From positions 9,860,001 to 9,924,000 of the forward strand of contig CM119371.1 in NCBI GenBank assembly GCA_051294905.1: a DNA stretch of 64,000 bases. Direction: 5' to 3'. A model generated the notes under the pieces. It searched no databases, was not told the DNA's origin, and saw only the letters and a program-made list of their open reading frames with translations. Origin of the DNA: Botryllus schlosseri (lineage: Eukaryota). Shown in pieces: positions 1-64,000 of the stretch. A program made the position numbers and the translations under genes. The number at the start of each line of letters is the position of its first letter. The stretch's first letter is position 1.

Positions 1-410
1 TTGTTGTGCATATATGTCGTGATTTCTGGCCAGGAATCTCACGCCGGGAATCTATTGCTATGCAATACCAACATATCTCAGGAACAATTTAACATAAGCC
101 CAAATTGTGCGTAAGCTTCAAGACATATAAAATATTAACAGATAATTACATTGAAAGTATAGGGATCAATTTACCATACGTTACCATATGCACATAATTC
201 ATGAATGTAGGGAGGCGTTGCAATAGTTTATTATGAAGATTGGTAATTTAACAGAAATTATTCGGTCGCTTTACCAATAATTCGGATCTATGGATTTAAC
301 AAATTGTTAAGAAAAAATTTCCATATTCTGGAAACCCGGCGTAATTTATAACTGCTTTGGCACTGCTTCATTCTGATTCTCGGAAAGAGCATTCCGTCAA
401 GTCCACTTAC

Positions 411-502
411 ATTCATTTTGTAATAGCCTTGGCTTTTAAAGTCATCTTGCAAGCACTCACGAACGTGACCAAACGTCACCTTGTTTTCCCAGTTCGTTTT
501 AC
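411..502 (-). CDS. ITLN: Intelectin-like gene, coding exon 5 (GKTNWENKVTFGHVRECLQDDFKSQGYYKMN); gene continues beyond window start
   Basis: Resembles the intelectin segment GNWxNxxTFGxxxxxxxDDYKNPGYY. Bounded by cag acceptor (503-505) and gtaagt donor; phase-1 start matches the upstream exon. Confidence 0.85.
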
Positions 503-1363
503 CTGGCAACATAGCGAATATAACCTCAAGAGCCTGTTGGAGGTATAGATCTTCAATATGAAATTGAATGGTGTATTCATATTGAAATGTGACCCGAATA
601 TTTGACTGACACTCGTCAGGGCACTCAGTGGTAATTGTCAACAATTATAGTAGAGAGTTTGAAAGAGCATTGTACATCAACATTCGTATCACAATATATG
701 ACCTCACCGGCAAGGAATATTTTATATTCAGGGTGACTAGATTGCCTAATTCAATGTACAATTTTCGATGATACACGGTTACATCGAATAAACTATCAAT
801 ATTTATCACAAATTTTATTCTAAATATCCTGAAATTTTTAATTACGTACCGTTCGCGTTACCGCGGGTTAAGAACGATTCTTTTCGGCGGTATGATATCG
901 AATATTATTGCTAAGTCTCGCAATCACAGTATCAATTCTCGATGATATGCTGCGCCATGCAACTACTAGAAAGACTCGCGATTTCACTATTTTATTGCCG
1001 CCTGACCCACATGTCAAAAAGGTTGCACATGCATGCACTGAACCAAACCAGCTATTTGGTATTACTGCCATTTTCTATTACATTTGGGTACGGGAATTTT
1101 CCGTTTAAATTTTAACAGTCAGTCATTGTAAAATTAAATTACGGGCAACAATATTTACGGAAAAACTTTTTCAACTTCACCTTTCCAAGAGTCGCAAAAC
1201 TGCTGCCAGGACCAGGCCAATATTTTGGTATAGAATATATTTTAACACTGCAAGCATTTTTCCAAGTCTTTCGACTGTACGAACTTCACACTGCAACCTT
1301 CATTATAGCTAGTCAATCGAATAATATGTTTGTACTGCACTGTGCATTCTATTAACCCCGCAC

Positions 1364-1499
1364 CTGTATAATGCGAAGACCTGTCCTTGATGTACGTCGA
1401 CCATCTATCATCGTGGGTACATTTTGCAAGTATGTCACTTTCATGGATACTCGCCACCAGTGTCCAACCACCACCATCTGTTTGCATGTCACAATAGAC
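1364..1499 (-). CDS. ITLN: Intelectin-like gene, coding exon 4 (VYCDMQTDGGGWTLVASIHESDILAKCTHDDRWS...)
   Basis: Fibrinogen-like YCDMxTDGGGWT followed by intelectin-type LVASxHExxxxxKCTxxDRWS. cag acceptor, gtgcgg donor; 136 nt, phase 0->1. Confidence 0.9.
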
Positions 1500-2367
1500 C
1501 TGCACACAAAAACTTATCAGACTGCGTCCCTTTTAATTTAATTGCCCTCTCAAACTCACTAAAGTGGAAAGAATTATTCCGAAACATATGTTATAAATTA
1601 TTTACTCTGTCAAATTTAAAATCGTGCCGTTACGTGTGTTCGTTAACTTAACTCGTCGGGCTATATGGGCTGCATGAACATCAGAGTGAAAACACATTGT
1701 GATTGATTTATTAGCCCAAATACCAAGATATCATTACACCGACATTGCAGCGGCTTATATTTGTGAATCCATATGTTGGCTTCTAAGCATTCGCTAAAAT
1801 ATTGCTGAATTGTTTCATCCTGTGGCGGCCAAACTGGGGCTAATGGATGATTGCACAATTCTCTATCTCGCCAAGAGATACATCCTGATTTTCAAAAAAT
1901 TCTTGCTAAATTTACGTGACTGCACATGGTGTGATTTGATCAATTGAACTATCGAATCGAGTTACGTGCGGCATTGATGACGGACAACGACCTTGATAAA
2001 TTAATCCCGGAGGGGCAAATCACTTTCAACCAAGGGCGGACGATGATTGGTACGAACATTTACAATTGTTTTGTAAAGGTCGTTGAGAAATATTTGAGAA
2101 AAAGAATGCACTGATTTGAAATAAAACGTTGACGACAGAATCACAATCGTGAGAGGTTACATTCATTATCGAAACGTTGATGATATTGGAAAACCTGTAT
2201 GTTTTAGCGGCCGGGCATCGCCTGATGACTGCGAAACTATAGGATGAAATGTCATTACGAAGTTAAAGACGTAAATTTTCCCACCAGTTACCTAACCAAG
2301 TCGAAGTTACGGGGGAATTCGCTTGATCAGTCTGTTGTTTCTGTTATTCATGGTGTTTTTCTACTAC

Positions 2368-2560
2368 AATGATTGTTTACACCAAACCGATATTCTTCAT
2401 TTTGATTCTTTATCTGCCCACATTGAAGACCGCCCACTTGTAATCTCCTTTTAAAAACACCGCTCACGAGGAACAGAGGCCGAGGAGATAGCTAAATAAA
2501 CCTCCTACGCTAATGATGAGATTTTGTAGTAGACCTGGAACCCGTAACCTATTTGTGTGC
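2368..2560 (-). mobile_element. tRNA-derived SINE, degenerate copy
   Basis: Visible similarity to copies at 35742, 41564 and 44288. Confidence 0.55.
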
Positions 2561-2682
2561 AATAAAAGACAATAACACATCGCTATCTTGCTACGGACTA
2601 TGGACAACATTCAGCGAAAAAGGTGACTCAACTACGTATGCTATTTTCCTTGTTTCGGGCCGATACACTGTTGAGTTCTGAC

Positions 2683-3636
2683 TAGGGATGGTGTGAACCT
2701 CTGAAAGGTTCAGGTTCGTGTGAACGTGAACCTTTTTGAAAGGTTCTGTTTGAACACGAACGTGAACCTCATGACGTCACGTGACGTCACATTGCTAATT
2801 TAAACCCCATATTTCAATTAGGTGATTGCCAATATTAATCTACTGTACACGATACCGAGCGACGACTCGGGGCCTCATAATAGCTCAGTACTTAAGTACA
2901 TATTGACGTTTGAAACGTCACCAAATGTATCAACTGGGGCAATCAAATGATATACTAATCCCATAAAATCAGTATCTTGCGTCGCTTTGCCAACAATTTC
3001 GACATGATCGGACAATATATTCGGCGTCTGAGTATTGCCAAATGGATATTCAGCAGAGTGTAAAATGGGTTTCTGTTTCTATACTTGCTACCGATTAACA
3101 AGTTATACAGCAGTATAGCCATCACCCCAGGCGCACGGATTTGGATTTTATGATACAGTATACATATGCAGTCAAGATTGACCCCGTACGCCTGCTAGAT
3201 TTTTACATCAGAAGACGATATCAATATCATTGATTGGTTGAATAAGGATCATATATTGACAAAATACAGTGTATTTCTCTCTTGATGTCATGTGATTCCG
3301 TGTCAAGCTCACAGCACAGAGACACTAAATATGCACAAACGGAAGGCTGGATATTTCGAGCAAACTTTTGTAACAATACAAGTAAATTTTTGAGATTGTC
3401 AAGGGCATGGTCGTTTAGTGTTGAATGTTTTTGCTGCCAGCCCCATGCATAGAGTGGCCCGCAGTTGATAGTCAATAAATTTGAACCAACGATGTTGTAG
3501 TGAAGTGAAAATTGCAATATATGAAAAAGGTTCACAGTACAGAACCTACCAAGGTTCTGTTGTGAACGCGAACCTCAAATTTTCCGAGGTTCACACACAG
3601 AACACGAACGTGAACTTCACGTTCACACCATCCCTA
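2683..3636. mobile_element. hAT-type MITE family A
   Basis: TIR TAGGGATGGTGTGAAC; perfect 8-bp TSD GTTCTGAC; GTGAAC/GTTCAC subterminal repeats; second copy at 33676. Confidence 0.92.
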
Positions 3637-5139
3637 GTTCTGACCAACACACTTGCAGGAAGTATCTCACAGTGCTTTGAAGCCATACCAGCTCTATTTC
3701 AATCACCTATAGCTCCCAGGCAGACCCACAGTGACCACACAACAATATCAATACCTGGTAGATAAATGGTAAGTGAATAAATTCATATTATAAATTTTTA
3801 TTGTTGCGGGTATTAAAAAACTATGTTTGCGATAAGTAGCCAAGACAATTAATAGGTCTGGCTGCTCCGTGTTCGATGAAAAATCAATTTGAGGGCACAT
3901 TTCGTGTTATATGCGATTCAAAAGAAAACAGTGAAACTCAATCTGTCTGTGCAGAATGATGTATAATTGGACATAGGTTGATTCGGTCTCAATTTTACTG
4001 GGAATCAGAATTGGGGAGTGAAGTAACTCAGATGACTGAGTTATGTTTACGGCGGCCTAAATCGAATGTACCTGCTGGATGTGGTCAGCGTTTGGACCAT
4101 CCATGGATATAATACTTTTTGATGTCAGTAATCATGCCGCAAAATGCATCCACGTACTTTCCATTGGATTAAAAACAATTAATCTTGAAAGTCATTGCCA
4201 GACATCATACTATAGTAATAGCGGGTGCAACATTGATATCACGCTCCGATTGATACCTGGTTGGCAGGTCCGCATCTCTCAAAGGTCGGTAATTTCTATG
4301 TTCCAAAAATGAACTAAAATAATTCAAAAATAAGCCGCCATCAAACTCATACGTTCAATTTATATGTTCGTTATAATCATTTGCATTTAATTTTCGTCTC
4401 CGCGACCATCAGGGAGAGGGAAAACGACCCTCTTGGATCGCGGCTCTCAGTTGGAAACCTTTGATATATAGCATATCTGCAGATCCTACTATCGCCTGAA
4501 AGTTGACGTAATTGATGGGAGAGTTCTCCAAGCTCTATAGCAGGGGTTGATAAGTATAGGTCCCGAAGCCTATATATTTGGGTCGTGGCCGCACTAGAGC
4601 GATCTTTTAATATGTATGTAATATTTTCCGAATTTTCGGCAATCAAAAAATTTATTTTCCCATCGCACGATCTTCGAGAGGATACTTTGTTCGTGGCCGT
4701 GTTCATTCATAAGCAGGAAGTGCAGAAAAACGGTCACTTCAATATGGTTTGATCATAAATGTGTGCGGACATTTGTATTGAAATAATTTTTTAATGTCAT
4801 GAGAAGATTTTTCTGACCTTGGCTTCTCTGGAAAGCTGTAACTTGCGTGGATAATACTCGGACATGGAAGAGGTAGATAGGGGCCATAGCTGCGGAACCA
4901 TAAAGTTTTTTTAATGCGCATAAGTTGCAGAAATGATTTTCTCCGTATATTCCTTATTGGAAAAGAACGGTAAATTCCTTATATCGCTTAACACTGTCGT
5001 AGACCATCTGGATGCTTTATTCAAGGGGGGGGGGGAAGGGATATGCTGCGGGTAGATAGGTAGATCATTTATTAAATTCGTCTCACCGGGTAAATTTGAA
5101 ACATTCAAATAATCGGTATGGACAGGAAACGGACGATAC

Positions 5140-5600
5140 GACCGAGTGGTCATCTAGTCAAGCCCTTCCCTAGAGAGCATACAAATTATATCTAACGAGA
5201 CAGACGAACACAACGATAATTTTCAAAAACACAAAAATGGAAGAGATCGGTATAAACGAACAACATACACATAAGAAAGCCATGCTCGAACAGCAATAGC
5301 AACAGTGCATCAATCACAGACCAATAGGTTGATTAGGAGGGTCCAGCAGATAGTCTATCAGTGATTTTTTAAAACCGTTGAAGCTTCGTTCACGAATTGT
5401 AATGGGTATGTTCTTCCAGATGTTAGGACCGGCTAGCAGAAGAGATCGTATTCAGAATTTCTTCTTTACTAAATTTTGGCGGTAATTAGGTGCGGCTGAA
5501 AATCTGGTATTGTGACTATGGGTGGATGTTGATAGTTGTAATTTATCCTCCAAACTAAAAGCAAGCTGTTTATTGTGAAAACGATACATGGATTTAGCTA
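5140..5600 (-). mobile_element. CR1/L2-group LINE 3' fragment
   Basis: Minus translation VAKSMYRFHNKQL...THSHNTR...*IRSLLLAGPNIWKNIPITIRERSFNGFKK resembles the ORF2 C-terminus; contains an internal stop. Confidence 0.7.
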
Positions 5601-6623
5601 CTTAGGTACTTAGCTACTAGGTACGTGAGTATTAGCCACAGGCATGTCTGGGCTGACCCTTTCCGCACCAGGACGCATGAAGACATCAAGTTTATTTGAC
5701 CAACATACGTTTGAGCGAAGAGCGGCGCAAAAAAGATCAGCGGCGATAAAACCATCGCTGGTTGGTCCAAACCCTCGATACTGATATGGCCGATCGTCGA
5801 AATGGTTCTTGCAATCTGAGCCCTGCATCGTACATGTGACCCATCGAGTAGAACAATGCACCCCCATTCGGAAACACCGGCGTCACACATGTTCCATAGA
5901 ACTGTGTTTTGAACAACTTATTGTCTCGACCTTATATATTTCCTACATGCCCGTGAAACCAAGTAACTAACATTAAAATGCATATATTTCGATATGCTAT
6001 GCTTGCCTCGCGAGATGCCAATTAAACTCGCGTTTAGGTCGCAGTGAAAAAAGTTTGAGAACACCACCTTTATAGAATTATATAACAGTGTTTGGATCAC
6101 CAAATGACTTTCGGCTCAAATGTCATTTGGATTTAATTACATTTAATTCAATCCAGAATATATGACAACATAATTTCATTCGAACCTAATATGTCGGCAG
6201 TTGAGAGCATGCCGGTTGGCCGAATATGTTTTGTCTTGCCTGTCGCTGCTGACGGAGTAGAATAGATCAAAACACAAATTGAAATATAATTCTTTAATTT
6301 ACGTATTGGTATCGATGATTTGGTCATTACAATTGCCACGGTCAGGTTCAGAATGATTTGCGAACTAGAACATTTGATGACTTGAACATGACTGACATAC
6401 TACATAAATACTATATATATACACATTCACTTTTCTAAAATGAGTCACACTCGCTGTATGAAACGAGGAGTCAAGTCAAGCTATCAAAAAACGGAACTTG
6501 AGTCATCCAAATATCGAATAATGTTGTCTATTCACGTCTTTCGAATTCGAGGCAGGCTTCGTCGAAAGAGAGGATAACGCTAGAACTCGGTGTCAATATA
6601 CACGCCCATACTATCCTACAAAC

Positions 6624-6741
6624 CTCTCTCAATTCGTTTCTGTCTCCAAGAGCCTCCAATGATTTGATTCCACTGCCTGTGACTCCTCGGTACTTGAGAT
6701 CCAAACATGATTCGAATGTCGACTCGGTCAGCAGCAGTTCA
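6624..6741 (-). CDS. ITLN: Intelectin-like gene, coding exon 3 (ELLLTESTFESCLDLKYRGVTGSGIKSLEALGDRNELRE)
   Basis: Start of the fibrinogen-like domain (SCxDLKxxGxxxSG). aag acceptor, gtttgt donor; phase 2->0 joins exon 2 and the VYCDM exon in frame. Confidence 0.8.
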
Positions 6742-6905
6742 CTTGATTAGATAATGTTACCATCATTTCATGTATTTCAATAAATTTGACATTACATAGT
6801 GTTTCATAGTTTAATCAACTTGCAGTCGTGTATTACAAGCTGGTCTATAGTTCTGGTCAGGCCCTTTCATCGCAGAAAGTTTAGTCTTTGTGGAAGGGTT
6901 TTTCG

Positions 6906-9100
6906 CAGAGGTGGTCAAAGTAGTCAAGAGAAATACTCAAGTAGTAGTAACGACGTGAAAATGTACCTAGGTACGTGTAGAAGTAGTACTTTTAAATGCA
7001 TCCTAATACTTCTTGAAGAAGTATAATTTGACTGACTTAATATCTACTCAAGTAAGTAGATGTGAAAACGGTCGTAATTCGCTCGCGTGAACTGTCAAAA
7101 GCTGCATATTGATCTATGCGGAAGGTGTAGAGAGGTGTAAATGCATCCCAGGATGCATCAATTTTCGATAGATTAAGTATTCGTCCACGTCATGGGATGC
7201 AAATGATATTATCGATATGGAAATCCTTGGTTTTCTCGAACACCCCGTTTAAAAAAATCTCCTCCATATTATAAGGCCCGTAGTTTAGTCGAAAAGCAAT
7301 ATAGAGAAGCGTTATAAGATACGGTGTTAACACTTTTCACGATTAGTATGCGTTAGTAAAAAACTACGCCCGACCGTAAAATTGTCATATGGTGTACTTT
7401 TATTTTCAGAAAATACAGACACTACTACATCTACTTTTATACTTCAACATGTATGTTCTCCAGACAAAAGAACTGAAACTAAGTAGAACTCAAACTAGAT
7501 ACTGGGAATTGATAGAGAAATACAAATACTACTTCTGAACAGCGGAAAATATATTTCATGTCCCTTGTCCAGAATGATTCAATGGTTGTCTGCTAACACA
7601 GGTCTAACGTTTGAAAAAAGTCAGAATTTCCTTTTCCAGATTAGGACACGCCATGGGCTGCTAGATTACGATATTATATAGGTATAATTGCTAGATTGCG
7701 AAACGGTAGTTTCAAACGTCTTGATTGGCCATATTTATTGTAATGAAATATTTCATAGGGGCGACTATCCGGTGTGGACGGTACCACACAGCCCGCTACA
7801 AAAATTATGTTCATCGATACTTCCTTGAAAACAGTGTTGGGATGACTCGAGTCAGACTCGAGTCACCTTTTTCGCATGACTTGACTTGACTCGAGTCACT
7901 ATGCTAAAATGACTTGACTTGACTTGACTCGGCGTATCAGAAATGTGGATTGACTCGTGACTCGGAGCAAAATCCACGAGTCAATTTCAAGTCATCAAGT
8001 TATCGGTGTTGATAAAAATCACTGTATCTTGATTGTTCGTGAAACGCTTGCCTAACCCGTGAGAGCGACTAATCATTCAATGACCGTGCGTTTTACTGAG
8101 CCTCGATTGTTCTCTCACAAATAAATTGACCGCGCACGCAGTGATCGCAGCTTCCTGCTTACGTTGTCGTAACTCTAGTAGTAAAGTAATAGAATAGCAA
8201 AATGTCTATTTCTGTTCTCTGTTCTTACCTTAACCAAACCTCTTGTTTTATTGAAATTAAAGTCGAGTATAGTTTATATAGTCGTCAACCATTGGCGCAG
8301 GCTCGAATGGTATCATATCTATTTGTAAATGGGTAATGTATTGTATCTTATCAATTCCAATTCTCTATTCCCTATTTTTGCTGGTAACTATAAACTGAGG
8401 CTATGCAATTACGTAGTTTAATAGTTCTACGTATATGTGAGCGAAGCAGTGCCTTCTTGCGTGCATATTGAACTCTATATTCGTTCATCGTTTCGGAATC
8501 AATGACTACTCAAACTGTATTTCAGACAGCTAGCAAACTGCAATGACGTGATCATGCCTCATACATACTTCGAAAAGGCAACTTGACTTGAAATGTGACT
8601 TGACTCGTGACTTGACTTGACTTGACTCGACTTGACTCGAGTCACCTTCAAAAATCGAGTGACTTGACTTGACTCGAGTCACCTTTGAAAATCGATTGAC
8701 TTGACTTGACTCGAGTCAAAATGGGCAATGACTCGAAATGACTCGTGACTCGAAGGTAGTGACTTGATCCCAACACTGCTTGAAAACAAATTTGTCACTC
8801 CATATCTACTGTGAGCGAAGCGCGACGAAAATACTGAGCTTCACATAACTTTTATGGAAGGTAAATGTTTGTAGCCTACTCTGTGAAAACAGCCCCGAAA
8901 TTCCTCAGGCTATCTTTCTGATTGGAGGATTAAACTACTTCTCCTTGTCCAACTGAAAATAGCGAAAAGTAAGTATTTCACAAAACATTACGAAGTAAAA
9001 GTAGCGCGAAATAAGATTTACTTGAGTAAGTACCGCAAGTAGCGAACAACTACTACAGTATTTTTAAAAAGTAGAAGTACGTCGTTACTGACCGCCTCTG
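6906..9100. mobile_element. TIR element with AGTAG-rich subtermini hosting a nested MITE
   Basis: TIRs CAGAGGTGGTCA / TGACCGCCTCTG (11/12 match); no clean TSD. Confidence 0.6.
7832..8778. mobile_element. hAT-type MITE family B, copy 1
   Basis: TIR CAGTGTTGGGA; TSD CTTGAAAA; GACTT/GACTCGAGTC subterminal arrays. Confidence 0.93.
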
Positions 9101-9344
9101 TATTTGTCTACTTGACCTAGCACCTAGGTCTGGGGTGGATATAGGTTATGTTCTATTTAGAGGCAGTTTAGGTTCAGTTGATGTGATCAATGTTTAATGT
9201 TTAATTTAAAAGGAAATATTACTCACTCTGACTAACTGTATTTGTATCACTCTAGTAATAAATCAATCCATTCATTTATACCCGGGGTTCACATGCTGTT
9301 ATTAAGATAGAGCCAACGGTAGAAGTAGAAAAGTCCGTATATGG

Positions 9345-10449
9345 TAGGGTTACCAATTTCTGTGACCCGAATTCCGGACACCCTTTAGCGCCCACTAGTG
9401 GATTTCAAAATGAGTTATGACGTCACACCAGTAAGGCTTTGCTCATAGACCAGAGGTGGTCATGATCCGGTTCAGGATTATGTGCCTGTGTGTTGTGTGA
9501 CCGGGACCGAAAGCACATGTTTTCAGCCCCTTCCCGCCCAAATCAACAAAGATTTTGAGCCCATCATAGGGTAATCGATGCAAATTCTGGTTGGGGGCTT
9601 GCTATATGAATCTGGTTTCTATATGCATTATGTCGTTAAATTTTTTGAATCAATTCTGTCAATAATATTGATTGTTCGGTTGTTCCATATATTACTGTAT
9701 AAATAGTTACTACTCTCCGCCCACATGATCAGAGTTGGCGGTAGAACTGGTGGAGGATGATCAGTTCGAAAATACAGGGAGCGTAATTGTACATCGTTAA
9801 GTCATTTTCATGCCCAACCGATAAGATCGTTTATGCCGGTGCGCATCACGGAGCTTTATAAACACCCCACATCCAGTGGTTTCCAATCTCCTATGGTCGC
9901 GACCACGTCTCCAATTTGAAAATGTTCCGTGACCCGGATCAAAATTTGACGAGCTGATTACTAAAAGAAGTCAGCACCTTTTCCCGGATTTACTCACGGG
10001 CTATATTGGAAGCTAATTACATTCAACATGGCAAACGACCCCCACGTTTGAAACCACTATCTTTGAATAAAGCATTTAAACGGCCTTAACGATCTCTAGG
10101 AATATACCGTTCTCCTATAATTGCGATTACAATTAGGCTTATTCCAGTAAATGAAGGTGGTTTTTATTTATATTTTATTGCAGTTTTTGCGATGGTGTGA
10201 TAGTCTTCATATTAAAATCAATAAATGTGAAAGGAAATCGCGCGCAGTGCGAAGAAAAATATCATTCATCAGCAAAAATATTCTTAAAAATAATGTTTTT
10301 ATGTTGATTTACGAAAAAATTATCACCCTACGTCGTCAAATCTTCAAAATTCCGGACATCTGGCATATTTTAGAAATTCCTCCCGGACGCTAGTTTGAAC
10401 CGTGAAATTCCGGACATGTCCGAGAAATTCCGGACGTATGGCAGCACTA
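9345..10449. mobile_element. hAT (Tip100-like) non-autonomous element
   Basis: Ends TAGGGTTACCA / TGGCAGCACTA; perfect TSD GTATATGG; CCGGACA subterminal repeats. Confidence 0.85.
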
Positions 10450-10541
10450 GTATATGGTTATCTCAATTGAAAATTAGTTGATATGGTAAGTATCATTACG
10501 ACTTTGGTCGGTGGTCGTCCTCTGGCTATACTGCTTCTCAC

Positions 10542-10743
10542 CTGCTGTCTCCTCCTGCATTATTATTTCCATTATTAGCCTTTGATGCCAAAGGTATCGT
10601 AACCGCTAGTAGAATTGCAATTGCTAGCAATACGGCGCTCGCTCTCCAAACATTTTTCCAACTTCTCTTTTTTGGCTCTGGTGCAGTTGGTATATCGACA
10701 TTGGCGTACGAATGGTTTATACTTTGCTTCGGGTGTAGGCCAT
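10542..10743 (-). CDS. ITLN: Intelectin-like gene, coding exon 2: cytoplasmic tail, transmembrane helix and stalk (GLHPKQSINHSYANVDIPTAPEPKKRSWKNVWRASAVLLAIAILLAVTIPLASKANNGNNNAGGDS)
   Basis: Open frame between ttttcaaatccag acceptor and gtgaga donor, phase 1->2; basic cluster followed by a ~19-aa hydrophobic run. Confidence 0.7.
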
Positions 10744-11187
10744 CTGGATTTGAAAATGTTTTCAGTTAGAGTGACGCATATTCATTGGTGCCTCACTAGG
10801 TTATTGTTTCTCTGCGCTGTTATTATAGGTAAAAAAGCCGGATTTTCTCTGCCTTGGTGCTTTTGAGGGGTTTTGATGCTCCAACAATATTATTATAAGT
10901 TTTGAGAATCAGTACGGCAGTAGCATTCGATTAATACCAGTTACAGTAAATTTCGAGCTGTTTGTGATGAGTCGGCCGTCTTTGCCTCAACTCTCTTTCA
11001 CACTTTCACTTTCACGTCATACAAAAGTAGCCTATTCTTTGTAAGCTCTCTTGGTGACAATCCACACTTTGAATCGGCAGATGTTTATCGTGTTCTCGTC
11101 CCAGCTGTAGCTTACTTAAAACCCCCATGAATTATAATTTCTGAAATTGATAGCAAGGGAAAGTATCTGATATTGAAAGCGTGTTAC

Positions 11188-11248
11188 CTTTGAGCTCACT
11201 AACCGTTGGTGATGTGATAACCGTAATTTGACTCTTTCTATAGCTCAT
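11188..11248 (-). CDS. ITLN: Intelectin-like gene, coding exon 1 (MSYRKSQITVITSPTVSELK)
   Basis: First ATG after an in-frame stop; gtaaca donor in phase 1 matches the next exon; upstream acceptor at 11366-11368. Confidence 0.6.
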
Positions 11249-12779
11249 ATAGGCGGTGGGGTTGATTAAAGTAATCTGTCAGGAAAACGGCCTCTGAATG
11301 ATAGTTTCCATGGATTCACCAAACTATTGTCTGGTGGGTGCACTTCAACGCATATGTCAGTGTTTCTGGATGAAAGATGTTATAAACTAATCTAAACCCA
11401 TACTCACTTCCCCAAACGCAAGATACCCTATGTTACCCAATAACATACAATTTTCATGGCATATGTAGGAAGAAGCAATTTATCAAGAATAGAGCTAAGT
11501 CGGCAAAAGTACTCACCGCATCTGATATACCCCTAATTCGATCTAGCATATAATGATTTTTGAAGAAAAAAAATGTTAGCCTGTGAATTCAATCTGAAGG
11601 TAAGTGGCACGCAGCTGAGTATCAAACAATATAGGTGGAAAAGTTTGAGAAACACTGCCGTGCATGAATCCATGCGTTTGCATTGAACGGGTTGGCTAAA
11701 TTTGATAAAAGTCGACTTCAAGACATACCATTGAAATATTGAACGTCCTTTTCCGACGACGCGAAATCGGTCGTATGGATAATTTCTCATACAAATAGAA
11801 TTATTTATTGAGTATTTGACGATTACAGAATTCATATCCGTTGCCTGTTCGCCCATAATAATAATCAATTTGATACAGATATTCTCCGGTTATCCATACT
11901 TTTGGATCTTTTTAGTGGCCAGCTTACAAGCCTATTTTGAGTACGCCATTGCCACCCATCAGAGCCGATCATTTCACGGATGTTTAAAATGCCGAGCGAA
12001 GTACTGACGTTGGGAATGTTCTCATCACAGCATAGCCCTACAAGGCAATGACTTCTTTAGGAAACGAGAAGTTTATGGAATTTCATATTTTCATTAATCG
12101 TCGTTTGGTGGAGCCAGTCAATCCTAATTTGTGGTTCTCAAGCTTTACTAACCTATCCAAAACATGTTCGCTAATCCACGAGAATTCGAGGAACCCTAAA
12201 TTTTCACTGAGTCCTTATTCAGAAATCTTACACAGTACACGTTTATCCACGCATCTTATACTATTGTGCTGGTGCGGAAAACACACCGTGCGCATAAGTA
12301 GAGTGGAAAAAGAACAACACTCCTGAAAGAATTTTCACACAAAACTAGAACTTGGAACGCAGGTTAACAACCACTGATCCTGATATGACGGAGTGATAGC
12401 ATTTTAGCGCAGTATAATGCAGGCTAGCTCAGGCTCCATGACGATATTAATATCACAGTACCGAATGTTAATGTGAATTCAGTATCGCACTTACCAGTGC
12501 CGAATGGCCATTATATATGAATTATAACTACGTCACTTTCTGATTTGTAGCATCGTTATTCACATCACTGTTAGAAGTGAAAAGTTATGCATCATATAGT
12601 CACTGTGGAGTCGTCGAACAGGTAGCGCGTGTTCTTGAGGTACTCCCATGAAAATTAGATCTGTAGTCTAGACCAGTGGTTCTCAGCCTTTTTGACCACG
12701 CGGACCGATAAAACTTCAAAACAAATGGTGCGGATCGGTGAATGTTCAAAATCAAAATCAACCCGAAATTCAATTATGA

Positions 12780-13731
12780 CAGTGTTGGGATCAAGTCAGT
12801 ACCTTCTAGTCACGAGCCATTTCGAGTCGTTGCACATTTTGATTCGAGTCAAGTCAAGTCAATGGGTTCACGAAGGTGAATCGAGTCAAGTCAAGTCACT
12901 AGATTTTTAGAGGTGACTCGAGTCAAGTCGAGTCAAGTCAAGTCAAGTCACGAGCCAAGTCACAATTCAAGTCAAGTTGCCTTTTCGAAGTATGAGGCAT
13001 GATTACGTCATTACATTTAACTAGCTGTCTGAAATACAGATTGAGTGGTCATTGATTCTGAACCGATGAACGAATATAGCGTTGAATATACATCGAAGAA
13101 GGCGCTGTATCGCTCACATATACGTAAAACTCAGTTTATAGTTACCAGTCAAATTGGAGAATAGAGAATAGAGAAACGAATTGATAACATGCATAACATT
13201 ATCTGTTTACATATTAATATGATACAATTCATGCCTACGATAAGGGTTGAGGAGTATATAAAACTGTATTCGAATTCGAATTCGATAATTCGATAACAAG
13301 AGGTTTGGCTAAGGTAAGTACAGATAACAGTAATATATATTTTCCATAAATTACTTTACTACTAGTTTAGGACAACGTAAGCTGTAAGTTCCATTCATTT
13401 CTTTTGTGGTCAATTTATTTGTCAGGGTACAACGGAGACTCAGTAAAAAGCACGATCATGGAATGGCTGGTCGCTCTCACGGATTACACCAGCGTTTCGC
13501 GAACAATCCGAACATATGCAATATACAGTAAATTTTATCTGCACCTAGTACTTGATTGACTTGAAATTGACTCGTGGGTATTGTTCCGAGTCACGAGTCA
13601 ATTCACATTTTTGATACACCGAGTCAAGTCAAGTCATTTTAGCAAAGTGACTCGAGTCAAGTCAAGTCATACGAAAATGGTGACTGGAGTATGACTCGAG
13701 TCAAGTCATGACTCGAGTCTTCCCAACACTG
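12780..13731. mobile_element. hAT-type MITE family B, copy 2 (inverted relative to copy 1)
   Basis: Same TIR and body as 7832-8778 in reverse orientation; TSD not retained. Confidence 0.9.
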
Positions 13732-13794
13732 GTGATGCAAATGCATGTAACTCAAATTTAATATTGGGAACTTCTTTTAATGATGCGTGTTTCA

Positions 13795-13884
13795 TATTTA
13801 TACGTGGTGCTATTATAATTACTCCAAGGCGAAGCTCAGGTATTTATACGTGGTGCTATTAAAATTACTACAAGGCGAAGCTCG
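13795..13884 (+). repeat. Two-copy tandem duplication, ~46-bp period
   Basis: tatttatacgtggtgctatta(t/a)aattact(c/a)caaggcgaagctc occurs twice. Confidence 0.85.
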
Positions 13885-14452
13885 AAAAGTCCTGTTGAAG
13901 ACCACTAATTTGATTGTGATTGCTCAGCACCCTTTGAAAGGAACGCGACGTTTGCTATAGCCGGTATTATACTGACACGTGTCGCCTATTGCACTGTCAG
14001 AATTACACGGAGTTTGTTTAAAAGAAGCCGTAGCTTTCACAAATATAGCTTATTCTCAGCGAGTTGTATAGGTTGCTTTAGAACAGTTTCGTACAACACC
14101 TGCACGATTGTGACTTGCGCCTTTAATGGACATCAACTTACTATATAACGACAAAATGCAAAAAAATAGGTTTGAAACTTCTACGTAGTAATTCAAAATT
14201 TGATGTTTTATTTCTCTAATTAGTGGTCAAGCGACTAACTTCTCGCATTTTGGAATTGAGATATGAAATTCTATTTGGCGGACCGGCATGAAACTAGAGC
14301 CACGGACCGGCGGTTCAGAACCACTGGTCTAGACTCTAGAGAAGAGCCCAAATCGCGACGATGGCCGTTGTTGATGTTTGTGATATTTATGCGACTCTCT
14401 CACATTTTTTGGCGTCCGTCCTCGCACTTTCTTGATTAAAATAGCCCTAATT

Positions 14453-14704
14453 TTATTCAAACTTCATCATCTTAATAAGACCGAGCTCTTTCCAGATTTC
14501 AGCGGCTTCCGACACGTAAAACCCTGAACCAATAGTCTATATCTGGAATGTACCGCATGTAACTGCCAAGAATACTCACGTAAAGTGTATGCCTGGCCTG
14601 CACCGCAAAAAGTTTCTTCATACGTAGATTGACCGTTCATGTCTTCGTCGCACTGAACACTAATGATGATGAAAGCGATAGCAATTTATTTTTATAGTCA
14701 TCAT
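14453..14704 (-). pseudogene. Putative small secreted-protein gene (exons 14704-14580 and 14523-14453) with a 1-nt frameshift in an A-run
   Basis: Removing one A gives MMTIKIIAIAFIIISVQC-DEDMNGQSTYEETFCGAGQAYTL|RFYVSEAAEIWKELGLIKMMKFE*; 56-nt gtgagt..ttcag intron is in phase. Confidence 0.4.
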
Positions 14705-16189
14705 GTTTGAAGCCTTTCACAATACATACACACATCATATGTCCCGTAATAACAAACAAATCGTGTTAGAGATGCACAGTGTGGGTGTAGCGCGTGTGGC
14801 AATGATTCATGTAATATGAAGAATGTGTTTGGAATATGCATTAAAAGTTAGTGAATACGTCGGGAAATTTCGAAAATTACCGAAATCGATTTGTTTATCA
14901 AGACATCGCAGAATTACCATTGACTCAACAATGATACACAAACGCATGTGGGTTGTTAAATGGACGCTAACACTTCCGTTTCAAGTTGTGATCTATGTCG
15001 AACTAGGTATTATCATGAATGTATTGTGTCGATTAAACAGCTTTCCTCGTACTCAACGTATAACCGGTCCTTCCGACTTTGTGTGTCATCTCTGTAGTTA
15101 GCTAATATGTGATAGACTCAATAAAAATATGCATGTTACTCTCTGTATCTAATGCATTGTACATCCATTCAGTTTCAACTGGGGATTTGGAAGCCCCCGA
15201 AATCAAACTCTTTACACTCCCGCAGCCACATTCAAATTTATCACTCTAGCTGAAAGTTACTCTTGTCAGTCTTGCGTTACTTTCCTTGTATAGGTTAATT
15301 AATCTCCAACGATTTTCCTTGAAACTGCAAGAAATTCGAAATAAACAATACATATGTAGATCGGAGGTGAACAACGATTTTGTGATGCGGTCCAAATACA
15401 AAAGACCACTATGCCAATGAGGGGCACATGAGTGTGAGCTTTTGACATTTGACATTTTAACGCTTGATTAATGTACAGACGAATACTTGGGCGTGACAAT
15501 AGAAGGAAGATTTCACTATGAGACGAAAACATTCATCGATTACTCACTCGGCGTCAAATATAGTCTCGCCGAACACATATGACAGAATAATGATTAAGTG
15601 GAAAATCGTGAAGGAGTTTCCAAAGCACATTGTGCCTTGACAGTTACTGATCGTATTTTACCAGAGGGGCGCTGACACTAAATTTGGAACAAAGTCTTTA
15701 AGAACTACCAACTTACGCTTTAGCTAGAGTTTTTAGTTTTTCTGTAAATGATTTCAAGTCAGACTGTAAGCTATTAATTTGAACCGTACTTTTTTCATGT
15801 AAAAATAGAAATACGCATAGGACGTTATATACTTTTGTCTTTAATTTTCAGTAGCATATACACTGACTCATGATATCCATACACGCGATATCTGCATATT
15901 CACACCAAGATTGCTGCATGTATGATGTCCATATTCCACTGGTCGAGGAAGAAAGATACGGGGATAACCTTGTACCGTTACCAATCTTGTCCAAACCACC
16001 ATGTTATCCCGGAAATGCCGAGCGTCAAACGGGGAAGTCATTGATACTTGTTTCACTGATGGGTCTTTTATCCGACCTAGTCTGGGACTAAAACTAGCAC
16101 CATGTTGCATGGCTCAGTACTGTTTCTAAATAATAAATGTACTGTTTTATCCTAATGCGTGTGTGCTACATAGTAACACTGTTTACGAT

Positions 16190-18086
16190 CAGGGGTCGGA
16201 AACCTTTTTCGCCCGAAGAGCCATATTGGGTCTATATTTTCCATTGTAACTCCTCCTCCGTCAATCAACTGTTACGTCACAATTGGAAATTCGTAACGTG
16301 ACGGTAACACTAATTCGAAGTCAAATCATGGGATTCGTCGTGTGCGCCATGTTTTCTCTGTAAAAACTAGCACTAATCATGCCTGGTGCCTTTTTTTAGC
16401 ATGCTAAAATTGCGTTACATATTTTAAATTGTGATACAGTGAAAGTCATACGATATTTTTCGAATCCTAAGACAATTAAAACTTGGATATCCACCAGATT
16501 TAGCTAAGAATAAAGGCGTGAATCTGCGATTTACACGCTTATTACAGTGAATGCATGGTGTTGCATGTTGTTACTGATGGGTTTGTAGTCTGGTTGATGA
16601 ATTGTTGAGGTCAAGCTTCATACAAAAGTCGAGACTTTCATCAGTCACACGAGATCGTAGGCTCTCCTTGATGCTAGTTTTAAATACGAGGACCACTGAT
16701 GGCATTCCTATGTGGAAGCAAACAAGGTCACCACAGAAGTACAGATCCAAACTACCGAGTGATACGTCAGTGACGTGGTGTCAGGGGACGCAAATGAGGC
16801 AGTGTCTCACGTGTCATCGGGATGAGCGAAGGAAAATTATGAAATCTTGCACGATTATTGCTACTTTCTATCCATGTTCATGAATTCACAGATTTTGTGT
16901 ATTTTTAGTCTTAAAATCATGCAATTTGCTTATTTATTGTTCGAAAATGAAGTGCGAAAGGAGATGCAGGGCACAGGTGAGGCACATGCATACCAAGCCT
17001 CTCCCGTGATTGCGAAAATCATCGTAACTAGCTGAGAATTAATTAATTAATTAACAAATAATCAATGTAATCGTCGCACTGCATCCAAAAATCTAAATAT
17101 TGATCAACTTCTTAATTCTCAAAGTGTTCGGCGATAAAACATGACTTTGCGCTACACGGCTACATTTCAACGACGGTTAAGCTTAGGGTGGCAATTGGAA
17201 CAAAAATAAATTTAAAACAAACATGTTTAAAAGTATGCCCTGATTTAAAGCATGTTTTTTATTGTGTTTTATTTTGCAATGACGTCACGAATTGGATTGA
17301 CATTGACAATTGAAAATATAGAGTAAATGTAGCTCCTTTGACGAAATATCTGTACTATTAATGTTGAACCGACTTATTTTGTGGATTCCAACCATATCAT
17401 ATCGATATAGGTCGGCTATATCGGCTGGTAATTGTCCGTAGGCTCAAACAACATGTTTTTTTGCAAAGTATGTACAGTGTACACAATTATGGCATAATTT
17501 TACAACTTGAAAAAAAAAATTAAAGCCCTTTCTTTAAAACACTGTTTAAAACGTGTTTTACACGAAGTGTCTTAAAATACCGTTTGTTTTAAATGCAACC
17601 CAAGTTGAGCTATTCATCAATGAAGAAAGTGGATAATTATGGCGTTCTTTATAATTATAATGTATAATTTGGAATGTCACTTTCAATACAGTTCGTTTCC
17701 GCCGTAGATCAAGAAGACAATGCGTATTTCTTCTGCTATTCTCTTTGATCGAACAACGTATCGTGCAATCCACGATTTCGAGCCGCGCGATGTCAGGTGC
17801 ATAATCGAATTTACGAGTGATATTGGTCGAAGGCACGACAGCAACTTACATTTAACGATTATTGGAAGAGGGCTCTGAGACCTAATCCTGGATACGTCAC
17901 TGTCTTTTCCTCTTAAAGACATGTTTCTGCTGCCACGAAAATAATTATTCAGGCCATGCTGCAAATTTACCAACAACTTGCTGCAATATTGATGAATCGG
18001 TAAAAATATAAAAATTTGGCAAAGAGCCATATCTTACACCCGAAAAAGCCATATATGGCTCGCGAACCTAAGGTTCCCGGCCCCTG
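16190..18086 (-). mobile_element. hAT (Charlie/SPIN-like) deletion derivative with transposase C-terminal relic
   Basis: TIR CAGGGGTCGGAAACCTT; GAGCCA subterminal motif; minus 16550-16700 reads IKESLRSRVTDESLDFCMKL..QPDYKPISNNMQHH. Confidence 0.75.
17184..17603. mobile_element. hAT-type MITE family C, nested
   Basis: Ends TAGGGTGGCA / TGCAACCCAA; TSD GTTAAGCT/GTTGAGCT; homologous to 43496-44034. Confidence 0.82.
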
Positions 18087-18291
18087 GTATGAAGAAAGGC
18101 TTGTACGAACAACTGGATAATCAAAATTTGAAAGTAGACCCAGAACCAGAACTAACCACTCTTCAAAATCCGCAACTAGATATCACATTTCAAAGTGCTC
18201 CTATGGAACTATAACTAAAACTACTAACAAAACTCGTAGTTTGTTGTACGTCAACTAACTGGAACGGTAATTTGTACGAGTCGGTATACAG

Positions 18292-19005
18292 TAGGGGTGG
18301 GCAGACCTGCTTTTTGCACCAGCTGCATATCAAAAATCTTAGCAGTAAAAGAGCCACAACACAAAAATTCGAAAATTTATGACGTCACAAGGAAATATAT
18401 GCTTCAAATGTAGTTTATTATAGTGTGTTGATACCGAGCGTCTCCACCTGGGACGCAAAGTGATTGAAACGCGCGGATATGACGTCCAAGCTGTGCGGAG
18501 CAGTTCCTTTAAATGCTGATGAGAATTTAAGGAAGATTTCAGCTCGGTAATCTCGCGACTTATTCTTGGCCAAATTCAGCAGGTATTGCTAGCCTTTACG
18601 ATACAAATGGAAAAGCCGTATTCACCATGCTAGCCCGGAAATTATTGTGACCTTTGGTGGCTTAAATAATTACCAAGTTCATTGTTCAACTTCATGCTTT
18701 ATCATTGATTGATGGCAAGGCAATCATTGCTGCGGGTGAAACGTTCAAGTGAATTCGATTCGAGGCTCTGATTGTAAATTTCTTAAATTTCTTACCCTGT
18801 AGTAGACCTGTCGCATAAATTTTGCAAGTCTTGCGTAAACCACAAGGAAGGACACAACACGAACACAATACGCATATTGTTAAAACGCGATAAATGCATC
18901 AATATATAATTAAGCTCTCTAGCAAAATGGCGAAATGTATGTGCAGTGTGCAATCATTAAAGAGCTGTAATCAAAGGCTAAAAGAGCCGAGGTTTGTCCA
19001 CCCTG
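18292..19005 (-). mobile_element. hAT non-autonomous element with transposase relic
   Basis: Perfect TSD GTATACAG; ends TAGGGGTGGGCAGACC / GGTTTGTCCACCCTG; minus strand reads HQHLKELLRTAWTSYP. Confidence 0.82.
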
Positions 19006-19085
19006 GTATACAGTATCCGTTGAATCGATCGATATCGAAATGCTGTAGGCTAAAATAAAATGTAAAACTAGCATGTGTTTTATAC

Positions 19086-20591
19086 CAGTGGTTCTCAACC
19101 GCCGGTCCGCGACGACATTCCTGCCGGTCCGCCAGGTATATTACAATTACCTTAATTTCAAGAAGCAATTTTGAAGGCTCTCCCATTAGGGCTGTTCAAA
19201 AATAACTTTTATTTTCTGGGTTCCAGCCATTCACTGACCTGCGGAGTCTTATAGTTGTTAGGACATGACCAACTTTGGTGTGCAGCGTTTTTTATGGTCA
19301 CCTGACAATTTAATTAGTGAATGATGTAAGTTATTTTTGAACAGCCCTGTCGCCCATTGATAAAATGAATAAAACATCAAATTTTAAAATGATTCAGAAC
19401 TTCGTGAGGTAACATTAGGGTTGGAAACGTGTTCGATTTGGCTTGAAGTTCAAGACGTGTGATTTGACGACATGCGAGCGACAAGTAGGCTACAGAACAG
19501 ATATGAGCTAAGCAGCGCAGTTTGCGCGATCATTCATTTTCAGTTCATTCATTTTGTATAGGACCGTAACTGGGGCACTCCAAACCACCCAATTGGAGAG
19601 GGGCCGAGCTTGAAAAGAGCCAAAATTATTTTGCAAATAAAACATGGATAACAGTGTATTCTTTTGAAACTTTTTCCAACATTTTTCAATTTCTTTTCGC
19701 CCTTCGCGCGATTTAGTGTCGCTAAATGTCTTGCTTATTAGGTGCCCTTCTCCGGGAAATATACGCATTATTTATGGAAATAGCTATTCGGCGTCGGCCG
19801 TTACCGCGCCATGACTTACCAACACATAATCAAGTTTAGGCTGACATGGGACTCTGAAAGGTGTGCCACAAATACGGCAGTGAGAAAACCGATTCAGTCA
19901 TGAATGACCAAAAATTTTCGCTATTGGCGCGATTAAGCTCCATAAACTCTGCTTACACCGAGCAGAATGAATGTGCTAACAAGTACAGGTGAAAATAGCC
20001 ACCCAACTGTAGGATCTGGAAATGAAATCCCCGGGAGTTTGGCTTATCGCCCTGTGGTGGCCCAAGACCAACGTTTTTAGGGGTTGGCTTACGAAGTGAT
20101 TGTTCGGCCCGTATTTGCGGATTGCCGGTACTCGCCGCATTGCATTCGTAGTTGCCAGACTAGCTTATGTGTCAGGTGGCAGTTAGGAATGAGCAAGGTA
20201 GCACGACAAGGTGCTTGGTTCGACTCCGTAACGCTTCTTCTCTCGATATTGTTAAAGAGAAGAATATTATTCGAGTTTGCGTGGTCGGTTAAGCCCGCGG
20301 CCTTCGGCTCGAAAACTGTAAAAGACTCTCTGCGGTAGCACGTTTATTTGGACAAGGCAATTTTACCTCGACCCAGCAGACTAGCTACCATAAAATCACA
20401 TGGATGCCGTCATAAAGATAGTTAATTGCGATCAAAACCCTATAAATCTCACTCTCCAGCACCATATAATTTCACAAAACGGTTGCATACTTTACATTTT
20501 GGCTTCATTTCAATTGTGAAAGTTCACCGGTCCGCCAGAAATTTTTTAAAATTTTACCGGTCCGCGAGGTGAAAAAGGTTGAGAACCACTA
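19086..20591. mobile_element. hAT-Charlie-like element
   Basis: TIR CAGTGGTTCTCAACC; TSD TTTTATAC/TTTTATGC; CCGGTCCGC subterminal repeats. Confidence 0.85.
19187..19349. mobile_element. 163-bp MITE, nested
   Basis: TIR (T/C)AGGGCTGTTCAAAAATAACTT; TSD TCTCCCAT/TCGCCCAT. Confidence 0.85.
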
Positions 20592-20788
20592 TTTTATGCC
20601 ATCAGTTCTCATTATTGCAATATACCGCATCAGCAATTCATTTATTACGAAACAGTAAGGTATTCCAAAACGCGTTGTCAACCTTGAAACATGAGTATGT
20701 GCTCCATGACACAATTTTTTTTAATCTCAACTATCTTCGATTTTCGTAATCTTCAGGACGACTTTCGTTCTCTTCTCTCAGTCCTTCG

Positions 20789-21165
20789 TCAAGCTCGCCC
20801 TCTCTCCCATGCGTCCCTATCGTGGTCTCTACTGCCGACTTGTAGCACGGCTCGCTTTCCGTCTGGGCTTTTCAATGCACTACGGCAGTAGTGAGATCGG
20901 CGATGATGAGCCCAAACAAACCTCCGACCCATATAGAAGATGTTCATAACCGGTATTCGAATCCACTTCCATCGGTGTAGTGATCTTCCAGGTAGGTATT
21001 ATAGCTCAACCATAGTGCCCGAATTCAGTTAAGTCGACTGTATGCATTCTTCCATTACTTATTTTGAAAACGTAGAATAGCTGGGTCGGCCACTGCGTTG
21101 GCAACTATCACCAGGGATAGCACCGCGACGTTGGCGAGAACCAAATAAATTCGCACCGATGCCAA
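20789..21165 (-). pseudogene. Secreted prepropeptide paralog 2 (signal exon 21165-21059; exon 2 from 20984 or 20879 to stop at 20789); TTG occupies the start-codon position
   Basis: Signal exon (L)ASVRIYLVLANVAVLSLVIVANAVADPAILRFQN is homologous to 38541-38438; phase-2 intron; exon 2 contains SPDGKRAVLQV; minus-strand AATAAA at 20641-20646. Confidence 0.55.
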
Positions 21166-21871
21166 TTTATCGCAACATGTATATCAGCATCATTTCACAA
21201 AAGTGTGCGTATTACAATCTCCTGCGACATTTCAGAATGTGTGTTATTCCAGCATCGCCCGTCTACTATTTTTTGAAGAGTTATAGCTGTGGCTCATACA
21301 CCGTTTCAGTGTGCCGTCGACAAGAGCAGATTAGATGATTAAAAAAAAGAAAATATATTTTATTATGACGGTGAAATTGTCAGAGATCGGTATCCTTTGC
21401 TAATTAATTTACTTGGGCCGACTAAAAAAGGACATCATTCACTCCTTTTTACTAGAATATTGGTCCATTAAAAAGGCAGATTACGAAAACACGGTAGTCA
21501 ATACCATCAGTTTCACACACTGGTTTTAAGTGTCAGGCAACGCTGTTTACCCTTTCGAAATGGCGCCCCTAATAAATGTTTTAATGCACCCTGGGGGCAC
21601 CGTGCACACTGGTTGAAGTCAGCTGTCCTATTGGCGTCACAAACAAAAGTACAACAGACATCTGTGTAATCACTGTAATGAATTTTAACTGCTTAATAAT
21701 GATATATAATCTGTTGCGCGGACGTCATGTTTATGGCAATACTTGCAGATTTGGAAGTCTCTGTTTTATCGCAGCGCAATATCACTACTAGCGCCACGTA
21801 AAGAAGCCTTACCGTGTATCATACTAACATATATTTTCATCCGAGGTGCCAGCAATTGATATGCTCTAAGG

Positions 21872-22230
21872 CAGTGGTTCCCAACCTTTTCCCTCCCATC
21901 GCCCCCTTTTCAAGGTCAACACCGATCATCGCCCCCCAAATTTTGTGTACCGAAAATTGGGCATACAAACTGTAATCACCGGCGGGTTGACTAAAAAAAA
22001 GGTCAAATTTTCGGCTCGATGTCTATTTTTACACACTTTTGTAACTAAATTTCCGTGGGTTGACTAAAAAAAAAAAGTCAGCCGTTTTAACGCGTCATCG
22101 CCCCCTTCGCTATTTTCGCCCCCGTCGCCCCCTTTGTCCATTTCCGCTCCCCTGTCGCCCCCTTCGTCATTTTCGCCCCCCCCCTAAACCGCTCCCTGGG
22201 GGGCGATATCGCCCCCGTTGGGAACCACTG
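21872..22230. mobile_element. hAT MITE with TCGCCCCC repeats
   Basis: TIR CAGTGGTTCCCAAC; TSD CTCTAAGG/CTCTAGGG. Confidence 0.88.
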
Positions 22231-22766
22231 CTCTAGGGTGAAAGTGTCGACATACCACGTCTTTTAATTTGTTCAGCTACCTATTTATTAGCCACTTGGT
22301 GACGCTGCGGTTCAGAAGAAGTGAAGACAGACTAAACTGGAGCTTCTGCACTTCGATGTGAAAGTCGTCAAGAGGTGCTTAAATATGGCTCAGTTCCAAC
22401 TGAACGCATTGGTGCGACACGATGGAGAGTGCAATGTGTTACTTGTATGCTGCGATTGTCGGTACTCATGGTAGTTTCATGATAGAGCGCGATTTTGATG
22501 GGCTGCTAGTGTCTTGACTAGAATAACATTTCCGGAGTCAGAGTGACAGTAGCGTTCTTCTGTCACCAATTTCAATAAGTTAACAGCTCGGGTCGCAGTT
22601 AGCAGCAACTTCAGGCATTTAGTTATATCCTCGTACATACTTGAGGCGTCAAATTACTATATGCCTTGCAATATGTTGGTTTCATTCTCCCTCACAAACA
22701 ACATTACACACCATAAAAATATATTGGGGAACATGCTCATGCTGACATACGTATACGGGGACACAC

Positions 22767-23742
22767 CAGTGTTGGGATGACTCGAGTCATGACTTGACTC
22801 GAGTCGGACTCGAGTCACCTTTTTCGTATGACTTGACTTGACTCGAGTCGCTTTGCTAAAATGACTTGACTTGACTTGACTCGGCGTATCAGAAATGTAA
22901 ATGGACTCGTGACTCGGAGCAAAATTCACGAGTCAATTTCAAGTCATCAAGTAATCGGTGTCGATAAAAATCACTGTATTTTGCATATGGTCGGATTGTT
23001 TGCGAAACGCTGGTGTAACCCGTGATAGCGACCAATCATTCAATGATCGTGCGTTTTACTGAGCCTATACATTGTTTTCTCACAAATAAATTGACCACAA
23101 ACGAAGTGATCGAAGCTTACAGCTTACGTTATCGTAAACTAGTATAGTAAGGTAATGCAAAATGTCTATTTCTGATTTCTGTTCTTACCTTATCCAAACC
23201 TCTTGTTTTATTGAAATTGAACTCGAATATAGTTTATTTAGTCCTCCGCCATTGGCGCAGGCTCGAATTGGATCATATCAAATTGTAAATGGGTAATGTA
23301 TTGCATCTTATCAATTCGTTTCTTTATTCTCTATTTTGGCTGGTAACTATTAACTGATGCTATGCAATTACTTTCGTAGTTTAACAGTTCTACGTATATG
23401 TGTGTGATCCAGCGTTTTCATGCGTGTATATTTAACTATATATTCGCTCATCGGTTCAGAATCAATGACCACTCAATCTGTATTTCAGACAGATAGTAAA
23501 ATGCAATGATGTAATCATGCCTCATACTTCGAAAAGGCTACTTGACTTGAATTGTGACTTGACTCGTGACTTGACTTGACTTGACTTGACTCGACTTGAC
23601 TCGAGTCACCTCAAAAAATCGAGTGACTTGACTTGACTCGAGTCACCTTCGAAAATCGAATGACTTGACTTGACTCGAGTCAAAATGTGCAATGACTCGA
23701 AATGACTCGTGACTCGAAGGTAGTGACTTGATCCCAACACTG
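22767..23742. mobile_element. hAT-type MITE family B, copy 3
   Basis: TIR CAGTGTTGGGAT; perfect TSD GGACACAC. Confidence 0.93.
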
Positions 23743-23841
23743 GGACACACAACGTAGCGATCGTAGTATCAGTTCTATTTATGATATATTTCGAGTAAGG
23801 ACCGACTCGCTGTCACCGAAACACTCAGTCAGCCATGTTCC

Positions 23842-24470
23842 ATGTATGTATGTATATTGGGGTTATGGTGCTTAGCAGCTATGGCCTTGTGCACCAGACC
23901 AAAGTGTTATAGGCATGTGTACTAGATTCTACTGCTACATTATAGTTGCCTCTCGGTGAAGAAAGCATAATAAATCACAAGCAAAATTGTGTAAGAGTCG
24001 CCGAGAAGTGACACAAAGTCTATTGGCACATGGTTTCGTAGTGCTATGTCCTTAAAATAGTTACGCTGTGAGCTATATCGAGAGCATTGTAACAAGAAAT
24101 GCCCAACCGTCTCTATAACGCCACATGCTGCACAAAGGCCATCGTCGTGACATTGAATTCTATGTAAGTGCCCGTTGAGTTTGCAATGCCCAGTCTGAAG
24201 CCGTAACAATATTGCTGTTTCCCTGTTTGATAGTCGCAGTGGCTGCGAGATATCACGTGCGGCGTGAATTCGCTTGTAGATATTTTCGGAATCATTCGTT
24301 TCAAATTCGCTTTTCCATCTTTCGTGAGTCAGTTCTTTGATAATTATTTTGGCCTCTTGTAGGAAGAGTGGGATGTCACTGGATGATCGTTGTGTTTGAA
24401 ACGTAGCCGCGTCCTTGGCGAGTTTATCGGCCATACCGTTGAATCCAATCCTGCAGTCACCTAGATATTT
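23842..24470 (-). mobile_element. I-group LINE 3' end (RNase H tail, CCHC zinc finger, 3' UTR, (TACA)n tail)
   Basis: Translation GFNGMADKLAKDAA ... LRLQTGHCKLNGHLHRI...CAACGVIETVGHFLLQC; stop at 23940. Confidence 0.85.
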
Positions 24471-24481
24471 GTGTTCTAGAT

Positions 24482-25762
24482 CACGGGTCGCCAACTCAAA
24501 ACGGGTCGCGGTCCACATTTCAAATTTCGTACAGGCCGCGGGCCGCATGAATTCAACATCGAGATAAAATAGGCCACACAGACTAACAACCAACTTTACA
24601 CCAGTACAACGCTGGGCACTATAACCTGGGCGTCGGGCATACTCTACACCAGGGCCGGCCAACCCGTGGCCCGCGGGCCACATGTGGCCCGCGAGAAGAT
24701 TTTGAGTGGCCCGCGAGGTAATTTCCGAAATTGGTAATATTATCAAAAATGGATTGCACAGATTGTGAACTTGCAAGTCAAACCAAAAAATTGAGATGTG
24801 ATGGCTAAAATATCAGTACCGACGGATTGGCAGATTCATGAGGCAGTCGCATTTTGGTAGATATTCGTACACTACAATAAAGCTGAATAATTTGCGATAG
24901 ATTTATCAAAAGTAAAAATTTTCTACACGCTCCGCGCGACATGTTGTCACTCAATTTCTTCCTCTTAATATTATTACCCCTTTGTGAAAATGAAAGAACG
25001 CCTAATGTATCAGATTGAGTCTAACGATATTCGCGATGACGAGATAAAGTGTCGTCCAACATATGCGACCATGTGTTTGCGCTCGCAGAAGGACCGTCAA
25101 CTATGAAACCTATAGGCACAAAAGGATTGATGCGCGTTGGTCAAAGCTTTCGATATCGATGTGTCCAGGCGCCGAGTGGTCCAGTCTTTGCGAGCTGAGC
25201 CCAGCGATATACAGCAGGCCCGCAATATAGTCAAGTGACAATACTATTGACCTATGAACTTCGCAAAATTTTCGCGCTTCGCGCGGCTAATGGCCTGCGC
25301 AATAGTTTGTTATTCGAATGTAACCCTTTGGCTGGAAAGGTTGGCCAGCCCTGGTCTACACAATAGAAATACTATCTTATTAAAGAAATACAAATACAAC
25401 AAAAATATCATTTTCATCAAGTTCATTTTATTGTTAACTATTAGCGGCGCACGATACCTTCTGAGCAGCGGCTAAAGAATCGATTTCGGGGTTAGCTAGA
25501 CACGGCAGTGTCTGGCTATTCCGCGTCAAGCCAATACGTCCATTCATATCAGTTAATGACTTGCTCCGTGAAATGGTATGAAAAATACTGAAGCTGTATC
25601 AGCTAGTGAGGAATAGTGATGTTGGACACTAGAAGATTGGTTATTTTAAACAGCAGTAACAATATCTCGAAAATGAAATAAATTACGGCATTTCAAAATG
25701 CGATAATTAACGTTCTGTTGAAATCTCAAATCATGCCGCGGGCCGCGTGTTAGTGACCCCTG
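24482..25762. mobile_element. hAT-Charlie-like element hosting a nested MITE
   Basis: Ends CACGGGTCGCCAAC / GTTAGTGACCCCTG; TSD TTCTAGAT/TTCCAGAT. Confidence 0.78.
24650..25353. mobile_element. hAT MITE family D, copy 1
   Basis: TIR CAGGGC(C/T)GGCCAACC; TSD CTCTACAC/GTCTACAC; second copy at 32534. Confidence 0.9.
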
Positions 25763-25996
25763 TTCCAGATATAGACTGTTTTTGACCAGGGGTCTACATA
25801 TCGCATTGATATACGGAGCACCAATTCAGGGGATGAGCGCATCTATTACCTAACATTATTTTACATAGTGATAGAAAATTGAATCTTTTTGGGTACAATG
25901 CTTGGCAAAGAATGTTTTCTTCGCACGATCTCGTGTCAATGCACTTATAGCTTTTGATATAGGTACCACCACAAGTTGTGTTGAAAATTACTAGAG

Positions 25997-27217
25997 CAGT
26001 GGTTCTCAGCCCTTTCTTGGCCGTGGCCCATTTTCCGGTTTAAAAATGTGCTGTGGCCCACCTGATATCTTAGTCTCATAATCCTGTTTTGCGTGGTCAT
26101 GGACAGCTCCGATATGCCTATTCCTCTAAAATATGCGCATTTTTCTCCAACTGATAATATTTAAATCTCGATCTCCCGGGACATGAAATGGCGCGAAGCG
26201 CGAAAAAAATTTCAAGTTGAATAAATATCCTCCAACAAACGACCAACGAAATAATCTAGGGCCCCTTCGATCCCCCCCAATTGGGGGTTTGGGTGTGGCA
26301 GTTACGGCCCTGGTAGATCATAAGTAGATTATTTTCGTACGCTGCTCCATTCGCGTCGCGAAACACAATGATCAGATCCCAGCACTGTGGGATTGGTACT
26401 TTTGTGATACCATTGTGGGGAATATTATAATCATTCTGGGCCAGCATCGAACAATTCGTTGGTGAATGGGGTACTACAGAGAAGTGGAGAATGATTTTTC
26501 AATATGCATGATGTACTTTGTATGTTTTGTACCAAAACAACTGAAGTTGCGATGACAGAATATTCAATCCAATGATACAATCAATTCCTGTGACTCTTTC
26601 ATTATGTACATTGTACAATGATTTCCAGGTCGGACATTTTAAACTGACTTCAAAGATTAATGCGCTCCGATAAATCCTCAATCCATTAAGATCCGTTGCG
26701 GTGGTGCAGTATACCTCCGCCAGAAGTTTCTAATAATTTGCAATTATGGCTATTCATAGCTTGCAATAATACGGCCTGCCGAAGTACAGTAAATCTGTAC
26801 ATCAATTGCACTTCATTGCGAGTTCATTGCATACCTCTTTCAACGGCGTACGACATATGACCCTGCAGGAATACTTGGTTACTTCAGCATTATCTTCCAG
26901 TTATTATACGCTTGAAATTATATTATTTGCTGTTAGCCGTAGGTTGTCATTGCCAGTAGATAAACCCACCGTTTTTCCGTAACGTTTTCGATATGCAAAT
27001 GCTGACTTCATACGTGCCACTACGTCTAATCGGAGTCGGATGAAAAGCTTTATGTAGCCTACGTATAATTAGGTAATACGAATATATTTTTAACGAATAA
27101 CATAAGAAATATAACTAAACATACATTAATTCTGAAATTTCGAAATAGCTCTGTGGCCCACCTCAAAGTGCTCTGTGGCCCACCAGTGGGCCATGGCCCA
27201 CCCTTTGAGAACCCCTG
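25997..27217. mobile_element. hAT-Charlie-like element
   Basis: TIR CAG(T/G)GGTTCTCA; perfect TSD TACTAGAG; GTGGCCCA repeats. Confidence 0.88.
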
Positions 27218-28286
27218 TACTAGAGGGTACGAGAAATTTGATTGAAAACTCAAGGAGTATACGAGCGCAAAAATGCTGAGAAAAACTCTTATAGATATAT
27301 TACGAAGTTCGATTTCAACTGCTCACAAAGTGTCAGTCATAAATATTAGTGTTGATACAATACTATACATTTATGCTATTCTGTAGTTGTCACGAAAGCA
27401 TACTCGATTCTGCGTAACCGGCCTTTTATGACCGAATGGCATTCGTTGTTGCTGTCGCTTAGTTTCAGATGCATTTGTAGCCAACTTCCTTCTACGGAGT
27501 TGCTGATGATGGAAATGTCGCTAGAGCAGTGGTTTCTACGTACAACCTTTACTGGCATGGGGAGCCATTACGCTAATACGGAAGCCTGCACACAAACAAC
27601 CAAGTCTACATACAGCAATCACTCATTAACATCGGTATAGAATGCCCGTACACAAAATGAAAACATTGGAATGAATAAATATGCTAGTAAGGGGAATTAA
27701 ACTGCTTCCTTTCGAGAGTCAGTCCAGAAATGCGAGGATTCACCTTGGAAAGTGTCTTCGTATTGCTCGGCGAAACGCAATAACTTGATATCTATTGCTT
27801 GATGACAAATGACTATAGTTAATATTGCTGATAGAATCGGCATTTCAGAAACATGTGGTTTCCATTTCGAATCCCTAACCTCTTCTGCGTAGGCGTACGA
27901 TGTAACACCATAACAGTCGCAATTCGATTAGTGATCGCGCCAAATTGCCTCCTGCGGACAATAATGGCGTGTGTGTTCTGGAACAGCGGGTATGCACACA
28001 TGCGCTAGCCGCTAGAGGAACAAATAATAAGTTCTGTATGAATCTCTGGTTTAAGGAAAGGCGTAAAAGAGTCTAAGAAGAATGTTTATGTGGGATGCAG
28101 ATATTTTTGGGAAAAATATGCAACATGGCCAATACTTAAGACTTCGAAATGCAATCATCCCACTGTGTGCAGTTGAGTACAGCTCCTTTTACATAATATC
28201 GGTGGTAAGCTACTACTAGATGATTTCTGTGATCCCTTGTAACCAGCTCCGGCCTTCTCGATTTTTCAGGCATAAAAGATAGCTAA

Positions 28287-29792
28287 CACTGGGCAACAAT
28301 TTTGAACGAAAAAATTGTTGACTTTGATTTTGCAGTTGATTTAGGCTAAATTTGACGTGCTGATTCCAAAAATGCCGTTGGTTTTCTTCCACCACATCAA
28401 GTTTTTTCTCTATGCCATATGCCCAAAATAGGCAAAGTTTCACTAGTTAGCCATATTACTTTTCGATACCTTATAAAAATCCACACTTTTACCACGGTAT
28501 AAGTTATATAGCCAAGGGCTTAATTGAATTATCAAGAAAAAAGGTACTGGTATCGACCTCGGCCGACGCTTTCTACCATTTTTAATTAGAGGATGCAATC
28601 ATCCAAGAATATTTCACGCACATATTTGATGCAAACTGCAGGATATGGCAGGGAAAATAAATATTACATTTACTATCAGCTATAGGTCCAACGGCCCATT
28701 CATCTTATCCAGTGTAACTTGAAACTCCTATACGCCCGATAATTTGGATCAAGATGAAGATCTTAGGGATAGCAGGCTAATGGTGAAGATTTTGATATCG
28801 AAGATGATTCAGAACGTAGAGTAGTTCATAAACACAAGTTATTGATCTGACATAAGCTTTGGGACTTGGAATGGAAATCTTCGGAATTTTTAACATCCTT
28901 ACGAACTGAAAAAGATTACTTGGCAAGGTAGAGAAAGTATCTCACTTTCGATCAGGAGAAACAGCACTTTCTTCTTAGGCCTACTTTTGGAAGCTTTGTG
29001 TATTGCCGTGATACTGGCATTGGCGTGATGCTGTTACCATGGATTACTGGAGGAGTTAGGAATCCCGATTTACAACTCATGAAAATGGCAGTTGCCAATA
29101 GGTTGCTCATAAAGAATCATAAGGTGTGGCATTCTCCAAAATGCCAACATCTTCGGAACAGTAACAATTGCATACTCAGTTAGTATTCGTGAATTATACA
29201 GAAACATTGAATTGATGCAATATCAAGAGCACGATTGGATCCAGACTAGAACAACTAGAAAATTTTGAGATTTTTCAAATTAGAATAGAATTGGAATTAG
29301 AGCTACGTAGTTTTTTCCAAATTACGTTAGAATTGGAATTAGAGCTGCACATTTTTTCCAAGTTAGATTAGAATTAGAATTAGAGTTACACAATCATTCC
29401 AAATTAGATTAAATTTGAATTAAAGCTACACAGCCTTTTCCAAATTAGATTATAATTATAACTACTAATCTCGCAAAAAACTTGGGGATTGAATGAAATT
29501 GTGAATGAAAAATAAATACGAAAAATCAGGTTCAGATCATATCAAATCACAGTGCGTCCCCATAAACATGAGTATGGTTTACGTCTGCACACCAAGCTTG
29601 GCTCGTTTTGGACTCACCAGGGTCACCAAGACGAGGGCCACATGCCGCCGGCGATCAGATTTGTGATTTTGGAAAAACGCGAAATAAAGCATTTTGAAAT
29701 GTTGAAATTGAATTCATTTTTGAATTCAGCCCCCGTAAGTTAAACAAAATCAATTGTCTGATCAAAGTCAACAAAAATTGTGTTGACCAGTG
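28287..29792 (+). mobile_element. Chapaev3-like (CMC superfamily) DNA transposon relic
   Basis: CACTG-starting TIRs (CACTGGGCAACA / TGTTGACCAGTG); 3-bp TAA TSD; degenerate transposase-like FVYCRD motif near 28995. Family assignment is from recalled features. Confidence 0.65.
29240..29465. repeat. Degenerate tandem array (TTAGAATTGGAATTAGAGCTAC..., ~40-bp period)
   Basis: About 5 related units; probably a subterminal fragment of another MITE. Confidence 0.7.
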
Positions 29793-29825
29793 TAATCATC
29801 ATTATCGCCAATGTACCAAAAGCCT

Positions 29826-30086
29826 GGTGGAGAGGTAGTGTAGTGTAACCCACACCTGCAACACCAATGGGTTGCAGGTCCGAGTCGGACCCAGGTCGGT
29901 TCCAGAATTTCTACCGAATTGTTATGGGTTTATCTAGGCTTCTGCCCGTCATGTCGTCTTATAAAAAGCATAGAAAATGGCCGTGCTACCAGTCGGTAAA
30001 TAGCGAATCAAATACACAGAATATCGGCCGGGTGTAAAATGACATATGTAGTGCAAACATCATGGATATCATAAACAAACATACCA
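29826..30086 (+). mobile_element. tRNA-derived SINE
   Basis: TGCAACACCAATGG core; degenerate B box GGTCCGAGTC; ACAA/CATA tail. Confidence 0.65.
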
Positions 30087-30349
30087 AAGGCCTGAATATG
30101 CGACTTTTAATTTAAAAAAAAGTAAACTATGTACTTCATTTACAATACTTCTACATACAGCAGAAAACAGTCAATAAATGATTGAATGTTGCTTACAACA
30201 AACAACAAACCATGGACATTATACGAGCAGGACCTAACGAGCATTTGACTGTTCGTAATATTCATCGCGATTAAATTATCGTCAAACAAGACCAAATTAA
30301 TTGTGACTGGTCAAGCAATGTGTGTCTGCAAATCAATGAATTATATGCG

Positions 30350-31257
30350 AGTTTTTAATTACCATGACCTCAGTTGGATTACCCATGTAAGCCATGTTTT
30401 CTCGAAAATTTCTCGTAATACTGGTGTCTTGTGGCGACTAAATAGAATTGTTCCTGGGCCTCTGCTAAGAAGTCTTTACTTCTCCGTCGTTCACTGTCAT
30501 TTAAAATACGGCAATATTACGCGGGGATCTTCAACCCAACTATTTTGAAACCCGTACACGTACTGCGGAATAAAACCGTTGGGGCCATTGCTGGACTGAC
30601 CATCTATCATTGCTTATCTCCATATTATAAGAAACGTCGCATTCTCAAAATTCAGGATATATATATTTTTGAATTAGCGAAGTTGATGTCTAAGTTTAAC
30701 AAACAACAAGTTCTAAATTCACTTTTTAACTACTTTGAATACTGGATGCATATACACAACTGTACGGTACTCGTTCCAAGAGCTCTTTTACCTAACTTAT
30801 GTCGAATTCCGACATTGCTTTACCTCCCTTGAAACGTGCTGAAATTGATGTGTGGAATAAATTGCCCTTGCGACTGAAAAGTATAAGTTTCCCGTCATTT
30901 AAGGCTGAGTTCCTTGACTTACTTCTCAGTAAACACTAATCGGATGTATCTACTGTTGCATCAAGTCATCCACTGTGTTCTTTGTTGTTGTTTTTCTTTT
31001 TATTCGTTTCTTACAAACTAGTATGCACGAGTGTATTTATATTGTATATACTTATTTGTAATCTCCCGGGTCCTGACTTGACACGAAGATCTTGGGGATC
31101 ATATCGCCGGCACCCGTCTACACCGTTATAGAGTCAGTTACACATCAATATTGTTGTATATGTGTTTTAGTATGTGTATGTGTATCTGTTTCTGCATACT
31201 CATTCTGTGATCCCGGTTGTCGAAGAAGTAAATCTCTCTCTCTCTCGCTCTATCTCT
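30350..31257 (+). mobile_element. CR1/L2-group LINE 3' fragment
   Basis: DLSWITHVSHVFSKISRNTGVLWRL...LYFSVVHCHLKYG, frameshift, then PYYKKRRILKIQDIYIFELAKLM; 3' UTR ending in (TC)n. Confidence 0.8.
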
Positions 31258-31739
31258 CCACTGTTATTTGTAGAAAGAAATATAATGTTGTATTAGTCAT
31301 AACGAATTACACGAAGTTTCCAACACAATTTGCGATACGAAATAACTCTACAATCGGAAACGGATGTTATAATAGCCACATCATCCGGAATTCGATATTG
31401 TAATGAGCCCGTAACGTATCTCGTCTAAGCAATCACTGGCGTCTAATCGATTTTTGACCGCTTATGATTGGCCTTACGTATACTTGCAACAAAACTGTTT
31501 TAATGCGCACCCTTTCCTTTCCAGATTCATGTGGATCATGTATCTATTACAATATCGCAGTTCTTCCTACAATTTTTCGAATTGTGCAAAACCGGTATTT
31601 GACTGTGACGCAAAGAATGACTTTGATGACATGCAAGCGGAATTCATGTACGGGAAGGAAAATGTTCCAAGCTTATCAGGTTAATTATCAGCTCAGGTAC
31701 TTATTTGGGTATTTGAGAATGATATTCTATGCCTTATTG

Positions 31740-32496
31740 CAGTGGTTCTCAACCTTTTTGTCTTTGCGGACCCCGTTTGAACCTTCTCGGACCCCCACAA
31801 GTTTTCGTTCAAATTTAGCCCAGTTATCGAGCAACCGTCATCTGTCTTGTGTAACTGTAGGCTTCTGAGAAACACCAACAAAATGACGTTTCGTGAAAAT
31901 AACATCATAGTAGCTTATATGTAGAAATTGAGTAGACGTACTTTTACTATTTCGAAGCGAATTCTACAGCTGTATTAAGTGTCTTTAATGTCTTCGTCTT
32001 CGATTTGATATAAACGAGTCCCGAAGATATTTCCACAAACATAGGCGCTGACGAATGCAATATTAACGCGTATCGGTTTCGACGACACCTTTGGGTGTGA
32101 TCGCAACTTATATGCCATCGAAATTGAGAAACAGAGTAGGCTATCTAGCATCTCATCTTAAATTTATTCTGGAATAGTGGTTATGTGTAGCACAGAAAAG
32201 ATGGATGTCGTTGCGAGATGCGAGGTTTAAATTCCTTCATTGGGAGAGATTAGGAAATGAATTAGGAATTTCAATAGGCTATTGGAAATTTGGCAATTAA
32301 AATGAGTTTGGACAGCTGGATATTTTTTTATCAGACGACTATTTCAATGATGTGAGTCCTGAAGTTATTGCAATTACGAAACAAAACTGTCCCATACTTT
32401 ACCTAATTTAAAAACGAGTACAAGTCAGATTATTACTCGTTTTTCAAATTTAGAGACTTCATGGACCCCCTGAAAACGCCCGGTTGAGAACCACTG
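31740..32496. mobile_element. hAT-Charlie-like MITE
   Basis: TIR CAGTGGTTCTCAACC; CGGACCCC repeats; TSD 6/8 match. Confidence 0.82.
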
Positions 32497-32533
32497 CCCT
32501 ATGGCATCATCACCTGACTCTATTACCGTAATG

Positions 32534-33234
32534 CAGGGCCGGCCAACCCGTGGCCCGCGAGGTAATTTCAAAATTTCTAATATCATCTAAAATGGATTGC
32601 ACAGATTGTGAACTTGCAAGGCCAACCAAAAATTTGATTAGTCAGGCCGCAACACTTGCGATGTGATGACCAGAATATCAGTTCCGACGCATAATTGACA
32701 AATCCATCAGCCATTCACATATTGGTATATCTTCGTTCACTACAATTACGCAGAATAATTTGCGATAGATCTATCCAAGGTAAAAAATTTCTACAAGCTT
32801 GGCGCAACACGTTGTCACTCGATTTCTTGTTTTTAATATTGTTGCCCGTTTGTGAAAATGGAAGAACACCTAATGTATCAGATTGAGTCTAACTATATTC
32901 GTGATTACGCGACACAGTGTCGTTCAACATATGCGACATTGCGTTTGCGCTCGCAGTAAGACCGTCGACTATGAAACCTTAGGCACGAAATGATTAACGC
33001 ATGTTGGTCGCAGCTTTTGATATCGATATGTCCATTGTCCAATGTCCATGCGCCGAATAGCCCAGTCCTCGCAAAGTTAGCCCAGCGATATACAACAGGC
33101 CCGCAATATAGTCAAGTGACAATACTATTGACATATAAACTTCAAAAGATTTTCGCGCTTGGCGCGACTAGTGGCCCGCGCAATAGTTCGTCAATCGAAT
33201 GTGGCCCTTTGGCTGAAAAGGTTGGCCAGCCCTG
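32534..33234. mobile_element. hAT MITE family D, copy 2
   Basis: Perfect TSD CCGTAATG; homologous to 24650-25353. Confidence 0.92.
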
Positions 33235-33424
33235 CCGTAATGCGTTCACTGCGCAGTGCACTGAAACTTACTTTCGTTACATTGCAGATGATTTTGACCA
33301 ATTTGATTGTGGATATGTTTAAATTCTCAGTCATTTTTTGAAATCGACCACACAGAAACCTGAGATTACTCGGGCGTTGGTGAATGTACACTGGACAATG
33401 TGTATTGCACACGTAACTGTTTTG

Positions 33425-33605
33425 TCAGTTTTGTTTGATTTTCATGGTGTTTCGACTACATTGGTCATTGTACAGCAGGACGATTTTCTGTATTTTATAT
33501 TCCGTATCTACGGACTTGTAGCATGGCCCACTTCAAAACTTGTTATAAGACACCGCTCACGTGGATCACGGGTCGAGGAGGAGCCTAGACAAATCTCTAA
33601 CTGCA
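33425..33605 (-). mobile_element. SINE 3' half
   Basis: Similar to the 35742-35998 copy. Confidence 0.6.
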
Positions 33606-33657
33606 TGTAACTGTTATTGACAAATATAAACTGTAACTGTTATTGACAAATATAAAA
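33606..33657 (+). repeat. 26-bp tandem duplication
   Basis: tgtaactgttattgacaaatataaa occurs twice. Confidence 0.85.
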
Positions 33658-33675
33658 TAATTTATGGGGATTAAG

Positions 33676-34691
33676 TAGGGATGGTGTGCACGTGAGGTTC
33701 ACGTTCGCGTTCTGTATGTGAACCTCAGAAATTTAGAGGTTCACGTTCACAAACGAACCTCGGTAGGTTCTACACTGTGAACCTTTTATATATTACAATT
33801 TTCCACGTCCTTATAATATGTTTGGTTACAATTCATTGCATTTCAACTGCGAGTCACTCTATGCTCAACACTCTATGCATGGCGCTGGCAACATAAAAAA
33901 ATCAACACTAAACAAGCATGCACCTTGACAATCTCAAAACTTTTACTTGCTCTGTTACAAAAGTTTGCCCGAAATATCCATTTTTCAGTTTGTAAATATT
34001 TAGTGACCCTCTGCTGTGAGCTTGACCCGCAATCACACAATATGAAGAGCGAAATACGCTGCATGTAGGTATGGTCAGCGAATGATGCTTATTCAACCAA
34101 TCAATAAAATTGATATGGAGAATACATCGTTGTCGAATGTAAAAAAATTAGCAGGCGTACGGGGACCATCTTCATTTGTTATGTTTATTGTATCATACAA
34201 AAACAAATCCGTGTTATTGGGGTATTGGCTACTCTTGTATAACTTGTTAATGGGATAGTATCGGTAGCAGGTATAGAAACCCTTTCGATACTCTGCTCGA
34301 TATCAATGCATCAATACGCAGACGCCGAATACATATTCCGGTCTGGCCTGGACCGTTAAGGCGTAACCCTTGCAAGTCTTCGTCAAAATTGTTGGCAATG
34401 AGACGGAAGATATTGATTTCATAGGATTATCATATCATTTGATAACTCCAGTTGATATATTTGGCAACGTTTAAAAAGTCAGTATGTACTTCAGCATTGT
34501 GACATAATGTGGCCCGAGTCGTCCGTTGGTATTAGCGTGTTTTACACATCACTTCACCGAAATATAGGGTTGGAATTTACAATATGACACCACGTGACGT
34601 CATGAGGTTCACGTTCGCGTTCACACAGAATCTTTCAAAAAGGTTCGCGTTCACACGAACCTGAATCTTTCAGAGGTTCACACCATCCCTA
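33676..34691. mobile_element. hAT-type MITE family A, copy 2 (inverted relative to 2683)
   Basis: TIR TAGGGATGGTGTG; perfect TSD GGATTAAG. Confidence 0.92.
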
Positions 34692-35741
34692 GGATTAAGC
34701 CTGATACAGGCTTTGCGGCTCCTTCGCCGTGATGGGATAAGGACAAACTCATGCAATCGGGAGTGATGTGGAATTGATATCGGCGTAACCGTTTCCTCGC
34801 AAACCTAATGTTCCCATCAACGTCATGAAGGCATATCGATTTGATAAGGTATGATTTTTTATGTCTCAAAAATATGCGCGCATCGCGTGTTAATAAGGTT
34901 AATTTCAGACGAGACATCTCTGGCAAATTTGACACGGGATTCGTTGATGTGGTCCAAATCTCGACACAATCGTCATTTTGCTAAACAAGATAACGAGGTG
35001 TTGATACAATAACTTAGCAGACGCCGCGTTAACCCCTGGTCACGTGGGAGAAACGCATCGATTGGCGGGATGAAAGGGATGTGATCGAAACGTGATCGCA
35101 ACAGACTCTTATCAAATAAACAGACTGTCGATGTCGTCAGATTTCGTCTGTCGCTTGTGGCAGGCATTGTCGCCGTTTAACAAGGGAAATAAAGTATATA
35201 CATAATTTGCCCGATATGTTGACTATAAGGCTTTGTCCTGTGATCGATAAAAGTTTCATATATTTATCGGGGAAACCTATATATCTTTTGTCGTAGGTAT
35301 TATGAGGTGGAAAATTGCACTGGATGCGATTCTTATTTAATATCAATGTGACGTAGAACATATTCAGTGTGACCAGACGAGAACGAATGCAATCACAATG
35401 TCCAAGTTCGGGGTTTGGAGAGGTAATTGACGAATTTCCCCTCCTCTACCTACGCCACTGACTCCACAACATGGAGTACAAATCGACAATGCTGAGTCAT
35501 GTTCATGCTTGAACATATCCGCTGTTAATTACAGCACAGACTTTTTGCTTGAAGCATTTTGGATAACGCCTTACGATATATCTTTTCAGTCGACTTTCAC
35601 CATGGCGTATAGGTATTAACTATGAAGAAATGCAACAAAAGTGATTAATTAGTAATATTTATTTTTATTAGCATTAGCTGGCAAACTGACTAAACGCCAA
35701 GTAACAGCCTACAACGTCTTATAAATGTTACATGACACCTA

Positions 35742-35998
35742 TTTGTTTGTTTGCTATTCATGATATTTCGACTACATTGGTCATTTTTACACCAGGCCGA
35801 TACTCAATATTTCTATTCCGTATTTACCGACTTGCAGCTCGGCCCACTAATAAAATACCGCGGATCACGTGACAAGGAGGAGCATAGATAAACCTCCAAC
35901 ACTTGGGCAGTAATTCTGGAGTCGAACTCTGTCGGACTCGAACCCATAATCCATTGGTGTTGCAGCTGTGGATCATACACCTATAGGCTATCTCGCCA
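35742..35998 (-). mobile_element. tRNA-derived SINE, near full length
   Basis: Minus strand: GGCGAGATAGC head, B box GGTTCGAGTCC, (ACAA)n tail. Confidence 0.75.
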
Positions 35999-36794
35999 CA
36001 CTACACCGGTTACCACAAAGTTCTACGAGGATTCAGCATGGTTGAGTTTTCATGTCCTGGATATGATCGGTTATCTATGGGTCCAGCCAAAATAAACAAT
36101 CACATGACCTAGATATCTCTGGAACCATTACATGATGTTAACGGGTCGTCCTCTGTTCAGTTAGCTCACGTTAAAGTGCTCCAATTGCTCTGACATATAC
36201 TTCGCGATACGCAATAATCGCATAATCTTGATAGTCTCGAATCGCCAATACTAAATGCGCACGTCTCAGCGCCACTTACAGATCTGATATGCCTAAGCGG
36301 CGTAGCGCAGAAACCAGTACGAGAGTGGGCCGTGCTACTATAGTATACAGATTTGGAGTCATAATAAAGAAAATCGGGTTTGTGGCAAATGAATAATGTC
36401 GTCGAAACACCAAATATGCCAAAATAATAATAATAATATTAATAATAACAACAACAACAAGCAACATGTATAAAAATTCACAGCGTCAAACGCTACACGT
36501 CGTTACAAGATAGCTTAACTCCTTAAATCATGAAAATTCTCTGAAAATGGCCAAAGTTATCGCAAGATGTCCTGACAAGGTAAAGCTAAAAGATTCAGTT
36601 AAGTGATGAAACGATAAAATTTGATGCAAATGCTTTATTGAGAGTTTGCTGCTTTCCGTGGAGTTGAACGCATTCCGTTGTTGAATCACGTCCACGTTCG
36701 ATTTGATAATGGACCCGCCGGTTAGTCGGGAATACCTGATAACGGGATGATCACGGCGTGTTACATTCGGATAGTCGTAGATATCGCAGCATGT

Positions 36795-36879
36795 TTACCC
36801 ACCACGTTCGGCAATGATTTGATGGATGCCACGTTTTCGTCGTCCACCCCACCACGACTGAGGACTCCTTGATCCGTGA
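36795..36879 (-). CDS. Secreted prepropeptide paralog 1, exon 2 (SHGSRSPQSWWGGRRKRGIHQIIAERGG*)
   Basis: Strong ttttatcttgcag acceptor; phase 2 matches the signal exon; G-RRKR site; minus-strand AATAAA at 36634-36639. Confidence 0.55.
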
Positions 36880-37704
36880 CTGCAAGATAAAAACAATGCT
36901 TGAGACGTATAATTGGATATGAAAAAGAAATACCGCTGAATTCAACGCATGAATATTTTCGGATATGTATTTCTGGGAGGTAGACAGTCATATGTGTAAC
37001 AACTCGGGCTGGGCACATCGATAAGGGTATTCGTTTCTTAGTCGCATATATGTTCTATTGATATGTGTCGAGCAGTGTGAGTCAATTATTTCAAATACTG
37101 AATTTATCGGCGTCTTGGGACAAAGAATTATCGTATCAATAATTCCTTCACACCACAACATCCGAAACACGTTGATGGTTCAGAGGTATTTGTACATTCA
37201 TAATATCTACTTATCATTCAGGCAATCAGGAATCGGAACGTAGTCACAACGTGTTATGTCATATTTTCGGTGGACACATACTAAATGATTTGTGACCAAC
37301 TTGAAATAGAGATTTTATTTAGTTCAGCTTTTAAAATATTACAGATGCTTGTTACTATACTAGCTATCTTGATCAACGAGAAGCTTTATAATTCATTCGA
37401 AATCCAATTACTGAGGTATTCGATTTTACTCAACCCTGTTAAGAACTTATTTAATTGATAGCTCAATTAAATGACAAATGAAAGTTAAGATCATTCAGTG
37501 ATAAATACCGAATTGAATTATGTACATGAATGAGTTGTTCGTTCTGGATTAGGAGCAAGATTTGGGTTATGTTTTTTTCCAAATGCGTAAAATTTCGTCT
37601 ATCAGTCCTGATACTTAGGAAACAGAGTCAGAAACTGTCAAGACTGAGTAAAATCACTACATTATGAACTCGTACCATTATATATCACTCGAGCAGAGTT
37701 GAAA

Positions 37705-37918
37705 AAGGGGGTTAAACCACAAGGAACTGAAAACTGAACCGTGAACATAATGACTCGGACTCGAGTCATAACACCATGACTCGGACCCAACCCTCTACCC
37801 TCTTGAACTCGGACTTGACTCGGTGGTGAAGTGAAAATGTCTCGTTTCGGCTCGAGTCAAACATATAAAAGTGAGATGGACCTGTGACTCGGGACCTTGT
37901 GACTTGGTTAAAACCCTG
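37705..37918. mobile_element. Short degenerate MITE with GACTCGG repeats
   Basis: Ends GGGGTTAAACCA / TGGTTAAAACCCTG; GACTCG(G/A) repeats. Confidence 0.55.
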
Positions 37919-38437
37919 GTTATGCATTAAGTTTGAATTCAGAGCGGGGTTGAGTTTGTGGTTTGGAAAAAAGGCTACATGGGGTTAGGAATTAGGGATG
38001 GATGACTACTAGATTAGGTTAGGTTATGTTTGGGTTCATGGTTATCGCCTGGACTCATTTCATTCAAATAGAAATTTCAACATACATGCATACAAGTGAA
38101 TTTTCGTCGGTGTAATATTGTAACATATATTTTGCCAGGGCTAAAGACATATGTGGTATGCACAGAGCTCATAAAATAATGAGGTCCTAAAGGCACAATA
38201 ATAAAATGCATTGACGATGAAATTTGATTAGTTTTACAGTAAGACCAGTCAAGGTTTCAAGATATTCACTCACATTACTATTATGGGGCATGAAACGTAA
38301 AATTTATTTTTGCGCTTATGTAAGTTAGGACCGATTAACATTGAAACTGATTCATGCATAGCAGTAAAGGTGCCATGGAGTTTCAGACGTTATTAAAATG
38401 AAAGAGATCATCGTATGCTAAGTAATTTTTTAATTAC

Positions 38438-38541
38438 CTGGATTGTACCATCACTATAGGATAGGCAAGTGCTGTATCCATTATCACAAGAGATAGCACC
38501 GCTATCATGGCGATTAACCAATAAATTCTCGCCGGCGCCAT
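38438..38541 (-). CDS. Secreted prepropeptide paralog 1, signal-peptide exon (MAPARIYWLIAMIAVLSLVIMDTALA-YPIVMVQS)
   Basis: ATG, hydrophobic core and A-x-A cleavage motif; acceptor tttcgcag upstream, gtaatt donor; paralog at 21165. Confidence 0.7.
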
Positions 38542-40765
38542 CAAGTAATAAAAGATAGATCTGCGAAATTTTCGAGATAATAGTTAGATCAGGGAAGTAG
38601 TCTGCGAAAAATTCAAATAAGATTGAATGTGACGTAGCGTGATCGGAGACTCAGAGCACTAGTTTCGCATGAGCATCAGCAGATCGATAATTAGGACATG
38701 AAGTTATAGTGGCTAGACGGGATAGTCAACACGGTCATGACATTTATGGGTTCAGGTTCGTGGCTGCGCTCGACAATTCCTATCTGTGCAGAAGTTCTCG
38801 ACACATATTTGAAAGATATATGTGATGTAGATGTTGACTAGTACAAAGTACCGCGTTTACTGTCGAGAAATAAAGCCCGTTATTATAGTCATTGATAAAC
38901 TTGGATGTTCACATAATCACGGTAAATAGTTTTGATTCCACCTCACTATATTATTAGTCTGTAGCAATATATTTAATTCTAATCAATTCAACTATATATT
39001 GCGATTCATGTATATCAAGATCGTGCGATGAAAAGTAGGATGATGCGAACCCGCGAATCAAATCAAGTCACTTATATTTTTGAAGTGACGCGAGCTAGCT
39101 AAGTCAAGGCATTGTAGTTGTGCAAAGGATTTGTTGTACAAATTGAGTCGCCGTTGATTGAGATTCGAGAGGGAAATAAGGCGTAATGAGTTAATTGTTA
39201 CGAAAGGGCGGTGTATCGAACTGTTAAACTACATAGATAACAGTATAGCCCAAGTCTGTAATTACTATCGGTCAAAATTGGAATCCTCAGAAAGTTGAAA
39301 AACATTGGTATGATGCAATAGGTAATCCACGCACATAAGATATAACATACAAGCCTGATGAAATTTGACGATAATAATATAAAGGTATAAATTGTCGATG
39401 CTTGTGCAGCATTATTTATTCGATATTTTTTGTTTAGTGCGTATAATATCGGCTATGATAATAAGAAAATCAAAATTATATCAACATGATTACTTTTATT
39501 GGATGTATTTGCTGATTATGACGTTATTCCATAAACGATTGAGTTTCTCATGATAATTTGTGTTCTTTCAATCTGTTATTAATACATATTGATTGTAAAC
39601 GTTTATATCTTGTAGTCTTCGTCATTTCTTGTAATATTAAATGATTGCAGTGAATACTAAAAGTCATTCGCGTTGTGAACACCCAACACAAGGCGCCTCA
39701 TATTTCTATTCAAACTATGAATCACTTATCTAACCTTCCCATGGAATATAATATCAATTTTTGAGTGAATATGCTAGAGATCACGAATTCAGATGTCGGT
39801 CTGCTACTCGACTCTATCTGAATGCTACAATTGCAATTATTCAGTTCGGGCAATTCCCATTTAACTATCCCGCATGGATATAGAAGTAAAATGGCTGTTA
39901 AGAGAAATCTTCTGGCAATATTCTGGCATTGGCATCGTAAAAACAGCCCGACTTTAGCCGTCGAAATTAGAAGTGAATGAAACAGACAACATTTCAAGCA
40001 GCACAACCGCGCACGCACGAGAAGTAACTGCATTTAGTGAGCGATTAGCTTTCTTTTATCCCCTATGCGACACGATGTTTCGCACGCGACATGACACACA
40101 TTTTGACAAGACTTGTCATCTGACAAGCTATCTTCATGCGATGCGGTCCTTTGTATATATAAACCCTTAATTTTACATACTATCTGTATATCATACCCAT
40201 TTCTCAATTCTAAATTTGATATCGCAAAGTTTCAGTATCCGATATTGCACTGGATTAGTTAGATTACTAGCATTGCAGATTCACGAATACTAAAAACCAG
40301 TATTAGATATCCATATCTCGCATTTATATTGTCTGTGAATAAAATAATTTCATTTTTTCACCCTTTCAGACACTTCAAAATGTCATTTGCGCTATCAAAA
40401 TAAACACAAGCATCCATATCAACATATCTGGTTTGCGGGTGGTAATGAAATGGCGTTATTGGCATCTCATCGGAATATAATATTCTGAAAATATGTTAAT
40501 ATTGCGCATTACACCTTGAAATGGTTCCAACCGTGTTAGGGTAGTGCGAATAAAGTCGGGACTACACCAAGCACACGTCTGTTGGGTTGAATAAAATTGA
40601 CGCTTTGTCAGCGATTTGTCATCAAAAGCGGTACAGACGTGACAGATATCTGTGATTTTACGAGATAATATTTGATTACATGACTTGATGATGTTTCAAT
40701 CTCAAAAACTTTACAGATTTTGCAAATGATAGTAATGTAAAGAGTCTGTGTCTTGTGGTTGATAT

Positions 40766-41535
40766 CAGTGGTCCTGAACCGCTGGTCGGTGGCAAGCTTT
40801 CTGCCTGTCCGCCAAATATCAAAGAATTTGAAATGTCAATTCTAAAACGCAAGAGGTTAGATGCTTTTCTATTATTAGAGAAGTAAACATCGAATTTTAA
40901 GTTGATTTATAAGTTTGTGGCATATTTTCCTGCGTGGCGTCGTATAGTAGGGAGTTCATTGTCTACGTTGGGTGTATCGTGACAAATGGCACGAGTGCTG
41001 TGCGAAACAGTTTGAAACTAGCATACAACTAAAAATTTGGTTTAATGTATGTGAAAATTGGACTGAGATATAGGAAATCAGAAATCAAGTAACAGTCCGG
41101 CGGGTCATTCGGGAGTCGAGCCAGAAAGATGACTTATTTTTAGCAAACCTGCTACAAACTCGGAATACATTTACCAGTTTTTTCGGACTTTACTCCGGGA
41201 TTGTAAGTCTGAAAATTTTGAAAAAGTAGTCTCTTTTCCAATTCCCAAAATATTGTGACCCTACTATAGCTGACTGCTAAGTCTCATTTCCTTCAAGATG
41301 TCGAACAATCAAAAGGAAGTTAATGATCTTTAACGGGATATCGCGAGCATCGCCTTGCAAAAACGTCACGTATAAATATCTAATATCATAAAGGCAGCTG
41401 TAAATGAAGTTTACAATGCTACGTCTGAATTGCATGCATTTTCCGTAAATAAATTAAGGCTTTGTTTTGATTTTGAAGGTCCGCCGGTTCGCAATATTCA
41501 AGTTTTAATAGTCCAGGATGCCAAAAAGACCACTG
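40766..41535. mobile_element. hAT-Charlie-like element (family of 12674-14326, inverted)
   Basis: Ends CAGTGGTC / GACCACTG; internal similarity to the 12674 element. Confidence 0.65.
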
Positions 41536-41563
41536 GTATATATAGCATTTTCAGGACCTATAG

Positions 41564-41803
41564 GTTTGTTTGTTTGTGGTATTCATGGTGTTTGGCGACT
41601 ATATGGTCATTTACACCAGGCCAATATTGTTCATTATTTTCCGTAACTGCCGACTTATAGCACGGCCCACCTCTAGGCTTTTTGTAAGACACCGCTGACG
41701 TGGATGAAGTGGCGATCGAAGTAGCCTAGATAAACCTCCAACACTTAGGAACCCGCACCCATTGGTGTTGCAGCCGCGGATTATACCACTGCGCTACCAC
41801 TCC
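41564..41803 (-). mobile_element. tRNA-derived SINE
   Basis: Minus-strand A box TAGCGCAGTGG, TGCAACACCAATGG core, (ACAA)n tail. Confidence 0.72.
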
Positions 41804-43495
41804 ACACCTATAGCTGTGGCACACAAGGCTATTGCTGTTAAGCACCATAATCCCCACATTTATACCTCCGCTCATAGTATTTGAATCCTCAAGCTTCAGA
41901 AGAACATTACAATTACCTGCTATAACGCATTTCTGACAATGCGACAATTGCTTTGACATGCTGTTTAAAGGCAACTCTTGCAACCAACAATTATTATTAC
42001 ACTGTGCCAGCGGTAGTTGCCAAGAAAGCAAAACATTGAATGTAAGATATTGAATGAGTCTAATAATTCTTGAGGACATGTTTTCGGTTACTAACTCGTG
42101 ATTCGTGAACACCTTTTTATTACCCGATTCATGCTATACAATAACAATTCGACACAGATTTTATCTTAGCATGGGAATGTTTATATCGAGAATTGCTTAA
42201 CATTTTCAATCTAGATATCCAGCGCCAATCACTGCAAATATTCAGTGACTCATTTATGGCTCCCTACAGTTCGTAAACAACATATATCTTGGTGTAGCAC
42301 TATTGGCAAGCTATAAGATTGGCGTATGAGCTGAAACAGCTTACAGCAGTTGTCATTGTACCCATGCGCAGAAGGTCACTCGTGAATATATAGAATTACG
42401 GATTAGGCGTTGACTATAGCATGGTTTGTCGCGATGTGGAAAAGCGATGCAGAATGAAAAAGCTTTTAGTCATGGGTGCTTGCTTATCCTATTTGCTCGA
42501 AATTACTTGAGTCGTTGTGACGTTTCGTAATTCATATTCCATTTACATATTGTACCAGCAAATCAATTATATAATTAATCAGAATTGGCGTGACTCTTTA
42601 GCTTCAATCATGTGTCCCGCGCTGTAGAGATAAACCGTATCTTATATCGATAACAGATGACAGTATATATGCTTCATTCATGGAGCATATATTTCTGTCG
42701 GATCCTATCACAGCCACGACGCGCGTGCGAGCTATATCGTAACGTGATTATCTCCTACTATTCGTAGAATTACTATATTATTCTCGTCACTTTGACATGA
42801 TTTCTATCGGAATTGGGTAGAAATACTTTGCGTGTCACAGCTTTGCAATTGGACAAGTACAATAAATACGGAATCTTCCCGAAAAGCTTATCTCGACTAT
42901 GACCGGTGCCCGACACATAGTTAACTTAACTCACTGCTTTCATTTCTGAATATCGCGGTCAAAGCCATCGAAGCTTTCAGGATCAAGATGATTTGTTTGT
43001 TTTGTAGATATAGCGCACGGATATATGCTAATGTGGTCGATATGGCGCTCATATTGGGTAAAAGCATTTATATAATATAGCTTTCCGTCCCGATTATTAG
43101 CGCTTAAACGCACATTCGCGTGCGTTTCGCCTAGTTTTATTGGATAATTGGCAATATCGAATAGCTGAAACATTTTGGCATCGCTTTTCAAAGTTAAAAC
43201 GCCATTATTCGGCAATCAATCAGGCTGATACGAAAAATATAGAACACGACAGGTAGATTTCGGACATTTTTAATTGCAAAACGGAACGGAATATGACGAT
43301 CTGTGTCAATTTTGCAATATCCATTTAATGGCATAGTTTAATAAAAATATGAAAACGTTTGAGTCTTTCACTTAAATGTAGAATATAATAGTGTTTTTTC
43401 GCAAATGATCTGTTTCATTCGGCGCAAAAAGAATTGGGTTGCTGGCTCAAGTTTATCAAGCTCCACACTGATTCTCTGCTAAGGGCATATGTATA

Positions 43496-44034
43496 TAGGG
43501 TTGTATTTAAAACAAAAATCAATTAAAAACCCTTGTTTAAAACATGTTTTTTATTGTGTTTTTTGTTTGTTTCCAGTCATGAGGTCATGAATATTTAATT
43601 GTGACGTCACAGTATATTGGCATTGACAATTGAGAATATAGGGTAAATATGGCTACTTCGACGAGAAGGGCTTACGATCACTGTCATAAAGAGACCAAAA
43701 TTTTAACGTTATGCAGCATTTTTACGGTCGGCGGTCATCATCATCAGAACACCCATTCTGTACCAATGATCTATATCGACTTCCAAAAACTGTTGAACCA
43801 ACGACGATTTCAAGGGTTTCAGCCACTGCACATCGTAAACGTCGACTATTTTGTGTGCAAATCGTCCGCAGGCCCATACTACATGGTTTTTCGGACGTAT
43901 TTACACAATTATGGAATAAATGAACGTTCGACAAAAAAATTGTTTTGCTCAAAAAGGTATTTGTTTAAAACACTGTTTAAAACATGTTTTCAACAAAGTG
44001 TTTTAAAACACCGTATGTTTTAAATGCAACCCTA
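43496..44034. mobile_element. hAT-type MITE family C, copy 2
   Basis: TIR TAGGGTTG(T/C)ATTTAAAACA; TTTAAAACA repeats. Confidence 0.85.
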
Positions 44035-44287
44035 TCTATATATAGCTAGACTATACATACACCTTAATATGTCGGCATTCTATCACAAAAACTGAGAGCA
44101 TAAGTCTAAAAATAGTGTATCACAATACTGATAGATCTCCCGAAATACTCCAAATTTTCAACGGATATAGGTCTCGCATTTGTTCAGTAATGAAGTGCAG
44201 TTTCTCATACCATCGATTAATATGCGTTTTATGAAATGACAATACAGGGAATGGAAAGAATTCCATCGAATACGGAAATCAGTAATT

Positions 44288-44566
44288 GGCGAGATAGCGC
44301 AGTGGCATGATCTACTGCTGCAACACCAATAGGTTGTGGGTTCGAGTCGGACCGTGGTCGACTCCAATATCCCTTCCCGAGTGTTTAAGAGGTTTTTCTA
44401 TGTTCCTCATCGCCCTCTGATATCCGTAAGTGGTGACTTGAAAAGCCTAGGCGTGGGTCGTGCTACAACCTACAAGTCGGCAGGAAACGGAATCACAGTA
44501 ACGAATATCAGCCTGGTGATGACCATTTTAGTCATACACCCAACGAATACCAAAAACATACAAAAC
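44288..44566 (+). mobile_element. tRNA-derived SINE, full length
   Basis: A box TAGCGCAGTGG, B box GGTTCGAGTC, shared body, A/C-rich tail. Confidence 0.8.
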
Positions 44567-45970
44567 GGAAATCAGAAGTGTCGCAAGTCGTCGCTAGGTA
44601 GTAGAGAAGTCGCTATCTGCGACATTCAACTTCTGTATCTCAACAATCCGTTTTAAATCGTAGACATTGTGTTAGGATCCAAACACTCGCCTGCTCAGCT
44701 TCGCAAAATTTAATTCATTTACAGGATTTGTGGATGGCGCTCTTAAAAGGTCTAAGTATTTTCAACATAAAAGGACGATTCGAAAATAATTGGGTCACAA
44801 CAATAGCTGGCAATGTTTTGAGGTGACGCAAAAAATATTATCAGAGAACCCTGAAGTAGCACAAGATAGGCCACGTTTGAGTTAATATGGAACAAAGTTA
44901 CATACAAACATGGCATAGTTTAGAATTATCCCCCGGGATACAGGAAAAACAAACGATTGGTTTATTGTGTTAAATAATTGCCCTACAAGTGTCAATAAAA
45001 CAAGATTCCTATTTGTCGCTAGTCGCATTCGCTCTCTCTTTAATGCTATCACCAAGCAAGGGTCATTGTTTGTTCCCTAAGTCAACAATGATGTCACTCA
45101 CATTATCGAAGAATCAAACCGTGCTGGAGTGAAATTACAATTATTGGCGCCGAAGGTAACACGTGTGAACTCCCATAAATTGACGTATGAAGCGACATAT
45201 AGGAAGAGATGGGATGCCGACCTAATGTAATCTTGTGGACCTCCGTATGCATATACGTCTGAATTGGTGAATATCATAGAAATGCCTTCCGCGTGCTACC
45301 ACGGACCCAATATTCAAACTGCTGTGACCAAAGTTCTTTATTGGAGACGCTAACGGGGAATATATATGTCGCTAGGAGAGCAGATAGCGAGGCAGAAATC
45401 GATATCTTCCTCAGAACTTGGATCCACGCAAGACCTTACCCCATCTGTTCATAATTACGCGGTACATGATAACTATTTCTCAAAAACAAGCAACATGATG
45501 TATCGACAAGTTCAAGAAACACAAAATGGCGGTAAAGATAACAACGATTGTTCCTTGACAGAGATTGACGAATATTATCAAATTATTTTCCTGTTCAGAA
45601 AGTTTGACTCAATCCCAAGTCGAATTCCTGATTTACAATTATAGCTTCCTATAGTTCTTAAATTCGCAACAAAATCAGATAATAACTGAGCGGGAAATTA
45701 CTAAACAAACGCGTTTCACGAGCTAATATCTGCTCCTGATTATTAATAACACTGACAAAATGGCAAAATGAATGACATGTCGAAAAAGTGGCAAATTTTG
45801 TTAAAATCGTTCCTAAGGCAAAAAACGTTTTCAACCTACATATCGTATGTATGGCAGATGTTTCCACTGTCGGTGAGCTTATCATTTGGCATGCTACAGC
45901 TTGTAGCTTTCAGCTGTTATTTCAAAAGTTTTTTCAGGCTAAATTACTTCGTAAAGACATCTGCGTAAGC

Positions 45971-46843
45971 CAGGGGTGTCAAACTTAATTAGCATCGCGG
46001 GCAGGATTCAAACCTTCAGATCGCTCGCCGGCCGGACCAGTCAAATGAATCCAAAATGGTGCCTCAAAATCCATGCCCTAGTTTCTCACTTGTATACATT
46101 GTTATCAAGCCTTTATATACAATTGTATATTTTATCATATTACGGATCGCAGGGGTTCTATTCTAGCAACACCTTTCTTCGCAGACAATGGAATTGGTAA
46201 AATAGGATTATTGACTGGTTGAATGCAGTTATAAACGGCTAAAAAGTGACTCTAAGGACGATTAAGAGGGCATATGTTTCATTCCTTTGTTTTAGTCTTA
46301 CTCTAGCGGTATTCCTGCGTATATGCAGTGAGAGGAATGCTCACTGTAAATGCAGACGTATGGGAATTGCTTCATTATTACTTAATCGCGATTTGGATTT
46401 CTCAGAAGGCCAGGAATCTTTGTCAAAAGTCATAACTGATAAAGCAGTGCGACCATAGATATTTGAAATAAATTTTTATGTAATTATTACATTTCCCATG
46501 TACCCTGCATATGCAACGGTATCGCATTCGCATTTTCGCTTCTGTGAATAACTATTATTTGGTCAATTTTTCTGAACTCAGTGTGCACTTTTGGGCCTTG
46601 TGTCAATGTCAGCGACTTGTTCATAATGGTGGTCAGACTTACATTTTAACATTGCAGAGGATGGTACTCGACCTTTGCTGTATTGGGGGACTGTTTAATG
46701 GATGTTTTCTTGATAAAAATCTCAATACTTATTGAAGATATGCTGAATAATACATGGATTTTCTCAATCTACTAAGAATTGTTTCGCGGGCCGGCGTCTG
46801 GCGGACTGGATGCGGCCCAAGGGCCGTATGTTTGACACCCCTG
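45971..46843. mobile_element. hAT element inserted into a SINE (SINE halves at ~45930-45970 and 46844-46985)
   Basis: TIR CAGGGGTGTCAAAC; GCGGGCC subterminal motifs; flanks match the SINE body. Confidence 0.8.
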
Positions 46844-47615
46844 GCGTATAAGGGGTGTCTTAAAAAGCATAGAAGTCGGCCGCGGTACAAGTAGGCAGCT
46901 CCATAACTAAAATAAAGAAAACCGGCTTGGCGTAAATGACCATTGTAGTCGACAAACACCATGAATATCAAAAACAACAACAAATTCTTAAGGAGAGACA
47001 GTTCCAACCAGAAATGAAGAAAAGCTTCTTGGAGGTACATAACTTCAATATATATTGAATAGTATATTCACATTGAAGAAATGAAAAAAGTAGTACAATG
47101 CTAACATCTAATTCACATACATGATGGAAATATTTGTCCAAATTAGGTTTCTTGAGTCAAAAGATTGAATTTTTAGGTCAAAATCGTCCGTTTATTACGT
47201 CATAAAATCGCCCTACTGATGACATTTCTGACATTAGAAATAAAATACGTTACCGATCCTTTAAAACTGTAATCTTACTTAAAAAGAAATTCATATTTAC
47301 TGCGAACCACCGTAGATGACATCCCGTATACCACATGTTGCGAGACAATGATTTATTCAGCCGGAATAGCAATGTAAATTTTTGCGACATTGTTCTACTG
47401 CTTCGATCTTCTTTCAGTAAATTAAAACTTACGACTGGATCCAGTCCGCAGCTTGTAATATCTGCGACTCAGATATTTTGATGAATGAAGCCCATAACTA
47501 GTAATAATATATTATTATATTTAAAAACAATTTGAATGGCGTTTATAACAACAATAGTTGTTTGCTTCATAACTATACAAGTGCTAATCGAATAGATTTG
47601 GGAACAATCGCATAA

Positions 47616-47879
47616 TCAAATCAACTCAGCCGTACAGTAGTCCATCTTTGTTTTCGCTATGAATTTCCACAGCAAAGGTATTATATACTCGTCAGTTAAT
47701 TGCCATGGTGAAGGATACTCCGAACTCCTGCAATTTGCTCTAAACTGGTACCTTTTATTCGTGTATATCGCACACTCCACGATAACGTCATCTGCAGTTT
47801 CTTGAAAATGGCATGCGACACAAGTAGGGTTATCGGAACACCCAATTTTGTGAAGATGGTAGTTTAGTTTAGACGACAA
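47616..47879 (-). mobile_element. I-group LINE zinc-finger fragment
   Basis: KLNYHLHKIGCSDNPTCVACHFQETADDVIVECAIY is homologous to the 23940-24200 translation. Confidence 0.75.
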
Positions 47880-48567
47880 TATAACTAGCTATAGAATGCT
47901 AACAACACCACCGTCATCTGACGTCTCTCTTAAAATAGCGACTGAAAGCTATATGAAAGATTTTCACGAGAATATTGATCGATTTTTAGAATTCAAAAAC
48001 AGCGGTTTGACCAGTTTGCTGCAACAGAACCACACAAACTAGAAGTCTCGATTTTAAGTATTGGTTTTAATTTAATAGGGGTCAAGGGAGACAGTGCGCT
48101 CACATTGAAAAATTGCGGTAGCTTCAAATCCGATGCCAGATCATTCTGAAAGGAATCAAACGATGTTATCGTTTGGGATGTCTTTATAATGGTTTGATAT
48201 CACTTTCGATCTCTTTCAAATGTCACATTACCTATTTGATATCTGTTAAAATTGGGGTGACACCGTGACTCTTTTCACCCTGATATTTTCCGATTGTATT
48301 CATAGCACATGATAATCGCTTGTAAGACACGTAGATGACGTAATTCATGGAGTAGTTACAGTGGTAATGTGTCCACCTGTTGATGATAACCGACCGAGAT
48401 ATACGTCAAAGTACGACCTCATCCCAATAATTTGATGCTGAGTCGTGTCGCTGTAATTAACTTACATATAGATAGTGAGAACCCCTGAAAGCATATGGCT
48501 CGTGCGAACACAAACGTATTACAATGTTAGCTGCAGGCACGATCGTAAACACGAACCTATATAACCA

Positions 48568-49106
48568 TAGTGTGGACACAGCGAGATTGCACGGCTCACT
48601 GCATTAGGGTAACGTCACACTTTCCATTTGACCCAAGGCAACTTTACGGCCATTTTTGACCTGCTTGCCGAACGCTTTAGTTGATTAAACGGGTATCAGT
48701 GGAAAGCTGCTGCTGTACTGACTTCTCATGTCCTCAGAGCCCCCCAAAATCAGCCACGAATAATCGATTGTGGTTAAGTTATGCATGGTGACGCAACAAT
48801 ACTGTCTGGCAAAACGAGAATGCAGCTCAGGAGCAAGAGCCAGACAGCATTGTTGCGTCACAATACATAACTCCACCACAATCCAAAATCGAGTTTGATT
48901 TTCGGGGGTTCCGGGGCCATGAGTAGAATAAAATTTATATATTAGTAATCAGTACGGTAGCAGCTTTCCATTTATACCCGTTTAATCAAATGCAGCGCTC
49001 AGCAGGCAAGCAGCTCGAAATTGGCCGTAAAGTTGTCTTGCGCCAAATGGAAAGTGTGACTCAACCCAAATGCAGTGAGCCGTTGAATCTCGCTGTGTCC
49101 ACACCA
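48568..49106. mobile_element. Fold-back (near-palindromic) MITE
   Basis: Arms GTGTGGACACAGCGAGATT...TGACGCAACAATACTGTCTGGC pair over ~250 bp around a ~30-nt loop. Confidence 0.85.
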
Positions 49107-51491
49107 TTTAAGACACTATGATACAACATCACATAACGTCGCTTTGGTAATTCCAAACACTTCCTCTCCAGCGTGTATAAATGTAAAAATAAAAATATTG
49201 TCATTTTGAGACAGTGTCTTATCACAATGTCACTGCGACGTTCAGAAATAAGATACCGACACGACGACGTAATCTAAAATCTAGCTACAACCAGGGGTCC
49301 GTAGACCCTATGGTGGTACGAAGCACCAAAGCAAGTGATAAAAAATACATTATAGTCTTGCGTCATTGAATTGTGAAATCCCGGCTGTATTCGATACGGA
49401 AAGAGAGTGATTGTTGAGAGTCGTGTTTCTACATGGTAGTGATGAAATTGCCCGTATCATGGTTTTTAATTCACTAAAAACGATAAGGATAATTGCACTA
49501 AAAACGAGAAAGTAAACATTGCTACAGCCTGCATCATCTGTTTAAAATTTCACGCGAATACCTAGATGTATGTTCAAAGAGATTGATAGATTTTGCATTC
49601 CTTTTATCAGCTTTCTGTATTGCAGAATTTTACCATTTCCAAGTACGTTATCTGTCTATTTTTAGCCGAATTTTAGCGCTGTTACTTATTTAACAGATCC
49701 AGAGGTGAATACCTGAGTGGTACATGCAATTTATAAGAAACAACCATTTCTATGGCTGCCTTGAGACTCTTCCGATCCCTGAAACATTTTGCCACCACCG
49801 GATCCAAATATCATTTGCCGAGTCACCGGGAATAGCGTGGTTATATTGGCTGATTCACTTTTTCTGGTCCTGTTGTTCTCAACAGCAGACTTACTAAACA
49901 AAGTGCACTGAGAAACCTTAATTTCGAAGCAAGCAATGCAATATCAAATTTTAAATTTCGAATTTATTTTTCTACATCGTGAGGTAATATAGACTCCATG
50001 GTATTGGTGGATCGACCTATTCAAACGTATATTCTTCGGCCCCTTTAGGTCCAGTTATATGCACAGGCAAAGAGGGTGTTTCAAACAAAAATCGTATTTG
50101 AATCAATATGAACAATCATATTGAATTAAGTGGTTTCTACCCGGACTGCTCCTTGCAGAAACATCAATATAATATAACAAAAGCGGCAACAAATTTGTGT
50201 ATAAATTGTATAGTTTTCAAATTGATCGGTGCACACATTTGGTGTGTTTCAATGACGGTTATTTTTTATTTTAGGAGTTTCATCATTCCGCCGAGTTGGT
50301 GAGTAATTTCACCGTTCTTCAAAATATTAAACGATAAAAATCACTGCTCTGTTCTATTCCCTATAGACAATGACGTAATGGACGGAAGTATACCATTTTG
50401 CAGTATTATTCGCAACGGTGATGGTGCGATATTTCACATAAAACATCGACAATTTGCTTTGAATTACCGATGCAAGGTTTAACTAAATTCTCCGTTTATT
50501 ATCCCTTCTCGCTGGCACCCTAATGCTGAAAGAGAAAAAGGAGGCGTTTTCATTCCAAGGAGTTTAATGTAAGTTATTAAACGTTACTGTAACAGTATGT
50601 GATTTCGGAAAACATGTTCATGGCTCTTCTGCGAACGAGTCTACTAAAATACTGTGGCTCGCTTACGGAACAGGAACATGATCAAAACGTTTGCACCATC
50701 CCTCGTAACCCGTATTACACGATGATATCCCATCTCATGCAACAGGAGAAGACGTCAATTTTGTTATGTGCAGTATACAACACTGGAACAGCGGCGCCGA
50801 ATACTGATACACAATCAACAACGAAATACTATGTCAAATAATTTTGATAACTTATTGACTAACACCGATAATTTACAACATAAAATGTATTGTAATAAGT
50901 CACATTATCATCCAATCAGCTTGTGATAAAAAATACTTTCGTTGCAATAGGCCTACGTAACATACCTTTATTTTATCAGAGAATATTAATAAAAAGAATC
51001 CTTATATTTCTTAAGTGGCAGGTTCCCCGATTATATGTGTATTTTTACCAGCTGTACTGTGGATGAAAAAATAATATCTCAAGTACAAAATTCAAATCCA
51101 AATGTCCTCTTTACGATAAAGCTTAAATACTGAGGTCAGCTATTAGGCTACCTGTTGCGTCAAATTCTTGGGGCGCAGCAGCCAGCAGACGTATAATAAC
51201 AGACGATTACTTGTTGTGCAATTCATTCCTTAATTCAGTATATAAAGGAAGATCATATTCCTTGATAAGAGTCCGTTTGATTCGACGATTTATTGACTTA
51301 ATGATAAGAGTGACAGCATTCCGAATGCTCACCTGTTTAAAATGCATTTTTGAGATAATCACTAAATCTATATGCCAATTCGACATGTCAACATCTATTC
51401 TCTATTTCAGTTAACGCTGTTTCTATTAGCTCAAAAGGAAATATTTGTCTGTGACGCGGTGTGACGCCTATGTCCAAAATTATAGTAATCC

Positions 51492-52150
51492 AGTGCTTTC
51501 AACCTTTTTGAGGTCCATTCACACTTTTTTGGAAAAATAAATTTCAAACCTACCAAAAATGCTTGTACAAAAAAGATGAAGATATTTAAATATATATTCT
51601 GGTCAGATGTGTAGCAAATTAGTTAAGCTTAGCCCATAGTGTCTCGTTCTGATTTCAACCATTTCACTGCAACCCTTCTCGGCGAAAGAAGTTGCTGGGT
51701 TTTGTAAAAGAATGTCTACTATAGTGCTTGGATGGCCAGGTCTTAAGAACTGTTCTGCGCCCATTTCCAAACTACGGCGTATTTTCCGCGAGTGAAAAAT
51801 ACTTGCTTGCACAAATCGTTTTTGAGAGATGACGCAAGGGTCCCGGAAGCTCCAGCTTGTCGAACGGGTGAAAAATCCTTATGTTTGTTCTGAGGCTTTT
51901 GCCTGATGTCCTGGAAAATATGCTCCGAGACGGTTAGGGAGAGTGGGCACATCAGAGCTCGCTACTTTTTGACCTTGTGATACGTTGCTCCAACTTGTGT
52001 TCGGTTTTTATTTCGATTTCCTATTTTCTGTCTCGCGAGTAAATGAGAAGAGAAAAGAAAGTCACGATTCCGTGTGTTCGACTTTGTAGCTCAATTTAAG
52101 TTGAAAGCTCCCAACAGCTCAATAACCTTCAATTACCAGCTTCTTAGACC
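51492..52150 (-). mobile_element. hAT-Charlie transposase relic
   Basis: TIR-like CAGTGCTTTCAACCTTTTT at 51492; minus translation ILLQNPATSFAEKGCSEMVEIRTR resembles the hAT dimerization motif; frameshifted; other end not found. Confidence 0.6.
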
Positions 52151-52778
52151 ACGACAGAATCAGAGTTTTAGTGTCATCTCGCGATCCGAGCCTCACACAT
52201 GAAAAAGAATGCATTTTTAATATTACAGTATAGTAGTATGCTAGGAATTTGCGGACATGTATTACATACATAACGCGCACACCACTATTGTACTCAACAC
52301 GAACATGTCCGACGCGCGCGATTTCAAATAAGGGTGATTTAAATTACTCTGCACTCCGCATTTGTACCTGCTACTGTCTACTTGAATTGCATGAAGGGGA
52401 CCATTCGATGCCGACTGCCGACAACGGAGCATATTCATATCGGAAGGTTTGGCCATACCGCGACGGTCGTCGGTGGCCAAAACTTTACAATTACATCTTC
52501 ACATGTCCCGACTCGAAATGAATGTGTCTCATATGCCTATACTCGCTTCTGACACGTCATCCCTACACTTGTTCATCGAAACAGTCTTCGACAAAGCTTT
52601 TATCAAAAACCAGTCGGACAACTCTTATCATGAATTCAAACCACTGGTCGAAAGATTCTCATGATCAAGCCATATTTTCAGTGTTTCTCGCTTATTGGAT
52701 ATATTACCCATCATAGTGACCTTGGATATGTAAAAACCATAGCAGGATTTTTGCACTAGATTCAACAAATATTACATA

Positions 52779-54060
52779 CAAGGCCGTAACAGCACTTCGC
52801 CAGGACCCCCCAAAACTTTGGTCGTGGGCCCCCCATAGGGTTATACACCGAACTTCTGGGGGGCTTCGCCCCCCAGACCCCCTCCGGCGATACCCTATTT
52901 ACCGCTATTTGTGATATGCGTTGGGAGTTTGTTAAGTGAATCAGCTTTTGTCGCCTAAGCGCGCGAAGCGCGGGAAATTTCTAGAATTCATGACTGAATC
53001 GGTCAGTATGATCGGGAATTGCATATATACTGTTATCAATTTTTATCTTCTCTCTGCTCACGTTCTCAGATTTGCCGGTAGAGCTGAGTGACGTGTGTTC
53101 GAAGAGGTAGGACCACTCAATAATAATTAAACATCTTCGGGCGTATACCCATTGGTAGGAACGAAACAGCACCTCGTCAGGCCCCCAAAAACGTGGGTCT
53201 TGGGCTCCCATAGGGTAATGAAACGACCCCTCCATCAAGCTGTTCGCGTTTGTCACGAAATCATCTGTACTGTATTGTGAGCCAGCGCGAAGCGCGAAAA
53301 TTTTCGATAATTTATGATAAAATCGGCCAATCAGATCGGCGATTGCATATATATCATGCTATCAATTTATTGTCCTCTCTACTCACGTAATTAGATTTAG
53401 CGGTAGAGCTGAGTGACGTGTCTTGAAAACGAGAGGGTCCGTAAATAATAATTAAACATCTTCGGGCGGGCGGACCCGTTGATATGACTTCGTTACATGA
53501 TGTTATTTCGTGACTTCCAGTCTGCTATATCAAAAAATATAGAATCGCCCAAACGTAGGCTTCTAAACTAACAGTCGCAGACGATTTCAAATTGGTATTT
53601 CTTCACTTGCATAAAATTTTTCCCAGCGGGATGGTATTTTTTTTGTGAGGTTCAGATTGCAAAGACAGGAACATTCGGCGCCAGTCATTTAGGCGCCTAT
53701 GGAAAATTAAACCTATATGTATTTTGTATATATAACGACGTCTTTGGTCAGCAAAAGGGCATAGACCCTTTCGGCCAAGGTTTTCTCGCTGTCGATCGTT
53801 CTGGCACACCTCTTGGAGCCGTATGTTATATGGCCTAAAACTTGATTGTATGTCTTGGTGGGTCGTGGCGCGGTAATGGCCCAATGCCCAATAATAAAGA
53901 TACATGGCTACTTGAATTCTAAAAATTTTGAAAAAAGTTGCATAAATTTTCAAAAAATACTCTATGATTTATGCTAATTCACGAAATAATTTTGGGCCCC
54001 CTTCGAGCTCGCCCCCCCCCCCCCAATTGGGGGGTTTGGGGTGCGGCAGTTACGGTGCTG
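52779..54060. mobile_element. hAT-type element with internal ~190-bp direct duplication
   Basis: Ends CAAGGCCGTAAC / GTTACGGTGCTG; perfect TSD ATTACATA; right end also present at 26257-26312. Confidence 0.85.
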
Positions 54061-55145
54061 ATTACATACATATTATCAGATAGCTCCATACTGTAATAAC
54101 CCTGGAAAGGGTGAAAATTGCTTTACAGTAACTTGCAACTGTGAGTCTGTAATGAATATTCATGGTATTTACTATTATTCTCGCGCCTCGTGCTAATCGA
54201 ACAGTTATGACGAAAATATGATTGTTCAGCGAAAGAAAGCAGAAAGTCAATTTGACCGCATTTTTCAGCCTGACGTCGGCTCAGATGGACTGCCACTACA
54301 CCGGATTTTGGTTACGTTATCAATATAGCGCGAAATATTAATTCACCGCGGCTTGAGAGAGAATAAGTTATTGTCAAAGCTACGATTAGTGGTGCGTCGT
54401 GAGTTAAACAAGTTTTTACAATTGCGTCGAAACTACATAAGTTAGGGAGACACAGCACTCGAATTTCTTCTTTAGTTTACTCAAATTATTCCACTTCAGA
54501 AAAATTAACAATTATTAAAGAATTTAATTCTCACCACCTTCGTCATTCGCACTGGTAATTTATTTCAGTCGCCCAAGTGCATAACATATCACATATTGAA
54601 ATTCACTGATTATAGAATCGTGCAGTTGACGTGTCCTACGTGCAGTGCAAATATATTCACTTACTCAGGTAGCCGTTACGTAATTTCCATTACACCAATC
54701 AATTTTGAATGTGGATATTAGCCTGCTTTTTGTGTAGCCTGCGTGTGAAGAATGCTGATATAGGATATGAAGTAACAAGAAGTCTATTGTGTAAGCTACA
54801 GTTTTGGGTTAATATACTTGCCAGTGCCTCACCAACTCCGAACCTCAGCCCAAGTCAGTGACTTGCAGCTAGTTTCAAAATTTAGGACCTGCATGCCAAC
54901 AGCCTTCATGATAAAATGACAGATTGGTAATCCAACTTCTCGACTGGTGTCTACGAACATAATACAAAATTTTCTACAATAACTATGTGTGCTCTCCGTC
55001 TCAAGCGCATTACCGGTTCCAGTCGAATTTTATAGCTGTGCAGACTTATTATCATGCTCCGCGCAATTTACTAAATCAGCAAACCTTGACATGATAAGCA
55101 AATACAAAAGTTGTGGAAGCACTAATCACAAGTTGCACAGTGCAG

Positions 55146-56565
55146 CAGAGTTGGATCAATTACATTATTTCAGTTCAATTACAATTACAATTACAATTAC
55201 TTTCATGCATGTTTCAATTACATTACAAATACAATTACTCCATGCTAAAAATATCAAATTACAATTACAATTACAATTACTCCTTGCACGCTTCAATTAC
55301 ATTACAATTACAATTACAATTGCTGCTGTTGAACATGTAATTGAATAATCATAAATTCAACCGTGCTCCTTGACAACCGTAGCGTCGTAATTAACAACAA
55401 TTCAAGTATTCATGTTTCATTCATGATACACAAATACCCGGTAATTAATAAAAGAAAAACGTTTTCGAACTATTCCAGTATGCAGTATGTCGTTGAAAAA
55501 AGTATTATAATCATGCACGGGTTGGATTTGCGTACATAGTATATAATTAAAGAAATAATATTATTTTTATCGAGGGACGTAGGAATTAGGATGAGGGGTG
55601 AAAACAAAACCGTGCTTTGTCAGATAAGACGTTATATAATATCCAGTGGTCTGGTTAGTTAGCCAGACGAAGTAACGATGCAGCATCGTGATCTGAAATC
55701 GTATTGTAGATTGCCAACCCACGGATAGATGCGCAAGATGTGAGTCACGGATGAATGCACCGACAAACGTACTGCAGAGCCGGCTAAAAGCAGCAAACTT
55801 TGTAGTCCTAGAGCTGGCGATTCAAGCGTCCAAATTCCGAAAATACAAATTAAAATCTCGTCAGGGCAATGTAACTGCTCCAAAATAGCCGTTTAAGGCC
55901 GACTGTTCTTGAAAGTGAGAGCGCCGCAGCAGCTTGACCACAACAATGACCAATTACTCCCAGCGATTGTTCAGAACAATGCCGATTCCCAGACTTTCAC
56001 GACTATTTTGGGATGGTACCATTGCCTGTAAATATACTTTTATTGCGGAATCAGTGCGACACTAGCTTTCGATTAGGACCATACATATCAAATTTCGACG
56101 CTTGGATCGTTAGCTATGGGACTATCAATTCTGCTGCTTTTAGCCGGCTCAGCAGTTCGCTTCTCGTCGTATTCAATCGTGAGTCACGTGTTGCGAATCC
56201 ATCCGTTGGTTAGTAATCTAATAATTGTATACAATGGCAGCCGAGGCCAGCATAGCGGTAAAAATTTAAAAAAACTTCGCCCGCAAGGGCGCAGTCAAGG
56301 GCTTCCGCGAATGGATCCACCAAATTCCTTGTCGACATTTAAAGAGAATGCATTATAAGTCAATTATTTTATGTTGTGCTTGTCAGGTCTCAATAGCAAT
56401 TTAATGTAATTGAAATTGTAATTGAGCAAAATTTTTGTCAAATTACAATTACAATTACAATTACACAAAATAAAAATGCTTCAATTACAATTACATTACA
56501 ATTACATTGAAATATGTAATTAATTACATTCAATTACATTACAAATTACAATTGATCCAACTCTG
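55146..56565. mobile_element. hAT MITE with (ATTACA)n subtermini, containing an inverted-repeat insert
   Basis: TIR CAGAGTTGGATCAATT; perfect TSD CAGTGCAG. Confidence 0.92.
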
Positions 56566-57518
56566 CAGTGCAGTGCAGAAATAAATTCAGCCTGTGTGTC
56601 TCTTTCTCAATAAATCACAAGCGACGAACGTAAAATGTGATCATTCTTCATCATTGGAAAATTATAATTTTTATATTAGAATAAAAAGAGTTTGAACGAA
56701 ATATTGAACAAGTATCGTAAAGTTTTTAATGAAATCGACAGAAGTTGTGCATTTAAAGACATTTTATACGATATTTTAGCGTCTTCAAAACACGCATTAT
56801 TTATGATAAAAACGACTTCGTTATCAAGATGTAATTACATGTCACGTATGCATATGAAAAGGAAATACTGACAGACTGAGCAGTTGTACCAGTGATGTAG
56901 CAATAACTGTCTGATCACAACACAATATCATTCTCAAATTCAACACAAACATTAGATAAAGTTTGTAAGTGAAAGGGTATCTTGACAAGAATGCAATTAT
57001 GATATTACAGCTTATTGGAAATACATGTATGGATTTTATACAAAGCATATTACACACTGGGGTGTCACGCAATGAATTGACTTCATAAGAGAAAACTGTC
57101 AAAAATTAACAATTTGAATTTTACCGGTTGTTGAAAACCTGCCATCGTCGAGTTATATACTGAACGATTGAGATCAGAAATACTTGACTGCAATTAATCC
57201 AAAATTCACCATATTGAACTGAATTGTTATGTATAGGTATTATTGATAGTATAATATGTTAGCTGAGTCAAGCAGCTGATTTGGAAAAAATACCTATCAG
57301 TAGGTATACATATGGAAATTCGTGATGGATTGTTATGTTCAGTCGACAAAGAGGTCGTCTTCTAAGCTCAACGGTACCAAACGCTCATCAAGCTCAACGG
57401 TACAACCTAGTAGCACGATTCATGATATGACCGACAAGGCCTCGATTCCAACCTCGGGTGGAAAATATATTTGGATCATTCCAAGGGACAGGGAAAGGTC
57501 AGTCATCGATATGATTAT

Positions 57519-57707
57519 TTATGTGTATTCGAAGGCTTTGTTAACATGAGTCTTTCCCTCGGTTGCATCTTTTCCTGTGGTTGATTGTGAATCCTCGTCC
57601 GTTTCACATTTCTTTTCGCTTTCTCCGTCCAGTTCGATACTTGAATTGTCTCTTGGAGGAGACTTGTACGTTAACAGAGCTATCAGCAACGATGTGATCG
57701 ATATAAT
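57519..57707 (-). CDS. SLCO: OATP/SLCO transporter, terminal exon (end of TM12 and acidic tail)
   Basis: IISITSLLIALLTYKSPP...NKAFEYT*; cag acceptor, phase 0. Confidence 0.75.
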   Translation of the reverse strand: MISITSLLIALLTYKSPPRDNSSIELDGESEKKCETDEDSQSTTGKDATEGKTHVNKAFEYT

Positions 57708-58322
57708 CTGTCGTATTAAGGCAAGGTAAGAGTGACATAAATTGATAAATTTCAGACGATGAAAGTTATCTAAACCTAAATCCACGTTCATTAAGTAGTA
57801 GTGTACCCTGTACAGTACATTTTAGACGAGAATATAGCTACGGGAACAATAATACAAAGCAGTAGTATATTGCCTTACTGTAAGCTCTATGCTAAGGAGA
57901 TGCGATCGACACATAAAAATGATATGATACACATTTCTTTGTCTGGGATAACTAACCGACGACGATTAGGACCACGTTTAAAACGTCACAGGCCTGATAA
58001 CGCTAATCAGTAGCCAATTTTAATCCAAGATACGATTACGATTCAGAATATGCACTTTTTCCAGCATATCAGGTTCACGACATGTCTTAATATTAAAGCT
58101 TCAATGTTGTGTTACTATGTTCTATTCCTTTTATGATCATTGGGCGGCGTTATATAATTCAATGTTGACGTAATTCATGACGCATCCATTTTGGGTCTAA
58201 CTACGATGGCTGATAAGGAAAATATAGCTAGGAGGCTTCGCCTACATTTTGGAAAATTGATTGGTATTTCGAGCATTCAATTCCAGATGTAGATAGTGCT
58301 TCGGTGCTGAGTGTGTACTGTG

Positions 58323-60279
58323 CAGGGCATGGTATGGTATGGTATGGTATGGAATGGGAATATTCCATACTCCATACCCGCCCAATTGTTCCATACCATA
58401 CTTGACAATTTTCCATAACTTAGGTTATGATACTTTTTCCATACTTTCGCAACTTGACCAACCTCTCAAGTGATATTCTATTTTTGATGTGTGGAAATGT
58501 TCCGGCGTATATATTCTAATTATTTTGGATGAGAATATCCATTTAAACGGCCCTGATGCAACAATGATATCCCCAGTTTATTTATATCATAAGTAGTCAG
58601 CGATGTAGGAACTTATAATGTAGGCCTATACACATGGGATTATTTGGAAATCACAACAGAATCTCAAGGCATGTAAATCTAGTGTGGTAACGCACTGCTA
58701 ACATAACCTAATATACAGAAACACATAATACAAAGGTATTGCCAAATTATAGGATTGGTTCCGAACCTTCGTACACTTTAAATTTGTTCCTCCAATAAAA
58801 TTTCTTAAGATTTTCTTTTGTAAATACTTGCTATTGGTGAAAGTTAAGACCCCCGCAGAACGGAACAGCACGCAATAAAATTAATGATTACGCAACTGGT
58901 AACCGTACACACAATTTTGTGCCTCCGTAAAATGGATATAGGTGAGGTAAGGCGACAGAAAAATAGGAAGGATTTGAAATTTTTCCAGATGTACCAAGGA
59001 GCATCAATTTACATGTGTAAATGCCGAATATATTGCATGGGTCAGATAAACTTCCTGTTGTTGACGAACTTATGCGTATGGTGCCACCATAACCTACACT
59101 GTCGCACGCTACTATAATTCGAGTAGTAAGAAATATATGTCATTTCATCAGTAATGAGTCCGGCTATGCTATCAATTAGCGATTCTACAATCTTCCGTGA
59201 GTACATATTCTTATACATATGAACTTTTATTTTAACGAATCGGGTGATTTCAATCACACCTCACATCATTTAGCATACGAATGAATAACAACCTATATGA
59301 GGGAAATCGCGTGCCGCTGTCCAATCGATTATCGCTAATTGGAGGCACTGATAATACGAATTGCTGAATTGCAATCGGCATTTCATACAGACGTCTAATA
59401 AACGAAGTTAAAATTGTAAAGAATTTGTTTTCCAAGTGAGTCTATTCCCAACCAGAAGGCCCTAAATTCCCCACAATTGGGGTATTCACCATCGGTTGGA
59501 AACACCTGCATTGAGATATACCTTTCAATAATTTTTACATCACCACAATCATTTTGCGACAGGTAATCAAATGTCTATTTCCTCCGCCAATCTGTGGGTC
59601 ACACTCGTTAGCTTCATCAGCCAACATCAAGGTGCCCTCTGTCCATTATATCAGAAATCAACAGTTTTCATGAAGTTACAATGCGTGTTGTAGGCCAGCA
59701 TATCGTAATGTCGCTTCAAAAAAAACTACATATTTTTGAATTACAATGATGATTCTGTCAAATAGATATTGTGTGATGATCATATTCCCAAAGTGCAGGT
59801 AATTATTTCCAAGTTCAACAAATTGATAATAATATTGATGTAACTTCTACTTTGGTTATTTACGTAGTGGAAGTTACGATAAGCGAAATGCAATTGTAAC
59901 GCGAAAATGGTCGAATATCATTCATTTTTATGATATTTAAATCGGAATAATCATCAATAATATTATTTTCATTCATATGCCCGACGCAAAACTTTGTTGC
60001 CTTCAAATTGATGCCCACCGTAATGGTTGAGTCATGAATCACAATTTGAGATATGAACATAGACAGTGAGCGATGTTATGTGGTATTCAATCAATTTGAC
60101 AAATCGAAAGTAGGACTATTGTCATGGTTCTGGCAAAACTGTCTAAGTATGGAAAAAGTATGGAAGTATGGAAAACACATTCCATACCAGACTTGGGAAA
60201 TTTCCATGCCATACCATACTTGCACTCTTCCATATTCCATACCGAAATTTCATTCCATACCATACCATACCATGCCCTG
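58323..60279. mobile_element. hAT MITE with (CCATA)n subtermini in the last SLCO intron
   Basis: TIR CAGGGCATGGTATGGTATGG; perfect TSD GTACTGTG. Confidence 0.92.
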
Positions 60280-60412
60280 GTACTGTGTATGCTGTATGAA
60301 CAGATAACATATATAATCTTCAATAACTAATACGAAATCATTAGAGACACTAATTCAAGATAGTATCTTAGTTAATGATATTGGTGTCATTATAAAGTAC
60401 AGTCTCTCCTAC

Positions 60413-60583
60413 CTTCGCACATACGAGCAGGATGGTGAAAGAATTCGACATGATACGGTTGTCGTACAGACGACAGGACGCGCACTTTCCGCACACCTCT
60501 TCCCATACTATACAGGATGCATCGAGTAGTGCGCCGAGAATCAGTGGAAGCGGTATCAATCCGAGACAGCGCATGATCACCCA
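60413..60583 (-). CDS. SLCO: OATP/SLCO exon (WVIMRCLGLIPLPLILGALLDASCIVWEEVCGKCASCRLYDN...)
   Basis: OATP TM11 motif R-x-LGxIPxPxxxGxxxDxxCxxWxxxCGxxxxCxxYD; ag/gt bounded; 171 nt. Confidence 0.92.
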
Positions 60584-61036
60584 CTGAAATTCAGAGGAGG
60601 TTGAAATAGTCAGCGTTGCTACTAAGTACAAGTACTGGTACTCAGTATAAGTACAAATACAAACATCTCCATCCAAGACATACAAAAACAACATCTAGTC
60701 AACACGTTACGAAGATAATCCACTCGATTGCAGTGACCGTTTCACTATTACATGTGATGCAAACGTATCCCAAAACGACTTTTTGAGTACATAAAGTCAA
60801 GAGTGTGAAAAATAAGTAGTTCTGATGCAAACGACATGGGAAGTAGACGCAAAAGTAGTCTTAAAGCATATCCACTTAAGTATTGCCAGTATGCAAAACC
60901 TACTTGAGTAGTACGAGAATTTACAATTTACAATTACTCTTGATAGAACAAAAACGAAATCAAAATTTTTGATGATCGAAAGAGCAATTTCATCATGGGG
61001 TAAGATTACGGATGTCAAGCATAATAGCGTGATTAC

Positions 61037-61090
61037 CTGTATTCCAATGGCAAAGGACCTTTGATGCAACGGCACTGTTCTCAGTGAAAC
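61037..61090 (-). CDS. SLCO: OATP/SLCO exon (VSLRTVPLHQRSFAIGIQ)
   Basis: LRxVxxxQRSFAxGIQ motif; 54 nt, phase 0. Confidence 0.9.
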
Positions 61091-61160
61091 CTATTACAAA
61101 ATACACATACATTATATGCATGGCATAGTTGAAGCGGCCATCAAAATATATTCAGCTTAC

Positions 61161-61337
61161 CTGTAACACCGGTTGAAATTTTAAGAAAGTGAAGAATACC
61201 AACATGGAGGCGATTGCTATGTTAAATCCGACTGAAGGGCATGGGGTTGTTGGATTGCATTTCCCAGTAACGGCTGTTGCATTTTCTAATGAAATATCGT
61301 CGTTGGAGTCAGCTATTCCCGTACAATTGACGATTTC
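61161..61337 (-). CDS. SLCO: OATP/SLCO exon (EIVNCTGI...AVTGKCNPTTPCP...FFTFLKFQPVLQ)
   Basis: End of the Cys-rich loop plus TM10; tag acceptor, gtaagc donor; 177 nt. Confidence 0.88.
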
Positions 61338-61825
61338 CTATCAGAGGTAATGAAACATAGCGTTAACGAAGAAAATGGCGAGAGCACCAGAGTAGACACA
61401 TCCCAAGATTATATTGGACATGCCAGAATGAAGGGATTACCACCCTTCTATTGATTTTCGGCAATTTATACTTGACTATGAACCACTTTTTTATGTTAGC
61501 AGCATTGTGTCGAAATATACTCTTCACAGAGACGATATATAAAGGTCTATGACCAGCAGATCTTAAGATATATCCTAGGCCATTCATCCATGCGTTTGAC
61601 GCTGGTCTGCAGGAATTCCCTTTCCTGGTTTTCAGAAGCGGTCTTGCACGGCTTTAGACATAACTAATATCCCTCAATTTAGCATTCATATACAGAAATT
61701 GTCTATAACTGTTCACAGCAACAAACGGCAACTGTCGTCTATTATATTTTGTGGCATATTTAGAGGTCAAACAGAGCCGCAAGAAGGTTATTTTATAGCC
61801 GCGGTTAAGGATCATTGCTATCGAT

Positions 61826-62351
61826 TATTGGTTCTCAACCAAGGATAAAAGCAGGTCCTGTAAAGTGTCGTGTACGTCCGCCAAATATATTGTTATGTTA
61901 TATCACAATTGCAAAATGAAATAAGTTGGAAGCTATTCGAAGAGAGATGCAACATGAAATTTTCAATTTATTTACAAATTTGGACGCTACGTAACGTATC
62001 GTCATAGAGGGTTAATCGTCTACTTTGAACTAAGCTTAAGTCACAATATTACAAGCAAACAGGGAACGTTGCAGTTCTTTCACAAGATACCGAACAATCA
62101 ATATGAATTTACTGGTTTTTAACTGAACTTCACCTTGCAGAAACTTCTATAAACCACGTGGGAAAACGTATATTATCATCATCAAAACTGCAGGCATAAA
62201 TCTGAATTTTCCAATATTTGGTTTAGCGTTGCATAAATATGTCGTAGTTACATTTGGGGGTCAATTTCGATTTTTGGAAAAACACTGGTCAGCAAAGTTT
62301 GTTTTGAAACTAATACCGGTCCGCAAGCTTAAAAAAGGTTTAGAACCACTG
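61826..62351. mobile_element. Degenerate hAT-Charlie-like MITE in SLCO intron
   Basis: Ends TGGTTCTCAACC / GGTTTAGAACCACTG; CCGGTCCGC motif. Confidence 0.6.
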
Positions 62352-62561
62352 GTACATATGACTGCTAAACAACAGTAGTGAACCATTGCCGATTTTAAAG
62401 TATTTCCCCAGCCCAGACAAGGTTAACAAGAGTGGGAAAAGGGCAAGCATTGGGTCATTTATTTCTTTGTTACGGAAACGCTGGAAATTGGTTGGTAACG
62501 AAGTATTTAAATGCGGTGATTCGATTCGATTAGCTCACTCTTAGTTATTTCATCAACATAC

Positions 62562-62713
62562 TTTCGAGTGTGTGAGAGTGCAATTGGCGTCGCATAGTGA
62601 AAGATACGTCAAGCCGTCAGCCCCGCAAATAGGATCATAAAGATCTGTGCTACAACCACAACTTCCTTTACAGCTGTATATCGATTCTCCGGGACGGTTG
62701 ACACCTGGAACAT
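62562..62713 (-). CDS. SLCO: OATP/SLCO exon, Kazal-like domain (SCKGSCGCSTDLYDPICGADGLTYLSLCDANC)
   Basis: Kazal-type cysteine spacing; ttacag acceptor, gtatgt donor; phase 1->0. Confidence 0.92.
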
Positions 62714-63393
62714 CTGTAAGGAAATTTCGTCATTTACAAACCGAAGTGTCACTGAGCAGTAGCGAAATGTCCCCAGTGTTTAATTACACAATGTACGCCA
62801 TCATCTCTCCGTCGATCTGACATATTGATGCAACTACTGCGTGAGTAAGGCGAAAGCTGTTTTGTGATCGCCTAGCTCGATGTAGCAGTGCTGCGACCAA
62901 GCGGAGAATATCGATTTTGTTATCAGTCACAAGATGACAGTATACCCGCGCATTGGTCCGTAATCAGAAGCAGCGGAATCGAGGTCATAATAATGATGTA
63001 TGTATGTAACCTTGCACCCTCATGCCACTGGACTTGACCGTAACGATTGATTAACTAGCATTTTGTGGAATCACATTCCGAAAACTCAAAAACAATACAT
63101 TTAAGATGACAGTAGCTCGCAGATTAACTTCGAGCACACGTCAGCTCATGTTCGAAATATATTTGGTATAAAGCAAAATGCAAGTTCCATTTCCGGAGTT
63201 GCACTTAAATTCGAACGAAAAATTGATTTGAATTCCTCTGCCATATGTAGTCTGATGACATCTCCGACTCCAAATCTTAATCATAAGCCAGCCAGAATCC
63301 TCATATTTGGTGTTTAAAATGGAAATCAGAAGTTTAAGTGTATTTAGATACTTCAAGATGTCAGAATTCTGATACACCATTACGAGAACCTAC

Positions 63394-63555
63394 CTGGGGT
63401 TTCGCATCTCATCAGAAACACGAATGTGCAGCACAGCGCCATACACGCGCACCCGATAGCGAATTTCAGCATCCAGCGAATTCCCGGCTTTAGCCGAGTC
63501 ACCAAATATCCTCCAACAAGATGGGAAGCGAAGGCAGCAACAATCGCGCCGATTC
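63394..63555 (-). CDS. SLCO: OATP/SLCO exon (GIGAIVAAFASHLVGGYLVTRLK...FLMRCETP)
   Basis: TM8-TM9 with GGYLV motif; phase 1->1. Confidence 0.9.
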
Positions 63556-63624
63556 CTGTGACAGAATATTACCAAAATGTACAAACAGGTATTCAAAGGA
63601 ATGGCATACGCGATGCTTTCATAC

Positions 63625-63797
63625 CGAAGTAAAGTCCGGCTTGAGACGGAGGGAAACGGAATATCGATTCCACAAATTTCGGACCGAACGTGGAAATTGC
63701 AACGATGCTGCCAGAGTCCATTGCTCCCGCTATTGATACGCATACAAGAGTGGGATTTTTAAGAACGGCCTTCAAACACCTCGGAATATCCTTGAAC
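63625..63797 (-). CDS. SLCO: OATP/SLCO (SLCO4-like) exon (FKDIPRCLKAVLKNPTLVCVSIAGA...STFGPKFVESIF...AGLYF); gene extends beyond window end
   Basis: LLKNP and F-x-PKF-x-E-x-x-F OATP motifs; ag acceptor, gtatga donor. Confidence 0.92.
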
Positions 63798-64000
63798 CTG
63801 TCATTAAAGTTATGCCGTTAGCAAAAGCCTGCCAGACAAGTCAGGCATTATCAATTTCGGAAAGATGTTTCACAAATTCACACGGTAAAGTGATCGCCGT
63901 TATAGTCCATCCCGGTTAGGTTAGGAATGAAATTACGTAAGGCAATGGTTCTTAAGCTTTTGGTAATCATCGAAAGCGACAGTCAGCTAAATGCATTCAA

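Follow-up and report, generated by a model that had tools for sequence, protein, structure and literature searches.

The 5' half of an expressed Botryllus intelectin gene whose product may be a type II membrane-anchored lectin

Descriptions of intelectins present them as secreted mucosal lectins, with no clear account of how they convey information to cells; human intelectin-1, according to a review (PMC5412447), has neither a transmembrane domain nor a GPI site, and its receptor is given there as unidentified. A membrane-bound arrangement of a related kind is that of FIBCD1, a tetrameric endocytic receptor of type II transmembrane topology whose fibrinogen-related head binds chitin and acetyl groups (PMC9994688). 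A search of the full-text literature, the coverage of which leaves out most subscription journals (including the Yan et al. 2013 family survey), returned no description of a transmembrane intelectin. Against this background, we take a window of 64,000 nucleotides (the whole stretch of DNA analysed) to hold the 5' half of an intelectin gene, expressed and belonging to a tunicate-like chordate, and, at an even balance of probability, its product to be a type II membrane-anchored protein. Exons 4-5 are colinear with the secreted chordate intelectins (ITLN1, 4wmq; XEEL, 4wmo; lamprey serum lectin, 7e1e; Ciona intestinalis intelectin-1b; Clavelina lepadiformis intelectin-1-like) over the same core, YCDM..GGGWTLVASIHE..DRWS, but whereas those proteins owe their secretion to a short signal peptide at the N-terminus, the segment found here is longer and more hydrophobic and comes after at least 33 residues and a basic cluster.

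Reading and translating the sequence anew yielded the same five minus-strand exons, with the same coordinates and phases (1,2,0,1), as a preliminary description of this locus (Table 1): all five carry AG acceptors and GT donors, their ends fall in phases 1,2,0,1,0, and the joined frame stays open across 203 codons. As the gene extends beyond window position 1, after exon 5, the visible lectin head amounts to only ~115 residues; the C-terminal half of the head, with the calcium and ligand residues, falls outside the window. Wesener et al. reportedly located in 2015 both the intelectin calcium sites and the site for exocyclic 1,2-diol ligands in that C-terminal half. A sixth exon suggested within 1-410 by a weak resemblance seen by eye was discarded, since its phase does not fit and tblastn gave no match in that interval. 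No second intelectin copy was found in the 64-kb window by tblastn with five tunicate intelectins.

Table 1. Positions of the exons and sequence features of the intelectin gene within the window
Feature	Position	Strand	Description
Candidate exon 1	11188..11248	(-)	61 nt, ATG at 11248, donor AAG/GTAACA, ends in phase 1
Exon 2	10542..10743	(-)	202 nt; codes for the tail, the basic cluster and the hydrophobic segment, plus a short linker rich in Asn/Gly
Y-A-N-V motif	10697..10708	(-)	In the presumed cytoplasmic tail; sequence reading
Basic cluster KKRSWKNVWR	10643..10672	(-)	Directly N-terminal of the hydrophobic segment
Hydrophobic segment, 19 residues	10586..10642	(-)	Candidate type II signal anchor
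Exon 3	6624..6741	(-)	118 nt; fibrinogen-like/intelectin head begins here; conserved S-C
Exon 4	1364..1499	(-)	136 nt; intelectin core motif VYCDM..GGGWTLVASIHE..
Exon 5	411..502	(-)	92 nt; intelectin-specific segment ..NW.N..TFG....DD.K..GYY..

That the head is of the intelectin type, as had been proposed, is borne out by the PDB, protein-search and tblastn matches of exons 4 and 5. Exon 4 carries YCDM..GGGWTLVAS(V/I)HE and the C..DRWS that follows it, matches XEEL (1e-12), the lamprey serum lectin (2e-12) and human intelectin-1 (6.7e-12) in the PDB, and is 67% identical to Ciona intelectin-1b (63-67% over 45-49 residues for exons 4-5). The segment specific to intelectins that follows the fibrinogen-like part, NW.N..TFG....DDYK..GYY, is present in exon 5, all four PDB matches of which are colinear intelectin-family chains (E 0.005-0.012; 0.005 for human intelectin-1). 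A protein search with the head gave 21 matches, the named ones being either intelectins of tunicates or proteins with a fibrinogen C-terminal domain, with the Ciona and Clavelina intelectins the closest, while Pfam Fibrinogen_C scored 20.6 bits on a 48-aa piece, against a cut-off of 22 bits, and Pfam gave no meaningful family for exons 1-3 and 5. In exon 3, the S-C stands 27 residues before VYCDM, the family spacing as seen in a Clavelina protein; an exon 3 prolonged to a GT further downstream was rejected because it is the annotated donor that gives this spacing.

Exon 2, on which the question of membrane anchoring turns, has a 75-codon open frame bounded by a stop seven codons before the acceptor and another right after the donor, and, by a crude score derived from consensus weights, none of the other four donors is as strong as this one (CAG/GTGAGA). 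Among 1.84 billion representatives, two matches were returned: a repetitive 1287-aa protein (P0028), which was treated as a spurious hydrophobic match, and a homologous 66-aa ORF (P0027; E 7.5e-22), 72% identical to exon 2 in an ungapped frame and the only other copy of it there. The protein search with the "near" set likewise gave P0027 as its single match, none of 156 candidates passed with the "longer" set, and the best ESM Atlas score (0.78) was under any useful level; P0027 is thereby the sole homologue in these protein searches, which showed no exon 2 homologue joined to a lectin head. A scan of metagenomes for the DNA of P0027 produced 600 pattern matches and no relatives. A frame fitting its splice signals, the best donor, a contig described below and P0027 together mark exon 2 as a real coding exon beyond what chance would give.

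The RNA evidence covers three runs (X9, X11 and X13), in which expression is very low, with six junction reads in ~4.5 billion letters. Among the indexed runs that contain the stretch, six in number and with small shares of it (0.05-0.16), none is on record as RNA. All six fall on the exon 4/5 joint in X13 (placed 500->1362, cut +2; none in X9 or X11), so that this splice is observed directly, and the exon 3/4 joint is not among the joints listed for the runs. The exon 2/3 joint (10542/6741), for which junction evidence had been called for, has one 252-nt contig from run X1 only, comprising 6558-6743, then ~8 unplaced letters, then 10552-10609. Its length is exactly that expected of the join, which suggests the splice, but it is not clean mRNA, since it continues into intron 3, and X1 is probably a low-coverage DNA run (mean record 127 nt; depth ~4, whether on exons, introns or intergenic pieces).

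The sole ER-targeting element within reach is the internal hydrophobic segment of 19-20 residues. All six of the tunicate intelectins inspected have a short, cleavable-looking N-terminal signal peptide; in line with the preliminary description, this gene shows none like it. Inside intron 2 there is no signal-peptide-like first exon either; the same scan (183 ATG..GT phase-2 exons, 6742-30000) came upon only two distinct weak ones, further upstream. Also upheld is the succession of KKRSWKNVWR and a hydrophobic helix, arranged as in a type II signal anchor: the segment is of membrane-spanning length and internal, with at least 33 tail residues ahead of the cluster and segment, and its N-terminal flank is the more basic one (five K/R in the ten residues preceding it, one K plus one D among the 14 that follow), in keeping with the positive-inside rule. 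Within the window, 19-mers with a Kyte-Doolittle mean of at least 2.5 occur in seven open frames (six-frame reading), the one in exon 2 being the longest of these. Because an ordinary secretion signal is missing while such an internal stretch is present, the gene may place its lectin on the cell surface. The hydrophobic segment of exon 2, rather than a short N-terminal signal peptide, would send the intelectin head to the ER and most likely act there as an uncleaved type II signal anchor, leaving the N-terminus in the cytosol and the ~25-residue linker and head facing outward. A lectin tethered in this way at the cell surface (or an endomembrane) would bind glycans, microbial or otherwise, where it sits in the membrane, and it could internalise them.

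The most serious competitor, which we nevertheless regard as unlikely, is an intelectin secreted by way of a signal peptide of unusual length, the extension being a long n-region and the segment being cut after S-K-A to release a soluble lectin beginning with the Asn/Gly-rich linker. Small residues at -3 and -1 fit a signal-peptidase site, and the segment does end in a manner resembling a c-region, T-I-P-L-A-S-K-A/N-N, where the candidate site S-K-A/N obeys this rule and a Pro stands at -6. Long signal peptides with separate n-region functions exist, and cleavable-looking N-terminal signals are found in six of the six tunicate relatives inspected. All the characterised intelectins are secreted, moreover, according to PMC12800186 and PMC5412447. 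The dimensions of the segment, however, argue against cleavage: it lies in a run of 20 residues devoid of charged residues and of N/Q/H (8-17 in the signal peptides of the six tunicate intelectins), and its 19-mer is the most hydrophobic of those compared, with a Kyte-Doolittle mean of 2.56 (1.48-2.35 in the six, taking the best 19-mer within residues 1-40 of each) and a sum of -0.92 on the Hessa scale (+0.22 to +5.03 for the six, so that only the exon 2 segment is negative). The residues ahead of it (at least 33) count against cleavage too; a long N-terminal domain reportedly keeps the anchor of the asialoglycoprotein-receptor H1 uncleaved (Schmid and Spiess, 1988). Disposable signal peptides usually drift, but here it is the basic cluster (identical in P0027) and the segment that are nearly invariant between the two copies, with two differences in 34 residues as against 16 in 31 for the flanks (Fisher p = 5e-5, for a core chosen after viewing the alignment).

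The anchored reading also has to be set against a fault in the 5' end of the model, or a decaying copy or pseudogene, in which translation of exon 2 departs from the model or exon 1 is mistaken; we deem this improbable. M1 is indeed the sole Met ahead of the hydrophobic segment in the joined frame, as had been noted, exon 2 containing no in-frame Met (none within 33 residues upstream of the segment), but the ~50-residue length once given to the tail is as unsupported as the exon 1 from which it follows. This exon fits exon 2 in phase, yet is not distinguished from chance, its rank by the same crude score being 16th among the 396 phase-1 candidates that run from ATG to GT in 10744-30000. No read or contig in any run spans the exon 1/2 junction (11188/10743), and the bin 10673-11339, which takes in exon 1 together with the 5' portion of exon 2, has zero reads in the three RNA runs, a mildly negative result, as uniform coverage would predict ~3, given the six in X13 on exons 4-5. 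At 11276/11275, 27 nt ahead of the exon 1 ATG, the sequence TTTTCCTGACAG resembles an acceptor. Another ATG, with which exon 2 begins (10743), does not share the long frame and opens one of nine codons including the stop (deleting 5 nt would bring it into the long frame), and P0027 opens with an M aligned to the window's Leu codon, one codon further in; for these two reasons the locus may have lost its start or use an upstream exon that has gone unseen. The very low expression would suit decay as well. On the other side, a gene caller may have rendered a GTG or TTG as the M of P0027, the frame of exon 2 is still open for 75 codons with intact splice signals, and exons 3-5 are intact, with exons 4 and 5 spliced in RNA. 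Far less probable than either of these is the full claim originally made for the locus, i.e., a receptor-type intelectin signalling through its own tail by tyrosine phosphorylation and binding of the Grb2 SH2 domain to pY-x-N. The type II layout is plausible and a Y-A-N-V does occur in the presumed cytoplasmic tail, but P0027, the only relative found, has His in place of its Tyr, so that Y-x-N is not a conserved motif: of the two features that relatives were expected to retain, this one shows an almost invariant anchor region and lacks the Tyr. By our own estimate, one Y-x-N would arise by chance in about one in ten tails with two Tyr; the same four residues fit the Y-x-x-hydrophobic endocytosis pattern equally well, the tail has no kinase-docking or ITAM/ITIM-type pattern, and its extent hangs on the candidate exon 1. 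Grb2-type signalling is unsupported.

With a type II anchor as the preferred reading, the closest known counterpart is FIBCD1, likewise a receptor that combines type II topology with a fibrinogen-type head, and not the C-type lectin receptors of type II to which the gene had been likened. Like FIBCD1, the proposed product would have a short tail in the cytoplasm, one type II anchor and, outside the cell, a lectin head of the fibrinogen superfamily, and, by this analogy, it probably works as FIBCD1 does, capturing glycans at the cell surface. The Botryllus gene is not a FIBCD1 orthologue, however, and its head is not of the FIBCD1 type: 4m7f matched with E 0.0015 over 16 residues, as against 1e-12 over 35-39 residues for the intelectins. 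FIBCD1 carries a coiled coil and a polycationic region, neither of which is evident in the ~25-residue linker; there are also no cysteines between the segment and the head, and none of the collagen-like repeats of the Clavelina proteins. The type II C-type lectin receptors share the succession of tail, signal anchor and C-terminal lectin head, and in the asialoglycoprotein receptor, Dectin-1 and CLEC-2, tyrosine-based tail motifs serve uptake or signalling, but their lectin fold is unrelated, and here no hemITAM or ITIM is found and the Tyr is not conserved. Tentatively, and with more doubt than attaches to the anchor itself, we suggest that some tunicates turned a secreted intelectin into a type II anchored receptor, with the juxtamembrane cluster and helix under tight constraint, to capture microbial glycans on gut or blood cells and have them taken up, i.e., an intelectin-headed counterpart of FIBCD1 of independent origin. 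If so, a natively anchored intelectin would offer a ready-made case of the intelectin head as a receptor, and the type II lectin-receptor layout would have arisen on a third fold, besides those of the C-type lectins and FIBCD1.

The window DNA (G+C approximately 39%; introns and numerous high-copy repeats present) is eukaryotic, and the five minus-strand exons proposed in the preliminary description were all found at the coordinates it had assigned to them, with splice signals, phases (1, 2, 0, 1 and 0 at the ends of exons 1 to 5) and an open spliced frame of 203 codons in agreement. That observation is real, save for exon 1, which is unproven. Only the first ~115 residues of the lectin head lie inside the window, the gene exiting at the window start.

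Exons of the candidate intelectin gene (window coordinates)
Exon	Position	Strand	Boundary signals
1	11248-11188	minus	GT donor; AG acceptor-like site 5' of ATG
2	10743-10542	minus	AG acceptor + GT donor
3	6741-6624	minus	AG acceptor + GT donor
4	1499-1364	minus	AG acceptor + GT donor
5	502-411	minus	AG acceptor + GT donor

Judged by sequence comparison, the predicted head is clearly intelectin-type, not FIBCD1-type, and the proposal of an intelectin head is borne out by the structure matches of exons 4 and 5. Database searching with exon 4 gave 21 matches, the named ones being Ciona intestinalis and Clavelina lepadiformis intelectins or fibrinogen C-terminal domain proteins (59-67% identity to the named tunicate matches). 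Among solved structures, the same exon matched Xenopus XEEL (1e-12), lamprey serum lectin (2e-12) and human intelectin-1 (6.7e-12), whereas the match to fibrinogen, FIBCD1 and techylectin was limited to its first 15-21 residues (~1e-3); for exon 5, all four matches were intelectin-family chains (E 0.005-0.012) and colinear. A conserved S-C from exon 3 is located 27 residues ahead of VYCDM, with equal spacing seen in a Clavelina protein, and tblastn with five tunicate intelectins as queries found no second intelectin copy in the window. Going by these similarities, the DNA most probably comes from a tunicate.

The membrane question hinges on exon 2, whose frame is open for 75 codons, with a stop 7 codons ahead of the acceptor and another immediately past the donor, the best-scoring donor among the five exons. 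It encodes, in this order, 23 tail residues (Y-A-N-V included), the basic cluster KKRSWKNVWR, a 19-residue hydrophobic segment lying within a 20-residue run free of charged residues and of N/Q/H, and S-K-A-N-N followed by an Asn/Gly-rich linker. Open frames with an equally hydrophobic 19-mer number seven in the six frames of the window, three of which are simple repeats. The signal peptides of six tunicate intelectins are, in comparison, shorter and less hydrophobic: the Kyte-Doolittle mean of the best 19-mer is 2.56 in the exon 2 segment versus 1.48-2.35, the Hessa-scale sum is -0.92 versus +0.22 to +5.03, and the longest uncharged run is 20 residues versus 8-17. Among 183 candidates for a different first exon that resembles a signal peptide and has the phase needed by exon 3, none was found within intron 2 and just two distinct weak ones farther upstream, so that exon 2 alone, of the exons in reach, is a credible source of ER targeting.

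A search of 1.84 billion representatives with exon 2 returned one true match, P0027 (E 7.5e-22), a 66-residue ORF on a 1104-nt Logan contig, which aligns ungapped at 72% identity; a second match, to a repetitive protein, was judged spurious, and two word-index searches gave no further relatives. Since P0027 ends just past the donor, as does the read-through of the window copy, it represents genomic exon sequence rather than a cDNA. The two copies differ at 2 of 34 residues over the basic cluster, the segment and S-K-A-N versus 16 of 31 in the flanks (Fisher p = 5e-5, for a core picked after the alignment had been inspected). An N-x-S/T sequon occupies a matching tail position in both (N-H-S at 10709-10717 of the window, N-Q-T at P0027 residues 8-10, two of the three residues differing), which is odd for a cytosolic segment, although with two sequences it may be due to chance.

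The segment would, on its length, the positive-inside bias, the long region preceding it and its conservation, be an uncleaved type II signal anchor holding the intelectin head ~25 residues outside the membrane, a reading to which we give an even chance and which is reasonable but unproven. In favor of an anchor, too, the H1 subunit of the asialoglycoprotein receptor reportedly has an anchor that becomes cleavable once the N-terminal domain is removed. Of a type II arrangement, the hydrophobic segment and the positive-inside bias are present; exon 1 is unsupported by reads. In favor of cleavage, T-I-P-L-A-S-K-A|N agrees with the -3/-1 rule of signal peptidase, and a long signal peptide cut after S-K-A, releasing a secreted lectin, seems possible, if rather unlikely. 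That the 5' model is faulty or the copy decaying is doubtful. As for the anchored form signalling in a Grb2-like manner through its Y-x-N, as had been suggested, we consider this unsupported and very improbable: P0027 has His in place of the Tyr of Y-A-N-V, chance alone would produce a Y-x-N in roughly one case in ten, and Y-A-N-V is just as compatible with the Y-x-x-hydrophobic endocytosis pattern.

For transcript evidence, portions (6-13%) of three bulk RNA runs carrying the same species label were mapped, together with the indexed run X1, to window positions 1-20000. The exon 4/5 joint (500->1362, which with the cut shifted by two is 502/1364) was seen in 6 reads of one RNA run, X13, and in none of the part-read X9 and X11; the exon 3/4 joint is absent among the joints listed. 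The predicted 10542/6741 junction appears in one 252-nt X1 contig, which covers 6558-6743 (8 mismatches) and then 10552-10609, its 8 leftover letters being the exact number needed for the join (exon and intron end in an identical pair of letters). However, X1, whose RNA status is a software guess, has a mean record of 127 nt and a depth of ~4 alike over exon, intron and intergenic pieces, its contig also extending 66 nt into intron 3, and is, we think, low-coverage DNA rather than RNA. Whether the contig derives from RNA that was spliced in part or from a genomic copy lacking intron 2, the precise join argues, from a single contig, that exons 2 and 3 are part of one coding unit. The sequences over exon 3 (6558-6743) appear to continue into intron 3 instead of using the weak donor GAG|GTTTGT, as suggested by this contig and by the X13 letters (~187 in bin 6004-6670 versus ~120 in bin 6671-7337). 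The 11188/10743 junction, on the other hand, was in no RNA read, and neither exon 1 nor the first 71 nt of exon 2 is covered by any read or contig in the RNA runs; with 6 reads on exons 4-5, ~3 would be expected over this part, making the absence mildly negative.

The gene model is weakest at its start codon. Exon 1 fits in phase, yet ranks 16th of 396 ATG..GT phase-1 candidates in the 19 kb upstream (crude donor score); a strong acceptor-like site 27 nt ahead of its ATG would be in keeping with an acceptor for a spliced leader or in the 5' UTR, trans-splicing being known in tunicates. Exon 2 has no in-frame Met and opens with an out-of-frame ATG (10741-10743; 9 codons including the stop) that deletion of five bases would bring into frame, and P0027 begins with M one codon farther in, so the window copy may either have lost an ancestral start or rely on an exon farther upstream. 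In P0027, the M may also stem from a GTG or TTG that the gene caller took as start. Whichever exon gives the Met, the hydrophobic segment has at least 33 residues ahead of it.

The introns also harbor repeats. An element of ~958 bp in intron 3 (2681-3638) with perfect 18-nt terminal inverted repeats, X1 word depth in the thousands and many reads ending abruptly at 2683 and 3638 resembles a non-autonomous DNA transposon of high copy number. Intron 2 holds another high-copy element (about 7835-8780), which is rich in short GAGTCAAGTCA-like repeats and has inverted copies of CAGTGTTGGGAT as its ends; loose read ends from each of the three RNA runs gather at 8778/8780. The longest open frame of the window (290 codons, 23940-24812, minus) has no Pfam match, and its C-terminal part resembles, by eye, the tail of a retroelement protein.

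Full-text searches of a collection with few subscription journals found no transmembrane intelectin. Intelectins are reported as secreted (PMC12800186), human intelectin-1 is described as having neither a transmembrane domain nor a GPI site (PMC5412447), and signal peptides are noted for most placozoan intelectins (PMC6321704). Three Clavelina lepadiformis intelectins (P0017, P0019 and P0022) carry collagen-like G-x-y repeats between signal peptide and head, a layout resembling that of ficolin, but on an intelectin head.

Follow-up and report, generated by a model that had tools for sequence, protein, structure and literature searches.

A gene of Botryllus schlosseri that probably joins an intelectin-type head to a type II membrane anchor and a short cytoplasmic tail

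Introduction

Type II C-type lectin receptors such as Mincle and Dectin-1 carry a lectin-type head outside the cell and a short tail inside it, and their tails either contain a hemITAM or pair with FcR-gamma. FIBCD1 is described in passages of PMC10825690 and PMC9994688 as a type II transmembrane, endocytic pattern-recognition receptor with a small cytoplasmic domain, a single transmembrane helix and a C-terminal FReD head; it shows that a head of the FReD superfamily can work as an endocytic receptor when it is held by a type II anchor (PMC9994688, PMC10825690). Secreted intelectins (human intelectin-1, 4WMQ/4WMY; Xenopus XEEL, 4WMO; Ciona intelectin-1b and Clavelina intelectin-1-like) leave the cell by way of a signal peptide, and the calcium/ligand site of human intelectin-1 is given in passages of PMC12800186 as E274 together with an aromatic box of W288 and Y297.

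The locus described here lies on the minus strand of a window of 64,000 nucleotides from Botryllus schlosseri (GCA_051294905.1, CM119371.1:9860001-9924000). We put at about 0.68 the probability that it is a real gene, one of three tandem paralogs, encoding a single-pass type II membrane protein of ~336 residues, and the intelectin-type domain would most likely not be secreted but stay at the cell surface, held by an anchor of its own with a short tail on the inner side. A preliminary description had likened this organization to that of type II C-type lectin receptors. The predicted topology and the logic are alike, but the head fold of those receptors (CTLD) is unrelated, neither a hemITAM nor a feature of FcR-gamma pairing is seen in the Botryllus tail, and FIBCD1, as a type II fibrinogen-domain receptor, is the closer analogue. 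Like FIBCD1, the Botryllus protein is predicted to have its tail inside, one transmembrane helix and a C-terminal head of the FReD superfamily. However, the two tails are unrelated; the FIBCD1 ectodomain has a coiled coil and a polycationic region and forms tetramers, whereas the Botryllus stalk is short, unconserved and rich in N, G and S; and FIBCD1 has a complete, acetyl-binding fibrinogen C domain as its head, whereas the Botryllus head is a partial Fibrinogen_C match and otherwise intelectin-type. Homology to the secreted intelectins extends from the first conserved Cys of the head to the end of exon 6, but a tail and a predicted anchor stand in place of the signal peptide, and the protein appears to end before the calcium/ligand site.

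Results

The five-exon minus-strand join given in the preliminary description is borne out: its translation is the peptide reported there, all four introns between the window exons run GT..AG with phases 1,2,0,1, and a TGA lies in frame 11 codons 5' of the ATG in the 11248 exon (Table 1). The window does not hold the whole gene: two further exons, 6 and 7, are located just beyond window position 1, at C1:9859924-9859759 and C1:9855656-9855421. Exon 1 of the window copy is ambiguous, as candidates (a) and (b) have the same length and phase and are indistinguishable without RNA. Candidate (a) shares its length (61 nt) and phase with exon 1 of both paralogs, yet in sequence it does not resemble them: dN exceeds dS, and the nucleotide alignment does not rise above shuffles.

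Table 1. Positions of the features of the locus, counted from the first letter of the window
Feature	Position	Strand	Length (nt)	Remarks
Exon 1, candidate (a)	11188..11248	-	61	ATG; donor gtaaca; phase 1; proposed in the preliminary description
Exon 1, alternative (b)	11068..11128	-	61	ATG; donor gtgtgg; phase 1
Exon 2: remaining cytoplasmic tail, membrane anchor, start of stalk	10542..10743	-	202	One of three frames open in all three copies
Tail motif I-N-x-[ST]-[YH]-x-N-V-x-I (residues 29-38)	10691..10720	-		Tyr33 codon at 10708-10706
Juxtamembrane basic/aromatic cluster K-K-R-x-W-x-N-V-W-R	10643..10672	-		K, K, R, W, N, V, W and R invariant in 4/4 sequences
Hydrophobic 19-residue segment (residues 55-73), predicted type II signal-anchor	10586..10642	-		Kyte-Doolittle and flank charges
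Exon 3: end of stalk, start of intelectin/FReD-type domain (first conserved Cys)	6624..6741	-	118	118 nt in 3/3 copies
Exon 4: intelectin core C-D-M...G-G-G-W-T-L-V-A-S-I-H-E	1364..1499	-	136	Ciona/Clavelina intelectin matches; Fibrinogen_C
Exon 5: intelectin middle region; gene runs on past window position 1	411..502	-	92	Model and paralogs

The strongest support for the anchored gene model comes from comparison with the two paralogs on the same chromosome (G000:C1:9715072 and 9773336). All three copies have an identical seven-exon layout with phases 0,1,2,0,1,0,1, GT..AG at six of six introns each, and near-equal exon lengths (61/61/61, 202/199/199, 118 in each, 136/130/130, 92 in each, 166/163/163 and 140/143/143 nt), and splicing in vivo would be expected to follow this layout. 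The window copy can be aligned to the paralogs over exons and dispersed repeats only, the introns having diverged past alignment. Exon 2 is supported as a real coding exon belonging to an intelectin-like gene: its counterparts are 47-49% identical to the window copy, keep the acceptor and donor at matching places and precede the same intelectin exons, and in all three copies the coding frame has no stop, against three to five in the other frames. At a dS of ~1.3 between the window copy and the paralogs, dN/dS is 0.27-0.29 over the whole CDS (Fisher p ~1e-16), 0.27-0.30 over the tail (Fisher p ~0.027) and 0.15-0.16 over the ectodomain; between the two young paralogs it is 0.49, a sign of weaker constraint.

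The preliminary description was also right that a stretch free of further Met residues precedes a hydrophobic helix, as 54 residues without a second Met are followed by the 19-residue segment. Hydrophobicity (KD19) is 2.56 in the window copy and 2.15 in each paralog, with charges of +4/+3/+3 on the N-terminal flank and 0/-2/-1 on the C-terminal flank (window copy and paralogs), and a basic flank before and a neutral flank behind the segment fit a type II signal-anchor. The anchor sequence has diverged between copies with its hydrophobicity maintained, and in P0022, the closest homolog outside the genome (72% identical), the cluster-plus-anchor stretch is kept at 36 of 37 positions while the flanks differ. 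As a chance baseline, we took the 261 stop-to-stop ORFs of at least 60 aa in the window; ten contain a 19-mer with a KD of at least 2.15, and one of these ten is positive-inside as well. Since exon 2 of the window copy lacks an in-frame Met, neither an anchored nor an exported product can be made without translating the tail. Flank charges, constraint on the tail and the single open frame argue for the N-in anchor that had been proposed, rather than a signal peptide. From N to C terminus, the protein would then consist of a cytoplasmic tail of ~54 residues, the basic/aromatic juxtamembrane cluster, the signal-anchor left uncleaved, an unconserved stalk of ~25 residues and the extracellular head.

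On sequence comparison, the head is intelectin-type through exon 6, and it is homologous to the secreted intelectins over its first two thirds. It contains the N-terminal core of the family (C-D-M...G-G-G-W-T-L-V-A-S-x-H-E), and a search with the exon 4 peptide gave 21 of 38 candidates at E <= 0.001, with Ciona and Clavelina intelectins as the best named matches. The middle region (N-W-x-N..T-F-G..D-D-Y-K; W-H-V...Y-R-T..F-L..G-G-N-L) is present and aligns with five tunicate intelectins, and the structures matched by the exon 6 peptide at E < 0.001 belong to the intelectin family only (XEEL, 8.6e-6; serum lectin 7E1E, 2e-4; intelectin-1, 6.2e-4 and 7.3e-4). Pfam Fibrinogen_C gave a sub-threshold match of 19 positions (32-50; 21 bits at E 3.2e-4, the cutoff being 22 bits), which falls short of the complete fibrinogen C domain of a FIBCD1-type head. 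The head groups with intelectins.

The last third of the head appears to be diverged and shortened, without the canonical calcium/diol ligand site. Exon 7 found no intelectin match in the PDB. In the C-terminal alignment, which is of low confidence here, the window protein and both paralogs stop shortly after a Cys aligned to H-C-I-G and show a gap over C-G-D-F..W..Y, and the residues aligned to the CNTEHHC stretch are not retained. When E274, W288 and Y297 are mapped to chain 4wmq_A (offset +7), the protein ends before all three, as far as this low-confidence alignment can be trusted. The proposal that the protein is a microbial-glycan sensor is therefore unsupported, and the ligand of the heads of the trio is probably something other than the classical microbial exocyclic-diol sugar, since the canonical site is absent. 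The stop codon falls 31, 29 and 29 codons beyond the last strong donor in the three copies, and a shortened C terminus common to all of them would be old and tolerated.

The tail motif keeps I, N, N, V and I in all four aligned sequences and the Tyr in three; the Tyr33 position is Tyr in each of the three genomic copies and His in P0022. The trio has the forms Y-A-N-V, Y-D-N-V and Y-G-N-V, other loci have Y-E-M-V and Y-E-P-V, and Ciona has Y-H-D-V. The predicted cytoplasmic tail thus contains the Y-x-x-[LIMFV] sorting-signal pattern, although a pattern this short occurs often and counts for little as evidence.

Discussion

We consider that S-Y-x-N-V would provide a tyrosine-based link from the surface protein to the cell interior, most likely as an AP-2-type sorting signal (Y-x-x-hydrophobic; compare the endocytic receptor FIBCD1), and that phosphotyrosine docking of the Y-x-N, Grb2-type kind would be less likely. 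The preliminary description had favored the latter, pY-x-N being the Grb2 SH2 consensus. With the same anchored architecture, the tail Tyr would be phosphorylated, Y-x-N-V would bind a Grb2-type SH2 adaptor, and a ligand at the head would trigger a kinase cascade. The retention of Y-x-N-V in all three genomic copies despite a dS above 1 speaks for such a receptor, as do the N at +2 and the V at +3, invariant in four of four sequences and unneeded for a pure sorting signal, and the Tyr-rich tails of Ciona LOC100183062, which include Y-E-E-E-I. However, P0022 replaces the Tyr with His and leaves N and V unchanged, so the conserved unit seems independent of the Tyr, and the N at +2 is missing from the tails of the other tail-bearing intelectin-like genes, loci L020 and L021 and Ciona LOC100183062, where the recurring pattern is Y-x-x-V. 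That pattern is no less compatible with a tyrosine sorting signal than with Grb2 binding, and we regard a signaling receptor of this type as unlikely.

Two further explanations would do away with the anchored protein altogether. If the segment were cleaved as an internal signal or one with a long n-region, or if a shorter transcript or a start just before it were used, the product would be a soluble intelectin-like lectin similar to its relatives, which we consider quite improbable. All characterized intelectins are secreted (PMC12800186), 12 of the 13 tunicate homologs examined have hydrophobic N termini or are fragments, a neighboring gene begins Met-Asn-Arg-Lys followed by 24 hydrophobic residues, and the start of the Ciona isoform X3 lies within the transmembrane segment. 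The window copy has an A-x-A-like site directly after the segment (S-K-A), but this small-residue site is not retained in the paralogs. The paralogs have an in-frame Met just ahead of it (Met-Asn-Val-Trp-Arg) that could yield a signal-peptide-like short form, but the window copy and P0022 have Lys at that position. Moreover, usual signal-peptide n-regions are far shorter than 54 residues, the segment begins at residue 55, behind a conserved tail, and would thus make an odd cleavable N-terminal signal peptide, and purifying selection acts on the tail in this frame. Alternatively, the copies could be decaying or unexpressed, truncated intelectin pseudogenes with a co-duplicated upstream ORF, and the model an artefact of joined open frames. 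The head is without the last ~60 residues of a canonical intelectin and its C-terminal third is unmatched in solved structures, so it may be unable to fold or to bind a ligand; redundancy is high, as the genome has 49 or more intelectin-like copies; and the protein of this gene was not found in a collection of 5.8 billion sequences. RNA run X6 has zero reads over the exon bins, and run X10 has fractional depth only in bins with exons 3-5 and none in 10681-11748, so that neither has reads over exons 1-2; no predicted splice junction is among the 15 joints listed of 32, which gives no verdict either way. Yet all seven exons are open with their splice sites kept in all three copies, dN/dS lies well below 1, exons can be aligned where introns cannot, and the shortened C terminus is common to the trio with its stop at a similar place, and decay is in our judgment very improbable.

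An anchored intelectin-type protein may have counterparts elsewhere. The architecture is probably present in three more genes of the Botryllus genome, as three of eight further intelectin-like loci have an upstream tail-plus-transmembrane ORF with a phase-compatible join. It also appears in Ciona intestinalis LOC100183062, in RefSeq predicted models of 615 aa (isoform X1, XP_018673201.1) and 593 aa (isoform X2, XP_026696034.1), which NCBI lists as "uncharacterized protein", whereas a more recent short model (XP_078481407.1) carries the name "intelectin-1b-like isoform X2". In isoforms X1 and X2, a Tyr-rich tail of 45-67 aa and a basic stretch lead into a hydrophobic segment (KD19 of 2.92; residues 46-64 in X2), which is followed by an intelectin-type domain bearing the core C-D-M..G-G-G-W-T-L-V-A-S, and the Y-H-D-V of the tail is a Y-x-x-V as in the Botryllus trio. 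Unlike the trio, whose heads are short and end early, the head of the Ciona protein is interrupted by ~250 inserted residues and runs to a complete C terminus, F-Y-R; tails and anchors have no detectable similarity (BLASTP E > 2), and the Ciona tail had no match in the Botryllus genome. Our literature search found no paper describing LOC100183062 or a membrane-anchored intelectin architecture of this kind.

Candidate members thus include at least six Botryllus genes (the trio, two on contig 5 and a single one on contig 13) and Ciona LOC100183062. We tentatively suggest, as a possibility that falls well short of likely, that they form an unrecognized class of tunicate receptors, type II membrane proteins with intelectin heads, whose tyrosine-bearing tails (Y-x-x-V recurrently, Y-x-N-V in the trio) would couple binding to endocytosis or phosphotyrosine signaling. 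If so, these receptors would correspond, in invertebrate chordates, to FIBCD1 and the C-type lectin receptors. The family could then stem from the addition of a tail ahead of an old signal peptide, and the trio would be a branch that lost the classical sugar site and turned to a new ligand.

Structure of the gene and its paralogs

The window is eukaryotic DNA with a GC content of ~0.39, corresponding to C1:9860001-9924000 of a 495.5-Mb assembly, and it holds five minus-strand exons of an intelectin-like gene (our copy; see Table). The peptide given in the preliminary description was confirmed as the 203-residue translation of these five joined exons, in phases 1,2,0,1 and with GT..AG at all four introns. 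An in-frame stop lies 11 codons 5' of the ATG of the first exon 1 candidate. Two further exons lie beyond the window start. Beyond a possible donor, the frame of exon 7 stays open for 31 more codons and ends at a TAA. Because these codons show a weak alignment to the end of canonical intelectins and no exon 3' of them was found by tblastn or ORF comparison, exon 7 was taken as the last, which gives a full protein of about 336 residues. Searches for C-terminal exons by tblastn with five tunicate C-termini returned nothing convincing in the 20 kb below exon 6 of our copy or in ~7 kb below exon 6 of one paralog, and an ORF comparison across ~30 kb returned repeats only. One candidate, at C1:9847003-9846941 (E 0.19), was rejected; it sits in an unrelated Met-started ORF. 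No second intelectin-like gene was found within the 64-kb window.

Searching the genome with the exon 2 peptide recovers three places, namely itself and two same-strand copies, and a reciprocal search leads back to these three places. Exon 3-like and exon 4-like sequence follows 4-4.7 kb downstream of both copies, and exon 7-like sequence is restricted in the genome to these three genes (the trio). Both paralogs have seven exons in phases 0,1,2,0,1,0,1, as in our copy, with GT..AG at every intron. The two paralogs arose by a recent duplication (dS 0.12), and their split from our copy is older (dS ~1.3). Between our copy and the paralogs, the exons and dispersed repeats are all that still aligns. 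Across that split, dN/dS is 0.27-0.29 for the whole coding sequence, 0.15-0.16 for the ectodomain, 0.27-0.30 for the exon 2 part of the tail (Fisher p ~0.027, 32 codons), 0.45-0.54 for the anchor, ~1.4 for the stalk, and >1 for exon 1. In all three copies, exon 2 has no stops in the coding frame and three to five in each other frame. On these comparative sequence grounds, exon 2 is a coding exon belonging to the intelectin-like gene, because co-duplication alone would not yield such a pattern of frame and constraint. We are less sure of exon 1, for which there are two 61-nt candidates in the same phase, neither resembling exon 1 of the paralogs (local nucleotide scores of 29-32 vs. 28.8 on average and at most 39 for shuffled sequences). 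The shared 61-nt length counts as mild support, since by a hand estimate from the candidate list ~5% of random exon 1 candidates have it.

Features of the intelectin-like gene, its relatives, and the rest of the window. Lengths in nucleotides are for our copy/paralog/paralog
Feature	Coordinates	Strand	Length	Remark
Exon 1, candidate a	window 11248-11188	-	61/61/61	ATG start
Exon 1, candidate b	window 11128-11068	-	61	same phase as a
Exon 2	window 10743-10542	-	202/199/199	
Tail motif (Tyr33)	window 10691-10720	-		
Exon 3	window 6741-6624	-	118/118/118	
Exon 4	window 1499-1364	-	136/130/130	
Exon 5	window 502-411	-	92/92/92	
Exon 6	C1:9859924-9859759	-	166/163/163	76 bases outside window start
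Exon 7	C1:9855656 down to TAA at 9855423-9855421	-	140/143/143	
Paralog exon 2 match	C1:9715072-9715257	same as our copy		47%
Paralog exon 2 match	C1:9773336-9773512	same as our copy		49%
Met before anchor, paralogs	C1:9715165-9715190, 9773414-9773445			
Neighbor intelectin-like gene (L010, L011)	C1:9990993-9999504	+		~67 kb past window end
ORF with tail, basic cluster, hydrophobic segment	L020 5568-5999			contig 5
ORF with tail, basic cluster, hydrophobic segment	L021 4017-4394			contig 5
ORF with tail, basic cluster, hydrophobic segment	L023 4338-4709			contig 13
X1 contig match	window 6558-6743			252-nt contig
High-copy repeats	window 2671-3738, 7477-9078, 12817-13884			
Tandem repeats	window 7850-8780			GAGTCAAGTC-type
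Longest open frame	window 23943-24812	-		290 aa
OATP-matching ORF	window 60371-60694	-		

Membrane anchor or signal peptide

Residues 55-73 form the sole strongly hydrophobic 19-mer of our copy (mean Kyte-Doolittle hydropathy [KD] 2.56), with a net charge of +4 in the 15 residues before it and 0 in the 15 after. As a chance baseline, 10 of 261 window ORFs of at least 60 aa contain a 19-mer with KD >=2.15, and one of these also has the charge pattern. A 19-residue hydrophobic stretch is kept in all three copies although its sequence has diverged, and so is the K-K-R-x-W-x-N-V-W-R cluster that precedes it. Because exon 2 of our copy lacks an in-frame Met, the tail must be part of the translated product. 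After the anchor, our copy carries a small-residue site, S-K-A, that is absent from the paralogs. These features favor an uncleaved type II signal-anchor over a signal peptide.

A cleaved, tail-less product could also arise if translation began immediately before the hydrophobic segment or if another first exon were spliced to exon 3. Both paralogs have an in-frame Met directly before the anchor, at a position occupied by Lys in our copy and in P0022, the closest outside homolog of exon 2. The first exon of a neighboring intelectin-like gene (L010/L011) encodes Met-Asn-Arg-Lys and then 24 hydrophobic residues, without a long tail; this gene, whose exon 4 shows 74% identity, belongs to the same subfamily, and its exon 4 ORF is nearly identical to the Logan-contig protein P0004. 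The paralog Met and the N terminus of this neighbor make short signal-peptide-like forms possible, by sequence, for the paralogs and not for our copy, and the tail may be a later addition ahead of an older signal sequence. As for another first exon, eight ATG-first candidates in window 6742-20000 could be joined to exon 3, and no hydrophobic one lies between exons 2 and 3; the hydrophobic candidates 15630-15548 and 18899-18796 were set aside, being without further support.

We regard the receptor-type, membrane-anchored architecture as probably real (probability about 0.68) and not unique to our locus. That part of the earlier proposal of a candidate receptor-type intelectin is supported; of the readings proposed along with it, signaling through Grb2 is weak and sensing of microbial glycans is not supported.

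RNA and read data

No RNA dataset was listed as containing this stretch. Four sequencing runs were compared with the window: X1 and X3 were used as contigs, and raw RNA reads were drawn from X6 and X10 in samples of ~6% and ~13%, respectively. Contigs of X1 and X3 also span introns and appear to be DNA. In the ~6% sample of X6 there were no reads over the exon bins, and in the ~13% sample of X10 there was fractional depth in the bins of exons 3-5, while 10681-11748 was empty. The predicted junctions were absent among the joints listed for the four runs at this sampling of the reads. A 252-nt X1 contig runs from the intron 3 side through exon 3; it ceases to match 2 nt beyond the acceptor of exon 3, leaving 66 letters unplaced, and either partly spliced RNA or a divergent haplotype could account for it.

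The tyrosine motif in the tail

In two very large protein collections, exon 2 has a single outside homolog, P0022. This 66-residue ORF lies on a 1104-base contig, is 72% identical to the exon 2 peptide, and is genomic, as it reads through the same donor. Against 5.8 billion proteins, the exon 2 peptide gave 0 of 156 candidates at ‘longer’ lengths and 1 of 1, P0022, at ‘near’ lengths; against 1.84 billion representatives it gave two matches at E <=0.001, P0022 and P0023, the latter discounted as a 1287-aa repetitive hydrophobic protein with 24% identity. When the four tails (trio plus P0022) are aligned, no variation is seen in the basic cluster or at the motif residues I, N, N, V, and I; the Tyr is present in three of four, with His in P0022. 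An N-x-[ST] triplet stands directly before the tail Tyr in 4/4 homologs, in a segment predicted to be cytoplasmic.

Judged from these alignments, Y-x-N-V is conserved within the B. schlosseri genome, yet the conserved unit is not strictly Tyr-dependent. Retention of the motif throughout the trio fits the earlier reading of Y-x-N as a Grb2-docking site; against that reading are the His of P0022 and the tails of other intelectin-like genes, in which Y-x-x-V recurs without Asn at +2. Because of this recurrence, we infer that a sorting signal is the better explanation of the tail Tyr, and specific Grb2 docking seems unlikely.

The intelectin head and its ligand site

The best named matches of exon 4 are Ciona and Clavelina intelectins; exon 4 is the one exon whose single peptide has a Pfam match (Fibrinogen_C, just under the cutoff), and structure matches of the exon 6 peptide are confined to the intelectin family. 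Five tunicate intelectins align well with the trio through F-P-I, beyond which the trio is divergent and ~60 residues shorter. With the last exon, the best protein-atlas score was 0.89, to unrelated families.

The binding-site residues of human intelectin-1 are described as E274, W288, and Y297 (PMC12800186), and the ligand determinant of intelectins as a calcium-coordinated exocyclic diol (PMC8185196). The three residues correspond to positions 267, 281, and 290 of chain 4wmq_A (offset +7), and the stretch that holds them is absent from the trio proteins in the alignment. Trio residues also differ at the C-N-T-E-H-H-C stretch, where N260, E262, and H263 have ascribed roles in human intelectin-1. 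Since canonical diol-site residues are missing, we do not accept the suggestion that these proteins are microbial-glycan sensors; the loss of the canonical site bears on other ligands of the intelectin fold.

The same design in other genes

An internal anchor was detected in one of the proteins found with exon 4 (21 found; 23 proteins scanned), P0009, the Ciona intestinalis ‘uncharacterized protein LOC100183062 isoform X2’ (XP_026696034.1). Isoforms X1 and X2 of this gene have a Tyr-rich tail of 45-67 residues, a hydrophobic segment (KD 2.92), and an intelectin-type domain ending in F-Y-R; isoform X3 begins within the hydrophobic segment, and a newer short Ciona model of the locus carries the name ‘intelectin-1b-like’. 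The Ciona tail, however, has no BLASTP similarity to ours, and a by-eye alignment of the two was rejected for want of BLASTP support; nor did the Ciona tail match the B. schlosseri genome.

Upstream regions were inspected, with heuristic models, at eight further intelectin-like loci of the genome. Three (L020, L021, and L023) have an ORF combining a long tail, basic cluster, and hydrophobic segment with a phase-compatible GT..AG join to an exon 3-like ORF; their tails contain Tyr, and in L020 and L021 the join is at the identical place. Two others (L017 and L019) have Met plus four residues and then a hydrophobic run, and no clear upstream tail or anchor was found at the remaining three. If the first three models are real, anchored intelectins would be a recurrent design in B. 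schlosseri. The design appears in the Ciona RefSeq model and probably in several other B. schlosseri genes. Across the genome, 66 candidates were scored and at least 49 matched exon 4; the matches cluster on contigs 1, 5, 7, and 13 and point to a large expansion of the intelectin family.

Other features of the window

One minus-strand ORF aligns with the C-terminal end of the OATP family in Pfam (PF03137, E 1.9e-14) and is probably the final exon of a gene for an organic anion transporter of the SLCO type. The longest open frame has no Pfam match; in the atlas it lies closest to clusters of arthropod hypothetical proteins, of which one has RNase_H in 18% of its members, and it is probably a transposon remnant. 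High-copy repeats lie in the introns and upstream of our copy, with summed contig depths in the thousands (X1 and X3), and RNA reads at these repeats continue into unlike sequence. Tandem repeats are also present (Table).

Significance

The literature treats intelectins as secreted lectins that serve mucosal defense (PMC12800186); intelectin-1 also goes by the name of intestinal lactoferrin receptor, and one cited title has it lipid-raft-associated. We found no description of a transmembrane or type II intelectin in the open papers and preprints searched, and the anchored design appears to have gone unremarked in public gene models that contain it. The nearest working analog of the anchored trio protein is FIBCD1, a tetrameric type II endocytic FReD receptor (PMC10825690, PMC9994688).

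Given that Ciona is a transgenic model and has a RefSeq model of the same design, the idea is directly testable there. If the proteins are anchored and carry a conserved tail, some intelectins would be receptors rather than opsonins or agglutinins, and the sister group of vertebrates would have built lectin-type surface receptors on a fold other than that of C-type lectin receptors, in parallel to FIBCD1.

Follow-up and report, generated by a model that had tools for sequence, protein, structure and literature searches.

Structure and expression of the gene

The reverse strand of the window (the whole 64,000-nt stretch of Botryllus schlosseri DNA analysed here) carries a real, expressed and spliced gene of three exons, which is spliced-leader (SL) trans-spliced and encodes a 64-aa precursor. 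Judged on its sequence, the product has the layout of a peptide-hormone precursor and falls outside every family tested. The best explanation, on which our confidence is evenly divided, is a lineage-restricted ascidian propeptide that would be cut at an RRKR site to give a convertase-processed signalling peptide.

The signal exon of the original prediction is present as described: an ATG at 38541 (-) opens a coding part of 104 nt (38438..38541, -; codons 1-26 at 38541-38464), defined by the sequence and an RNA joint and closing on a phase-2 GT donor at 38437. Intron 1 (36880..38437, -; 1558 nt, GT..AG, phase 2) separates it from exon 2 (36803..36879, -; 77 nt, with RNA joints on both sides), where the expected acceptor before 36879 is found and Gly-RRKR lies in frame at 36845-36831. 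RNA evidence was drawn from four of the 24 runs listed, aligned on window positions 34700-43700 with 3-13% of each raw run read; within the run listing, 14 of the 24 rows match part of the stretch. The predicted junction 38438/36879 is crossed by 18 reads of run X17 (14 + 4, from 14 start places) and by one contig of run X2.

A second intron (36736..36802, -; 67 nt, GT..AG) is documented by 14 X17 reads (7 + 7, 12 starts) and one X2 contig. Its placement admits four equivalent cuts, and since GT..AG is obtained only for 36802-36736, the donor is 36802 and not 36798, four bases upstream of the one first proposed. The TAA stop assigned earlier to a 62-aa precursor sits inside this intron and is therefore removed, as the joint reads show; the frame resumes in exon 3 at 36735 and terminates at 36724-36722 (coding part of exon 3, 36722..36735, -; 14 nt with the stop, from the sequence), giving 64 aa with the C-terminus G-I-P-D. 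What holds of the 62-aa model is a small secreted precursor with a convertase consensus; its length and C-terminus give way to the RNA-based, three-exon form of 64 aa. For a product of 62 aa, intron 2 would have to be retained, and the share of joint reads in the flanking depth, alike at both introns (18/~33 at intron 1, 14/~24 at intron 2), suggests that intron 2 is normally spliced out. No joint in the RNA reads corresponds to the longer alternative, a 130-aa form extended from donor 36798. The 88-codon open frame downstream of the earlier stop was also rejected; its start lies within intron 2, and the precursor uses a different frame of exon 3. Neither a lack of spliced transcript nor an unused RRKR frame, the two outcomes that could have spoken against the gene, was observed, and the RNA joints support the spliced frame that contains RRKR.

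At the 5' end, a trans-splice acceptor AG (38561..38562, -) lies 19 nt 5' of the ATG, and 26 X17 reads have a non-genomic 5' end at 38562. These ends equal the 25-nt 'Chordata 1' leader of PMC3795323 if the genome is taken to supply its final AG; among the supplement rows of that source, the leader is given for Botryllus, Halocynthia, Boltenia, Herdmania and Polyandrocarpa. A 25-nt leader at an unpaired AG acceptor is what is expected of an SL trans-spliced stolidobranch mRNA. In the sequence of the modelled mRNA, the 19-nt 5' UTR (38542..38560, -) holds no upstream ATG. A TATA-like element at 38708-38703 (-) recurs at 21285-21280 (-), next to a paralogous signal exon described below, with a shared context of AGCCAC then CTATAACT; it lies 120-170 nt 5' of both signal exons and may mark a promoter ahead of the outron.

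The AATAAA that had been taken as the polyadenylation signal is present at 36639, and X17 reads run past it, so that it is not the main end in this run: 25 reads span 36548, and there are still 10-11 at 36304 and 36279. The 3' UTR (35645..36721, -) is seen to at least 36279. Because cover, from X17 only, is found at 36279 and 35674, while depth is ~0.3 in the bin 35302-35602 and near zero below 35602, the tandem AATAAA at 35669 and 35663 is probably the transcript end, after which we place the limit of the UTR; a repeat at about 35744-35999 blurs the middle. The UTR also contains a 63-codon ATG frame (window 36467-36276, -), with a hydrophobic start made by GTT/ATT microsatellites, which is probably untranslated.

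Expression is modest and restricted, as shown by runs of which 3-13% of the raw reads were sampled. Of the 12.9 million records of X17, ~92 read-equivalents fall on four bins of the gene, roughly ~7 per million or an RPKM near 10; in X21 these bins have zero depth, and in X15, a single-cell run, the depth is no more than 0.42.

Coding status, signal peptide and a deletion allele

The gene is almost certainly coding, and its product is very probably secreted. Counting from the leader, the ATG at 38541 comes first, and the mRNA, as modelled to 36250, has no longer frame than the one it starts. Residues 1-26 form a predicted signal peptide: the n-region is basic, the hydrophobic core has 14 residues, and A-L-A stands ahead of Tyr-Pro. 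The prediction was made by a hydrophobicity scan and the cleavage site placed by the -3/-1 rule; of the 17 hydrophobic stretches in the window that an ATG leads, only a microsatellite frame scores higher than this one, at 3.17. The part after the signal has 38 residues, no Cys, a net charge of +4 and a pI of 11.4.

At least two indels fall inside the transcript among those listed, a coding one of 3 nt and a UTR one of 1 nt. The coding one is an in-frame 3-nt deletion allele just before Gly-RRKR (36854..36856, -), carried by 18 of 33 X17 reads; the residue lost is most likely Ser43, or one Trp if the reported position is off by one. This allele shows a change compatible with a coding frame, yet it also marks the residue ahead of WWG as dispensable, a hint that the putative amidated peptide is only loosely constrained.

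A paralogous signal exon

One paralogous signal-peptide exon was found within the 64-kb window (21059..21165, -), with the same phase-2 GT donor and TTG in place of ATG. Its alignment with the signal exon scores 69, the maximum in 200 shuffles being 36, and although 22 of 75 nt differ, the signal-peptide character is kept. Under random mutation, a signal peptide was retained in 1.1-1.7% of 20000 runs per direction, by criteria chosen by the analyst; amino-acid identity alone was without significance in the same test (13-22% of runs). The DNA 3' of the paralogous exon has no similarity to exons 2-3, and from its sequence the exon is probably a pseudogene or a null allele.

The 330 nt after the paralogue donor (21058-20731, -) look like decayed coding sequence, with a 69-codon Trp/His/Arg-rich frame at 20998-20789 and a 46-codon acidic frame at 20871-20731; together these loosely recall cationic-then-anionic precursors of antimicrobial peptides (AMPs), a likeness for which database searches gave no support. 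Farther along, at window 15324-15247 (-), an acceptor much like that of exon 2 (TTTCTTGCAG) leads, in phase 2, into a basic frame of 25 codons. Either the acceptor at 15324 or the 69-codon frame at 20998-20789 may be offered, as a guess, for the second exon of the paralogue.

Predicted processing at RRKR

R-X-K/R-R is the consensus of furin and the prohormone convertases (PC). The basic residues are then taken off by carboxypeptidase, and a Gly that becomes exposed is converted by PAM to an amide; Gly followed by clustered basic residues is the classical signal for amidation. The sequence Gly47-Arg-Arg-Lys-Arg51 (36831..36845, -) places this convertase consensus at residues 48-51 of the spliced frame, in the middle of the propeptide, behind a possible amide-donor Gly. 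The processing site of the original prediction is thus retained as a furin/PC consensus in a secreted spliced frame, and amidation is kept as a predicted signal. Stop-free 38-residue stretches of the window, taken in all six frames, contain R-X-[KR]-R in 24 of 978 cases and the same motif with a preceding Gly in 2 of 978, one of which may be the gene itself.

The predicted products of a cut at RRKR are residues 27-46 (net +1) and residues 52-64 (net -1), RRKR itself accounting for four of the six Lys/Arg in the post-signal region. In the proposed pathway, removal of the signal peptide (residues 1-26) would likely release the 38-residue, Cys-free propeptide into the secretory pathway, and furin or a prohormone convertase could then, with moderate confidence, cut after RRKR. 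Carboxypeptidase trimming and the action of PAM on Gly47, a weaker step, might leave a 20-mer ending WWG-amide beside a 13-mer (52-64), and the 20-mer or the 13-mer would act through a receptor as a local or neuroendocrine signal. Taken separately, cleavage at RRKR is probable on the sequence, amidation somewhat doubtful, and a role in signalling evenly balanced. A shorter ...SPQSWWG-amide, as once suggested, would call for an extra cut at the lone Arg39 before Ser-Pro, and nothing supports such a cut.

Relatives and known peptide systems

Protein, structure, metagenome and text searches returned no credible homologue; the protein queries were single exons (24-44 residues) padded with flanking in-frame sequence, and at their low sensitivity the absence is weak evidence. 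Neither the exon 1 nor the exon 2 query gave a candidate among proteins of 24-77 aa, and a two-row alignment of the signal exon gave 0 of 250 candidates at E<=1 among proteins of 78-2000 aa. The sole HMMER match among representatives (P0003) is a 1762-aa tandem-repeat protein without RRKR, whose matches of 8-9 identities in 17-23 residues each are summed over ten repeats and were set aside as an artefact. Pfam has no family match for the precursor exons; PDB sequences and the ESM Atlas held nothing usable (best score in the latter 0.77, a lead only); 0 of 137 pattern matches of a metagenome scan were confirmed and a second scan had 0 matches. The precursor motif strings matched none of the main texts searched, and a topic search retrieved no title or abstract start on this peptide. 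Nor did these searches yield an orthologue in which RRKR, the Gly or either peptide might be compared.

Two likenesses to classical hormones were considered and rejected. The insulin/relaxin family has six conserved cysteines and an A chain that starts Gly-Ile after a basic site; the present precursor has no Cys after its signal peptide and no Pfam match. Bilaterian amidated peptide-hormone precursors of NPY-type architecture likewise have Tyr-Pro directly behind the signal peptide, then a Gly-basic site and a flanking peptide at the C-terminus; the length and C-terminus of the predicted amide differ (20 against 36 residues, with no RxRY/F-amide), and the Pfam search produced no hormone match. 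We found no link from this precursor to any vertebrate family or known process.

Among ascidians, peptide repertoires are known chiefly from Ciona, and homology search misses small precursors (PMC8936170, in its accessible part). Ciona possesses non-homologous neuropeptides of this elusive kind, and some Ciona-specific peptides act on orphan-type GPCRs (accessible parts of PMC8936170 and PMC6475428). The precursors of CiNTLP, CiLF and CiYFV/L resemble the present gene in being ascidian genes missed by homology search; in the six supplement rows compared, the Ciona neuropeptides show no sequence likeness to the predicted products. The Ciona peptides are short ones, discovered in the neural complex through mass spectrometry, whereas the gene described here has one tetrabasic site and is known from sequence and RNA.

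The signalling reading is supported because the RNA joints and leader, the first and longest ATG frame, the signal score and the rare Gly + R-X-[KR]-R motif agree with it, because the paralogous exon stays a signal peptide and the coding indel is of 3 nt where the UTR indel is of 1 nt, and because expression is modest and restricted and Ciona offers the precedent just given. It is weakened because the searches gave no orthologue, because a common allele deletes a residue and the one paralogue found is without ATG, and because neither product resembles the compared Ciona peptides or any Pfam family. A bolder version would make the gene the founder of an undescribed stolidobranch peptide family, with a conserved signal exon and exchangeable mature-peptide exons, and its 20-mer or 13-mer the ligand of an orphan tunicate peptide GPCR outside the Ciona repertoire; we regard this as fairly improbable. 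An ascidian genome can be expected to hold orphan secreted peptides, and one more overturns nothing; the RNA-verified stolidobranch precursor does provide two defined, cheaply synthesised peptides for receptor or antimicrobial assays.

Alternative explanations

A Trp/Arg-rich defence peptide is the rival that survives best, and we hold it to be unlikely; the secreted 38-mer, or a cationic core around WWGGRRKR, would hit microbial membranes. A family of this type would keep a shared signal exon and vary the remainder, as ascidian and frog AMP families do, and the paralogue, with its common signal exon and dissimilar 3' DNA, has that appearance. In the accessible part of PMC7387483, a Ciona peptide of 14 residues, rich in Trp/Arg and of charge +4, was validated, and signal peptides are reported as conserved within families. 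The linear cationic Ciona AMPs treated there (Ci-MAM, Ci-PAP, KH.C1.640) are likewise 50-100 aa long, secreted and Cys-free with a nominally cationic window, likewise share a signal peptide with a paralogue and, in KH.C1.640, have a Trp beside an Arg cluster. The precursor thus shows the length, signal peptide and absence of Cys used as AMP criteria in that source, and the charge and pI of its post-signal region are what a cationic peptide would have; it has no anionic C-terminal proregion, a typical though not universal feature (present in 17 of 22 Ciona candidates, but in 0 of 21 windows here).

Our re-implementation of the cationic filter of PMC7387483 is passed by 13 of the 21 18-residue windows, but it does not discriminate, as background Cys-free 38-mers pass in 131 of 258 cases. 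These windows contain 3-5 Gly/Pro, which argues against a helix, and reach a moment of at most 0.26; in its poor helix propensity the precursor stands apart from the Ciona AMPs. Its signal peptide, compared by eye, is unlike both Ciona AMP consensuses published in the same source, where basic processing motifs are reported as not found at the boundaries of the Ciona AMPs; this precursor has RRKR. Furin has been reported in morula-cell granules of Botryllus (PMC9966394, accessible part), which would suit a defence peptide, but a cut at RRKR would strip most of the charge and leave products of net +1 and -1. Low, restricted expression also seems atypical of granule AMPs, although the tissues of the runs are not given.

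Closer to Botryllus in taxonomy, the stolidobranch haemocyte AMPs (styelins, clavanins and botryllin; accessible parts of PMC9966394 and PMC10608444) belong to the same order and share the prepropeptide layout, and styelins and clavanins have amidated C-termini. Botryllin has a 158-aa precursor with a 37-aa mature peptide of charge +11 and a KHK motif (same sources); the present precursor, in a comparison that leaves the signal peptides aside, has 64 aa and no acidic tail, and KHK, which in the styelin/botryllin group marks a strongly cationic mature peptide of 31-37 aa, is absent from the 64-aa frame.

We consider it quite improbable that the product is a secreted microprotein of non-signalling function (a component of tunic, egg coat, adhesive or mucus), or that it comes from a young orphan gene under drift in which RRKR is incidental. 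Such a product would accord with the lack of relatives in any search, the tolerated indel allele, the lost start of the paralogue and the occurrence of R-X-[KR]-R alone at the random frequency given above, but the full furin consensus after Gly in mid-propeptide and the purifying selection shown by comparison of the signal exon with its paralogue tell against it.

A spliced non-coding RNA with an untranslated short frame would explain a mere 64 codons, a 3' UTR of 0.45-1.1 kb and the want of a homologue, but it is highly improbable given a first ATG 19 nt past the spliced leader with a canonical signal peptide next, a paralogue that keeps the signal character and a coding indel that is in frame.

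Genomic surroundings

A neighbouring gene on the same strand has a fibrinogen-domain (intelectin-like) exon at 1245-1532 (-), identified by Pfam, and an upstream exon at about 10550-10700 (-), in which a basic stretch precedes a long hydrophobic segment. On the sequence, we rejected the paralogous signal exon as the first exon of this intelectin gene, since the exon near 10.6 kb already gives that gene a hydrophobic segment. On the other side of the precursor gene, 57500-61100 (-) holds exons of an OATP/SLCO transporter (Pfam OATP, E 1.9e-14).

Self-comparison reveals three dispersed repeat families of 0.7-1 kb with 75-88% identity within the window, at 7843-8778, 12780-13734 and 22764-23742; at 24706-25353 and 32550-33234; and at 2682-3639 and 33673-34692. 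A 290-codon frame at 23940-24812 resembles the decayed end of a non-LTR retroelement, with a weak zf-RVT match (E 0.029).
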